Under the pieces are notes generated by a model. It ran no database searches and had not been told where the DNA came from. It worked only from the letters and a program-made list of their open reading frames with translations. A stretch of DNA of 64,000 nt from the NCBI GenBank assembly GCA_050273025.1, contig CP158635.1, forward strand, positions 12,462,001-12,526,000, written 5' to 3'. Shown here piece by piece: positions 1-64,000 of the stretch (position 1 is its first letter; each line of letters starts with the position of its first letter). The position numbers were made by a program, and so were the translations under genes. Source of the stretch: Cenococcum geophilum (lineage: Eukaryota).

Positions 1-724
1 ACGCACTAGTTACCCGCAATTGCGGTTTTAGGAGGGCAGTAGGCACCTTGGGTTATCTAGTTATATTTATTAGAATGCGGGCCTATAACTATAGAAGACA
101 CTATTGCTTATATAGAAGTACCACAGCTGCTATAAGTATTGGCCTAGCCTAGTATATAAATCTAAACGCGAAAGGAGGCGCGGTAGCCTAGGTGGCTTTA
201 TTAAGCTCCTGTATATATATCTCCAATTACTCTAAAGCTTCCTTTCCACCTTCTATAAACGCTATATTGCTAGAATAGGCTCTAGACCTTATCAATACTC
301 CCTTATACTTAAATTCCGCTAGAATTACTCTGCTACTATGGTAGCTAGGTTTACCTAAAAAAAGCCGATTAAACAAATTATGTATGGGAACCGCAAGCTA
401 GCGAATATTGGGCACAATATATACAATGGCGATAATTTTACAAATCTTTAAGATATTAGGGACCTGCTTACCTAATATATAGGCAATTACTTACCTTTAC
501 CTCTCTTAAATTTTCTTCTTTCTATCCTATATAGGAGACCTTTCCTCTTTTCTTCCTTAAGGATAGTTTCCCCTACTATTGGAACCTAATAGATTGAAGT
601 TTTGCCTATATTGGGCGTATTTATTATAGGGACAGGTATCTAAGGGTAGTAGTTAGATTATTAATGATATAAAAGGGGTGGGTTATATACTGCTTGCCTT
701 TAGCGGGTGTATTATAGTTACTAG

Positions 725-790
725 CCTTTAAAGGTCTTTAAAGGTCTTTAAAAGTCTTTAGAGGTCCTTAGAGGCCTTTAATGGTCTTTT
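725..790. repeat. Degenerate 10-bp tandem repeat (CTTTAAAGGT)n, ~6 copies
   Basis: ctttaaaggt ctttaaaggt ctttaaaagt ctttagaggt ccttagaggc ctttaatggt is read directly. Confidence 0.8.
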
Positions 791-1304
791 TATATATTAG
801 TTGGTGAAATACCAAGCAGAGGTCATACATATATGTCTATAAGGCCGAGCTATATAACAATTCTTATTGGAGTAACGAGAGCGTACGTAGACTTAAGCTA
901 GGCTGTAAATGATATAAAATGCGAAGTTGCGCGTAAAGGTAGCCTAAATCCAAATCACTAGACCGTATAAATATGGGAAGACGCCACTCGCTCTACATTT
1001 TTATTCTTATATATAAAGAAGTTCCCGCTATATACTATAGGTGGTGAAGATTAGTAAAGGTCTTAACCTAACTCGGGGTCGCTAAATAGCAAGGAAGGGG
1101 TAAATAGATATATTGCACCCCGGCTTATAAAACTTAGGTATATTACCCCTTGGCTACCCTAGTTACCTAACTGCAATAAAAGCTTATAGATATGCATAAG
1201 ATAATAATATTCTTAACAGCCCCCGCCCCCAATCGTCCTTAGAGAGATATTTAGAACTACTTCTTTTCCTAGCCCAGTTTACGACGTTTAGATTAACCCC
1301 TAAT

Positions 1305-1923
1305 ATGGCAACTATTAAATTTATCTTATAACTTATAGACCTTGCTAAGAAGCTTAAACGGGTTATTAAAAGTGTCCTATGCTCTTACATGCATCCTACA
1401 AAAAGCAACTATTGGACAATTAAGGATTTAGGTATAAGGCTTTTCAAAGCTATAGAAAAGCTCCCAGTGGAGATTAAAGCACTTAAAAAAAGACGTACAG
1501 AGTCGGCTTATAAGGAGGGCAAATAGCGGTTAAACCAGGCACAAAAGAATAGAAAAGACACTATTACTAGTTCGAACTTAAAGAATCGAGGGATATTCGC
1601 AAAAAACATAGCACTTTTCTTTAGCGGTCTAAAGGATTTGGTCATTAATTTGGACGTAACTTAAATAAGGAAGCAGGCGACCTAAAAAAGGTGCGAGTGG
1701 ATTTATAGCCTAAGTCCTAACGGGATAATTTCCTAGGTAGCGGCCTTTAACCCTACCGTATAGACGGCAAATTTGATATTAAAGGATATGTTTGACTTTG
1801 TGGTCGAGCGGATTGACCTAGAGGATATTTAGGTGTGGCTATTTAATATATATTATATACTAAATGGTTTGGGAACTAAAGAGCCGTTATAAGAATTCTA
1901 AAAATATTATAAGTTCCTAAAAG
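1305..1923 (+). pseudogene. RIP-inactivated hypothetical protein gene, exon 1 (~205 codons)
   Basis: ATG at 1305; one frame broken only by TAA/TAG stops (..LKNRGIFAKNIALFFSG..RKQAT*KRCEWI..SPNGIIS*VAAFNPTV*TANL..DMFDFVVERID..). It ends at an AG|GTAAGG donor. Confidence 0.6.
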
Positions 1924-2599
1924 GTAAGGTCTACTTTAGCGAGAACTTTTAAGTATAAAGCTGACGGCTACTAGCCGCTATAGAAGATAGGGAAAAACCT
2001 ACGGTATTAAATCGGTTAAGGAAACGGAGGTATATTAATAAGCCTATATATAGACGTAAGTAGGATTCACCTTCGTTGCATTAAAGGCTGTGCTAATAAT
2101 ATATACTATAGAAATTCAATACATATTTATAAACGCGCCCACCAATTATATCCCCCTTTTAGGCGACTTTCTTTTTAAGGCAGTCCAGACCAGTAATTAA
2201 TAGGAAAAGGAAAGAAGACTAGGACTTCTAATAACAGAATGTTTAACTACGCTAATTCCTAAGGGAGAAAATATGGATATCTCTATTACCCTTTAGGTTA
2301 GTCGTTAAGAGGCGGTTCTAATATATAACTTATTTAAGCTCTAGCGGACTTAAGTATTATCTTCATCTAGCCATCTATTACCTTAATTTTACACCTAGCA
2401 GGAATAGGATGCGATTTATCCTATATAATGTCTTTAAGTGGTCTAGTACCTTTAGGTGCTTTAGGATTAGAGATCCTAATAAATACGCCTCTAAATATTA
2501 TTATTTAATTATAATCTACTACATTGAATATATGGAATGATATATAGTCTAGCTTTTCTCCCTCCCTAACCTATATATAAATCCCAAGTTAGCTTAAAG

Positions 2600-3248
2600 T
2601 TTATTTAACTGGGTTTGGCTTTAATAGACCTTTTCGGACATAATAAATTTTATAAAGGTATAACTCTAAAAGGGAATATATTGCCAGTAGATAAATAGTA
2701 TAAATTTAGACAAAGCTAAGCTCTATCTAGGAGTAGTATATGTTCTCTATATAGGTTCGCGCTATTAAAAAGGACCTAAAGTAGGGGGAAACAGCGACCT
2801 AAGGATTGTGGGTAAGGGCGTTAAAGTTATTATAAAAATGGGCCCTAGGAGGTTCTGGTAGGAAATATACTAGTTAGGAAGTAAATAAAGGCTATATCTT
2901 ACGTAATAGATTTAGCAGCCTATTTTGTTAGCTAAGGAAGAACTAGTATAGGTAATAGTAAGTATACAGCTTCTGCGCGATAAAGAGATTAAAGAGGTAT
3001 AAAAGAGGTGGATTATATACTTAAATAGAGTAAAGCGGAAAGGATTTAAGAATATAAATAAGTTATAGAGTCTAATAGGCGTATAAATACTCGAGGCATT
3101 AGTGCCCAATAAGAGATTAATATAAAAATGATTTGGGCGGCGTTGGCTTAGCCTAGCTTGCGCCCTACTTTATATAACCAGCGAGTATTAGCCTCTGTAA
3201 AAAAAGTCAGCTTTGTGTCTAGTAAAAAAGAAAAATTAAGGCGTCCAT
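2600..3248 (-). pseudogene. RIP-inactivated hypothetical ORF
   Basis: ATG at 3248; a long single frame broken only by RIP-type stops (MDALIFLFL..TRWLYKVGRKLG..PYPQSLGRCFP..). Family not recognised; 3' end approximate. Confidence 0.4.
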
Positions 3249-4379
3249 AATTATAGCAGCGGTAGAATTGGAGAAGTTTTTTAATATATGGTCTTTTACC
3301 GTAGTTAGCATAGCGTCCATTAACCTGGCATAATGTATACTAAATGCCATATATACACGCGTATAAAACTAGGCTTAATCCTATATGCCTACTTTTGCCT
3401 ACTATATTAGAATCAGTTCCATAACCGCCTTTTACGCGACCAGTAGTAAAAGGCTAAGTTAAATAGGATCACCCTCTTAAGCACTATATTCTGCTTCCTG
3501 CAGATATTTTTAAGCGCCTTTATAATTTCCTGTTTTAATACTAGGATTGGTAGAAAAAGTGTGGTTCTTTTTATATAATTTCCCAATTATATATAGTATA
3601 TTCTTGGTATAGCAAAATTTAACAGCTAAGCCCCTAAATAGATTAACTAACTAACGCTTAGTACTATAGAAGGCCTAGGCTTAGCAAACGGCGTACGCTA
3701 GCCTACTCAGCGAGAGCTCTTTTATAATAACTTGGCCCTAAACTTAAGCTAAATATATTTATAAATTGTCATCTTATCTAGATTCTCCGCTAAACTCCGC
3801 CGTAACTATCCTATTACAGTATGATGGAATTTGGCTTTAACACGGTTAGGGTATTCTACTATGCTAGAGTATATGTCTAACTACTCTCTTAGTATTATAA
3901 AGAGGGATAAAGACAATAATCCTAACGCTTATGTGCTACTCCAGCAGTATTATATTATATTCGCCTATTCCCTAGCCAGGATTTCCTTTAAAGTTCCCTT
4001 ATAGATAGCTTTTATACAAAATCAAACAATCCTATTACACGACTTATGTTTATCCTCTATATACCATCCTTTTATATACCGCCCATTTTGGTTTCCATTT
4101 TGGATAATCCTATATTCCACGGCCCTTATTTCTTCCTCCGTAATATCATTCTATCCTTTAGGGAAATTTTAGAGGCGGCCTAGTAGCAGAGATCCGAGCT
4201 CAATCCGGACTTAGTCCTGTTTATAGTTAATCTAAGAGACAGTCTAGATAGGAGAGAAATCTACCTTAAAGTCTTTAAATTCCTTCTGCTATTTTATGCT
4301 ATCCATTATATATCCCATATTATTAGCAAACTCCCTTTTATTTGCTAGGATACGCTATACGGATAGTTGGAAAATACAT

Positions 4380-5207
4380 ATATAAAGAAAGATTTTTGGA
4401 TAATCTTAATATTCTGGTATAGGGACTTCCTCCTTTATCTCGAACCCGCATTTAGTATAGAAAGTCTTACTACCCGCCGCGGAAGAAATGCTAAGTAAAA
4501 TGCTGTTAAGAACCGAAATCGCTTTGAACCAGTACGTAAAGGCTTTAGCGTGCCTACGCCCCCGGTATTTTAGGTATAGTGCTAGCGTTTAAAGTATATA
4601 GTGGGGCCCAGATTTATAGAGCCACCTATTATTTAGGTGAAAAGTTTAGAATTAATCCTAAGATTTAAAGGGGTAAGGCATTATACTTTAACTTAGCTGA
4701 ATTAGTATATTTCGCATAGAGCAACATAGCTTCTTTACTCTCGTCTCGCTTTGGGTTTAAGACTTCCTCCTATAGCTTATTAATATCTACGCTAGTATTA
4801 ATAAAGCCTTGTAATTGCCGTAACACTTAATAATATTTACTTTCTGGCTAAAACTGCCCGCTTCGATTGGAACCTTTTGGTAGGGATAAAATTGCAACAC
4901 TGATAATTATAGACTTAGTATTCTCTATGGGCGGATATATACTTTTAAGTGCGTTGTAGACTATCTTATGTTTATCATTTTCAAAAGCATTGTTTATAAT
5001 AAGTACGATTCTATCCGGATTTTTAATTTCTTGTCTAAAAAGGTTTTTAAAGCTTATTAGTGTATCTCCTAGAAATTTGGCATAGTGTGGTCTCTAATAT
5101 TGCTATATAGGGGAGGAAAAGTATGCGGCAGTGGCAATAAGTGCCATTTGTTTTGCCTTAGAGACCTCCGCCTTATGAAGACGCCCTAAAACAGGCGCTT
5201 TAAACAT
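4380..5207 (-). pseudogene. RIP-inactivated GNAT-family N-acetyltransferase gene
   Basis: Minus-strand frame from ATG 5207 (..MALIATAAYFSSP..). It contains the acetyl-CoA motif A TLALYLKYRGRRHAK (de-RIP: LALHPKYRGRGHA) at ~4545-4590 and KTFYTKCGFEI at ~4440-4470. The frame may extend further 3'. Confidence 0.7.
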
Positions 5208-6189
5208 CGCTAACTGGCTTTCTCTCTGTATAGGAAGAACGTGACTTAGAAAAGAGCGGTAGGAGAAATAGTTTAGGAAGTATATAAAGATTAAAAGGAC
5301 TTTAGAGATTACTATAAAGCGAAGAGAGGGTAAATATACTTAGTGTGGGCTAACAAGGTTTAACTCCTGTAGACTAATTACTAGATTATACTAGGAATTA
5401 TAGCGTAGAGATTAGAGCTAAGCATCCTTTTATATTAGTCTACGGTTATATAATTTCCGATTATATAGGAGAAAGGGAGCATTATTTATAAGATAGGTTT
5501 GCTAGTTGCTATTATAAGGGCATAAAATAAACATGTCTTAACGTATATATAGGGCGAAAATTGATAAACTTGGGTGGCTAGGGTAGATGAGGGGCTATGC
5601 ACCTAGTCCCAGAAGTGAGGACTCTAATAGTGTGCATTCCTATAACGCATCTCCTTCGTTATCTCCTATCTTGGCCGCGTGTTAAGTAGTATATATATAC
5701 TATAAATTCCGGAATAGCTCTAACATTAGAATCCACACATTGCCTATATTTTACCTGGACGGAAAATCGTTATCATTACCTTATAAAATGTGCAACCATA
5801 TTTGAATGACGCTTAAATGCGGCTATTTTATTAATAGAGTAAAAACGTAGTGCCTAAAATACTAAGAGACCTGTAAACTATGTCCTCTTAATGTTATGGG
5901 GATGTAAGTATAGAGACCTTCTAATCTAATCTAGGGTTATTACTTACGGCGTGATTTAGAGATAACTACCCGGATAGAAACTGCCGTAAGCTTTAAAGCA
6001 GCTGAAAAGATTAGGCGGTCGGCTTATTAAAACGCATAGTAGACTGTTAATTAAAATTACAGATAGAGTAAAGGATATAATTTAGCTAAAAGGTGTTATA
6101 AGGAAACTGTTTAAACCAGCTAAATATTCTTATATTGGGGTATATTTTACAAGTCTAAACCTTTAGAAATTTACCTTTTATGTTAACTC

Positions 6190-6315
6190 CTCGCAATCCC
6201 TTAGCAATCTCTTAGCAATCCTATTATAGCCCTATAATAACCTTATAAGACTCTTATGGGACTCCTGCGGGACTCCTCTAGGACTTCTATAGGACTCCTA
6301 TAGGAATCCCCTAGT
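6190..6315. repeat. Degenerate ~11-bp tandem array (GCAATCTCTTA / GGACTCCTATA)
   Basis: Read directly; a related array lies in inverted orientation at 9550-9662. Confidence 0.65.
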
Positions 6316-6940
6316 GATTTTACGGTAATCCACAGGACCTCTATCTCTAAAATCTACTTGTCGTTTTAGAGGATAGACGTTAGCACCTAAATAAGGTTAT
6401 TTTCCCTCTAAACCTAACCTTCTTTATTTTTAAACTAAGAGTTTAATACCTACTAGACCTCTAGTTGCCCCCAGTCTAATTAAGGCACAGATTTCGTAGC
6501 CCCTGCTTTATAACTAGCACGCTCCTCTAGATTTTACTACTAGTGTTTCGCGGTATGTAAGAATTTAAACACTTCCCTAAGGATGTCATTTCAGCTCAAG
6601 CTTAAGCTTAAGTCTTCTTCGATCTTGGCCTAAAGCAGTTAGATCTAGTAAGCGTTACTTAAAGGGTTAACAAAACAAGCTTATATGCATTTAAGCCAGA
6701 GATATTAGATGTCGATAGTTAGTTATTAAAGTCAATGTGCAATAATATTTATTAATCTCACTAGGTAAAGCATTACGTGTACCAGAGGCTTCGGATTACA
6801 GCTATACCCCGCCAAACCTACCCCGCGCGGCTTAAAATTTTAAATAGTAAAACAACAATAACTTTAAACTAACGGTAGAACGACTAAGTAATAAGTATAT
6901 AGATATTAAAGTCGTTAAACGTAGCGGGCAAGGGCTCTCT

Positions 6941-7400
6941 ATGAAAGAAGATCTTAGTAAGGCTTTGCAAGCTTTTATAGAAGATGGGTTTCTTATTCTT
7001 AAAAGAGCTACAAGCATTAAGCCCCCTTTAGCGGAGTTATCGGAGTTATTAAGCTTTATTAAAAGGGAGATTGTTTTAAATAAGGTAAGCTATTTCTAAA
7101 GTTTATAAGCGAGACTAACATCCCTCTAGGCTGTTAAAATAATACTTTTCTTGGCTTAAGATGATGGCTTTTGTATTGCCGCCTACCTTCTATCTAAACC
7201 TGCTCTAACCCGTAAAGAGTTAGGGCGCGATTATAAATAGGAAAAAATAGCTTCTGCTAAAGATCTTATAGGGGCTATATGCTATTATTTAGGAGGAGAT
7301 TAAAATATTACATAGATATTCCAGGTTAATGTATATTCTCGTAGAGTAACTACTAGGAAAATAGTAAATGTTAAGGCTAATAGAGGTGATATGTATGTAC
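6941..7400 (+). pseudogene. RIP-inactivated intron-containing hypothetical gene
   Basis: ATG 6941 (MKEDLSKALQAFIEDGFLILK..). Intron GTAAGC ~7085 ..ACTAAC..CTAG ~7129 preserves frame; next donor GTATGT ~7392. Confidence 0.45.
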
Positions 7401-7959
7401 TCTTAAACCCTATAAATATTTTCGCATTTACTAAACTTCCTCTAGCTTTATTTGCTATTACTAGCTATTATAGTTAAGACCTTTCCTTAAGAATAAACCA
7501 CCTTCCCTAGTATATATAATTGTGGTTTTATATATATAGACCGGGTATCCCGGGCGCGAAGTACTGGATAATTAAACTGGTGATAAGATTCTAGAGTAGT
7601 TTGGAAATAATTACTCTAGAAGTAGCAAATATATAGTTTAGAAGCGATAACTATATTAAGTGGCACGTAAAAGGAATAAAGATTATTGCTTATAGTTAGC
7701 TACAGATTCTCCTATATATCCCTCTACCGAAGTATTAAATATTGCTTTAAGCCTAGACGAGAACTAGTAGCGCATAATTAAAAGTAGATTTAGTTTAGAA
7801 GGGGGGCGATTTAGCGAGCTTAGGAGGCGGTTCTACAAGTCACGCTAATACGCTTTAGTCAGTGCTAGGCTATAGCGGGGATTTTAAAAGGCTTATGCTA
7901 GGCCTATAATGTTTAAGTCTAGATTAGAGAGTAATGCATTTGTTATACTAGGACCCTCT

Positions 7960-8870
7960 AGGGAGAATAACTACTATATCAACTTTAATAGAAGGTTAAA
8001 GGGTATTGTGTTAAATATATTTTAATAAAATAACCATACTTCTGCCGGAGAATTAAAGGGTACCATATTTAACGGGTTTAAATCGTCCTGGGAGAATGGC
8101 GGCTGCATTAGTTCTGGTAAATCGTTAAAGGGCGTGGCATTAAACGTATTCCAGCGAAATGACTATACTTGCCCTATCGCATTTAAAGTATTCCAGTTAT
8201 CCTATAGGGGCGGCTGCTATATCGGCTCTTGTAGATTATTAAAGGGAGTGGCATTAAACGTGTTCCAATAAAATAACCGTACTTACTCCGCTGAAGAATT
8301 AGTGGCTACCGTACTTAACGAGCTCGAATTACCCTGGGAGGATAGCGGCTGCATTGGCTCCGGTAAATCGTTAAAGGGCGTAATATTAAATGTGTCCTAA
8401 TTGCGATTAAAGGGCGTAGCATTAAACGTATTCTAATTAGGCAGCTGCACTAGTTCCGCTAGAGAACTTAAGGGTGCTATACTTAACGTGCGCCTAAACA
8501 GCTCTCTGCGTGGCTGTAATACTAATTGCTTAAACTCTACTTAAGAACTAGAGGGCGTTGCCTTAAATTTATAAATATTCATGTGCTGGGTAAAACTTGA
8601 TAGTCTTTAGAACTCTTATTTATATATATAGTAGTATTTATCTAGTTAACTCTTTTCTTTATAGAACTTCCTTATATATTTTTAGACATTGTACGACTTA
8701 CTAAAACAGCGGGTGTAGAATAGATACGGAAATTTCTTTAAAGGCTTTTTCCCCTTTTTAAGAGATAACATATAATCCGTAGCTTGTGTGTTATTCTTAG
8801 TCTAATAATACCTAACATTCCGCTTACTTTAGTAAGGTTTGGAGATTGCAGAGTGACCGCGTTTTCGCAT
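7960..8870 (-). pseudogene. RIP-inactivated gene encoding a repeat protein (WNTFNATPFNDLPEPMQP-like units)
   Basis: At least 4-5 related DNA units at 7960-8570 translate on the minus strand to W(N/D)TFN(A/T)TPFN(D)L(P)EPMQ(Q)P. Candidate ATG at 8870. Confidence 0.5.
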
Positions 8871-9549
8871 TGGAGGTATTGCGACGTGTAGGGTTGTACT
8901 AGATTCCTAAGTTTTAGTAGATAGAAATTAAATAGGTTTTATTACTTACAATTCCTACACCTTTAAATACGTGTTCTATATAGTATAGGAAAGATATCTA
9001 TAGTTCCTGCTATATAGGGGACCGAAGGCTTTAAACTATCCCTACTGTAGTTAATAATGGATACTTGTTATTTGCGCAGGAGGCTGCTAGGTGCCGCGGG
9101 GGAATTAGCGTAGATCTCTAAGGTCGCGGACTTTATTAAGCTTCGTTACTAAGTAAAGAGGCTACCCATAATTAGGAGGAATTGTAATACTAAAGGAGTT
9201 GTTATACGGATACTAAGGAAGGCAAAACCAGGGCTTATTATTGGCGAGACTAGGGAAAGATTAGGAGGAATAAGAGCGAGAATCCAGATAATGCGCGTTA
9301 CGTTAGTATATTACGTGTAGGCTATAGGGGCTAAGCTTATTAAATAGAGAATTATAAGCCGCTAGGGCAAGAGTACTAGAAATAGAAAGCGTGCCAAGCA
9401 AGCCTGTGCCTTAGTAAAAGAGGTACTTGGAGATATTAAGGCCTAAAAAGGCGTATATAAAAGAAGGCGGCACTACGGATATGGCTGCTGAAACTAATCT
9501 TATAACCCTAGCTACTCTCACTACCTTTTTTTAGCTTAAGGAGGCTAGT

Positions 9550-9662
9550 TTCCTAAGGCGCTATAGGAGTTTTAGAGAAGTCCTATATAAGTTATATAGG
9601 AGTTTTAGAGGAGTTATAGAGGAGTCCTAAAAGATTCCTAGAGGATTGCTAAGAGATTGCCA
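9550..9662. repeat. Degenerate ~11-bp tandem array, inverted relative to 6190-6315
   Basis: Reverse complement begins gcaatctcttagcaatcc..ggactcctctat, matching the 6190-6315 units. Confidence 0.6.
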
Positions 9663-11702
9663 TTAAGGGGCACAATATTCTATAAAGGTGGTTAGAGGGA
9701 ATTAGGCTGTAACCTAGCCTTATAGCCGCCCTATTACCTTACTACCCTATTACGCTATTGCCTTGTCGCCTTATTACCTTCTTACCCTTTTTTACTTTGG
9801 TTAATCTCTTTATTAGCAGGACACCCCTACTTTTTAAAACAATATATAAACTTCCTGTTATAGCATTTATTAGCGCTAAGTTTATTTATTTACTTATTCT
9901 TAGTTAAGTAGTGCTTTTATAGCTTCGTTTACCAACCACCTTACGGCGTTCTCTCCGCTTTTAAATAATTTTTTACTTCCTCCCTCTTTAAACTATTTTT
10001 AGAGTCTCCCTTTATTACTAGCTTAAAAATATCTCTCCTATTTCAGCCAAGTTATTATACGTATTATTAGAGCTGTCCTAGTGTACTAGACTAGCTATTA
10101 AGGTTTATATATACAGCCTCTTTAAGTAAATTACTAACTAAAAATTAGGCTTTATTCTTGTGGAGATTCTATATAAATATTCTAAAAACTATTTTTAATA
10201 AGGATTTCCTAGTCGTTACCGGCATTACTATACTTGCCTTTCTACTCCTAATTTCCGGCTTCGTACTAGTATTCTTCCCACGACACTAGACAATAGGGCG
10301 TTCGTTAGCTTTCTTAGGTGGTCTCTTAATAAATACATTATTGGGTATAACTCTTACTACTTTTACCTAGATAGTGAGAAAACATAGAAGGTTAAAAGTG
10401 TTATAGCTCTTATGCGCTACGGTTATTCTTATACCATATTCTAGCATTTACTTTACATTTATTAATATATATCTATTCCTTTCGGTAAGCTACTATAGTA
10501 ACGCTCTAGTGACTTCTACTAACAGAAATAGGGACACTCTCTTATAGAATGTATTACGAACGTTGCCGTCGTTTTACTACAAGCTTGGTCGCTTTATATT
10601 AAATACCAATAGCATAACGCGATATCTTACGATATACCTATTAGCCCTAGTGACTCGGAGAAAGCTATACGGAGATATTCGAACCCTAAATACCCCGACC
10701 GACCCATTAGCCCCGATGACTTAGAGGAAGCCACAATATCAAACCCTAAATCCTCCTATACTAAAACTAATTGTAGGAGGAATGGGTTAGTTCTTAGTTA
10801 TCTTAGTTACTTCTTAGGCTAATACTAGCTTAGTAGTTTTAAAATTTACGTTAGCCATTCCGTTAACATAACCTACAAAGCGCGGAGAGAAGGCGAGACC
10901 TTTTTATCTAAGAATTTCAAAGCTATAGACAATCCCCTGCTGGATAAGGGCCTTTAATCTAAGGCATATAGCCTATAGTAGGATTACGTCTTTCTACCTA
11001 AGAAGGTCGAAGCTATAGATAACTTCCTGCCGGATAAGGTTTTCCTTAGAGATAATCGCTATATACTTTAGTTATACCTTAAACGCATATGTCTTAAGCA
11101 AGAGTGGAGAGACTTTATATCCCAAATGCTAAAGCTTAGTAACTTAAGGGGGGAGGCTATAAAAAAGCTAAGGCTGTAAGAGGTATATATAAGGAACTAT
11201 CAAGTTATTTAGGAGGAATTTTCTTCCTAGGTAGCAGCTATATATAGACTTTGTTAAAACTCAAAGCCTCTTACTACCTTTAAACTTCCTTAGAAAACCT
11301 AGCTAAGGTACAGCTCCTCCTTTAAAGGCACGTAGTATTATCTGAAATTGCCTTATATAGCTAAGGTTAAGATACACTCCATTAAAGCCACTAAACACGT
11401 CTCTAGCTTTATGCCTCATTATATAAAACCAGACTGTGGTTTTCGTTTATTTTTAGGAGGGAAGGCCTTATATAGAGTCTTTTGTCATTGTATAAAACTT
11501 TTATACTAAAAGTATACTAAATTTTCAAGGGCTAGGAGCGGGGACACGCTAGCGCTCCACGACTTGGCCAATTACTCCTAGTTATGCGATAAAGCCTTAA
11601 TAAGTAACGGTCTAAATATCTATAGGTTTTATTGCAGATGGGTGACTAGGGTAATTGGGGGAATATATACCTAAGCACGAGCCAGAGTGTAGCGCATTTG
11701 CT

Positions 11703-12377
11703 TTACCCCTCTAAAATGGTTAAACTTTTATATTTTAAAGTCTAAGCCGCGATCTATGGGGTAAACTACTAATTTAAGAAAGCCCTAAATACTACCCGCT
11801 CTCTTACTCGTTAATCTAAAACGTGCTAGCTCCTGCGTATTAACTAGCACCGGAACTAAGCCTCTATATATAGCCCCGTACCTTAAGCCTATTACTTAGC
11901 TTAAAGTTAGGAGGATATTAGTATAATTTAGCACTCTGGGGCTTGCCAGCTTAGCTACTAAAACGCCTTTATATCTGCAGTGGCCTACTAATAGATTTTT
12001 TTATAGGTAATTAGTGTTCCGTTTTTGCTTTCTAGGTTAATTAGCGCCTCCGATTTTAGGCCTATGTATATTTTTACTGCCTCTAAACAATTAGGGTTGA
12101 ACTATATTATAGTTAGCCCTCCACTAACCTTTGCCACGTATAACTATATATCCGTATTAAGTTGCTAACGCCGCCTTCTAATGCATTTAGCGTATTAGGT
12201 TTGGACCTATATATACCCTCGTCGTTCTAGCAAGATATTAGCCACGTATAGTATGCTTAACCTTTAACCGGTCTTCGATATGTATATAGCATGGCGTATA
12301 CTATTGTTTTATTAGCCGATGTATTAATAAACCACTAAGTCCAGACCTCCAGAGCTGATATTATTGTTACTTACCAT
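11703..12377 (-). pseudogene. RIP-inactivated hypothetical ORF
   Basis: About 220 codons in one frame broken only by TAA/TAG; family not recognised. Confidence 0.35.
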
Positions 12378-13218
12378 ATTATATCTTCCTAGGGAGGTTT
12401 CTGATCCTAAGGATACTCTTATAGCCGCTCTTACAACTCTTAAAGCCGCCCCTATAGCGGTGAGATTTTAAGTCCTTACCGCTAACTTTAACAAAAGCGT
12501 TCGCATGACCGATGGCAATCACTCTATACTTGTTTATGTTGCAATGCCTCTTAGTAACCACACTATATTAAGTTTAGAGATCCTTTGTAATACGATTTAT
12601 AAAGAAGGTATTAAGTACGTAGTTAGTGCGTATAATATTTCCAGTAAAGCCTATAAAAAGCTTCCTAATAAACTTACGGTTTTACACTACTGTCTAAGTA
12701 TATATCCTTTAATAATATAATTTTTTAGACTAATTGCAATGTAGAGCGAGGGGCAAAAACTAGAAGAGAAGCCTTTAAATAAGCACTTAAGGAATATATA
12801 GCAGAGCAACGGAATAAAGGATGGATTGCATAAATGGCTAAAAAGCTTAGGCTATAGGGGTAGGTAAGCCGGCTTACTTACTACTAAATTAAGGGTGCTA
12901 TGTGTTAGAGGCTACGGAAATACTATTATCCAATTATATAAAGGAATGTTTTGTAGGTGCACGGGAATAATTAGAAAATTTTATATAGACTATTAAGGAA
13001 TGTAGAGTCCTATAAAATATTTTCGTCGTCATTTTTTTAAGACAAGGTTTAGAATAAATAAGACTTGGTATAGCTTGGACGAAGGACCTAGGGTGTATCT
13101 ACTATAAAGACTAATCTTATCCGAGAATAGCGTTTAAAATCTAGGGTAAATAATAGATTAGTCAGCTAGACACTGGGATTTTTCCACCTCTTTAAAGCCC
13201 TTTACTACTTCAATACTT

Positions 13219-13960
13219 ATAGACCTTATTGTAGTGCCACCCCCTGGCTGCAGCTGTAAGAATCTTATCGGCTAGGGAATTTCAGGCACTGTGTATCGCG
13301 ATAAACTTCAAAACGAGGTTATTAAAGCTCTAAATAACGCGAATTCTCGACGCTTTATTGAAGTTGAAAAGGAGATCTATAAGAGACTTGGTTAATATAA
13401 TGGACTCTTACAATATTATGGCAGCGAACTTTTCTAGAAGGATAACCGCACGGCGATATGTCTAGAACGCGCTCTAAATAGCTAGCTTTACGGGTTTCTT
13501 CAGGACAAAAGTAATAACATTAATCGAATTTTATAAATGCGTTAGATTTCATAGCTTGTGGACGTTCTTAAATATGTTCACTCCAGATATATTATATACG
13601 GTAATATTTTATGCTATAATATTCTCTTAGATAAACATTTAAACGCAAAGCTAATTAACTTCGCTAGTTTATCAATTAATAGGTCTCCTCTTCTTGTTTT
13701 GTACTCCGTTTAAGCCCAAGCTCCGTATTTAAGCATGCCTTAAAAGGATGAAATTTTTGCCTTTAGATCGGCTTATTATTATATCTTAATGCGTTATGTC
13801 GCCTTTTATAAGCTTTCCGATAACGATATAGAAGATCGTTATAAATAAGGAATATTTCCCGAATTAAAGTCCCTAGGGGCCTTTAAAGTCATTATTAGAG
13901 GCTATTAAAACGGTAAATATAACTATATAAATAACGTTATTAAAGAAATAGATAAGTAAG
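13219..13960 (+). pseudogene. RIP-inactivated protein kinase gene (fungal HGD..DFAGSS-type kinase domain)
   Basis: One frame gives LIG*GISGTVY (Gly loop), VIKA, EVEKEIY, YVHSRYIIYGNILCYNILLD (de-RIP IHGDISCHNILLD), KLINFASLSIN (DFAGSSID) and DEIFAFRS. Donor GTATGT at 13961; further exons possibly to ~14535. Confidence 0.85.
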
Positions 13961-14848
13961 GTATGTTTATAAAACTAGAAATTTTAACTATCTAAACTTA
14001 TTCGCAGGTTTACGGAATCCATCCCTAGTAACGGCGCCGCGGCATTTCCTCTATACTCTTAAGGCTTTCCTTTTAACGTTCACGAAATCTTGTCTTTAGC
14101 TTAAAAATCTAAAGGCTTCTCTATCCAGATTTATACCTTACCCATTTCTTAGGCGTTATTGGCGTTAATAAAGGTAAGTTTTATGCTTTATAAGTCCATC
14201 AGTTTTACTATCCTTCTATATAGTATAATATACTAACTATCCTTTATTTAGGACATGCTAGACAATCTCTAGTTGCTAGTAAGCTCCTAAACTGCGCTGT
14301 ACTTTATATTACAGGTATTGGGTTAAGACACGCTTGCCTGTCTTGTGTAATGGCGCTAGGGTAAGATACGATGCGATTTATCTTTAAGGAATGTTTTGGT
14401 CTCTTCTAGCACTTTTTATATTTAACGGTAATCTTAGTAGATTGGCATATCTTAAGTATAGAGAAGTTTATAATTCGACGAATTCTTTTAAGTATATTAA
14501 TAGTAAAAGAGAGGATTCGTGATATAAACGAATAGGTACTATAATGCCTAATAATATAACAGGTCTCACAACTTATAAGGCTCTGTTTTGATTAAATATG
14601 CATAACACAGATAAGTTGGTAGCAAAATTTGGATAAAAATGGCTGCATACAGCAATACCGTGTTAAAAAAATGCACTTAAATAATTGGACTACTAAATGT
14701 AAACCCCGGCTTCCTATTTCCGCGGGACTAACTAAAATATAAGGATACGCCTAAGCTACTAGCCCCGTCCCTTTTATATGGTAACTCTACCCTTTATTTC
14801 CGCAACTTTAGAAAAAGAGTGCACCTATAACGATCTAGCTTTGGCTTA

Positions 14849-17650
14849 TCAAATGCGTCTTTAATAAAACTTAAGGGCATCTTTAGAATTTAAAAGCCCG
14901 CTTTTATAAACCTAGGTGGGCTTCTAAGCCACCTTATATTTGCGCCCTAACTTAGTTATTCTTTCCCCTAAAATATTATTGATCTCCCATTTATTATCCA
15001 AGCTCACTTTATTAATTTTATCTTTTTTAGTCTGGGTATAACGCTTTATAGCAGGCTCTGGGTTTAAAACGTCGCTCTAGTTATTAGCGGCGCCACCGCT
15101 ATTACCGTCCTCGTCCTTATTATAAGTATAATTACTAGCCTTATTATGCGGCGGTTTAGAGCTATAGAGAAGAGTAGGCTCCTAAAGCGAAGGGCTAGCG
15201 GGCTGTAGAGTGGATACCGCTTGCTAGTTAACTTGTAGGTATTAAGAGTTAAGGTCGGGTATAGGGGGGCTAGAAGACAAGTCTTCGCGATAGGCAGGTG
15301 GCCTTTATTACTTCTAGGGACGCGAATTATTACCACCCTTACTACCCCCGCTACTCTCTTTAGTAGGGTTGTTAGAATTATAATTAGTAACGTCGTCCCG
15401 CTTAAGCTTCCGCTTCTTTAGCATAAAGGATAATTCGCCTTCCGTATTCCCTTTTTCGTAATTACCCTCCCTAATAAGCGGATTGTCTATATATTATGGT
15501 TATTAGGTTGTGGTAACGATATTTTCAATATCTATAACTTACTAATATTATCTATATTATTGGCTATTAAGGAGTTTTGGTTAGTTACTATGTGGGTCTC
15601 TAACTTCTGTATAGCCTAGGGGACAGTTATAATATTAATTCCCTTAGCTAGGCTATCTATTTCATTGACGTCTTCTGCCGTAGGTTTAAGATGGTTATAT
15701 ATAGATGCGCTAAAGAGATCTTCCAGCTCCTTTAAAGAAGGTAACTCCTTATCCTTATTGTCCTTATCGCTGTGGTCATTTCCACTACCTAATAATTATT
15801 AAGCAAGGCCGTTGTATAGGGGGGAAGTATATACCTAACCCATAAGGTGCTAGTTAATCGCCGACTTTATTAGCTTTATTGTTAGTATTACTAGCTCTAT
15901 CCCCTTCGGCTTTGGGTTCTAAGTCTAGGTTAACTATATTATCTTTAATAAATATTAGATTCGCTACTGCCCATTAAACATATTTATAGTTATTAGAAAA
16001 AGGAGGGGATAATTACTAAATTACCTTAATTACTTCCTCTAGCGTCTTAGCTGTTACTTATATTCTTATAAATATCTTCATACTCGTTAAAAGCCTTAGG
16101 ATCTACGGGTGCTTTATTAGGTGGAATATTTAAAAAAAGTAATATAGAATAACTTGCCTAAGCGTAACCAGGCCAAATATTTTACAGAATTATCTCTTAG
16201 AGGGAAGTAAGGTACTCTCCCCTTTTTTATCCTTTTTTTAAGTATATTACTTACATTTGCCTTAAAAGCCGTAATTATATAATACTAAGAAGCCTTCGGT
16301 TTTTTAGGGGGTGCAGTATAGAAATTAATATTATTAAGTAAAATTTATAAATTAAAACGGAGGGGTTAAGAAGATGCTATTGTTGTTACCGCTATTATTA
16401 TTAGAATTATTATTGCCTTATGCCTTTCTAATAGCCCTAAAGGACGGGTTACGCTAGGCTTTTAAGTCTACGCCAGTCCCCTCTTCACCACCAGCTTATA
16501 TCCGCAGTATCTATACTAAAATAACCCTATTAACTTAATAGCAAATTAAAACATGTAATCTACGCTCTGTTAGCAATTACCGTTCACAATATATAAAGGT
16601 TTATATGGGCTTAAACTCTATTATAAGATTAACGCCTATTAGGAAACTATAATCGAGACCCAACTAATTAAGCTAGTACATTTAGCCTCTAATAGGGGCA
16701 TTACACTAAGCCTCCTTATTAAGGAGGTTAGTAGTAAAGTACCTCTACCCTTATTCCTTAGAGTTAGAGCTAGCGCTAACACATCCGTTTTTTAACCCAA
16801 TTATGCTAGCAAACTAGATCTTCCGTACTAAATCTTTTATAAGACTATAGTTTCTAGGGTTAAATAGGTGGGGGGCGTGCCGTAATTCTGCTATAAGTAT
16901 TAAAAGACACTCTAAGTAATAAGGGCATCCTTAAATCTCTCCCCTAGATCTAAGGAACTTCCTTAGTCATACTCTATGGAGCCTATAGCCGCTACTTAAC
17001 CTCCTAAATATATATAAAAGCCTTACTTTTATCCTTACCTATAGCCGGATATCACAAACAATATAAGGGGGTAGATAGCGCGAGTAGATTAGGCGATCAC
17101 GCCTATATCTATCTTACTATATCCTTTTAGCTAATGCAGCCACCGTATAAAGTCCGTCTCCGTTAGGAGATTAAATACGCGAATTTTTCTCTAGTATTCG
17201 TCAGCTAAGAGCAAGATTATAACACTAGCTCTACTAGAAGCCAGGCTATACTACTAGATAGGCCGTTTACCCCTAGATTCCGCCTTATAAGTCTTAGGTC
17301 TATATAAAGAATATTTCCGTATAACCTATACCTCCTTAGCTAAATAGGGGGCTAGATTAAACTAAAGCCCGGTGGCTTCTCTAATCGTAATGCAATCCTC
17401 TAATTATTAAGGAAGAGTAAGGTCTAGGTCTAGGTTAAGAAGGCGCTAAGGAGGGCGAGGGCTTCTAGCTTCTAGCGGCGCAGCTTTAACCAAGCTAAGT
17501 AACTAGCATCAACCTATAGTTTCGCTAAGGACCCACTTCGGCGTCCGGCTTCGCCTTTATTGTGATGCTGTAATGCGATACTGCCTAACGCGTCCTATAG
17601 CTCGCAGTAGCTGTAACCCGTATAATCTATTACTAGGCGGTTTTCGGCAT
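14849..17650 (-). pseudogene. RIP-inactivated multi-exon gene(s) ending in a chromodomain
   Basis: The C-terminal frame at 14850-15005 reads KWEINNILGERITKLGRKYKVA*KPT*VYKSGLLNSKDAL (de-RIP EWEIDNILGER..G..YKVAWKPTW..), a chromo-like signature. A long upstream frame starts at ATG 17650, with a TATAAAAG at ~18,075-18,081 (minus). Whether this is one gene is uncertain. Confidence 0.55.
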
Positions 17651-18184
17651 AGCTATTTATATCTATTCTAATAGGGATTAAGTTGCATATTATAGTTACG
17701 TCTGAGACACTGCTAGAGGCGGAGGTAAAGAAGAGGATAAACGGAAATGTTATTCTGGTGCACTAATCGGTAGGAGATATGGGCAAAAGAAGAGGAGAGA
17801 GAAGAGGAAGAAAGGAGGAATATGGTAGGACTAAAGCATGCGTTAACACTAGAAGAGAGTATAAATGTGTCCTATAGAAAGGGCCGAAGAGTTATAGCGC
17901 TAGGTAATCGTTAGTATAAAATATATAGAGATTAGGGAAAAGGTAGAGCACCTATATAAACGCTAAGGGGATAGAAAATGCCTTATGGCTAACAGCTAGA
18001 GTCCGAGGTGGCACGGTAGCGGGAAAGAAAAGAGGAGATAGAGCATAAGGGCAAAAGTAGTAAGGGAGAAGGCCTTTTATAGTTGAGGTTAAGGTTGGGT
18101 CTTAGCTAAACTAGGGTAGGAAAGCGAGCGCGCCTTGTTTATAAAGGAACCTCCATTTCCTAATGCGTGGTCTCCATTTTATTT

Positions 18185-19051
18185 TTTACTAAAGAACTCT
18201 TTAATTGGATTTAAATCCGGTAAGTACATAGGCAAGTATATAAGCTTTACTCTAGCTCTCTTAAAGAGAGTAGTAATATACGGTAAGTAATAGAAGCTTA
18301 TATTATCTATAATAACTACTAATCTTAGTGCTAGATAAGGATTATAGTAAGGTAAGAGGAAGTGTTTAATCTAATAGTTATAGCCTTCTGCGTTTGTTAA
18401 GCTACTATATACTAATAATACTAGCACGCCTTTAACGGTATAGGCGGGTAGTATATTAACTCTTTACTTACTATGGTTGTACGGTATATATAAAATAGGT
18501 ATAACTCCTACTGGTAACTAAGACGCCTTCTATATACTAGTCTTTAAATTAGCTCTAGATTTATTTATAAACACTAGCTATTTAACGGTGAATTATAAAA
18601 TATAGGCCTAGTATAAGTTGCGGTCTTTCTAGCTTTGCTTAAAAGTAACTCTATAAGCCTTATATACTTAGCAGCTTCCTTATATATATAATAAAAGCTT
18701 TCTTACTAGCTTCCTATTCTAGCCAGTAACTCTTAATTCTGCACTAAGCGTTTGCCTACTTATAATAATCTGGTATTAATTATAGATAAACTATATTATT
18801 TTGTTAAGATATATATTTGGGGCATTATTTAATTGGTAAAGCAATGCGATGATTACCTTATTGCTTAGTAGGCGTCTTAACTTATATTTGCGATTAAGCT
18901 TTGTCTTTCCGTGCAGCCTTAGATTTCTTTAAATAGACTAGATTAATCTAGTAGAGCAGTTAGCTTAACGGGCGTATTAACGTTTAGTTGTACTAGCTAT
19001 AAGAAGGATTTCAATAAAGGCGTGCTGCTAACTGCCTATATTTGGAGCCAT
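18185..19051 (-). mobile_element. RIP-inactivated Tc1/IS630-type (DD34E) transposase gene, 3'-truncated
   Basis: ATG 19051 (MAPNIGS..), one intron (GTAAGA ~18,707). Motifs are LVFINKS (=LVFVDES), ILPAYTVKG, VIIDN and YLPMYLPDLNPIKEFF (=YLP.YSPDLNPIEEFF), with 34 residues between the second D and E. Similarity stops right after FFS. Confidence 0.88.
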
Positions 19052-19202
19052 ATTAATAAGAGGAAGAAGCTTTAGAACACCACGATCTGGTATAGATATC
19101 ACGACTTTAGTAGGCAGGGGGCAATAAGATTAGCTTCAAATTCGAGGTGGCTCTGGTGGCCTAAGCTAGGGCTACACACTACACCTCTTCCTGCTAGCCC
19201 TA

Positions 19203-19969
19203 CAGTTGGGTGTCATAAGTGTCCGTACTAAGCGAATTTTCAAGACAACCTACCCTATTAAATTATATATAACAACCATATAATTAATTTTAAAGCTTTA
19301 AAAAATAGCTGAAGTTTATATTATATATTAAATCTAGCTATTACAGCTTTTTTTTTAGTTTAAAACCTATAACTCTTTTAGAAATCCTATTAGTTCCCTA
19401 ATAAGATCTATAATATTTAATATATATTTTCTACTACTAGATATTAATTTTTTTTAAAAAAAAATTAATATCGCATAAAGATTTATATTTATTGTAACTT
19501 AGCATATTTAGAATATCATTTTAAAAGTATAAAAGTTTATTATAACGTTATAAAGTTGAAATTTTTTATTTTGTATGAGGAATTTCAATTTTTTCTACTT
19601 TTTTGACTTTATAACCCTACAATAATTTTTTATATATTTTAAACAAAAATTTAAATATAGAGAGTCTTAGTAAAAGCAAATCTCTATAAAATATCAGAAT
19701 TTTAAGAAATATTTTTAATCCCTAGTAGTAGAAAATATATGCTAAATATAGTAAGTTTAGTAAAAAATTGGTAAAACATCGAGGCTTTTAATAAAGGACT
19801 GTAAAATATAAGACTTTAAAAAAAGTTATAATAGCTAGATTTTATATAGTAATAGGCCTTATAACTATTTTAAAGCTCTAGAATTAATTTTGTGGTTGCT
19901 ATATAGTAATTTAGCAAAAAATATCACATTTGGTGTGGTCTGGGCACGGACACTTATGACACCCCACTG
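19203..19969. mobile_element. Non-autonomous Tc1/impala(mimp)-like element, 767 bp, TA target duplication
   Basis: 24-bp TIRs CAGT(T/G)GGGTGTCATAAGTGTCCGT with 1 mismatch, flanked by TA at 19201-2 and 19970-1. Extra internal inverted repeat at ~19,260-19,445 vs ~19,715-19,912. Confidence 0.9.
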
Positions 19970-20413
19970 TACATACTAATTTAGCTGCAGGTTTAGCGAA
20001 ATTAGATGTGTACCGCTGCGCGCCAGGGGGGGGGGAGAAGCCGAAGCTCGTACAGGCTGTAGAGTGTAAGTTTCGTGGAGCTCCTCTTTAGCATTTGCAA
20101 AGAACTGACTGAAATGGTAATGTATCTCCAAGTTGGACTTTTGCGCCTTCTCCGACTTGAACGTGCTGGGTGCTCACGAAGCATGAAGTCGATTTCGCTA
20201 GCGACTGTAGCACGAGCAAAAACCGGGGAAAGCCTCCATGCTTTCCACGCCTGCTCCCTGGAAACCCTCTGCTCCGTAGAAATATAGCTGTGACAGCAAC
20301 ACCAAAGCTTCTTTCTTGAACAATCTGCATCACCGATCGACTGCAACATCTCCAATCGGGCTCCACGCCAACCATTCCAACTTGAGCCACACATAATTCC
20401 CTCCACATTCACA

Positions 20414-21148
20414 ATGCCATCACCTACAATTGCCATCTGCAAATTTGTCGGCACTATTAGCTTGGGTCTGCTCACGGTACGCGCTCCGCTCTCCACTCTC
20501 CGGTCACCTTGACATCTCTCCACCATGTTCTTCGCGCAATCCACCATCATAACCCCAATTGCCAACCCCAATTCCCTTCTTTCCTTCATCTCCTCTTCCT
20601 CTACATCCACCCCAGCAATCCCACCCCACCCTTCCACCCTATCCAATCCACCATCCCTGCCCCTCCCTCCCCTCCCCACCACCCCCCAACTCCAAAAAGC
20701 CAACCAACTAACCAAACCCCAGGGCGTCTCCACAACCCACAGCACCCTAACCCTCCCCTCGCTCCTCGCCCTCCCCACCGCCCCAACAGCCCACACAACC
20801 CTCTCAACCCTCACACACTCGACAACACACCTCACCCGCTCCCTCCGCCACCTCTCCACCTTCGCCCTCCTGGCTGCCTACTTCCTCTCCCCCCGTCGCA
20901 GCCGCCACCCCTACCTGCTCTACACCTCGCTACTAGCCCTGCTCTCCGGCCCCGCCGTCGACTACGCCTTCGCGCGCCCAGCCCAGCCCACGGCTCGCGT
21001 TTCTTCTGCCGCTGGGGAGGAAGACGTCAACGGCGAGCAGGTGCGGCAGGCGGTGGAGCAGATGCGGGCGGTGGAGGGCGTGAGGGCCGGCGTTGCGGGG
21101 GCGGCATTCGCGATGGCTGTGGTGGGGATTTGGGGGGATGGGGCCTGA
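20414..21148 (+). CDS. ATG33: Atg33/Scm4-family mitochondrial outer-membrane protein (~162 aa); exons 20414-20476, 20723-21148
   Basis: MPSPTIAICKFVGTISLGLLT|GVS..LPSLLALPTA..AYFLSPRRSRHPYLLYTSL..VNGEQVR..AFAMAVVGIWGDGA matches remembered family motifs. Intron GTACGC..ACTAAC..CAG is in frame. Confidence 0.8.
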
Positions 21149-22243
21149 GGTGCTTCGTTTTGCCGTTGCTGGGTCGGCGGTCCGGGAGTGAGTGGCGGGA
21201 GTGGCGTGGGGCTGCGCGTATTATCAGTATGTCGTGGGACTGCGCGTGTCATTAGTATGTGTGGGACTATGGATGAATCGGATCAGATCGGGTTAGGGTG
21301 CTGGAGTTGCGGTAGATTGGTGTATTGGTATTTGGCGGGCTATGCTGGATCGGCTGGCAAGCAGACAGATGGATGGATGGGTTAGTGGAGGGCTGGTCGT
21401 GGGCTGGTGAATATGGTGTTCGGTGATGTTTGCCTTTGTGGGGTTCCATTGCTTTTGGGGTTCCGGGGGGACAAGTTTGGGGAGGGGGAATCTCTACTCG
21501 AAGTATGGCGTCTCTACTTGAATGCAGAAAACGCTGACTCCTCTCTCACTCTCTCTTATCTGCGTGCGAGCTCGCCGTGCATTGATATGCTTCTAGGCGT
21601 GCCGATTGGTGCAGCGCTGAGGCCGGATTTGTTCAAAAGTATCAACCACAGTGGTGCTGCTATCTAAGAGTATCCGTCATGGCAGGGTCGCTTTGCAGAA
21701 GTCGCAACCGCGGAGTTGTCAAGAGGTTCGAAGAAATCAGTGGTGTAGCAATTCAGTAAGGGATTTCAAGATTAAGAGCATGGCAATCACTGTTAAAGCA
21801 GAGACAGAAGAGTGATCACAGCGCATTGGGAACATTCTATCGAAGAAGAGAGTGTACAAAGGAGAAGAAAGAAGAACACCAAGTCACCTCTAGCAAACGC
21901 AAACCCAATCCCACTCATCATCCCCGTAAAAGAACAGTAGTGAGAACCACCAACTCATTACACAAAGCCTCTATCGTACAGATGATCGAGAATAGGATGT
22001 TAACATCTCTTAGACTTGTGGCCGGTCAGCCCGAAGACCATTGTCGCACATGCAGCCACCTTTGTGTACTGCCTTGAAGTAAGCTACGACTCAACCTATG
22101 CCAACGCAAGGTTAACACAAGAGACGTTGCTAGAAGGCTGTGGAAGTTTCATCACTTACACTTCTTGCCGGAGTCAGAGCAGCAGCATTCACTGCAGTCA
22201 CAGCCGCCGACTCGACCAGGGCTGCAATCCGATTAGTCTCAGC

Positions 22244-22947
22244 TCACTGTTGATGAGCAGGATCAGACTCACTATCACCGTCCCTGGCATCCTTGCGCTT
22301 AACCATGCTGTGACCACCCCACAACTCATGATCGTCCTCATCATCCGAATCGTCTGTGGAGGAACTGTCATAACTAGTCGCGTCCCCTTCAGTTGTGTAA
22401 AAGTCCGTTTCTGAGAATTCATCTTTTTCGCCCTTATTGCGGACCCTTGTAATAGTGTATCTCGCTGAGAAGCTACAGCAAGAAAATCGATAAGAATCGA
22501 TGAGATGAGACCAAGACACTTACTATCGTCGAAAGCTTAGATCATCAGTGTCAGAGCCATTACCCTCAGGCCGGTTTCCTGGTTCGAGCCAGCCTATGGG
22601 GGGTCTACCAAAAGCAATCATAGCTCCAGGCCTAGCTAAACCAGCAGAATGGGTGGAAGTGGAAGTAAAATGAGGCACCACCGGGGAGCTTGCATGGGAA
22701 GATTGACTAGGATGAGAGGTTGACTTCAGTCAATGGTCGGTTTCCCCACCTCACGTTGGTCTAGCCTGTTTGATTCGACTTCGCGCCAGTTGATAATCGT
22801 AAATGGTTCGAGGCCTGACCTGGGTTGTGCATCGTTACGCTTGCCTCCATGTTTAGAAATGCTTGAGATGGCCATCGTTGTTAAGGGTCTTGTGATCAAG
22901 GTAGTTTTGGCGATCGCGGTCAATGTGCTTGTAATCAGAGTAGCCAT
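22244..22947 (-). CDS. Possible small hypothetical protein with acidic C-terminus; exon structure unresolved
   Basis: ACCATGG start at 22947 (MATLITSTL..) and a downstream acidic frame (DSSSTDDSDDEDDHEL) ending at 22244. No recognised domain. Confidence 0.25.
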
Positions 22948-24726
22948 GGTCAGCCTAATCGGGCTAACCACATAAGATTTACATGCGGCTTGCAATGTCC
23001 GTGTAAAGTGTAGACCCAACACACCCCTCTGGAGTCGTAAGCTACGAGGGTACAGTTCTGATCTGGATTCTGCCATTTGCCACGACTTTTATGCTTGTAT
23101 ATGGACATGTAGAAGCTTTGGATGTCAGCATCATGGCATTTTCCTTGATGGCGAAATCTTTGCCCGACTGAGGGCCTGTGCAGTGAAGACTGACAAAAGG
23201 TGAGATCGTGATCTTTGAACGTCTCGCAGAGGTAGGTGTAAGGAGTTGGGCCGCGATAGCGAGGGACTACACGGCATGGAATGGTTAGACAAGTCTCACA
23301 AAGACGGCAAAAATTGAAAAGCTGAATGCGTTCCGAAGCCGTGGTAACATGAGGCGTGTTCGCGACGCTGTGTAGACCTGTCGGCCTGGTGTCGATCACT
23401 ACTATATCAAGGTTAGATCAAGAGTGCCTGTGACTCATCTACCTCTTGTATATAGAGGCTCCAATGCCTCATTTCAACAAGACAGAGTTCTCATTCTTGA
23501 TCGTCCGTTCGGCAGGACCGACAAGAAAGGCGAAGTGAAAAATATATGAGGTATGTGAGTGGGCCATGGGCAAGGGAAATTAAGAAAGTATGGACACTTT
23601 GAAGAGGCGTTGAGCCAAGGGCACGTCGATTGAAGGTCTACTGGAAGAGCAGAAGGACAGAAGACTTACCAAGAATGCTCTGATCATGGTGGCCGTGTCT
23701 TTGCTTGCGGGTATGAAATCGCGTTCCTTGAAGATGATCAAAGTCAGTGAAAGCATATCAATTGGGGTGAGGGATGAAAGACTCACCTGAACGACAAGCA
23801 AAGGGAAGGAACTGATGCTTCGAAGTTCTGAGGGGCCAACGTCAGTTCACCATGTCAAGTGGAAGACATACCACACGAGAACAAGCCGCAACTTGGGTTA
23901 ATGATGCCTAGGATTGATGAAGAAGTTAGTGGATGGCCATTCAATGCAACGAGAAGCGGGTGAAGGAAGCCGACCGATGGATAAGAGCTGTTCGCTGCGA
24001 TGTAAAAGAAGAAGAAGAGAAAAATGGGTGACGACGAGATTATATCCTTCAGTCTTCTGCCAAGATTGTTTGAACACCTCCCGGGCAACTGCTGTGAGGC
24101 AAGTGGAAAGTGTCCATACGGAAGGAATATGTCCAAGAGCAACCCGGTCAAAACACAGGACCAGATCGACTAGATTTGAAGAGCTGAGAAGGTTCTAGAT
24201 GCACTCTAATTGAATTTATCTGATGGTGACTGCAAGGGATTCGGCATGTCTCGATATAGCTCGTGCTGGGGTTACATCGCATTCTACTACACGCAGTGTC
24301 GAGGCATTATCTCTCAATCAAGCCTTACAATCGTCACGCCAATATTTTAGCTAACAGGCTTGCATTACCCTCAAGGCAAGCTCTCCCTTAAATTCAGATG
24401 CGGTAGCCACTTCTTTAGTAAATTTAATGGAAAGTTGCTGATTTGAAGACGACAAGTCTTGTGACGCTCTTACTAATGATTTCTGAACTTGCTTTTCTCT
24501 CCGCATCATACCTGGCAAAGGCTGCCTCCTGTCATACTCCATAATGCCGAAAGGCCTTCCCTATTTTCCAGTCTCCCTAAAATGTTATGTAGAAGAAGCA
24601 AAGGATGTTGGGCATGGAAGACAACCGTAAATCATTATTAATATTTTTAATCTAATTATACACTAAGAAACAACCAAGGAGAAAATTATCTAACAGTCGA
24701 TTAGCAAGAGCCTAATTATTCTTGAC

Positions 24727-26463
24727 TCATTCCGTCGCAGGCTTGATCTCCTTCTCTTCCTCCTTCTCGTTACTGTCTTTATTTCCTTCCTGAATAAGCT
24801 TTGGAACAAACGGCTTCATGTCACCTCCAAGCACACCGGCTGATACTTTATCATCTGCCGGAATATTCATATGCATGTCCCATACCTGGTTGATGTGCGT
24901 GTACTGATGATATCCATTCCGGGCAATCGGCGCCGCTTTCAGGACATCGAAAAGCTATTTCAAAACTGGTCAGCCTCAGAGATTCAGAAGACGAAAGGCT
25001 CAACTTACCCCATCGCCAGTGATATACTCGCCGCGCACATGGATCCCGAGTACCCTTCCGATCACGATATCCGAGTTACCAACAAGATGCGGGCCAAACA
25101 CGTCATCGCCATGCGCCTCATTCGCGACTCGAACAACCGAATGGACGCGGCACTCGAAGGCTACCGGGGCATCAGAAACGCGGGGGGGACGTACGAGCAC
25201 AGATTTCGCTTTCGTGATGTGCCCTTCTTCAAACTCGTCGTCCCAGGTCTCGAGAGCGGAAGAGTTGACATCTTCGCGCAGAGCGTAGGAAGGCATCAGT
25301 GATGTCAGCGGTTAGGTTAGGTTACAAAAATCAGGCCAAAACCGATCCAAAATTCGAATTTAGGCTACTAACCGGTTATGTAACCGGTTAAACCAGATCA
25401 ACCGGATAAGATATATAGATTTTGGAGTAATATAGTGTATAAAGCGGTAAAGGTGCTTAAGGAAGGTACAGAGGAGTTGTATAAAGTAATGAAATAGTAT
25501 ATAGAGGTCCTATAAAGCTTGCAGGATGTCAGCAGTGATATTGGCGATCAATAAGCAAATTAGAACGTCGTACTTACTATCGCGAGTCTTGGCATGGTGT
25601 TGAGCGACGATTAGTCGTTAATTATAAAACAATGAGGGCAGTATATAGGCAGTAATAAGGGTAACGCGATAAGGGCAGTAATAAGGGTAGTAATAATAAA
25701 GGCGACGCGTTATAGGTGACGTGATATAGGCGATGCGATGGGGATAACGCGGTTGGGATTAACCACCTTAACTTCATCAACTCCATCAAATTAACTATAT
25801 CTAATCGATCTGGTTATCTACAAAGCCTCTAACGGATTAACTCGGGCGTTGCTACACGGCAATTTTGAGCCAATAGACGAGGCTTGGCTCCCTTAGGTGA
25901 CGTTCGCCCTTACCTAAATCCTTACCACTAAGGCCTTACTGGTTCCTGGTTACCTGGTTATCGCTAAAGCTTCAGAACCGATCCAGATTAAGCCAATAAA
26001 ATCGTCTAACCGGTTAGGCTTTGAATTTTGGTATAACCGAACCGATCCAATAAAGTAACCTAACCAGTGACATCACTGGAAGGCATGTTCCAGACGAACT
26101 CGTTAGTCTCGATGCAGTTCATGACGGTGTCCTTTGAGCGCTTCTTATACAGCGATTGGTGGGCGATGAACCTGCAAATTCTCATCAGTCAAGTCTCTTC
26201 CCACTATTTTCCACTGACCAATCCCGTCTTGGGAACTAGGCTCGGAGCAATTTAAGGTGCTTAAATGACACTCACAAGATCGTTGGCGGATCAAAAGAAA
26301 CATTTGTGAACTGGCTAAACGGCGCCAAGTTATCCTTTCCATCTCTGCTCCTGGTACTAATCCAACCGATGGGACGCGGAACAACGAAGCTCTTGAAGGG
26401 GTCGTGAGGGAGACCGGATGTCTCGCCTTTGGCGGGCTGGTAGAAGAGATCGGCGTGGACCAT
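24727..26463 (-). CDS. Flavin reductase-like FMN-binding split-barrel protein, interrupted in exon 2 by a hAT element
   Basis: MVHADLFYQP..PHDPFKSFVVPRPIGWIST..NLAPFSQF..DPP, then intron GTGAGT..GCAG, FIAHQ..KDTVMNCIETNEFVWNMPS[insert]YALREDVN..PPRVSDAPVAFEC..IGRVLGIHV, then intron GTAAGT..TAG, LFDVLKAAPIARNGYHQY..TE*. Confidence 0.88.
25297..26078. mobile_element. Non-autonomous hAT-type element (782 bp) with perfect 8-bp TSD GAAGGCAT
   Basis: TIRs CAGTGATGTCA(GC/CT)GGTTAGGTTA (23 bp, 2 mismatches). TSD at 25289-25296 and 26079-26086. Repeated subterminal AACCGGTT/AACCGATCC motifs and a TpA-rich interior. Confidence 0.93.
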
Positions 26464-27284
26464 TTTGAGTTATTAAAGACGAATTGAGATAGACGGTATT
26501 ATATCAAAGGTTCGTGATTGAGTGAGGCAGTGTTGAGGCTTGGTTTATTGTGGCTGGTGATGATTTGCTTGACGGTGCTTGAATCCTTGAGGTTGGTGCT
26601 TGATTGGTTGAGAAGATGCTTCGGTTTACTGAAGATGCTGAGTTGATTGTTGATGATGGGCTCGAAAGCTGAGAGACCTCCATTGCTTTATACCATCTTC
26701 AACCTGACGCTTGATAATCTTTTAGCGCATCCGGCTTTTTTTCCAGGCTTGGTTTACAGTGCTGCAGCCACCCCTCGGGCCGCTGCAGCTGCCATATTAC
26801 TCAAACCCCTGCTCCCGGTAGCGTGGTTGGTGGTCGGTGGTGTTTTCATGATGATTAGTCGTGCATCTCCTCGGTAGCAGGGGTTTTGCTGCAGCTCATG
26901 CGCCCAATTGGGTTTCGCCTCGGTCTGCAACACCAAGTCGTCATCGCAAATCTTGCTGCATCAGTTTCCATGTATCGATTTTGGAAGGGAGTAGTTCGGT
27001 TATATCTCGTAATCGAATGTAGGCACGTCACGATGCCGGAGAGTTCCGATGAGAATAATCAGTGATATCTGTCGCGGAAGTCTAATAACCCATGCCTAGG
27101 CATGGATATCCTAGATGTATTGCAATGGAGAGTATATATATCTTGGAACTGCTTCTTTTGCCTTCAATACCACAGTCATACAATCTTTACAGCGTCAACT
27201 TTCCTCAACACCTCAACTAACAAGTCGAAAGAGCTGCCAGCTTATCCAAATATCTAACCTCTTCATAACTTCCATAATCCAAAC

Positions 27285-27818
27285 ATGTCCACCACAACCA
27301 CCACCCTCCTCACCTTCCCAACCCCCTTCACCCCAACCACACGCCTCCAACCCTCTCTCTCCTTCCTCGAATCCTATACCGCCCGCGTCGACTCCCTCGA
27401 CCTCTCCGCCCCCTCCACAACCTACTACAACCCCAACGCCACCTTCTACAACACTGACGGCACTGTCTACTCTGGTGGCGCCGCGATCTGGACCTGGATG
27501 CGCGGGCTCTTCGGTCCCTTCGCAGCCCTGAAACACAACATCCTCTCGATCCGCCTCACGCGGGATGTAGAGGTCGAGGGGGCGGGCAAGGGCGATTTAG
27601 TGGTATTGGAGACGGAGACGAGCTTTTGGTTAAAAGGAGCAGGTGGGATGAGACAAGAGGAGCCGGTGGTTGTGCCGCGCTTGCTGAGTTTTTTGGTGGG
27701 AGAGGCAGAGGAGGGGTTAGGAACGCATGGGAGGTGGATTTCAGAGGGAAAGGCGTGGTGGGATAGTGGGGTTTTGATGAGGGAGATTGCAAGGAGAGGA
27801 GGGGAGGGTGGGAAGTGA
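27285..27818 (+). CDS. Hypothetical 177-aa protein, possibly SnoaL/NTF2-like fold
   Basis: Intact ORF with AACATG start context and strong codon bias. Pattern FLESYTARVD..YYNPNATFYNTDG..GGAAIW.WM..LF..WWD is typical of fungal SnoaL-like proteins. Divergent from the flavin reductase. Confidence 0.7.
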   Translation: MSTTTTTLLTFPTPFTPTTRLQPSLSFLESYTARVDSLDLSAPSTTYYNPNATFYNTDGTVYSGGAAIWTWMRGLFGPFAALKHNILSIRLTRDVEVEGAGKGDLVVLETETSFWLKGAGGMRQEEPVVVPRLLSFLVGEAEEGLGTHGRWISEGKAWWDSGVLMREIARRGGEGGK

Positions 27819-28102
27819 GGGATTCTGCATGAGAGCGCTGGTAGAGAGGAGGAATGCCGAGAATGGGAGAAGATGAGAAAGCCCAGGTTGCACGGTCCAG
27901 ATCACGAGAACATAACTCTCTCAAGTGCCAATATATTATACAGCTAGGTGCTATAAAAATGGAATCAATATACAAGACTTGAAAAGGAATAAGTCGAGGT
28001 AGAAGCAGCGAAGCCATACAATACATATCATCAGGCCCACTCGATACCTGAGCTTAATTGATTAGTCTTGCGTGACCGTTGACTAGAACAGCGGAAAGGG
28101 GT

Positions 28103-29188
28103 TTACGTGCCACTTGCCCCATAACGATACCACCTTTGCTGTGCTTCGCTCCATCTCCAGCCACCTGATGTATTGTTAGGAGGTGGTGGAGCTTCCAGTG
28201 CTCGGGTTAGCTCTTGCGTCCTCCTTTCTGTTTCAATACGATTCTCTGCCCTGCGCTGTTGAGCAGCGTCTTCTGTCTGCCTTGCCTCATCTGTAATGAA
28301 AGTCAGAGCAGAACTTGGAGCCAAGACCGTCGTACGTGTACAAGGAATAAATCTGCAGGCATACCCTTCCCAACAGGGTTTATGGTTAGGAGGAAAAATT
28401 CTGGATTTTTTAGCAGAATTTCTTTCCCAAGTACAACCATTTCACCAAGAACCACATCGAACGTGGCATCTTTAACAACTAGGAAACGGTCGTCGAAGCT
28501 TTTAGAACTTCTTTTATCCGGTAAATTGAAGGTCCATGTGGCATAGATTTGATAAGCAGGCCGGAGCTGTCCGGTGCCCATATTGAAGTCTGGTCCGTTG
28601 TACCTCTCAAGCTTATGACCGAGAATTAATGCCTTCTCCTCGGACATGAAGTTTGCATCTGATCCAACATCCAACCTTGCGCGCATGAATTTATCTTGAC
28701 CTCTGTGATCCTTGACTATTATATCGCGAACCATTGTACTCGTAGAAGTGTCGCTTAGACTTCTGGGGGCCCCTGGCCTCTCAGCAGAGTTATTCATGGC
28801 CATGTTTTCCTTGTTACGACTTTCGTAGGAGGAAGAACTACCATAATGGGGCCTTGATGAAGAATGTGTAGAGTTAGCTGTAAGAACATTCCTATCGGAG
28901 TATATTTTGAAGGATGAAAAGGCAGAGCACTTTGACGCATTCACATTATACAACGGTCATATAAAATAATGAAAATATAGCTCTTTACCTTGAATTAAGT
29001 GTTCGGGTAATCGCTTCAGGTTGGGTCGACTGTGAAGGTTGAGCCACCTGGGTAGACGGCGAAGGTTGTACAGGCTGGCTGGACTGCAAGGATTGCTTTG
29101 CCCAGTGATATATGAGCGAGGCGCCATTATTGCTAACATAGTAATAATCCATATGAGTATCACTCCATATCCAACCTTTATCAGCCAT
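28103..29188 (-). CDS. Retropepsin-like (retroviral-type aspartic protease fold) protein, ~290-304 aa; exons 29188-28989, 28891(or 28852)-28365, 28290-28103
   Basis: ARLDVGSDANFMS..LG..YNG..F..GTG..P..I.ATWTF..FLVV..FDVVLG is a retropepsin pattern. Both introns (GTAAAG..AG; GTATGC..CTGAC..CAG) keep frame. WxWS..YY-like motifs occur at both termini, with a charged helical segment before the last. Confidence 0.75.
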
Positions 29189-29368
29189 TTTCGAAGAGAA
29201 ATGATAATCTGACCAGACAAGGCTGAGACGGACGTATACCGGTTTTAACGCCCTTTCAATCGTATTGGCTTGGCTTGGCCTGGCCAGGCTGAACCGTCCA
29301 ATAAGTTCGAATTAGAAAGAAGTAGAAAACCAATACGTGACCGAAGTGCCCGCTAAGAAAGCTAGAGA

Positions 29369-30347
29369 ATGGTAGAGAAACAGACGGGCTATCCTGGCCT
29401 GGCGAAGGTGATGGGGCCGCACCCTGGTATGGCTCTGTTCAAGCGATTCGCTGTGCTGAACGCGCGGAACCTCCTCTACATGCAGGCTGAACTCATCGAC
29501 CTCGAGCTGCAATTCGATATCTTGACGTCGCAAGATCATACCTCCAGTGATCCGCGACGACGAGCCTTTGCGAAGGAATTCCTGAAGCTCAGCGAACCGT
29601 TGGACGGCCTTCAGGCGCAACAGTGGCAAAAGGCTCTCGAGATTCGGGAAAAGTTGAAGGAGTACAGTAAGCTGTCACTCGGGCTCAGCGTGTCTATTTA
29701 ATATTACACTGACGGATGGAGCGGATGCTGCATTGTTGCAGCAAGCAGAGGTGAATGCGCTTCCTGGCGCAAATCAGTACGACCTCGGAATCTTACGTCA
29801 ATGGCTTAAACATCTTTCTGGTGGAGCGGGGTTTCTCTGCGGTCTAGAGGCAGCACCATGGCGGGACGGTGATGGAGACGACTTGGTCGCCGTTTCTACA
29901 AGCTTGAGAGAAAACCTCGATGTTATCACTCGGTTGACGGCGGAGAAGCTCGTGCCATGGCTTCATAAGAGGGGAACACACCGTTGGAGGGTTGGCCTCA
30001 CCTTCAATATATCCCTCCTATTTCAGACTGACACCACTGCATAGACTCCCCTTCCCGGCCACGAAGAGGTAGGACTCGTTGAGTGGAAAGATGCACATTT
30101 TTTTAGGTTGTCACGAGTTCTTAGCGTCATCATCTCGACCTTGTTTCCCTTCATTGCCGTTCTCGTGCTGTACCTGATTCATAATCTAGCTTCACGGCTT
30201 GGGGCCGTTGTAGCCTTCTCCTTCCTTTTTTCGACTGCATTGGCTATCTTTACAAATGCGCGGCCTGTTGAGATCTTTGCTGCAACTGCGGCGTGTGCAT
30301 CTGTTCAAGTGGTTTTTGTAAGCAGCACTAACACTGCCGGAGGATAG
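29369..30347 (+). CDS. DUF6594-type protein with C-terminal transmembrane helices (~289 aa); exons 29369-29666, ~29722-29990, 30045-30347
   Basis: GYPGLAKVM..LFKRFAVLNARNLLYMQAELIDLE..QWQKALEIREKLKEY..LRQWL..DLVAV..RLGAVVAFSFLFSTAL..EIFAATAA..VQVVFVS is the characteristic family pattern. The intron 1 acceptor is non-canonical. Confidence 0.85.
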
Positions 30348-30938
30348 CAGACTCATCGAGGTACTAAATTGATACCGAGCATCCATGGTGGCCCACACCT
30401 CTTTCCACTTGTGGTTATTTACCATAACGCATACATAAAATGTAGATTGAGGAAGAAGGATTGTTACGAGACTGTGGACTTCGTATTCCTGCTGAACTAT
30501 TATAATATAAACCTTAATTACAATATCTGAATGTACTACCGAAACAAGGCGGTATCGCAAAGCTAAAAATTCCGTAAGGCAACCACAATCAAACCATTGT
30601 ATCGCTCATCAATTGATAAGTTTGCGGCCAAGGTATCAAAAAGGAAGACTAACTGCTCAGTTCCTCCTCGAGGGAAGCACTTATGGGAGTACCCACCAAT
30701 ACGCTGCGGGCCCAATTCGAAAACAAAAGAAAGCCAAGCAGTGGAAGCAGCGGCAATTGTAACATTACGCTGGATACAGCATAGGGCAACATTCAGGGAC
30801 TCAACACCAAGCGTGTGTTAATAACAAGCACCTGAAATATCTCACCTGCTAACGGCAGGAAGACCAACTCAGCTCTCCCAACGGCCACCCCAACTCATTC
30901 ATGTAAATGCCAGTTTTTACTCTCCCACTACTATCACC

Positions 30939-32682
30939 TTATTTCATAAGTAGTGAGTTTTTGCCCGCGCCAGAAAGCGAAAATCTCTTTACCTTGCCAG
31001 ACTCATCGAAAAGATGCGGGTTCTCCTTGAAAACGTCATCATTCATCAACATCGCAGAGGTCTCGTTGAGCTCACTCCTGATTCTTTCCGTGAGTTCTTT
31101 CACAGTCTCTGAAGAACAGTTGTTGGACATGTAAGGACTTCCGGGAGGGGTTGTTGAGTCCTTTGATCCTGCTGTTTGCATTGCGTTATCGTCCAACATC
31201 ATCACAATATCGTCCGTTTTTGGGAAGGGATATTTCTTCCTAGGAGTGTCCGGCTTCGCGTTGTAGCCTTTCTTCCTCATATTCTTTTCCACTTTCCTGA
31301 AATATTGCTTCTTTGGCCTCCCAAGTAACTCTTTCTGATCTTCATTTAGAGCATACAAATTCAGATATTTCCAATCTTCGGAGGAGAGGACTTGAACAGG
31401 TATAACGACTTTCTCTTTGCCACATTTGCTGATCATGTCAGTACCTTTTCCGTCTTTTAAATCTTTTCCAACAGTGTTTTCTCCAATCACTACAACTTCG
31501 CCTCTGAAAACGCCTTCCAACTTGCCCGCAATTTCATATCCAGATCCTTGGGCCCACGTCCTGAGGGTAGTGCCATGATCCAAGAACAGAGCCAAAAGCT
31601 CTGCCATTCCACTTTCGCCGCGCTTCTTCGCTTCTGCCTCTTGCCGCAGCGGGCGGACAACCGTCGCCTGAAACACCGCTAGCACATCAGCGGGGTGCCG
31701 ATTGTGGCGTTTTGCGAAACCAATGTGATCAAAGGAGGCAAGAAGCTCGTGCGACAGGTCAAAGTACTCGCTCCTTTCCCAAGGCGTCCAGTTTTGGGTC
31801 TTCAAACTGAATGGGATCAGTTTGGGTAGATCATAATCCAGGGTACCAAGAGGTGAAACTGTCCTCGAAGATTCCCATATGGATGGCGTGGACGGGTTAG
31901 CCATGAAAGGACTGACTAAATTCTTCGAATTTGGAGCAGGGGTTAAAGTCACGCTTTTGGGAGGTCCCATGGAGGCGGGTTTGGTAGGTGAATGCCTAGA
32001 TGGTGTCGGTGGCGGTGTCTTGAAAGCAAGCCCTGGATCCGTCGTCGCTGAACTAATCTGAGCAACCTGCGTCACTTGTGCATCTCTGCCGCTTCGAGAC
32101 TTGCGGGGCTGAGGAGACACATCACGCTTCCGGCGCTGGGGGACCGAAGAGGCGGGGCGATGTGTTGGTGTGTCAGGCTCGTTTTGAAGATGGGATAACA
32201 TGTGACCAAAAGAAGTCGTTTGAGGAGTTCTTGGGGTTCTGATATGTCTCGGTGATGTAGTGAATGACATGGAACTCGGCTCATCGCTTGTCAGATCAAT
32301 GACCTCGACATCAATCCCAAAAACGCTATCTGGGGAGAAGCATATTTCAGACTTGCGAAGCCTTGGTGGGGTTTTCACAAGATCTAATAACGGAGACTTG
32401 TTGAAGCGTTTTTGTCTTTCAACCGATGGCGAAGGTTGTGGTGGGTTAACTGATTCTTCACATATTAGATATTGCAAAGGGCCAAAGGTGCAGAGCAGCA
32501 GACTTACGAGGTTCAAAAACCTTTGTTGCATCTGCCGGTTGAACGGATTTCGTCTCAAGGGGGTTGCTAAGCTCTTTTTTGTCGGCTAGAGTGTCGGCGG
32601 GCTCGCTGTTCACTGCATCCTCAGGCTGCATGCCAAAAGATCCGCCAGTGATGAAAGTAGTGGAATTGACTTGGTCCCCCAT
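30939..32682 (-). CDS. Hypothetical protein (~563 aa), S/T/P-rich N-half and SHD1-like segment; exons 32682-32508, 32455-30939
   Basis: Intron GTAAGT..TCTAAT..AAG joins the 32682 ATG frame to the long ORF in frame. LRTW..G..IAGKLEGV..G.V..KVVIPVQVLSSEDWKYL resembles the Sla1 homology domain 1 pattern. Confidence 0.7.
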
Positions 32683-35600
32683 TTTGTCGTGCTTCTATGA
32701 TGGGCGGAGGAAGTCGTGGAGATGAACGAGTCATGGTGGAGTTGGAACGGAAGCGTAGTGAATAGCATTGCAACCTGCCGAGTCGTGGCGGTGAATGCGT
32801 GGAAGTGAATTGAAGTGAAACACTAGAATTGCTTGATGCCACGGAAACCCGTTGTTGGCGAAGAGGGTCGAAAGAAAGTACTTTCGAAGTTATAGCTTGC
32901 CATGTCGGGCCCTTGGTAGCGGGTTTAATATCAATATCAATAGATTGTTAAAGTAGGATATAGAGTCATTAGACAAAGTGGGATATAGACCGTGTTGTAA
33001 ATATTGTGAACAAGTCCGAGTGTTTATGATATCTTCTAGAATGAGTTGTGGAATTCTGTTTACCTAGACTACAATACTTCTACTGCCCATAGACCACTGA
33101 GTTGACAAGTTTCTTCATCATGACGCTTAGATAAACAAATCCCTGATCTAGAGAACCATTTAGTAACCAGATCTATCTCGATTACAAATGCTCCACTTTC
33201 AAACTCTATGTTGAAATGGTCTAGCTGGCGTCAGCCTTCGTGAGACCTCCAATGGTTGTTCTTCTAGCCAGTGATTTACTTCTCCTACGCCGAATAGTGA
33301 GCTCTGGGGTTTCCTACTATTAAGCGGGATGGGCAGGGAAAAAAATTGTTGCATGGCTTTAGAATAGGCAATACCATGCCTGTAAAATGCATGTACCATC
33401 CCCAAGAGCCGCCAACTGCCGATGGTCAGGCCTCCAATCGGCTCGAGAGGATAAAGAAAAATAGTATATGATTCAGAGCAAGCTCCAAGAGAAACCAATT
33501 AAACAGACGAACAAGTGTCATTATCCACCCTCCAACTCCAGCCGAGCAAAGCCAACTTTGATGGCAAAAACAATAAGGAATGTAATACATCTTTTCGCTT
33601 TATAGCAGCTCAGTGGAACTCCTTAGCGAAGTGGTCGGCTCAGGGGTAGTTTTGAAATGCTTGACGATACAAAGACAACTTTATAGTAATGAAAAAGCCG
33701 ATCCTAGCAATGCGAGCCTTTTGTCCGCCGGAAAGTCTTCCTTGATCACCGCAACGAACAAGATACTGGAATGTTGGACAAGGAGTGATGAGCTACTGCT
33801 GCTAGGAGGTCTGAGTAAAGGCATGTAGAAGGTGCATCTGACCGTTGAGACGAGAGAGAAGTCTGTTGATGACCTAGGCGATCGCAACCTACCTTGGGAG
33901 CCCTGGATAAACCAATTTTGCAACTGGCCAATAAGGGTGAAGTCTCTCTCAGCTACATCCTGTCCTCAAACTACTCATACTCCGCCCTCTGAAGTGGCCC
34001 CAAAGCTTCCTTTTCCCTAAGTAGGCGCGCCTTTTCAATCACTACGCAGCGCCGTCAACCTCAGCTGGAAGCCCCTGCGGCAGTCAGACTCTATATTGGG
34101 CCGACGTTTCAGCAGGCCGGGTATATGGGACATCTCGCTTGGCAAGCGGGGAGCAATCTATATAGCGGAAAGGGCGGAGAAGGATCACCAGCAAAGCCAA
34201 GGAAGGATTACTTATTTGGGCTGCAGCTCTCAGTGGTGCCTATCCAAGCCCCCGATTCGTGTAGGCACTCATACCGGTACACGACTCGTTCCGGATTATT
34301 TTGTGCCTCATTCCGGAACAGATCGTCCTCGTGCATCGCTTTGATTGTTTGGATTTCGGATCAATTGCCTCATTCCAGAATATCTTTAACTACACAACAT
34401 GCCAAACAACCTCCAAATTGATGTCGGATTACCTTGATTACGGGCGCTCCATTGGCTACGATTTGGGGCCTTTTGGACGTTCTTTGGGCGTCCTTTGTGA
34501 GCCGATTTCAAGCGATTCGCGGGACCTTGACTCGTGTAGGACGGCTTGGCTCTACAATTACTTTAATTGGGCCTAGCTCAGGGGTTATCTATTTCGTAGT
34601 GAGTCGTTTATTCTGGAATACACGACATTGTTCCGTATTAGAGCGGTTTTTCTGGCAATCCTGCTACGGCACCTGCCCGAATGGACAAGGCGCTTTGATC
34701 TTACCCTTGCTACCCTCCTGCCCACCCCTTGTACGAGGCTTGCACAGTAAAATGAGGCGGCTTGCTTAATTCTTGCCAAGCAGGTGGATGGTCAATACAC
34801 TTGCCGTATAAGGTGTAGTTAATTGGGTAGTGCCCGCGGCGATGAGGCTATTTGAACCTCGCGGGGGCGCGAGGTAGTCGCGACGACGCGACCGCGGAAG
34901 ACGCGTCTTCCTTTTCTATCACCGCCTTGTATTTTAATGACCTCCTATCAAGCATCTGAGCGGCTAGATACCGATTGCACCGGGGTGAGGTTTGTGAGTT
35001 CGGTTAAGGCACCAGAGCAGAAATTATTAATTAGGCCTGCACCATTAAAACACAAACCAAATTAACTAAAAAAGGTATGAATATAATAGCAAAGACCTTG
35101 CTTTAGCCCTGCAAAATATAGATAATGATAAAAAATGTCTTTGTTGTGGATATGTTGATGGCAATTCAAATTTGGTGGGTGTGGCAAGACCGCACTCACA
35201 GACCTCACCCCGGTGATTGTAATGGCAAATTCGAGTCAGCAGGAGCCTCAAGCACGAGGATCAGGCGCCCGAACGCCACCTCCTCTATCACTGAAACTCG
35301 GCTTTGATTTGCCATCTAAAGAAGTGGCTCATTGATTCGGGCGTTATACACGAAGGAGGCTTTGATACAAAACCACCAAACACGTCAGATTCGGGCGACG
35401 AGGCGAGATCGCGATGAGACGCTTGATATCAGATGAATTGGGTATAGTGCAATTGTAAGGAACCCTTGTGTATAACCTCAATCGACGGCATCCTTTTACT
35501 AACCAGCATACTACCTATATGCGGCAGGTGGTTTGACGATCCTCATTTTCCAGAAAAACCGCTCTATTAAGGCAGAAATAATCCGGAACAAATCATATAC

Positions 35601-35740
35601 CGTTATTGGGCAGAACAGGCACACTAAGATCAAGCCCATCGGCGGTTCCTGCGGACCTGCAGTCCTGTCCAGAACTGCCCATCAAAGACGAGAGACGCCA
35701 CAACATAAGCTATTACCAATTATATAATTAAGGTAAAGAA

Positions 35741-35782
35741 AATGTAGGAGTAATGTAGGAGTAATGTAGGAGTAATGTAGGA
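35741..35782. repeat. 11-bp tandem repeat (AATGTAGGAGT) x ~3.8
   Basis: Read directly. Confidence 0.9.
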
Positions 35783-36355
35783 ATATACGATTCGTCCTAC
35801 GACGACGAAAGAAGATAACTTGTATAAAAGATGTCTGGGGTCGGCCTATCCCCAAAGCGGAACGCCTCTTCCCAAATTCTTCAACGGTCTGTATCATATC
35901 GCAGCCACCCAGCCCCATAACACACAAGCCTCTTCCACCCCTCGCAACCACGTTGTCTATCAATCTCGAGCCAGGACCGAGCCGCGTAAAGATGGATGCG
36001 AGGATGCTGCAAGTGATACTCATATTTAGAATGACCCCGCGTCCCGTTTCCAGGTCGCGATGTGAGTTTAATTCTCTTCCTGACTCAGGATGAAGTCTAT
36101 GTCAACCACGCTTGTTTCTTCACAGCACAATTTGCTGTCCGTTGAACTATATTCGATATTTGTTTTGAACATCAACTGCGCCGCACTAAATCCTTAGATT
36201 ACCCCCTGAATGCCTCTTTAGCTCAGGGACTACATAGTCTTCGTATACAGCGAGCCTAGGTGGACCGCACAGCAGCCCTTGCGCTTGTGCAGCGCTGCAC
36301 ATATATTAAAGTCTGACAGCAGCCATCCTTCACTAACACATCTTTCGTCACACAA

Positions 36356-38493
36356 ATGAAGATGTTTGCGCCAATTCGTCCCCTCAAGAATATACTTGCC
36401 CCTAACATCGACCCAGAGCTTCCAAAAATCTTCACTTATGAAGGTAAGAAGGAAATATTTACATCGTCTAACGACATGTCGATCCCGGAGTTTAACCCGC
36501 TGGTAACAACGGCTTGGGAGCTGCAGGAACTACTATCGGGAAATATTTTAACGAGCGTGGAAATCATCGAGACCTACCTTGCACAGATCGAGCAGCACAA
36601 CAGACGAGGCAGGCAGCTTCGGGCACTGATATCCGTGGCTCCCAGACACGAACTGCTCAAGATAGCTAGACAACTTGACAGCGAGCGCGCACATGGTAGG
36701 CTGAGAGGCCCACTACATGGCATTCCCATTGTCGTGAAGGACAACATCATGACAGACCGAAGTCTAGGAATGGATACAACAGTTGGTTCATACGCATTTG
36801 TGGGATGTGTTCCGAAAAAGAATGCAACCATCGTTGACCGCTTGACCCGGAAGGGAATGATCATATTAGGGAAGGCCAACCTTACCGAGTTTTGCGGTTT
36901 GAAAACACCACTTATGCCACCAGGCTGGTCTGCTGTAGGTGGGCAAACACGGTCTCCATACATCGCAAGACACATTGCCAAGAAAAAGTTGCATTGGGAA
37001 CTCTCTGCGCCTGGAGGATCTTCAACTGGATCAGCGGTAAGCGTAGCTGCTGGCTTCAGCACACTTGGTATTGGGACGGACACGATCGGGTCTTTGATAA
37101 CTCCAGCGAATCGAGCCGCGCTATACGCCCTTAAGCCAACTATTGGTGAGATTCCCATGGACGGCGTGTTCACTCTGAGCAAGACTTTCGATACTGCAGG
37201 CGGTATGGCGAAGTCAGCAAAAGACCTTGTGCATCTTATGGATGCTCTTATGTTACCATCTCGTCACGAGCATGGCACTAGGACGGTCAGTCATTATTTT
37301 AAAATTAAGGAAGACTGGGGAGGTTTGCGCATTGGTTTTACGGAGCCAACAATTTGGAGGTCTTGGATGAAGAGCGGTCGTATCAATGCAGATGCGGAGA
37401 AATTCATGGTACATTTCAGAATTCTAAGTGATCAAGAGCGGGATTGCTAACTTCCTTACCATTCAGAGGGGGAAATACGAATCTGTGATCAATACCCTGA
37501 TCGAAATGGGAGTCGATGTGGCATATCCAGTAGAGCTTCCAGCACTATCCAGTCTGAATCTGGATGACCGGAATAGCTTCGAACCTATCGTCTGTAAGCT
37601 ACTCTCTGGAACAGTTTACAAATGGAATGGAACAGCTAACTATATTCTTAGATCATGAATTCAAGGACCGCTTGGCCGAATTTATCAGACACTTTGACCA
37701 AACAAAAGTGCATTCGCTCGCTGAAATCATTAACTTCAACCTCGAACACCCAGAGCTAACATTACCACCATGTTTGTAACCCCAATATATATATATACAG
37801 ATCTTCAATCAAAGTTTTATTAACCTTCCTATGTAGCCTCCCCGAATCAAGACGACCTCATGGCAGTACTTCAATCTGGTACTCTAAAAGAGCAAGTACA
37901 GGCAGCAAGGTCGCACCTCCAACATGTCGGTGGCCGCGAAGGACTCGATAGACTATTCGAAGAACATCAAATAGACGTCATTGCTGCTCCTGGAGATACA
38001 GCGTTATCCTCTTTAGCTGCCGCAGCAGGTGTTTTTAATTCTAATTTCGTTTCTACTAAGAACGGGACTAATAATTCCCTCAGGCTGCCCAACAGCAGTG
38101 GCTCCACTTGGCGCCCTGAAGCTTAACGGCCAACCATTCGGCATAATCCTCACCTCACCTCCGCATACCGAACACCTTCTCCTTCATTTCCTCACGGCAT
38201 ACGAAGCCACATTCCCACTACGGGCTCTACCCCTCCCACTTTCTTCAGTACCGCTACAATCTCCGAATGAGGAGCTCCTTCCAGATCGTCCAATTGTTGA
38301 TCTAATTTTGCACGAATGGGACACGAGACGATTCAGCTGTTCCGCGGACGCCTTAGCAGATTGGCTGAACGTGAGGTGGAGAAAGTCAGGATATGTGCTT
38401 AGCCCGGAAACAGTGTGTGAAGTATTGAGGGGCAACGGAAGAGTTGCATTTAGGGGACTTGGAGATGATGCTGAAGAGGCATTTTCGCGATGA
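36356..38493 (+). CDS. Amidase signature family enzyme; exons 36356-37408, 37467-37593, 37652-37771, 37837-38028, 38084-38493
   Basis: GPLHGIPIVVKDNI (Lys), PGGSSTGSAVSVAAG and GTDTIGSLITPA (Ser-cisSer-Lys triad). Four GT..AG introns all keep frame. The start may be the Met at 36476. Confidence 0.93.
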
Positions 38494-39290
38494 ATATGGA
38501 CCGGACACGATATCGTGGAAGTATTCATTGTACTCTTTAAGCGAGCGGGTATGGGGTTTCGGGATGGGCGGATTGGTGGATATTCGGTCGTTACTGGATC
38601 GACGTCTCTGTAAAAGCGTTACTTGGGGTGATTAGCTGATTTGCACTTGGATAGGACTTTTTTAGTGGAGTACCACTTAACGATCACGGTGCTATAGGAG
38701 TTTGGAATATAGTCAGATATGTCGGAAACGTATTTTTATCTAGTATATGAATGAGTTAAAATTTGCGTCGCTGAGTTCTATTTTATATTAGGATTATACT
38801 GCTTATTATTTACAATATTAATTTAGAAAGTCTTAGTACTATAGGATCGAAATTTAGAAGTCCTTTTATCTTATAGTTTTTTTATTAACTATAACTCGCT
38901 TCCTAATAGGAACCTCTTATATTAAAATCTATTAACTTTTATAGTTAAATTGTAAGGCATATTGCCTAGGTGTACGGTAGGGAGCAGGTAAGCCGAGTAT
39001 AAGTCACAGAAGAGTTAATAGAAGAGGACGATATAGTAAAGAGTAGGTATGGCAATACCTATCACATATCGGGGGGGCTGATTTGGCGCGGTTACGACCC
39101 AGGTTAATACGAGGTTAGGGCCACCCCTGCTGATAACGCGCCCGAACCCCGCACGAGGTCGCGCAGCAACCGCCCCCGAGTACTTTCGCACGCGATTTTG
39201 GGCGAAAAGGTACATAATTTGTGTTAGATCGGTACTTCTGGACGGTCGCGTAATGTTACTCTAAATTTACAACACCTAAACGGGCTCTAT

Positions 39291-39470
39291 TCCTACATTA
39301 AGGCGTCTTAGTTACTATAGTGCAGTCCTATATTAAGACGTCTTGGTTACTAAAGTATAGTCCTATATTAAGGCGTCTTAGTCGCTACGGTATAGTCCTA
39401 TATTAAAACGTCTTAGTTACTAGTAGAGTCCTATATTAAGGCGTCTTAGTTACTACAGTAGTCCTATAGT
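39291..39470. repeat. Minisatellite, ~5 copies of a 33-35 bp unit (TCCTATATTAAGGCGTCTTAGTTACTA..AG), followed by (TA)n at ~39479-39503
   Basis: Read directly; lies downstream of the Crypton stop codon. Confidence 0.9.
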
Positions 39471-39922
39471 AAAATAGTATTATATATATATATATATATA
39501 TACTACTTAATACGGAGCCTTTCCCTCCCTTTCCCTCCCCTACCCTAAGGGCTAGTTAGTAGTTAGATATTTTTATAAAGCCAATCTAAAGAACGCCGGC
39601 CTTGTAGCTATTCTAGCTAGTTAATAGCCTATCTCTTATCTTTTACCGTACCGTCTTTTACGCGCCGTCTTATATCCTTAATTATTTTATAGTGACGGCT
39701 ATAGAATATAGCCTCGCCGTTAACCTACTAGCGTACCCCCTAGTAGTAATTAAGAGCTTTAATTAACGGCCTACCCGCTAGCCCTAAAGTTTACTTAGTC
39801 TAAAGCTAGAAGACTAAATTACCGCCTTAAAGCATTTTATATTTCCTTAGCGGCGCCTATAGGTTAAGGATAAATAGGAAAGATAGTTAAGTATTAGCTT
39901 ATACTTACGCTAGTAGGGGCGA

Positions 39923-40120
39923 TGCAGATATAGTAGATGGCTAAACAGGTAGTATAGATATTGTAAACGGCTAAATAGATAATACGGATATTATAGACAG
40001 TTAAGCGGATAGTATGGATATTATAAACGGCTAAGTGGATGGTGCGGATATTATAAACAGCTAAGTAGGTAGTACGGATATTATAGATAGCTAAGCAGGC
40101 GGCGCAGATATAGTAAACGT
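39923..40120. repeat. 30-bp tandem repeat (~6-7 copies) inside the Crypton ORF (10-aa linker repeats)
   Basis: CGGATATTATAAACGGCTAAGTGGATGGTG-like units lie between the recombinase and GCR1_C regions. Confidence 0.85.
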
Positions 40121-40550
40121 TATAGTAGATAGTGTGGGCTCGCCTAAAGGTAGATATACGGACTCCGTAGGCCCTATTTAAATACCCGTCTTCCCTTACT
40201 AAATCTATATAGGTATAAATAATGCTAATAACCTTTCTATCTCGCTAAGGCGTTCTAAAATCGTCTATACGCGTAATTAAACCCCCTTTATCTTAGAGAT
40301 TGCGGCTTTATATTTTAGCTTAGTTACGGCCTTATAGGCGGGCTAGTATTTCCGCATTATTAGCTTATCTAGCGTAACTACATTAGCTAGCAAGCTTTTT
40401 ACCTATATAGTAAACCTCTAATACCCCTCGCAGCTAAAAAGGGGATTCTTTTATAAAGGGTAGAGTAGGAACTACTTACGTAGGATTACTAAGTCCTATA
40501 ATAGGATTACCCTAAGCGTATAAAAGAGGCGTAGAAATCCTAAGCCTATA

Positions 40551-40788
40551 ACGTAATTTACTAGCTAGTGGTAGCTACCACCAAGTAGTAGCCCTTATCA
40601 AAAACTCGCGACACGCAACGGGTTTTTCAGAATATATAGCATGTATGTGCTCTAGACGTTAAATAAGCATGTATTATATAGCTACACCAAATATATTTAT
40701 TCGTGGTTAAGCAATTCGCATTTTTAGCGCTATGAGTTTTGGTGGGGCCACTACTTAGTAGTGGCCACCACTAGCTGGTGAATTACGT
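40551..40788. mobile_element. Fot1/pogo-type MITE (238 bp) inserted in the Crypton ORF
   Basis: About 55-bp TIRs beginning ACGTAATT, with TA on both sides (40549-50, 40789-90). The Crypton frame resumes on removal. Confidence 0.88.
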
Positions 40789-41549
40789 TAAGGTTAAGCC
40801 GTATAACCTTATTATTGGCCCTACCTAGGTAGTAGGCCTTTATGCGTTTTAGCCAGATATTAATCTTAGGCTATATCTTTAAATAGAGGGCCTTCTTTAG
40901 CACCTCCTATATGCGGGAAAAAAATAGCCCTTTCCTTTCTTTAGGAAGCTAGTAATTAACTATATAAATATATAGAGTAAGTAGCTAAGGTAGGCTCCTA
41001 TTATCGCGTCTATATTATAGCGTCTAGCCTATTTAATTTAGATCTCCTTAACGCCGCTAAGTTTAGTATACTAGACGCTCTACTTATAGGCGCTATAGAT
41101 TTTCTCCTTTAAGTAAATTCCTACCCCCTAAAATATCTTTTTATTCTATTTAAACTGCGTATAATAGCTTAGCGGCTATTACGGTACTTTAATACTACTA
41201 GGGAAGATATATAGGTTATAGTAGTCCTCTAGCTACTAAAAGGATAAAAAGCTCTTAGCGCTATTTTTACCCTAGTGGTTAAAGAAGTAGAAGGCTATTA
41301 TAGAGAGGGGGTAGAGAATAGGGTTAGTGTTCCGTATATAGCTTATATACTTAACCTTACCGTACTAATTTTACTTCCCTTATATTATTAATATAATTAT
41401 ATATAGCGCTAACTTATCTAGTTTAGGCCCTTTATTCTCTAGTTTAATAAAAACAAAGTTAGTAAGCTAAATATCTTATCTACTTTTATTATAGGTAACG
41501 GTAGTATAGCCTAAGAAATGGGTTAGAAAACAGTAGTTATATAGACTAG

Positions 41550-41742
41550 TATTACGGGACGGGGGCAGTGGCTACAGAGCGTATGTATTCGAGGAGTCTA
41601 CAAGACGTTACGCAATCGATTGTAAGGGTCGAGGGCGTAAGGAGGTGATATACCTACGCGTAGCTGACATAAGCTATACGTAAGGTATATGCAAGAGTAC
41701 GGGGTTCTCTTATAGAGGCCCCTATGGTGGGGTTCCGTAACA
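41550..41742 (-). repeat. 3' LTR of Gypsy A
   Basis: Direct repeat of 55746-55938; ends T(A)T..ACA. Confidence 0.92.
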
Positions 41743-43702
41743 CTCCCCCCCCTCCTATAAAGGCGGAGCTCCGGTGACACTATGGTTACTATATATATAT
41801 AGAAGGGACACTTAAGGTATAGAAAAGAAGAAAGGGGGGTATTGCTAAAGGCTTAAAATAACGTTATGTAATAAGGCTTAGTATTTAAGAATCCGACTAA
41901 TTAGATAACTTTAACTGCTGGTTAAAGTTCCTAAACATCTTAATAATATTCCGGTTACGTAATCGCACTTTACCGCAATTTAACGGCAATCTAATAGTAA
42001 TTTGCCCTTATGTGGTAATATATAACGGTTTAACTCTATAAGGGCTCCTATAGAGGATTAGGTATAAAATCTTTACTTAAGCCCGGTTTCTATAGGTTCG
42101 CGTAGTAAAAGTTGCTAATTAGATCCTTTGTATTTTTAAAGTCTTCCTATAGTTGCTATTCTAGCTAATCTATATTAAATTCTATATATATAGCTCTGTA
42201 GTAAAGCCGTTATCCTCTACCTTTGCTAAAGTATTTAGAGTTAATAATTTGTTTAATGGTCCACTTCTTATAGTTCTTATCTTCGTTCTTATCTTAGATT
42301 AGTACTAGTAGGGGTTTAGGCTATATCTGCCCTAGTAAGGGGTTAGGCTAATAGAGATATAGTAGCTATAGGTAAAATATAGGCTATATCCTGCGGGTAG
42401 CTAGGGTAGGTAGGAGTTCTAGCTTATATACAGCTCCCCTATTAATAACTTGTTTAATTAGATAGGGGCTAAGGTTCTTATAATTAAGTGACTTTATAGG
42501 CCTCTGCGTAGAGATATTATATATATCTAGCTATACCTAGTTGCTAACACGCATCTCCAGTGGTGGCGTTCTATAATGGTCGGCGAAGTAGGCCTACTTT
42601 ACTTAAGCCTAGGCCATTTCTCCCTTGCAGTAGTTAAGTAGATTTTTTATATAGTCTACATACTAGTCAGTAAGTAGCATCTTAAGGCGTTTTCTATATA
42701 GTAGTTTCTTATTAATAGGTTCTGGTAGCTCTATACTAAATTAGGGGTAATAACCCTTATTCACGAAGAATAGGGTAAGTCCTATAGTGGTTAAGATATA
42801 GTTATTCGCTGCGAATTTACCTAGTAGGAGGTAATTTACCCAGTTATCTTAACTATAGGCGACTACCTATTATAGGTACGCTTTTATACTAGCATTAGCG
42901 TTTTCCAGTTACCTGGCAGTTTTATAGTAGAAGGATATAGACATCTTAACGGAGATATTAAGGCGTTAGCAGATTCGTCTCTATATATTAGAGTTAAATT
43001 ATATGCCTTAGTCGGACGTAATTAAGTTAGGTTACCTATATAGTCGGTAAACTTTACAAAGGAAGGCGTTAGTAACGTCGCTAACGGCTACGCCTTTAGT
43101 TAGAACGTAGTGGCGCTTTTTTATAAGTCGGCATATTATTATAAGGATGTTCTTATAGGTACGGCCGTATCGTTTATAGGGTAGTAGATTAATAACGAAA
43201 TCTATAGCAATATCTGCCCATTATCGTATAGGTATTAGTAGAGGGTGCAGTAGTCCTTAGTACTTTATATTAAAGGCCTTAGCGCGCTTATAACCGTAAT
43301 AGGCGCCTATAAAGCGTTTAACTAAGTCTATTATTTTTGGCCAGAAATAGTATCGGCTAAGGAGCTTATAGGTTCCTCCTCTACCTAGGTAGCCGCTTAA
43401 TTAGAGGTTATAGGCCATTTAAATTAGTTGCTGTTATAGATTTTCTAAGTTAGGGATAAATAGGCGGCCTCTATAATAGAGCTTATTCTCTTTTACTTTT
43501 AAGGCTGCTATATTAATCTAGCCTAAGCTTTAGAGGTTAGTAGGCAGCATATAGGCGCTAGCGGTCTTTGCGGCGATAAGTTAATATAGTAATAGGTTAA
43601 TAGAGGTGTTATATACTATAGTAATAAGCTCGTTAATTTCGGAAGGTAACTCTAGTTCTATAGTATAAAGCTAAGGTATAGTTAGCTTTATTATAGGTAG
43701 TA

Positions 43703-44128
43703 TATTACGGACGCTTTAAGTACAATATTACGGCTACTTAGAGAAGAGACGGAAGAAGCTAGTTGGTTAATTCAAGCACGGTCCAGGATGGAGCCGGTAG
43801 AACTATGTGACGAGGAATAGTAACTAAGGTCATATAATGCGCTACGTATTAAACAAGAGGAACAAGAGGAACTTACGTATCTTATATATAAGACGTACAT
43901 CACGTACAAAAAGGGATTTCATAGGAGTACGGTTGTGTATTTAAGGACCCTCAGTCCCTACCTAAATAGTTCCTTCTTTATAGTGATTCTTAGAATACAA
44001 TTAAAGTTAATCTATTAGGCAACCACTCCACCAGTTATTATTACGTTATTAACTTTTATACTTATATTTCCTATATACCTAGCCTAATAATGAGCCCATC
44101 GTAGTTCTTGCTATAAGGTTCCGTTACA
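43703..44128 (+). repeat. 5' LTR of Gypsy B
   Basis: Direct repeat of 51260-51685. Confidence 0.93.
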
Positions 44129-47100
44129 CAATTACTACCTAGTTATAGTATTAATATAAGAAGTCAAACAACATGCCACCAAAAGCAGCTACTATAACGC
44201 CATTAACGGCAGCAACTACTTTAAGGATAGGAGGTAATACCAGTATAGCGGATACTAACTTATAGCAACCTGTAACGGTTGGATAGCTACAGGAAATAGT
44301 TAACTAGCTAACAGCTAATAATATAGTGTTAGAAGAAAGACTTAACGGGATAGGAGTAGTAAAGATTAAGCTACTATTAATTAAGAGATTTATAGGAGAA
44401 AGGTTAAAGCTTAAAGGATTCCTTACGTAAATGTATTTTAAGGTCTTATAGGAAGGAGCAAAGTTACCTACACCTGTGGATTGGATAGCCTATACAGGAC
44501 TATTCTTATTAGGAAAAGCACTTAAGTAGTTTAAACCTTACCTTACGGAGATATAGGTAAATGGAATGACAACTACTAACTAAGATATGCGATTTATATT
44601 CTTAAGTTAGGAAGGATTTATAGAACAACTTATATAGATATTTAGAGACCTAGAAGAAACAACTATAGCGGAAAAAAAACTCCAGAACCTCGTATAATAA
44701 ACTTTAGCAATTAAGTATATAATATAGTTCTAGATACTAGCAATATAAGTAGAGTGGAATAATAGGGCGCTTATGGTATAGTATAAATAGGGACTTAAGG
44801 CTAAAGTTTAGGACGTAATTATTCTAATAGAAGATGCGGATACCCTAAGGGAACTAATAGATTAGGCGATTAAGATTAATAATTAGATCTACTAAAGGGA
44901 ACAGGCTAAGAGAGGCTAGGATAAAGTTCTATAGTTATATAAGGCGTAGAGTATGCAATAATAAAAGCTAAGTTAGAAACTATAGTATAGCGCAGAGCTA
45001 ATAGACCTAAGTAGTACTAAAAAAGCCTATAAGAGATAGAGTAAACTATGGAAACCTAGAGGATAAGGATTAGGTAATTAAAGGTCTAAGGAGCAAAGGC
45101 CGAATTAGGGATCTTAACAGCAGAAGATATTTAGGCAGACTCTATAGCAAAAGAAATAGTTTAAAGAAGGAGCTTGCATAAATTGCGGAAAACAGGGTTA
45201 TTATATTAGAGACTGTAAAGGCAGGTAGAGTCACTATATAGTAAAGGGTATAAGACTAGTAGATAATATATACGTATAGAGGGATAATAATGTGCTATAA
45301 GGAACAAAAGAGTGTTTAATTAAAAGTTTTGCGTTTTGTTATAATAACGCATGCCAAATTTATAAGGACGCTAAGTATGGCGTAAGCTATTGGCTATAAG
45401 AGCTAGCACCTATAGAATATAAAGGAACTAATGAACTAGTTCGTAGATCGTATATTAAGGATAATAAATTCAACCTAAGTAAAATATTCTGTGATGATGA
45501 GGTAATAAGGGCCGCTTACTAGGAGTAAGTAGACCTTAGAGATATTATACTAGAGGTAGAGGATAATTCCACTATAGAATAAGGAATATTAGTAGGGATT
45601 AAAACCCTACTAGATATGATATCTATCGCTTCGCGAGATATAAGAGAAGTAGGATAGTGAACCACTTCGGCACTCGATAAAGGCAAAAGGCCAAAGGCTT
45701 AAGATTCTTAAGACGAGATAAGAGATAACTAAGATTCTTAAGATAAGATAAGGCGCACCCTAGGACCCACAATAGATGAAAACCGATAGAGTAGGGCAGT
45801 AGCTTAGTTTAAAAATATATAAATAAGCTTGGGATAAAGTTTCCCATAGATATAAGACTCTTAAGATAAGATAAGTAAGATTTAAGACTCTTAAGATAAG
45901 ATGAGTAAGATTTAAGACTTTTAAGATAAGATAAAAACACTATAGACGCCTAGTTAAACTAAGGCGGGAGCTAAGCTTAAGTTAGAAGCAAGCTTAGGAT
46001 TAAAGAATCTAAAGGACTAAGATTTTGGAGTATAAATAAGGATACCTATAGGTAAGAGGTAAGGAGCTTCTTTACAGATTAGAGAATCTGCAATGTAAAT
46101 AGTAGTTAAACTGGGAGACAGACATATAGACCTAGGAGACTTACTAGGAGAATATAGTGTTTAGCCTAAAGATCGAAAGTTTAATACTAGGATTAAAAAG
46201 TAAGACAACTTTAAGAATTAGGGCGCAAGGCGCAAACCAAAAGAAACTATAGAAGAATTTAGGTAAAGAATTATCGCATAGCAAGAATAAAAACTAGACA
46301 AGAGATTTAGCACATTAGGACGTATAAAGGACAGAGCACTAGTATAAAGAATCACTAATAGGCCGAGAGTAGGCATACTAAGAGCTAAGTGGCTTACTAA
46401 ACTAGAAAATAAAGAGGATCTAGGAATTCCAACTAGGTTCAAAGAACAATACATAAAAGGCTGTTACGATATAGCAGTAAAAAGATACTTCCTTATGGAC
46501 AGACCGTATATACTTTAGTAGCTATACTAAAAGTAGTATAGGCAAAGGCACAACGATAAATGGGAAGATTTCTATATATAGTTGGATGAAAAAGTTATCT
46601 AGGACCACCCGATTACAGAGAAGGCCATAACGCATATTAAGGGAGCCTTAATTATAACGTTAAAGGATCTAGAGGAACGTTTAGAGGACTAGAAAAGTAA
46701 AAGACGTATCTTAGTACCTGCAAATAAAGTCGCAACATTTAGATTAGCATAATAAAGGTTTAAACTTAGGGACGAAGACGAGCTAAGAGTTAACTTAAAG
46801 CACCTAGCATACTATACGTTATTATAGATTGCGTGCGTAAATAATATATACGAAATATATAAGAATCTAAAGGAAAAGAATCGGAAATACCCTATAAGAA
46901 TATACTGGATAATGGACAAGTAATAGTACAGAAATACTAAATATATACACAGATAGCATCTAGTAGAGATCTAAGAGGAAGGAAGTTTAGCACTTTAACT
47001 AGGAAGATTCCTTATAGAAGAATGCTTAGACGGATAATAGTAGTGGGAATACCTAGAGAATACGTATCTATAGTATATTAAAGATAAAAAGCGAACTAGG

Positions 47101-50100
47101 TATTAGCCGAAGAGCAAGCTAAGTGCACTAGGATTAAGCAGCTAATAGTTAGGAAAAGTAGAGGCCCACAGGACCAAAGGGAGCCAGTGGTAGAGCCTTA
47201 GACCCTTAAAGGAATTTAAGAACAACACCTAAATTTATAAATTAATTGGTAGGATTAGCAGTTTAAAGCGCTAATAAATAGTAGAGTAACGCGAAACCAT
47301 ATCTTACTAACAGCAGTTAAGAGAATAGGACTACCTTATAGATAGAAGGAGCAACCTTACCTATTAGTTACAATTTTAGGGGATCTAATAACCTATAGAG
47401 GAGGGATCATCAATCTTAAAATAGGACCTATTTAGATAACTATTAAAGGAAGATAAATTAAGATGTCTTTTAATATCCTACCATTAGGACGGGACGAGGC
47501 AGTATTAGGTATACCTTAGTTATAGGAATACAATCTAAGGATTAATTAGATTACGGGTTAGATCGATATTAGAGATACTTAACGCCGTAAGATATAATAA
47601 TAAGCTAAGTTAGTATAGTACTAAGTAGGGGCAACCTATGAAGAAATAGAAAAAGGACTAAGTTATATACCAAAGAGGTACTATAAGTATGGCAAAAAAC
47701 TATAGTCACCGGAAAGTAAAAAGCTATTAAAACATGCAGTATAGGATTATAAGATAGAATTGGAATAAGAAACAAGTCTAAGGTTCTTTCTAATCTACAA
47801 GCTTACCAAAAAAGAAGGTAGAGCGCTAAAAGAGTTTGTCTAAGAAAATCTATAAAAGGGATACATCAGACCATTACAGTCATTAGCGGGTTATTTAGTA
47901 CTATTTATACCAAAAAAGAATAGTAAACTAAGGCTGTGTATTAACTATAGATAGTTAAACAGTATTACCAGAAAGGATAAGTATCCTTTACCCTTAATTA
48001 GTAAAATCTAAGACAGGATAGGTAATGCGCAAATCTTCACAAAGATAAATCTAAGATAGGCGTACCATTAGATTAGGATTAAGGAAGGCGATAAATAAAA
48101 GGCAGCCTTTAGGTTAAAGAAAGGACTATATAAACCATTAGTTATATAATTTAGACTTATAAACATACCAGTAATATTCTAAAAACGTATTAATAATGTA
48201 TTAGGAGAACACTTAGACGAATTTGTTATAGTATACCTTAATAATATCATTATCTACTTAATAACTAAGGAAGAATATAGGGAACACGTTAAATGGGTCT
48301 TAAAGAGACTATAAGAAGAATAGATGCTAGTAGCAATTAAGAAATACAAGTTCTTTACCAGGAAGACCGATTTTGTTAGATTTATTATTAAACTAGGCTA
48401 ACTTAGCATAGATCTAAAGAAGATCAAGGCTATAGTAAATTGGTAGGAACTAGAGAACGTTATACAGTTAAGATTGTTCCTAGGATTTTGCAATTACTGC
48501 AGAAGGTTTATAGCGCAGTAGTTAAAGAATATTAAGCCATTTACGCGGTTAACAAAGAAAGAAGAACTATAGGCATAGGGAAAGGAGTAAAGAGAACTCT
48601 TTAAGAAGGTTAAAGAGTTGTTTACCTAGGAGCTAGTTCTTAAAATCTATCAACCAAAACTAGAGATGGTTATAGAGATAGATGTATTAGACTATACACT
48701 AGGAGCGTACTTTATATAAAGGCATTAAGATAGATAGCACCCAGTAGCATACTATAGTCGGAAGATAACACTACTAGAGTTAAACTATAACATCTACAAT
48801 AAGGAGTTATTAGGTATAGTTATAGTATTAAAGGAATAAAGAGCATTCTTATAAGGTATAGAAGAACTATTTATAGTTAAAACGGATTATAAGAACCTAA
48901 CAGGATTCCTAATAATAAAGGAACTTAACTAAAGACAGGTTAGATGGGTAGAGATGCTTACGGAATACCATTTTAAGATTTAGTATACTAAAGGTACAGA
49001 TAATACGCGGGCAGATGCTCTAAGCTATAAAGCTAAACTACAAAATAAGGAAAAGCCATCGGGGGCTTTATTGCGAAAGGATATAAACGGATTAATTAGG
49101 TATAATTATCTAAAAATTATAGCAACTTAAGAAGATGATGAACTAGAGAAAGTCTACAAGATACTAGAAAGCTTTTAGGTATAAAGAGTTCTAGAAGTAT
49201 AGCTAGAAGATCTACAGACGGATATATACAAAAATTGAGAAGCGAAATATATCCTAAGAAGTATAGCAGAGTAGTTCGTAGAAGACTTCTATAAGGGACT
49301 AACTTAAGGATATAATAGGGCCACGGGCTTAGTGTTAAGACTCTAGGAGGAATACATTATTAACGGAATCTAAAGGATAGCTAGAAAAATTATAAAGGAA
49401 TGTCTAGATTACTAAAGGAATAAACTAATAAGGCATAAGCCATATAGAGGGCTATAACCTATTAAAATACCGGAGAGACTATGGGAGGTTATATTATGGG
49501 ACTTTATTATTAAGTTGCTAAAATTAAAAGATCCTATTACTAGACAAGATTATAACGCAATCTTAGTGATAGTGGATAAGCTTATAAAGTAGGGATACTT
49601 TATAGCATGTATAGAAGAAATCTTAGCGGAAGATATCGCTAGAATCTATGTTAAAGAAGTATTTATAAGATATAGAGCACTAAGCAAGATTATATTAGAT
49701 AGAGATCCAAGATTCGTAGTAGTATTTTAGGAAGTATTCTTAGCGGAGCAAGGAGTTTAAGCAGCAACTTCTACCGCATATTATCTATAGATAGATAGTT
49801 AAATAGAAAGACTAAACTAGACACTAAAACAGTATCTAAGGCATTATATTAATTATGCACAGAATAATTAGGTATTGCTATTACTAGTTATATAATTTAT
49901 ATATAATATAACACCTTAAGAAGGAATAGGCATATTACTATTTAAGGCAAATTATGGATATAAGCCAAGAACATCGTTATTACTACGGCAAGTGAAGAAA
50001 ACGAGTAGTATAGCTAAAGAAAGAATAAAGGATTTAATAAATCTTTATGTAGACCTTATAGAGATAGCTAAGGTAGTACAGTAGAGAATAAAAAGGTACT

Positions 50101-50599
50101 ATAATGCTAAGAGATCTAAGGGACTAGATCTTAAGGAGGGAGATAAAGTATAGCTACTATATAAAAATTTTAAGAGTCGACGACCAAGCAAGAAATTAGA
50201 CCACATTAGACTAGGACCTTTTAAAATTATATAGAGGATTTTACCAGTTACGTTTAAGTTAAACCTACTAGCTAAAATAAAGATCTACCCTATATAGCAC
50301 ATTGCAATACTAGAGCTAGTATATAGGAATATTAAGCTACTAGGCTATAAGGCAGACACATATAGAGGATAAAAAGAAGACAAATAGTAAGTTTTAAAAA
50401 TCGTCAATTATAAGGACATCGACGACGAAATATAGTACGAGGTTAAGTAGATAGGCTATACTAAGACTACCTAGGAACCACTAGAGAATTTAAAGAACGT
50501 TATAGGAAAGGTATAGGAGTATTAAAAGAAATTAGGTCAGGCAGTATTAATAAAGAAAGATCGCCAAAGAACGAGTTACCTAAGGGGGACCTAAGAAGA

Positions 50600-51151
50600 G
50601 CAGTTACTAAACTACTCGGATCTGTTTCCTTCTCTATTAAAGGAGAATCTATTCTTTTATTACCCAGTTCCTATAAACCTTATTTTATAAGTTTCTACTC
50701 CTTAGAATAAACCTTCTTATAAACCTTCTTAAGACGAAGTAGATAAGCAGATGCCGTAATTTAAGTATTTAGGGCCTTCTATTCCGCGTTATAGGAACGT
50801 TCTAACTTAGCAAGGGCTTGCAATAGTTTACCATCTAGCCGCGTAGTAGTAGATTAAATACAAGACCCTAAGACAAATTAATTAGGGAACTAGACGACTA
50901 TTAAGAGTAATAGGTCGCGTATACTTAGTATTAGAAGTAGAGCGAATATTATAGGACGAATAAACGTTCGCTTTAGTACACTCCGAGTAAGAGGATAGTT
51001 ATCGCGAAAACGGGTTTACTAACGCAATATAAACTAACCCCTCTTTTAAACAATGAGAATATAGAGACGGCATAATCTTACTAAGAGATAATATTGCAGT
51101 AACAGTATAAGCACGACGTTGGGCGTATAAAGAAGAAATTGCTTTAGGTAT
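50600..51151 (-). pseudogene. Antisense accessory ORF of Gypsy B: Cys6-type motif, 55-nt intron (50922-50868), coiled-coil
   Basis: De-RIP MPKAISS..LGEIMPSPCSHC.KEGLVCIAL..PFSRQPSSCSECTKAN..SSCDVRS..W..RLDGKLLQALAKLERS..; a homologue lies in element C. Confidence 0.65.
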
Positions 51152-51259
51152 AATAAGCAATAATATTAACCAAATTAATTAGACGGATATTACACCTCTA
51201 GTAAACGACTTGGAGATGTTTTAAATCTTTAAGGACGAAGATAAAGAGGAGGGAGATGG

Positions 51260-51685
51260 TGTTACGGACGCTTTAAGTACAATATTACGGCTACTTGGAG
51301 AAGAGACGGAAGAAGCTAGTTAGTTAATTTAAGCACGGTCTAGGATGGAGCCGGTAGAACTATATGACGAGGAATAGTAACCGAGGTTATATAATGCGCT
51401 ATGTATTAAACGAGAGGAACAAGAGGAACTTACGTACCTTATATATAAGACGTATATCACGTATAAAAAGGGATTTTATAGGAGTACGGTTGTGTATTTA
51501 AGGACCCTTAGTCCCTACCTAAATAGTTCCTTCTTTATAGTAATTCTTAGAATACAATTGGAGTTAATCTGTTGGGCAACCACTCCACCAGTTGTTATTA
51601 CGTTGTTGACTTTTATACTTGCATTTCCTACACACCTAGCCCAATAACGAGCCCATCGTAGTTCTTGCTACAAGGTTCCGTTACA
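51260..51685 (+). repeat. 3' LTR of Gypsy B
   Basis: TGTTACGG..CCGTTACA, preceded by the PPT. Confidence 0.93.
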
Positions 51686-54600
51686 TAGTATGCCTAAGGC
51701 CAAATTTCGTACTTTTAGGATTGTCTATTGTTAGAACTAATTATAGGGGTTATCTTTAAATTAAGGAAGGTCTTACGAGCGGCGTATTAGGCTATTAGGT
51801 TTAGTACCTTATACTCCTAGTCTATATATAATTTTAAAGTTAAAACTAGAGAGGAACTCGTTCTAATATACCTAGTATTAGTTTAGCTACTTTATAGTTA
51901 TAAAGTACTTAAGATTGCGATAGTTAGTAAGGACTTTAGTTAGCTAGTTAGGCTTTACTAAGGAGAGTTTTAGTTAGAATTCTTTAAACGCTTATATAAT
52001 TATAAGGAGTTCTTTATTATAGATCTTATAATTATACTCTTATAGTATAAGCTTAGACGAGTAAAATGTAACTAGGTAAAGGAGACCGTTATTACCTATC
52101 TAAAAAAGGACGCCTGCGTTAACATAGTCTAAGGAGTTGGTTTTAAAATAGAGTTATTGTCCTAGTATAAAGTAAGCTAGGATAGGTGCTTTAGTAAAGG
52201 TATTTTTAAGGTCTTAGAACGCCTTCTTGTATTTAGGCGTCTAGGTAAAGCATAGGTACGTTTTTCTTCCTTTTACAAAAAGGCCCTTTATTTGCATTAT
52301 TACTATAAGTAGTGCTACTACGCCTAAGAAGTTGTATATAAATTTCTAATAAAAGTTAGCAAAACTAAGGAAGGCTTATACGTCCTTAATACAGTTAGGG
52401 GCTTGCTATTTAGTAATTATATATACTTTCTTAGGGTATATACAGACACCTTTAGTAGTAATAATTAGTTTAAGGTATTTTACTTCTATAACTAAGAATT
52501 TATATTTCTTTAAATTAATATAAAGTCCTACGTCCCTAAGGCGCTATAGGACCTTTTAAACGTGTTCGGTATGCTTAAAAGGGTTATTACTATAAATAAG
52601 TATATTATCTAGGTACGCAGAGCAGAAGTCGTTAAGGTAGTCCCGTAAGGCATTATTAATATAGCTTTAGAAGGTGCCTAGGCCGTTATATACGCTAAAG
52701 GGTATAATAGTATATTTAAATTGGCCAAAGCGCAATACGAATGCGGTTTTCTATTTATTACCTTCCCGTATTCGGAGATAGTTAAAGGCGGCGATAATAT
52801 TAAGCTTAGTATAGATTTTAGCTTAACTAAGCCGCTTAAGGGTCTTACGTATAAGCGGTACTAAGTATTGGTTTTTAATTATAATAGCGTTAAGTCCTTT
52901 ATAGTTAACATAGAATTAAATACCTTCTCCTAGTTTCTTAGCGAGAAGGATAGGGGCAGCTATTAGTGATATACTAGGATAAATAAATCCTTTATTAAGG
53001 TACTCGTTAATATACTTTTTTATAACTAGAAATTCGTCTTTTAATATTAGGTAGGGTCTCTTATAAGGTAATATTTTTCCTTATTTAATATTAATGATAT
53101 AGTTATTAGGTTAATATAGGGGGAGTATATCTACGCCCTTTTATAAGCATATATTGGTAAAGTTATAGTACCTCTTAGGGAGGAGCTTACGGAGTTCTTC
53201 GTTAGTAAGTCCTTTTTTAAGCTTTATAAACTTCTTAAAGTTTAAAGGTAAAAGTCTATAGAGTTCTATAGGGGCGTCGTTTTCTAAAAAGTTAACTATA
53301 TCTATCCTGTTACTATAGAGGATATAGTTCTATTCTTTATTAAGCTTATATAGTTATAATTAAAAAGCTATAGTAACGGTTTAGCCTTTTCTACGTACTA
53401 TATAGTAGAAGGCCAGGGCACTTATATAGTAGTAGTTAGTTATAAATAGGGTAATAAGGGGTTCCGTAGGTTAATATTCTAAGGAGTAAATAGAGGTGGC
53501 TAGGCTATGCCCTAGGCAAGTCTCTCTATAGTATTTAGAGTTAAAGGTTACTTCTTTCTTCTTTTAGTTAATAGCGGGGTTGTATTATTTAAGCTAGTTT
53601 ATTTTAAGGATAATAGGGTAGTTAGTAAGTGGTATAATATAGGCCCAGAGTTTTTCCTGGTGCCCATTTATATTTAGGTAGAGTTATACTATATAGGTGA
53701 TCTTTTATGCGGTATAACTACCGTTAGCAAGTTATAGGGCGTGGGCTTTAGTAAGGGGTAAGGTAAATAGGTTATAAGTACGCACAAATTAGGTATCTAT
53801 AAATTTATTAGTAGCTTCGAAATTAATTATAGAACGGCTTTTATATTATTTTTTAGCAGTAGTTTCTATTATAGGTAAAACTATCTATTTTCGTCTATTT
53901 ATCTTTATTAAGTTATTTATTAAGCAAGCTAATATATAAATCCCTCTGTTATTAGGGCGTCCTAACCCGCAACTTAAAGCTAAGACTTAGCGTTTTCCGT
54001 ATCTATATCCGACTCTACCGCTATTACTACGTCTTTGTTTTATATAGTAGTAGTGCGTAGTAACGTATTTAGTATTTAGGGTATTAGGCTAGGTATTAGG
54101 TAGCGGCTATTAAACCTAGCTATTAGGTAGTTTAGGTTATCATAATAGCAGCCTTCTTAATAGTATTTATAGTAGCGTTCTAGTTTCCGGAGTAGCTCGC
54201 GCTCTCTATCTAGGAGTTTTTATAGGAAGGTTAGTATAGAGAAATCGATATTAGCTCCGGTAGCACTTAAGGTAATAGGCGTTAGTAGCTTAGTATATAT
54301 AGGTTTAGTAGGCCTAGAAGGCTTTTATAGAGAGGTCTTTAGGTAAGGGTTAGTAGTAGTAATCTAATTTAGTTATTGTTTAATCTCCTATAGAGCTACT
54401 ACCATATTATAAACATTGTTATAGTTATAGCTGGCGGCTGTATAACTAAGGTAATAAATAACTTTTTTAAGGAGGTCCTTCTAGTCTTTAGTATTATCTT
54501 AGGCAAGGGCTTTAGTGTATTCCTGGAATTTAATATAGAATTCGTTAAATAATTTAGTAGGGTTTATTTTTAGGGCATGTAGTTTAGCTCGGCTAGTAGC

Positions 54601-55745
54601 TAATAAGTTATAGTTACGGTATATTAGGTTAAGATTATTAAGGACTTTTTAGTAGAACTGCCACTTCTAGGGGCTATTAGTCTCCTATTAGGCAAAGAGT
54701 CTGTTAAATAGTATACCCTTTATTCGCCTAATAATATAACTAATCTTAGTGTCTTCCGTAGGAAAAAGGTAGGCGCTCTAGGTTAGTTTCTCGTGGATTT
54801 ATATCTTTTAGTAGCTTTATTCCTTACGGTTTCCCTAAAAGACTAGGGGATTAAAATAACGTATATTAGACTCTACGGTAGCAGCTTAGGTTCAATTATT
54901 ATAGCTTTTATTATTGCTGCTTTAGTAGGGGTTCCTATTAGGTAAAGCTACTTAGCGCTAACCCTTTATTAAGCGTTAAGTAGGTAAAGTTGCCGGGGGC
55001 GTAAAGACTTAGGTGGCGTTATATATAGTAAAGAGGTATCTAGCGTTATTATAAATATACTTATTAAGCTAAGATTATAGGTATTTAATTATGCCGTCTT
55101 TTTTAGTAATTATAGCAATAAGTGCAATTTTAGCCTTCTTTAACCGTTAGACGTTGTGTTTAGATACGCGGAGGTCATCTTTAGTCTCTTAGCGTATGTT
55201 ATCGGCAAGCACCTCACAAACTTATAGGTCTTGGATAATATCGCAATCTTAAGCAGCACACATTTTAGCTTATATAAGCTTTAGGTAGTAGTTCTATAAA
55301 AGGCGGTAATATTTATTAGGTTCTTATGCTACCTTTTTTATAAACGTCTTAGCGTCTTATATTTTAATTTTAATAGGTAGTAGCTCTTTTACTTGCTTGT
55401 CCGTAGTTATATAGTTAATAAAAGATAAGATATTGTTAATATCTACCTTATTAAGGTTATTATAATCTTTTAAGCTACTAGGCTTCCCCTTAGGGGTTAA
55501 GGCTAAGACTAATAAGTTAAATTCTACTGGGGTTAATTAGCGGCGTAGGTTAAGTATAGGTATTAGATTATTCTTTAGGTTTAATATAGTGGCTAGTAAG
55601 GAATATTATCTTACTATTATAGGTTCCTTAGAAGTATAGAGTAGGGTAACTTATAAATACGCTGCTTTTAGCAGCGCCTACGGTATTACAGAGACGTAGA
55701 ATTGGTTATAGGCTAAGTGTCGGTGGTAAAAAAGGCGCAACGTAA

Positions 55746-55938
55746 TGTCATGGGACGGGGGCAGTGGCTATAGAGCGTATATATTCGAGGAGTCTATAAG
55801 ACGTTACGCGATCGATCGTAAGGGTCGAGGGCGTAAGGAGGTGATATACCTACGCGTAGCTGACATAAGCTGTACGCGAGGTGTACGCGAGAGCACGGGG
55901 TTCTCTTATGGAGGCCCCTGCGGTGGGGTTTTATAACA
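55746..55938 (-). repeat. 5' LTR of Gypsy A
   Basis: TGTCATGG..TAACA, followed by TSD ACTAG. Confidence 0.92.
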
Positions 55939-56724
55939 ACTAGGTAGGGTATATATAAACCTAATAAATACTTAGCTGCAGTTTAAAGGTAAAACTTAAC
56001 TAAACTTAGTATCTTAGAGCCTGTCTCCTAGTACTAAGTAATCGCCTTTTTAAGCCCTTTAACGTTATAGCCGCTAGTAATTATAAATAGGCCTTAATTA
56101 ATAAAGTTAACGCGTTAAATTTAGTCCTTATTACGGCGGACGCTATCTAGTACTATTAAGAGCTTCGCCCCCTACAGCGGCTATAAGGTTTTACCTTTTA
56201 ACTACTACGCGTAAAGCTTAGTAATAGCAGAGACATAGCTTTTTATAACTAAGTATTAGACTATCTCGTTAAATAGGGCGTCTTAGGCCTCCTTATCCTA
56301 TATCTCCCCTTCCTCCTTTATAGCTTCCTCCCCTATACCTATAGCTGCCCCTATAGCTACCCCTATAGCTACCTTTCCCTCTAGCTACTCTACCCACTTA
56401 ACTATCTTCTACCTTTTCTTTACCTACTTACTATCTTTCTATATCTCTTTCCGTTTTAACTTCTGTTTTTAATAGCTAGCAGCCTATAATTTTTAGTTAA
56501 CAACTTACTGCTCTAAAAATAGGTAAAGCTTATTTTCTATTACCTAGGCACCGTCTATATTACCTTTTAGTCTTATATACTGGTTTTTCTACTTTTTCTA
56601 TTTCGGCTTATACGCCCTTATAGTATTCTTTAAGCGCTAGGCCTTATAAATATTATATAACCGTGCCGTCTAGGCCTTAAATTTATTCTAAAGGCTATAG
56701 AAAAAGGGGGAGGAAGAGGCTAGG

Positions 56725-59700
56725 TATAACGGAACCTTATAGTAGGAACTACGATGGGTTCTGTTAATAGGCTAGGTATATAGGAAATGCAAAAACAGTA
56801 GTCGGCAACGTAATAACAACTAGTAGAGTGGTTGCCTAATAGATTAACTCCAATTGTATTCTAAGAATCACTATAAGGAAGAAACTATCTAGGTAGGGAC
56901 TAAGGGTCCTTAAATACACAACCGTACTTCTAAGAAATCCTTCTTATACGTGATATATAACGTTCCTTACATTTAACGCAGATAACACGTTTAACCATTA
57001 TATAACTCACTTACTATTCTTTATTACATGGTTCTATAGGTTTTATTCCAGTCCGTGCCTATATTAACCAACTAGCTTCTTCCAACTCTTCTCCAAGTAG
57101 TTATAATATCGTACTTAAAGCGTCCGTAATACCATCTCCTTCTTCTCTATCTTTATCCTTAAAGATACCTAGTATCTCTAGGTTATTTACTAGAGGTATA
57201 ATATCCGTCTAATCAATTTAGTTAATATTATTACTTATAATACCTAAAGCAATTTCTTCTCTCTCTTAGGTTAAGCGTCGCCTTCGTACTATTTCCTCGA
57301 TACTATTACTGGGTGAAGTAATAGTAATTCCTTGCTCTTATTGTGCGAAAGAGGGGTTAAGTTATATTGCGATCGCGAGTCCTTTCGGTCGCCAACCTTC
57401 CTCTTATTTTAAATGCACTTGCGCTAATATATGTTTATTATGTAACGTTTGTTCTATATCTAATATTAAGTATACGCGTCCTATTCTTCTTAATAGTTTT
57501 TAAGTTCCCTAAGTAATTTATTATAGGGTCTTATATTTAATCTACTGCTATAAAGCTTAATAGTAAGCTGGCCTCTGCGCTGCTTAAGGTTTAGCGTACC
57601 TTAGAAGAGTCCGCACGTGTCCTTAAAGCTTAGCGTCTAGCTTACGCTCATCTTTAGCGTTTAAAACGTGTTTGTAAGAAAGTTCGTTTAAAGGAGTAGA
57701 AACTTATTTAATAAGGTCTTTAGGAACTAAGTAATAAGAGAACTAACTTTCCTCCTATAGTAAAGGGAATAACTTTAAGTAGTTTAGTAGTCGCTCTTTC
57801 TAGGTCCCCCTTAGGTAACTTATTCTTTAATAATCCTTCTTTATTAATATTACCTAACCTATTTTCTTCTAATACTCCTATACCTTTTCTATAGCGTTCT
57901 TTAAATTTTCTAGTAGCTCCTAGGTAGTCTTAGTGTAGCCTATCCACTTAACCTTATACTATATTTTATTATTAATGTCCTTATAACTAATAATCTTTAA
58001 AACTTGCTATTTATCTTCTTCCTAACCTCTATACGTGTCTGCCTTATAAACTAGTAGTTTAACGTTCCTATATGCTAGCTCTAGTATCGCGATATACTAT
58101 ATAGGGTAAATCTTTATTTTGGCTGGTAGGTTTAACTTAAACATAACCGGTGAAATCCTCTATATAATTTTAAAAGGTCCTAGTCTAACGTAGTCCAATT
58201 TCTTACTTAGTCGTCGACTCTTAAAATTTTTGTATAGTAGCTATACTTTATCTCCCTCCTTAAGATCTAGTCCCTTAGATCTCTTAGCATTATAGTACTT
58301 TTTCATTCTCTACTATACTGCCTTAGCTATTTCCGTAAGGTTTACGTAAAGATTTATTAAAGTCTCTATTCTTTACTTAGCTTTACTACTTGTTTTCTTT
58401 ACTTAGCTTTACTACTTGTTTTCTTTACTTAATATAGCGATAACGATATTCTCGGTTTATATCCGTAATTCGCCTTAAATAGTAATATACCTATTCCTTC
58501 TTATGGTGTTGCATTATATACAAACTATATAACTAGTAATAGCGATACCCAATTATTCTATACATAATTAATATAATGCCTTAGATACTGTTCTAGTGTC
58601 TAGTTTAATCTTTCCGTTTAACCGTCTATTTGCGGATAATATACGGTAGAAGTTACTGCTTAAACTCCTTATTCCGCCAAAAATACCTCCTAGAATACTA
58701 CTACGAATCTTAGATCTCTATCTAATATAATTTTACTTAGTACTCTATATCTTATAAATACTTCTTTAATATAGATTCTAGCGATATCTTCCACTAAGAT
58801 TTCTTCTATACAGGCTATAAAGTATCCCCACTTTATAAGCTTATCTACTATTACTAAGATTACATCGTAATCTCGTCCAGTAATAGGATCCCTTAACTTT
58901 AGTAACTTAATAATAAAGTCCCATAATATAACCTCCCATAGTCTCTCTAGTATTTTAATAGGTTATAGCCCTCTATACGGCTTATACCTTATTGGTTTAT
59001 TCCTTTAGCAATCTAAACACTCTTTAGTGACCTTTCTAGCTATCCTCTAGATTCCGTCAATAATATACTCCTCTTAAAGTCTTAACACTAAGCCTATTAC
59101 TCTATTATGTCCTTAAGTTAATCCCTTATAGAAGTCTTCCATGAACTGCTCTGCTATGCTTCTTAGGATATACTTTACTTCTCAGTTTTTATATATATCC
59201 AACTATAGATCTTCTAGCTATGCTTTTAGAATTCTTTATACCCAAAAGCTTTCTGGTATCTCGTAGACCTTTTTTAACTCATTCTCTTAAGTTACTATAA
59301 TTTTTAGATGATTGTACCTAATTAGTCCGTCTATATCTTTTTATAGTAAAGCCCCTAATAGCTTATCATTATTTTATAGTTCAGCCTTTTAACTTAACAC
59401 ATCGGCTCGTGTGTTGTCTATACCTTTAGTATACTAAATCTTAAAATAGTATTCCGCAAGTATCTCTACCCATCTAACTTACCTCTAATTAAGTTCTTTT
59501 ATTATTAGGAACCCCGTTAGGTTCTTATAATCCGTTTTAACTATAAATGGTTTTTCTATGCCTTATAAGAATGCTCTTTATTCCTTTAGTACTATAACTA
59601 TACCTAATAACTCCTTGTTGTAGATGTTATAGTTTAACTCTAGTAGTGTTATTTTCCAACTGTAATACGCCACTAGATGCCATCTATCTGGATGCCTCTA

Positions 59701-62700
59701 TATAAAATATACTCTTAGTGCGAAGTCTAATACATCTGTTTCTATAACCGTCTTTAGTCTTAGTTAATAGATCTTAAGAACTAACTCCTAGGTAAACAAC
59801 TCTTTAACTTTCTTAAAGAGTCCTTACTATTCCTCTCCCTACGCCCATAGTTCTTCTTTCTTCGTTAATTATATAAATGGCTTAATATCCTTTAACCATT
59901 ATGCTATAAACCTTCTGCAGTAATTGCAAAACCCTAGAAACGATCTTAACTACGTAACGTTCTCCGGTTCTTACCAATTCACTATAGCCTTAATTTTCTT
60001 TAGATCTATACTAAGTTGGCCTAGTTTAATAATAAATCTAACGAAATTAGTCTTCCTGGTAAAGAACTCGTATTTCTTAATTACTACTAGCATTTATTCT
60101 TCCTATAGTCTCTTTAAAACCCACTTAACGTGTTCTCCATATTCTTCCTTATTTATTAAGTAGATAATAATGTTATTAAGGTATACCATAACAAATTCAT
60201 CCAAATATTCTCCTAATACATTGTTAATATACTTTTAGAACGTTACTAGTGCGTTTATAAGCCTAAATTGTATAACTAATAGTTTATACAGTCCTTTCTT
60301 TAACCTAAAGGCTGCCTTCCATTTATCGCCTTCCTTAATCCTAATTTAATAGTACGCCTACCTTAGATCTATTTTCGTAAAGATTTATACATTGCCTATC
60401 CTATCTTGGATTTTACTAATTAAGGGTAAAGGATACCTATCCTTCCTAGTGATGCTGTTTAACTGTCTATAGTTAATACACAGCCTTAGTTTGCTATTCT
60501 TTTTTGGTACGAACAGTACTAGATAACCCGCTAATGACTGCGATGGTCTAATGTATCCTTTTTATAAGTTTTCTTAGACAAACTCTTTTAATGCTCTACC
60601 CTCTTCTTTAGTAAGCTTATAGATTGGAAAGAACCTTAGACTTATTCCTAGTTCTAATTCTATCTTATAGTCCCATACTATATATTTTAACAGCTTTTTA
60701 CTTTTAGGTGACCATAGTTTCTTGCCATATTTATAGTATCTTTTTAGTATATAGCTTAGCCCTTTCTTTATTTCTTCGTAGGTTGCTTCTACTTAGTACT
60801 ATACCAACTTAGTTTATTATCGCATCTTACATCGTTAAGTATTCCTAATATTAACCTAACCTATAACCTAATTGATCTTTAGATTATATTCCTGTAACCA
60901 AAGCATTTCTAATACTGCCTTATTATTCCCCAATGGTAATATATCGAAAGACATCTTAACTTATCTTCCTTTAATGGTTAACTAAATAGGTCCTATTTTA
61001 AGATTAATAATGCCTCCGCCATAGGCTATCGGATCTCCTAAAATTGTCACTAATAGGTAAAAACATTCCTTCTGTCTATGTAGTAACCCTATTCTTTTAA
61101 CTACTATTAGCAAGATATAGTTTCTTATTGCTCCACTATCTATTAATACCTTAAACTGTTAATCTTACTATTTAACTTTTAAATTTAGGTGTCGTCCTTA
61201 AATTCCTTTGAGGGTCTAAGGCTCTACTACTAGCTCCCTCTAGTCCCATAGGCCTCTACTTTTTCTAACTGCTAGCTGCTAGATCCTATTTGTACTTAGT
61301 CCAACTTAGGCCAATACTTAGTTTATTTTTTGTCTTTAATATGCTATAGACAGGTGTTCTCTAGATATTTCCACTATTGTCGTCTATCTAGGCGTTCTTC
61401 CGTAAGGAATCTTCCTAGTTAAAGTATTAAGTCCCCTTATTCTTAAACTTTTACTAGATACTAATTATATATATACTTAACATTTCGATATTTTGCCTTA
61501 TCCGTTATCTAATATATCCTTATTAAATACTTTTAATTTTTGTCCTTTAGTGCTCTATATATATTATATATATTATCCACGTATGCTATCCATAATAGTA
61601 TATAATATGCTTAATGTCTTAGGTTAACTCTCAGTTTATCTTTGTCCTGGAGTTTAAACCTTTCTTATGTTAATCTGAGCGTTGCAACTTTGTTTATAGG
61701 TACTAAGATTTGTCTATTGCTTCTCCAATCCTCTAATTACTCCTCTAGATCCTTTAATGTTATAATTAAGGCTCCTTTAATGTAAGTTATAGCCTTCTCT
61801 ATAATCGGGTGGTCTTAGATAACTTTTTCGTCCAACCACATATAGAAATCTTCCCACTTATTATTATATCGTTGCCTATACCACTTTTAGTACAGCTGCT
61901 TAAGTGTATACAGCTCGTCCGTAAGGAAATATCTCTTTATTACTGCGTCGTAATAGCCTTTAGTGTGTCGTTCTTTGAACCTAGTAGGAATCCCTAAATC
62001 CTCTTCTTATTCTAGTTTAATAAGCCACTTAGCTCTTAGTGTGCCTATTCTAGGTCTATTGGTGATCCTTCGTACTAGCGCTCTGTCCTTCGTACGTCCT
62101 AATGTGCTAGATCTCTTATCTAGTTTCTGTTCTTGCCATAAGGTAATTTTTGCTCTAAATTCTTCCATAGTTTCTTTTACGTCGCGTCTTATAAGTAGAT
62201 CCTTAAAGTCTTCGTGCTTCTTAATCTTAGTATTAACTTTTTAATCTTTAGGCTAAATACTGTGTTCCCCTAGTAAGTCTTTTGGGTTTATATATCTGTC
62301 TCCTAGCCTAATCGCTGTTTGCGCTATAGATTCTCTAATTTATAAGGAAGCTCCTTGCTTCTTACTTATAGGTGTTTTAATTTATACTCTAAATTCCTAA
62401 CCCCTTAGATTCTTTAATCCTAAGCTTGCTTCTAACTTAAGCTTAGCTCTAGCCTTAGTCTAACTAGGCCTAACTAGTGTCCTCATCTCATCTTAAGAGT
62501 CCTAGATCTCACTTATCTCTTCTTAAAAGTCTTATACCGTTAGGAATTCTTATCCTAAGCTTATTCATATGTCTTTAAACTAAGCTGCTACTCTACTCTA
62601 TTAGTTTCTGTCCGTTATAGGTTTTTAAGCTTACCTTATCTTATCTTAAGAATCTTAAGCCTTTGGCCTTTTACCTTTATTAAGTAGTAAGCTAGCACTA

Positions 62701-64000
62701 GCAGTTATCTGCTTGCTTAATTATCTCTAGATATTACTCCTTCCGTCTTATAAAGCAATGGATACCGTATCTAACGGTGTTATAATACCCGTTACTAAAC
62801 CTTACTCTATAGCAGTCTCAGTCTCTACTTCTATTACGTTATTAAGGTTTAGATACCCCTAGTTAGTTCCTTTACTGTCCTCGTTACTATTAATTAATAA
62901 GTACTCTAACTCCATTATTATTGTTGCTGATTATTGTCCGTATGTTACTATAATATCTTAATCCAGCTTATAGAGTCGATCTTATTCTTTATCTAACTCT
63001 TTAGTTCCTTTAAGTCCCTTTAACTCTGGCTCTTATAGCCAATAGCTTGCACCGTACTTAGTGTCTTTATAAATTTAGTATACGTTGTTATAACAAAACG
63101 CAAAGCTTCTAATTAAATATTCTTTTATTCCTTATAGTACACTATTATCCCTCTATACGTGTGTGTTATATGCTATTAATCTTATTCCCTTTATTGCATA
63201 GTAACTCTAACTATCTTTATAATCCCTCGCGAAGTAACCCTATTTTCCGTAATTTATATAAGCTCCGTCTCTAAACCATTAACTTTATTATGGAGTCCGC
63301 CTAAACGTCTTCTACTATTAAGATCCCTAGTTTAGCCTCTGCTCCTTAGTCCTACGATCACTAGATCCTTAACCTCTAAGTTTTTATAGTTTCTTACTCC
63401 CTCTCTTATAGGCTTCTTTGGTACCGCTTAGGTCTATTAGCTCTACGCCATACTATAGTTTCTAACTTAGCTTTAGTCGTTGCGTACTTTGCGTCTTATA
63501 TAACTATAGAACTCTATCCTAGCCTTTCTTAGCCTATTCCCTTTAGAAGATCCTATTATTGATCTTAATCGCTTAATCTATTAATTCCCTTAGGGTGTCC
63601 GCATCTTCCATCAAAATAATTACGTCCTAAACTTTAGCCTTAAGTCCTTGTTTATACTATACTATAAGCGCCTTATTGTTCCATTTAACCTATATTGCAA
63701 GTATTTAAAACTATATCGTGTATTTAATTATTAAAGTTCGCTGTATTAGGTCCTAAAGCTTTTTCTTTGCTATAGTTATTGCTTCCGGGTCTCTAAATAT
63801 CTATATTAATTGTTCCGCAAATCCTACCTAGCTAGAAAACACAAATTGTACCTCTTAATTTGTAGTAGTTATTCTATTAGTCTATATCTCTATTAAGTAG
63901 AGTTTAAACTATTTAAGTGCCCAACCCGTTAGGAATAGTCCTGCGTAGGCTATTTAGTCCATTATTATGGCTAACTTAGCCCCTTCTTACATGACTTTAA
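56725..64000 (-). mobile_element. Ty3/Gypsy element C, diverged relative of B in inverted orientation; runs off the window in gag
   Basis: LTR 56725-57131 is the reverse-complement homologue of the B LTR, with an adjacent PPT. Chromo, integrase, RNase H, RT, protease and gag are colinear with 44,500-51,250 on the opposite strand. It is inserted in the Crypton N-terminal coding region. Confidence 0.92.
57240..57800 (+). pseudogene. Antisense accessory ORF of Gypsy C (homologue of 50600-51151), 55-nt intron 57472-57526
   Basis: IPKAISSLS*VKRRLRT..LGEVIVIPCSYCAKEGLSYIAIASPFGRQPSSYFKCTCAN..CNV..; same intron position and phase as in B. Confidence 0.65.

Follow-up and report, generated by a model that had tools for sequence, protein, structure and literature searches.

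The window, by which we mean the whole 64,000-nucleotide stretch of Cenococcum geophilum DNA analysed here, carries two spliced genes that diverge from a short common spacer. Gene 1, on the minus strand, encodes a protein of a retropepsin-like family, and gene 2, on the plus strand, encodes a DUF6594 protein. The features of the locus are listed below in window coordinates (X10 and X12 are metatranscriptomes).

28031..29188, minus strand: gene 1 coding sequence, retropepsin-like family protein of 294 aa, from the open spliced translation
29188-28989, 28852-28365, 28290-28111 and 28047-28031, minus strand: gene 1 exons, with the ATG at 29188
Between these exons, minus strand: gene 1 introns of 136 nt (GT-AG), 74 nt (GT-AG) and 63 nt (GC-AG, 28048-28110), from joints in X10 and X12 RNA contigs
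27928..28030, minus strand: gene 1 3'UTR, minimum extent from RNA contigs (contig ends at 27933 in X10 and 27928 in X12)
28366..28734, minus strand: retropepsin-like domain, residues ~107-229 (MVRDII...NPVGK), placed by the Pfam matches of relatives and the alignment consensus
28660..28671, minus strand: position of the catalytic motif, D-V-G-S in the window, D-C-G-A in its clade and D-T-G-A/M in the family consensus
29189..29368, no strand: ATG-to-ATG spacer of 180 bp, mostly transcribed as gene 1 5'UTR
29369..30347, plus strand: gene 2 coding sequence, DUF6594 protein of 289 aa, with Pfam PF20237 on all three exons
29369-29666, 29722-29990 and 30045-30347, plus strand: gene 2 exons
Between these exons, plus strand: gene 2 introns of 55 and 54 nt (GT-AG), from joints in X10 and X12 RNA contigs
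30099..30326, plus strand: three C-terminal hydrophobic helices of the DUF6594 protein, from the AF2 model of P0044, hydropathy and conserved columns
30348..30493, plus strand: gene 2 3'UTR, minimum extent from RNA contigs (contig ends at 30492 in X10 and 30493 in X12)

Gene structure and transcription

The arrangement described in the first-pass annotation, two spliced and divergent genes with 180 bp between their ATGs, was confirmed by RNA contigs and by stranded reads. All five introns are present as joints in the RNA contigs of both metatranscriptomes, and two of the five are also seen in raw stranded reads of X21, including the 74-nt intron of gene 1, which is spliced in 4 raw reads. The X21 reads place gene 1 and gene 2 on opposite strands, and P0002, from a public assembly, is spliced identically at introns 1 and 2 of gene 1. 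The 3' part of gene 1 had to be redrawn: the earlier model ended it at 28103 and missed its third, GC-AG intron, but because this intron is followed by a fourth exon the coding sequence ends at 28031. The last base of intron 1 is 28853, giving its length of 136 nt.

The gene 1 5'UTR extends to at least 29361 (X10 contig 1), 8 nt short of the gene 2 ATG, and X12 contig 4 spans both genes without a break; we therefore place the two transcription starts almost back to back, near 29345-29370, with the spacer consisting mostly of gene 1 leader. In X21, 6 molecules terminate at 29345 and the strand switch falls in the bin 29356-29446. Most of the 180-bp gap proposed earlier as a shared promoter is therefore gene 1 leader. 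Across the pair loci described below, ATG-to-ATG spacers range from 180 to 549 bp and no 7- to 9-mer is common to at least four of five spacers, which leaves a conserved promoter without visible sequence support. Both genes are expressed together in these data. Runs X22-X24 were set aside since they contain almost no words of the window, which does not imply absence.

The pair lies in an island (20-39 kb of the window) placed among RIP-like repeats. Within the island, TpA/ApT is 0.78 and (CpA+TpG)/(ApC+GpT) is 1.24, in agreement with the earlier description of the genes as non-RIPped; the corresponding values in the flanks are 1.56-1.73 and 0.43-0.62. The segment at 19.5-23 kb is GC-rich with a strong skew, and a repeat search there gave one AT-rich hairpin only.

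Gene 1 belongs to a small retropepsin-like family and has a degenerate catalytic motif

The gene 1 protein consists of a variable N-terminus, the retropepsin-like domain and a K/E/R-rich charged tail, and by hydropathy it lacks a hydrophobic segment. A WW-like reading of its N-terminus (GW...YYYV...W) was dropped, Pfam giving no match at E<=1. A phmmer search with the protein returned 38 relatives among 1.84 billion representatives, which make up a small fungal family; a scan of prokaryote genomes with this family found 0 relatives. When 35 of the relatives were scanned against Pfam, retropepsin-type models were matched at E<=0.01 in 17, and the curated cut-offs were passed by five (P0012, P0014, P0019, P0027 and P0039, with phmmer E values of 6e-10 to 4e-4), while neither the exon translations of gene 1 nor P0002 matched any Pfam family at E<=1. 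Over its domain of ~120 residues the family alignment has the consensus LDTGAD...FDVxLG; the second block, of the form hydrophobic-D-hydrophobic-hydrophobic-L-G and late in the domain, reads FDVVLG in the window protein, and D132 and G136 are near-invariant.

A PDB profile search with the family gave weak matches (E 0.14-0.42), seven of nine being named DDI1/DDI2 or EIAV protease, with one of the other two called just 'PROTEASE' and the last a DARPin, and a single-sequence model of gene 1 exon 2 was unusable (pLDDT 35). The retroviral-type aspartic protease fold claimed in the first-pass annotation is supported indirectly, through the relatives that reach retropepsin models, and is putative in the gene 1 protein; against it stand the missing Pfam match and the D-V-G-S of the window protein itself. 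The likeness to retroviral and retrotransposon proteases lies in the distant family members that pass the RVP, RVP_2, gag-asp_proteas and Asp_protease_2 models and in the common consensus. The window protein, in contrast, fails these models, and gene 1 is a stand-alone, intron-containing gene without gag or pol.

The window protein retains the catalytic Asp but departs from the canonical D-T/S-G-A. Both the V and the S of D-V-G-S are derived on the window's branch, and the letters are uncontradicted in RNA contigs (X10, X12) and a DNA contig (X5). Within the family alignment, D-[TS]-G is present in 25 of 44 members and absent in 19, the window protein included, so much of the family can evidently do without catalysis; D-T/S-G is retained in four of the five lineages in which the gene is paired with DUF6594.

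Gene 2 encodes a helical DUF6594 membrane protein

Gene 2 is a regular member of Pfam DUF6594, which is its sole significant Pfam match. Its three exons score 66.2, 27.6 and 71.7 bits (cut-off 30), so that exons 1 and 3 lie above the gathering cut-off, and jointly they cover the model over positions 1-238, its full length; no difference from the family was found in the protein, and what is new is a conserved partner gene in part of the family. The full-length protein P0044, which is nearly identical to the gene 2 product and carries PF20237, gave an all-helical AF2 model (pLDDT 89.4, pTM 0.74) in which a helical N-terminal domain precedes three hydrophobic helices (residues 203-231, 235-256 and 261-285); Kyte-Doolittle hydropathy averaged over 19 residues peaks at 2.53, 2.06 and 1.75. 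Pfam, model and hydropathy thus agree with the proposed layout of a helical N-part and a C-terminal hydrophobic bundle, and we take the protein, as modelled, to be an all-helical integral membrane protein. The best-conserved stretch of the family, T.AR..EIFAATAA, lies within the C-terminal helices as a series of near-invariant columns, and conservation is highest in the final membrane helix rather than in the soluble portion.

Comparisons with solved structures gave nothing beyond generic similarity. Foldseek of the DUF6594 model against the PDB returned nothing at E<=0.001, a wide VIA-align search reached Z 9.0 at best, a value inside the noise range of helical models, with generic helical hairpins (ESCRT-III, AhlC, XaxA, colicin Ia and designed bundles) as its only matches, and the best PDB sequence profile match had E 0.44; in these fold and profile searches no gasdermin or solved pore former rose above noise. 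By inspection, rather than with a predictor, neither protein has an N-terminal hydrophobic segment fit for a signal peptide. The gene 1 protein is probably soluble and cytosolic, and if both proteins face the cytosol their soluble parts can meet.

The two genes are kept together and diverge in parallel

Searching metagenomes for the protease-like family recovered 13 loci, of which eight have at least 1,102 nt upstream of the match; in all eight a DUF6594 gene is encoded upstream on the other strand, at a distance of 708 to about 1,200 nt between its nearest coding base and the protease-like match. The remaining five loci, with at most 524 nt upstream, are too short to show a partner. The search used a 12-sequence alignment (A2), alignment A1 being too divergent, and since its patterns derive from two clades of the family the sampled loci represent those two clades only. 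The protease-like gene frequently lacks an annotation.

Four of the loci (L001-L004) belong to the window's own clade, at 88-98% nucleotide identity, with collinearity among the loci reaching about 15 kb. L005/L006, L011 and L013 represent separate lineages, whose identity is 33-37% with the window and 46-61% among themselves. A fifth lineage comes from named proteins, among which there is one pair: the family member P0041 (LTR04_007121) and the DUF6594 protein P0068 (LTR04_007120) have consecutive locus tags, from which alone their adjacency is taken, on a 24,100-nt contig. The two genes therefore stay paired in four or more lineages other than that of the window, down to 33-37% identity, with the divergent orientation kept in the metagenome loci, and the flanking genes are not kept: when island ORFs of at least 60 aa were compared with the distant loci, including L006 and its 10-kb flanks on both sides, only the pair genes matched. 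There is one pair per locus, and a scan of 132,478 nt, made up of the window and the 13 loci, detected DUF6594 solely in this partner role, apart from one extra copy in L013. The outcome that would have refuted the first-pass annotation, a lack of retropepsin-gene enrichment beside DUF6594 in other genomes, was not observed, and the eight informative loci, the LTR04 pair and the joint expression support a two-gene module over a chance neighbourhood. Since DUF6594 is a very large family and its protease-like counterpart a very small one, most DUF6594 proteins presumably act without such a partner.

At the sequence level the two genes diverge in parallel. Across four levels of comparison the protease-like domains are 89, 58-61, 46-49 and 33-37% identical and the DUF6594 proteins 78, 66-69, 51-62 and 35-42%, and the trees of both genes agree in outline. 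Purifying selection acts on DUF6594 (dN/dS 0.08-0.22), and for gene 1 dN/dS is 0.28-0.40 among L001-L003; L004 was omitted because scattered 1-nt gaps in both genes mark it as a low-quality contig. In the window lineage gene 1 has accumulated 14 replacements against 1 silent change, compared with 2:2 in the L001 lineage and 1:2 in gene 2, a 14:1 ratio that is not significantly above neutral expectation (binomial p about 0.13). Two allele types circulate, and at several of the gene 1 sites X21 has the alternative one.

Discussion

The two genes form a real, undescribed and co-inherited module. Because they are kept as neighbours in distantly related fungi they probably work together, and we favour, at a probability of roughly 45%, a co-inherited and co-transcribed module of filamentous ascomycetes in which the retropepsin-like protein acts on its DUF6594 neighbour at a membrane. 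The biochemical coupling in this reading is putative. In outline, the three C-terminal helices would hold the helical N-terminal domain of DUF6594 at a membrane, and the retropepsin-like protein, as a dimer, would bind that domain and act at the cytosolic membrane face. Where D-T/S-G is intact, DUF6594 may be cleaved, putting the membrane protein into an altered state. The window allele, which has D-V-G-S after a burst of replacements, is probably impaired in catalysis or devoid of it, and its product would more likely serve as a binding or regulatory partner.

The alternative that weighs most is regulatory inertia: a compact bidirectional promoter with a tiny spacer would rarely be separated, and the two proteins would be biochemically unrelated. 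The back-to-back starts and short spacers of the pair loci fit this reading, and according to a published study (PMC2871058) divergent pairs with spacers of 100-1000 nt are the most conserved class in fungi and short divergent spacers are slow to break in themselves, so conservation alone is no proof of a biochemical link. The same study, however, describes conserved fungal divergent pairs with short spacers as more often functionally related, and the present pair persists down to 33-37% identity amid flanks whose other ORFs all differ. Both genes are fast-evolving and yet co-diverge, and their spacers have no motif in common that would point to a conserved promoter. We therefore regard inertia as a possible but rather unlikely account. 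Far less credible, and in our view very improbable, is a selfish or mobile two-gene unit, either a toxin-antidote pair or transposon cargo, with the retropepsin-like gene as a relic of an LTR retrotransposon. In feature space the nearest neighbours of the gene 1 protein are retroelement-type protease clusters (0.83-0.85, a lead only), what the loci have in common is the pair rather than its flanks, and the island lies among RIP-like repeats; but the surroundings showed no reverse transcriptase, integrase, gag or terminal repeats, and the pair occurs once per locus, has introns in both genes and is under ordinary purifying selection in relatives, within a window clade whose loci are collinear.

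Two further readings give the protease-like protein a defined task. The first-pass annotation had pictured a cell-death, allorecognition or defence module in which a protease activates or guards a DUF6594 executioner, as HET-Q2 does HET-Q1. Of 1,884 gasdermins in fungal clusters (PMC8851545), 63% have an S8 protease and 19% a CHAT protease nearby, and the pair resembles these clusters, among them het-Q1/het-Q2 of Podospora, in that a protease-type gene adjoins the gene of a membrane-acting protein across many fungi, the partner families being associated over long evolutionary time. The 14:1 replacements in the window's gene 1 lineage, the two circulating allele types and the position between RIP-like repeats may be read in the same sense, although the replacement ratio carries the binomial p given above. 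The differences are substantial: the window protease is retropepsin-like instead of S8 or CHAT, with a degenerate catalytic motif, canonical D-[TS]-G being absent from 19 of 44 family members, this one included; its partner is an all-helical membrane protein with constitutive hydrophobic helices rather than a soluble gasdermin, and its fold matches stay at helical-hairpin noise; and the protease has no NLR-type architecture, no NLR, HET, S8 or CHAT domain being found among 17 island ORFs scanned. The gasdermin-like form of the proposal is accordingly not borne out, and we hold a cell-death module in general to be doubtful. Regulated release, in which the protease clips the cytosolic helical domain off the DUF6594 anchor and the fragment signals elsewhere, appears more doubtful still. 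It has an established precedent in a retropepsin-fold protease that cuts an ER-bound substrate, DDI2 activating TCF11/NRF1 (10.1101/2020.12.16.423023), and the pair would likewise combine a cytosolic retropepsin-fold protein with a membrane-anchored protein whose cytosolic part is large; among the PDB profile matches, weak as they are, most are to DDI1/DDI2. That similarity is nonetheless not significant (E 0.14 or worse), Pfam finds no UBL, HDD or UBA domain in gene 1 and no DNA-binding, transcription-factor or other signalling domain in DUF6594, the genes of the DDI2 system are not neighbours, and conservation in DUF6594 peaks in the last membrane helix, not in the soluble part that would be released.

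Returning to a module in which the retropepsin-like protein acts on DUF6594, a bolder version, which we put forward as an outside chance, would make the pair a fungal membrane executioner of a new, protease-guarded class: the retropepsin-fold protein or pseudo-protease would silence or activate DUF6594, the conserved small-residue helix of DUF6594 would form a membrane lesion or channel, and self/non-self or anti-parasite specificity would come from allelic diversification of the protease-like partner, of which the window's 14 replacements, the catalytic motif among them, would be an instance.

In Pezizomycotina DUF6594 genes are numerous and have no assigned function; a literature search over full texts, as distinct from supplementary tables, found no paper naming DUF6594, and the terms PF20237, DUF6590 and PF20233 gave only an unrelated match. 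A conserved, co-diverging partner gene is therefore a first handle on the role of part of this family, and it singles out concrete gene pairs for co-expression. If the link is one of proteolytic or regulatory control of a membrane protein, the pattern of a protease beside a membrane effector, known from gasdermin clusters, would extend to another protease fold and another effector, and the members without an intact motif would be a natural case of a retropepsin fold turning into a pseudo-protease. Should the executioner version be true, it would give a very large DUF family its first function and add a third protease class to the control of fungal cell death.

Two spliced genes with almost abutting transcription starts

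RNA evidence establishes that the protease-like gene (gene 1) and the DUF6594 (PF20237) gene (gene 2) are real, expressed and divergent, with the following structures:

29369-29666, 29722-29990, 30045-30347 (+): coding exons of gene 2 (DUF6594), 289 aa
29188-28989, 28852-28365, 28290-28111, 28047-28031 (-): coding exons of gene 1, start at 29188, 294 aa
Gene 1 introns (-), spliced model: 136 nt GT-AG, 74 nt GT-AG, 63 nt GC-AG

Contigs from two metatranscriptome runs, X10 and X12, match the window exactly, all five introns having been spliced out; the two genes form separate contigs in X10 (word depths 56 and 70), while a single 2,209-nt contig in X12, from 27928 to 30493, spans both spliced genes. 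In X21, a stranded raw-read run from a related allele (95-99% alike in 120 of the 126 reads placed on the window), the first mate lies on the plus strand for all gene 1 reads and on the minus strand for all gene 2 reads. Splicing and opposite strands thus bear out the first-pass annotation of two divergent intron-containing genes. Its end for gene 1, 28103, is a stop read only if the last intron stays in, and the coding sequence instead ends at 28031. That 63-nt GC-AG intron (28048-28110), which lies near the stop codon, is seen in both RNA contigs, and its removal turns the C-terminus from ...GASGT into ...GASGIEWA.

The gene 1 leader extends to at least 29361, 8 nt short of the gene 2 ATG, and the transcription starts of both genes almost abut. 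The 180 bp between the ATGs, previously read as a shared promoter, are therefore correct as a distance, and the close starts also stand, but this spacer is largely gene 1 5'UTR rather than free promoter.

Depth in X21 is 20-54 over the first exon and leader of gene 1 (28991-29355) versus 0.5-3 across the rest of the gene; many reads start at 28991 or 29002, and many end at 29345. Either a short 5' RNA that terminates at the first intron or a mapping effect of that strain's intron 1 indel could account for the pattern. Intron 1 of the window (28853-28988) is without a stretch of 160-205 nt that is present at 28892/28893 in all four metagenome loci of its own clade:

L001:2204-2395, L002:1937-2141, L003:7266-7463, L004:884-1043: extra intron 1 stretch

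The stretch is an additional Glu-rich coding segment in one related protein (P0007), and two others (P0001 and P0003) begin inside it; since the own-clade loci keep it, the window allele has lost a facultative exon or part of the intron.

Genomic setting

In this filamentous fungus the pair lies in a gene island at ~20-39 kb (GC 43-57%) between AT-rich blocks of 27-41% GC. The sequences on either side of the 19-kb island (1-19800 and 39500-64000) are AT-rich and show a strong dinucleotide bias of the RIP type, judged by the usual cut-offs for RIP indices: TpA/ApT is 1.56 and 1.73 and (CpA+TpG)/(ApC+GpT) 0.62 and 0.43 in the flanks, versus 0.78 and 1.24 in the island and 0.69-0.85 and 1.27-1.28 in the two genes themselves, which are indeed non-RIPped, as first described. 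GC skew is strongly positive from ~44 kb and flips sign at ~56 kb, as though large degenerate repeats faced opposite ways in this part. The island's GC-richest part, 20001-22000 (54-57% GC), has a strong GC skew changing sign (-0.44, then +0.29) and long ORFs overlapping on opposite strands (20002-20877, minus; 20461-21255, plus); no Pfam family matched any of these ORFs, and a repeat search there found none.

Gene 1 belongs to a retropepsin-like family with a variable catalytic motif

The description of gene 1 as a stand-alone retroviral-type aspartic protease fold is supported indirectly, at the level of the family, by transitive homology through relatives; a Pfam scan of the protein itself gave no match. 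A word-based search returned only 6 close relatives (85-100% identical), and an exhaustive phmmer search of 1.84 billion representatives yielded 38 at E<=0.001. Retropepsin-type Pfam models were matched at E<=0.01 by 17 of the 35 relatives scanned, five of which (P0012, P0014, P0019, P0027 and P0039) passed curated cut-offs, and the family consensus reads RA.LDTGAD.NFIS ... FLV...PFDV.LG. Against PDB sequences the family profile gave only weak matches (E 0.14-0.42), seven of nine named DDI1/DDI2 or EIAV protease, and the protein's Atlas neighbours, a lead only, are retropepsin-type clusters (0.83-0.85). We accept membership of the retropepsin-like family, with the fold predicted via these relatives; on sequence grounds, gene 1 falls within a small fungal branch of the retropepsin clan, most of it unannotated.

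The domain is fused to DUF6590 in three of the 35 scanned relatives and in four proteins in all (four of the fusion proteins P0015, P0018, P0035, P0108 and P0129, one being Macrophomina MPH_12805), and to Kelch repeats in one cluster member with the motif D-T-Q. It appears to be a module combined with different partners, DUF6590 too being an uncharacterised fungal family.

The catalytic motif is D-V-G-S in the window and D-C-G-A in its close relatives. D-[TS]-G is present in 25 of 44 aligned family members; the other 19 comprise six D-T-Q, three D-C-G, two D-M-G and single cases of D-V-G, D-T-A, D-T-K, D-T-S, D-V-A, N-T-Q, K-F-D and R-F-D. Since the hydrogen-bonded loop at the active site of the dimer is formed by the Thr/Ser and Gly of D-T-G, many family members are probably poor enzymes or no enzymes. 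The motif D-T/S-G is intact in four of the five lineages with the pair.

Gene 2 encodes a regular DUF6594 protein

All three gene 2 exons match Pfam DUF6594, a near-identical full-length protein exists (P0044), and 64 relatives occur in Dothideomycetes, Leotiomycetes, Lecanoromycetes, Sordariomycetes and Eurotiomycetes. An AlphaFold model based on 57 aligned sequences is confident, with pLDDT 89.4 and pTM 0.74. Residues 28-57 and 84-110 form a long helical hairpin in it, other helices are short, and the three helices at the C-terminus (203-231, 235-256 and 261-285) coincide with three hydropathy peaks, in agreement with the helical N-terminal part and C-terminal hydrophobic bundle proposed initially. 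The family's most conserved columns lie inside and just before the last helix. Structure and PDB sequence-profile searches against solved structures gave no similarity beyond that expected of helical hairpins in general, and a literature search found no paper mentioning DUF6594, PF20237 or DUF6590, although supplementary tables, outside that search, could list them.

The divergent pairing is kept in distant lineages

Scanning metagenome contigs with a 12-sequence protease-like alignment gave 13 loci, in which DUF6594 was sought with DUF6594 proteins, Pfam and an HMM from the DUF6594 alignment; the scan patterns derive from two clades, with other family clades (D-T-Q types, DUF6590 fusions) outside them. 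A DUF6594 gene lies immediately upstream on the opposite strand in all eight loci with at least 1,102 nt upstream of the protease-like match (L001-L006, L011 and L013), its nearest coding base 708 to ~1,200 nt from the match start. The remaining five (L007-L010 and L012; 22-524 nt upstream) are too short to show a partner and were counted as uninformative, not as misses. This runs against the outcome that would have refuted the first-pass proposal of a module, a lack of enrichment for such neighbours in other genomes.

L001-L004 (88-98% nucleotide identity, collinear over up to ~15 kb) are the window's own clade and thus not independent of it. L005/L006 (89% identical to each other in the protease-like domain), L011 and L013 are independent, and their protease-like domains share 33-37% identity with that of the window and 46-61% among themselves; estimated ATG-to-ATG spacers, from first in-frame ATGs in DNA, are 373, 388, 400 and 549 bp versus 180 bp in the window. 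A fifth lineage, Oleoguttula sp. CCFEE 6159, carries consecutively tagged LTR04_007121 (P0041, protease-like) and LTR04_007120 (P0068, Pfam DUF6594 at E 1.5e-51) on one 24,100-nt contig.

Across 132,478 nt (the window plus 13 loci) DUF6594 occurs solely as this partner, plus one second divergent copy in L013. This copy (L013:2981-3929, minus), of a different subfamily, is convergent and downstream of the protease-like gene, so that DUF6594 genes lie on either side of it there. Among ORFs of at least 60 aa in the window's island, only those of the pair match distant loci, including L006 with 10 kb on each side, whose flanks are unrelated by Pfam. Directly downstream of the DUF6594 gene, an uninterrupted 548-aa ORF (30939-32585, minus) is kept in collinear loci of the window's clade (L003:3549-5192); it had no Pfam family and no match in distant loci.

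Both genes diverge in step: the DUF6594 partners from L006, L011, L013 and LTR04 cluster together (SH-aLRT 81-99), apart from the window's clade, and the corresponding protease-like genes fall in one 22-row clade (support 97), with the window's clade in the other half of the tree. These observations support the pair as a real, conserved module.

Selection and allele types

Among the window and L001-L003, dN/dS of DUF6594 is 0.08-0.22; for gene 1 it is 0.28-0.40 among L001-L003 and 1.37 between the window and L001 (20 nonsynonymous, 4 synonymous differences; 12 to 1 in the protease-like domain alone). Polarised with L002 and L003 as outgroups, the window branch has 14 replacement codons and 1 silent in gene 1, the replacements including the motif changes C-to-V and A-to-S, and 1 replacement and 2 silent in gene 2, while the L001 branch has 2 and 2 in gene 1. 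A share of 14 replacements in 15 changes is not significantly above neutrality (binomial p ~0.13) and is well above the clade background of ~0.35 (binomial p ~0.002). The window-type allele is no assembly error, since it is matched by the X10 and X12 RNA contigs and by a DNA contig in run X5; at several of these replacement sites X21 has the alternative state, so two allele types circulate.

How the pair may work

The two-gene observation is confirmed: the genes are co-expressed from abutting starts, co-inherited without their flanks and diverge in parallel, the DUF6594 gene is under purifying selection, and a soluble protein is paired with a membrane-anchored one. The main rival to biochemical coupling, that rearrangement seldom breaks up so short a divergent spacer, we consider rather unlikely; one comparative study (PMC2871058) ranks such pairs as the best-conserved class in fungi and also reports that they are enriched for functionally related genes. 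A cell-death module like that of fungal gasdermins is improbable, the likeness being in layout only: the conserved two-gene arrangement stands, but those clusters are defined (PMC8851545) by a gasdermin effector with an S8 or CHAT protease, neither of which the present pair has. Release of a tethered factor as by DDI2 on NRF1 is still less probable, gene 1 not being DDI-type, as it is without the UBL, HDD and UBA domains of those proteins, and a selfish unit seems very improbable.

We favour, tentatively (probability about 0.45), direct action of the gene 1 protein on the cytosolic domain of its DUF6594 neighbour, a coupling that we infer. Where D-T/S-G is intact, the protein would cleave this domain; where the motif is degenerate, as in the window, it may only bind or regulate it.
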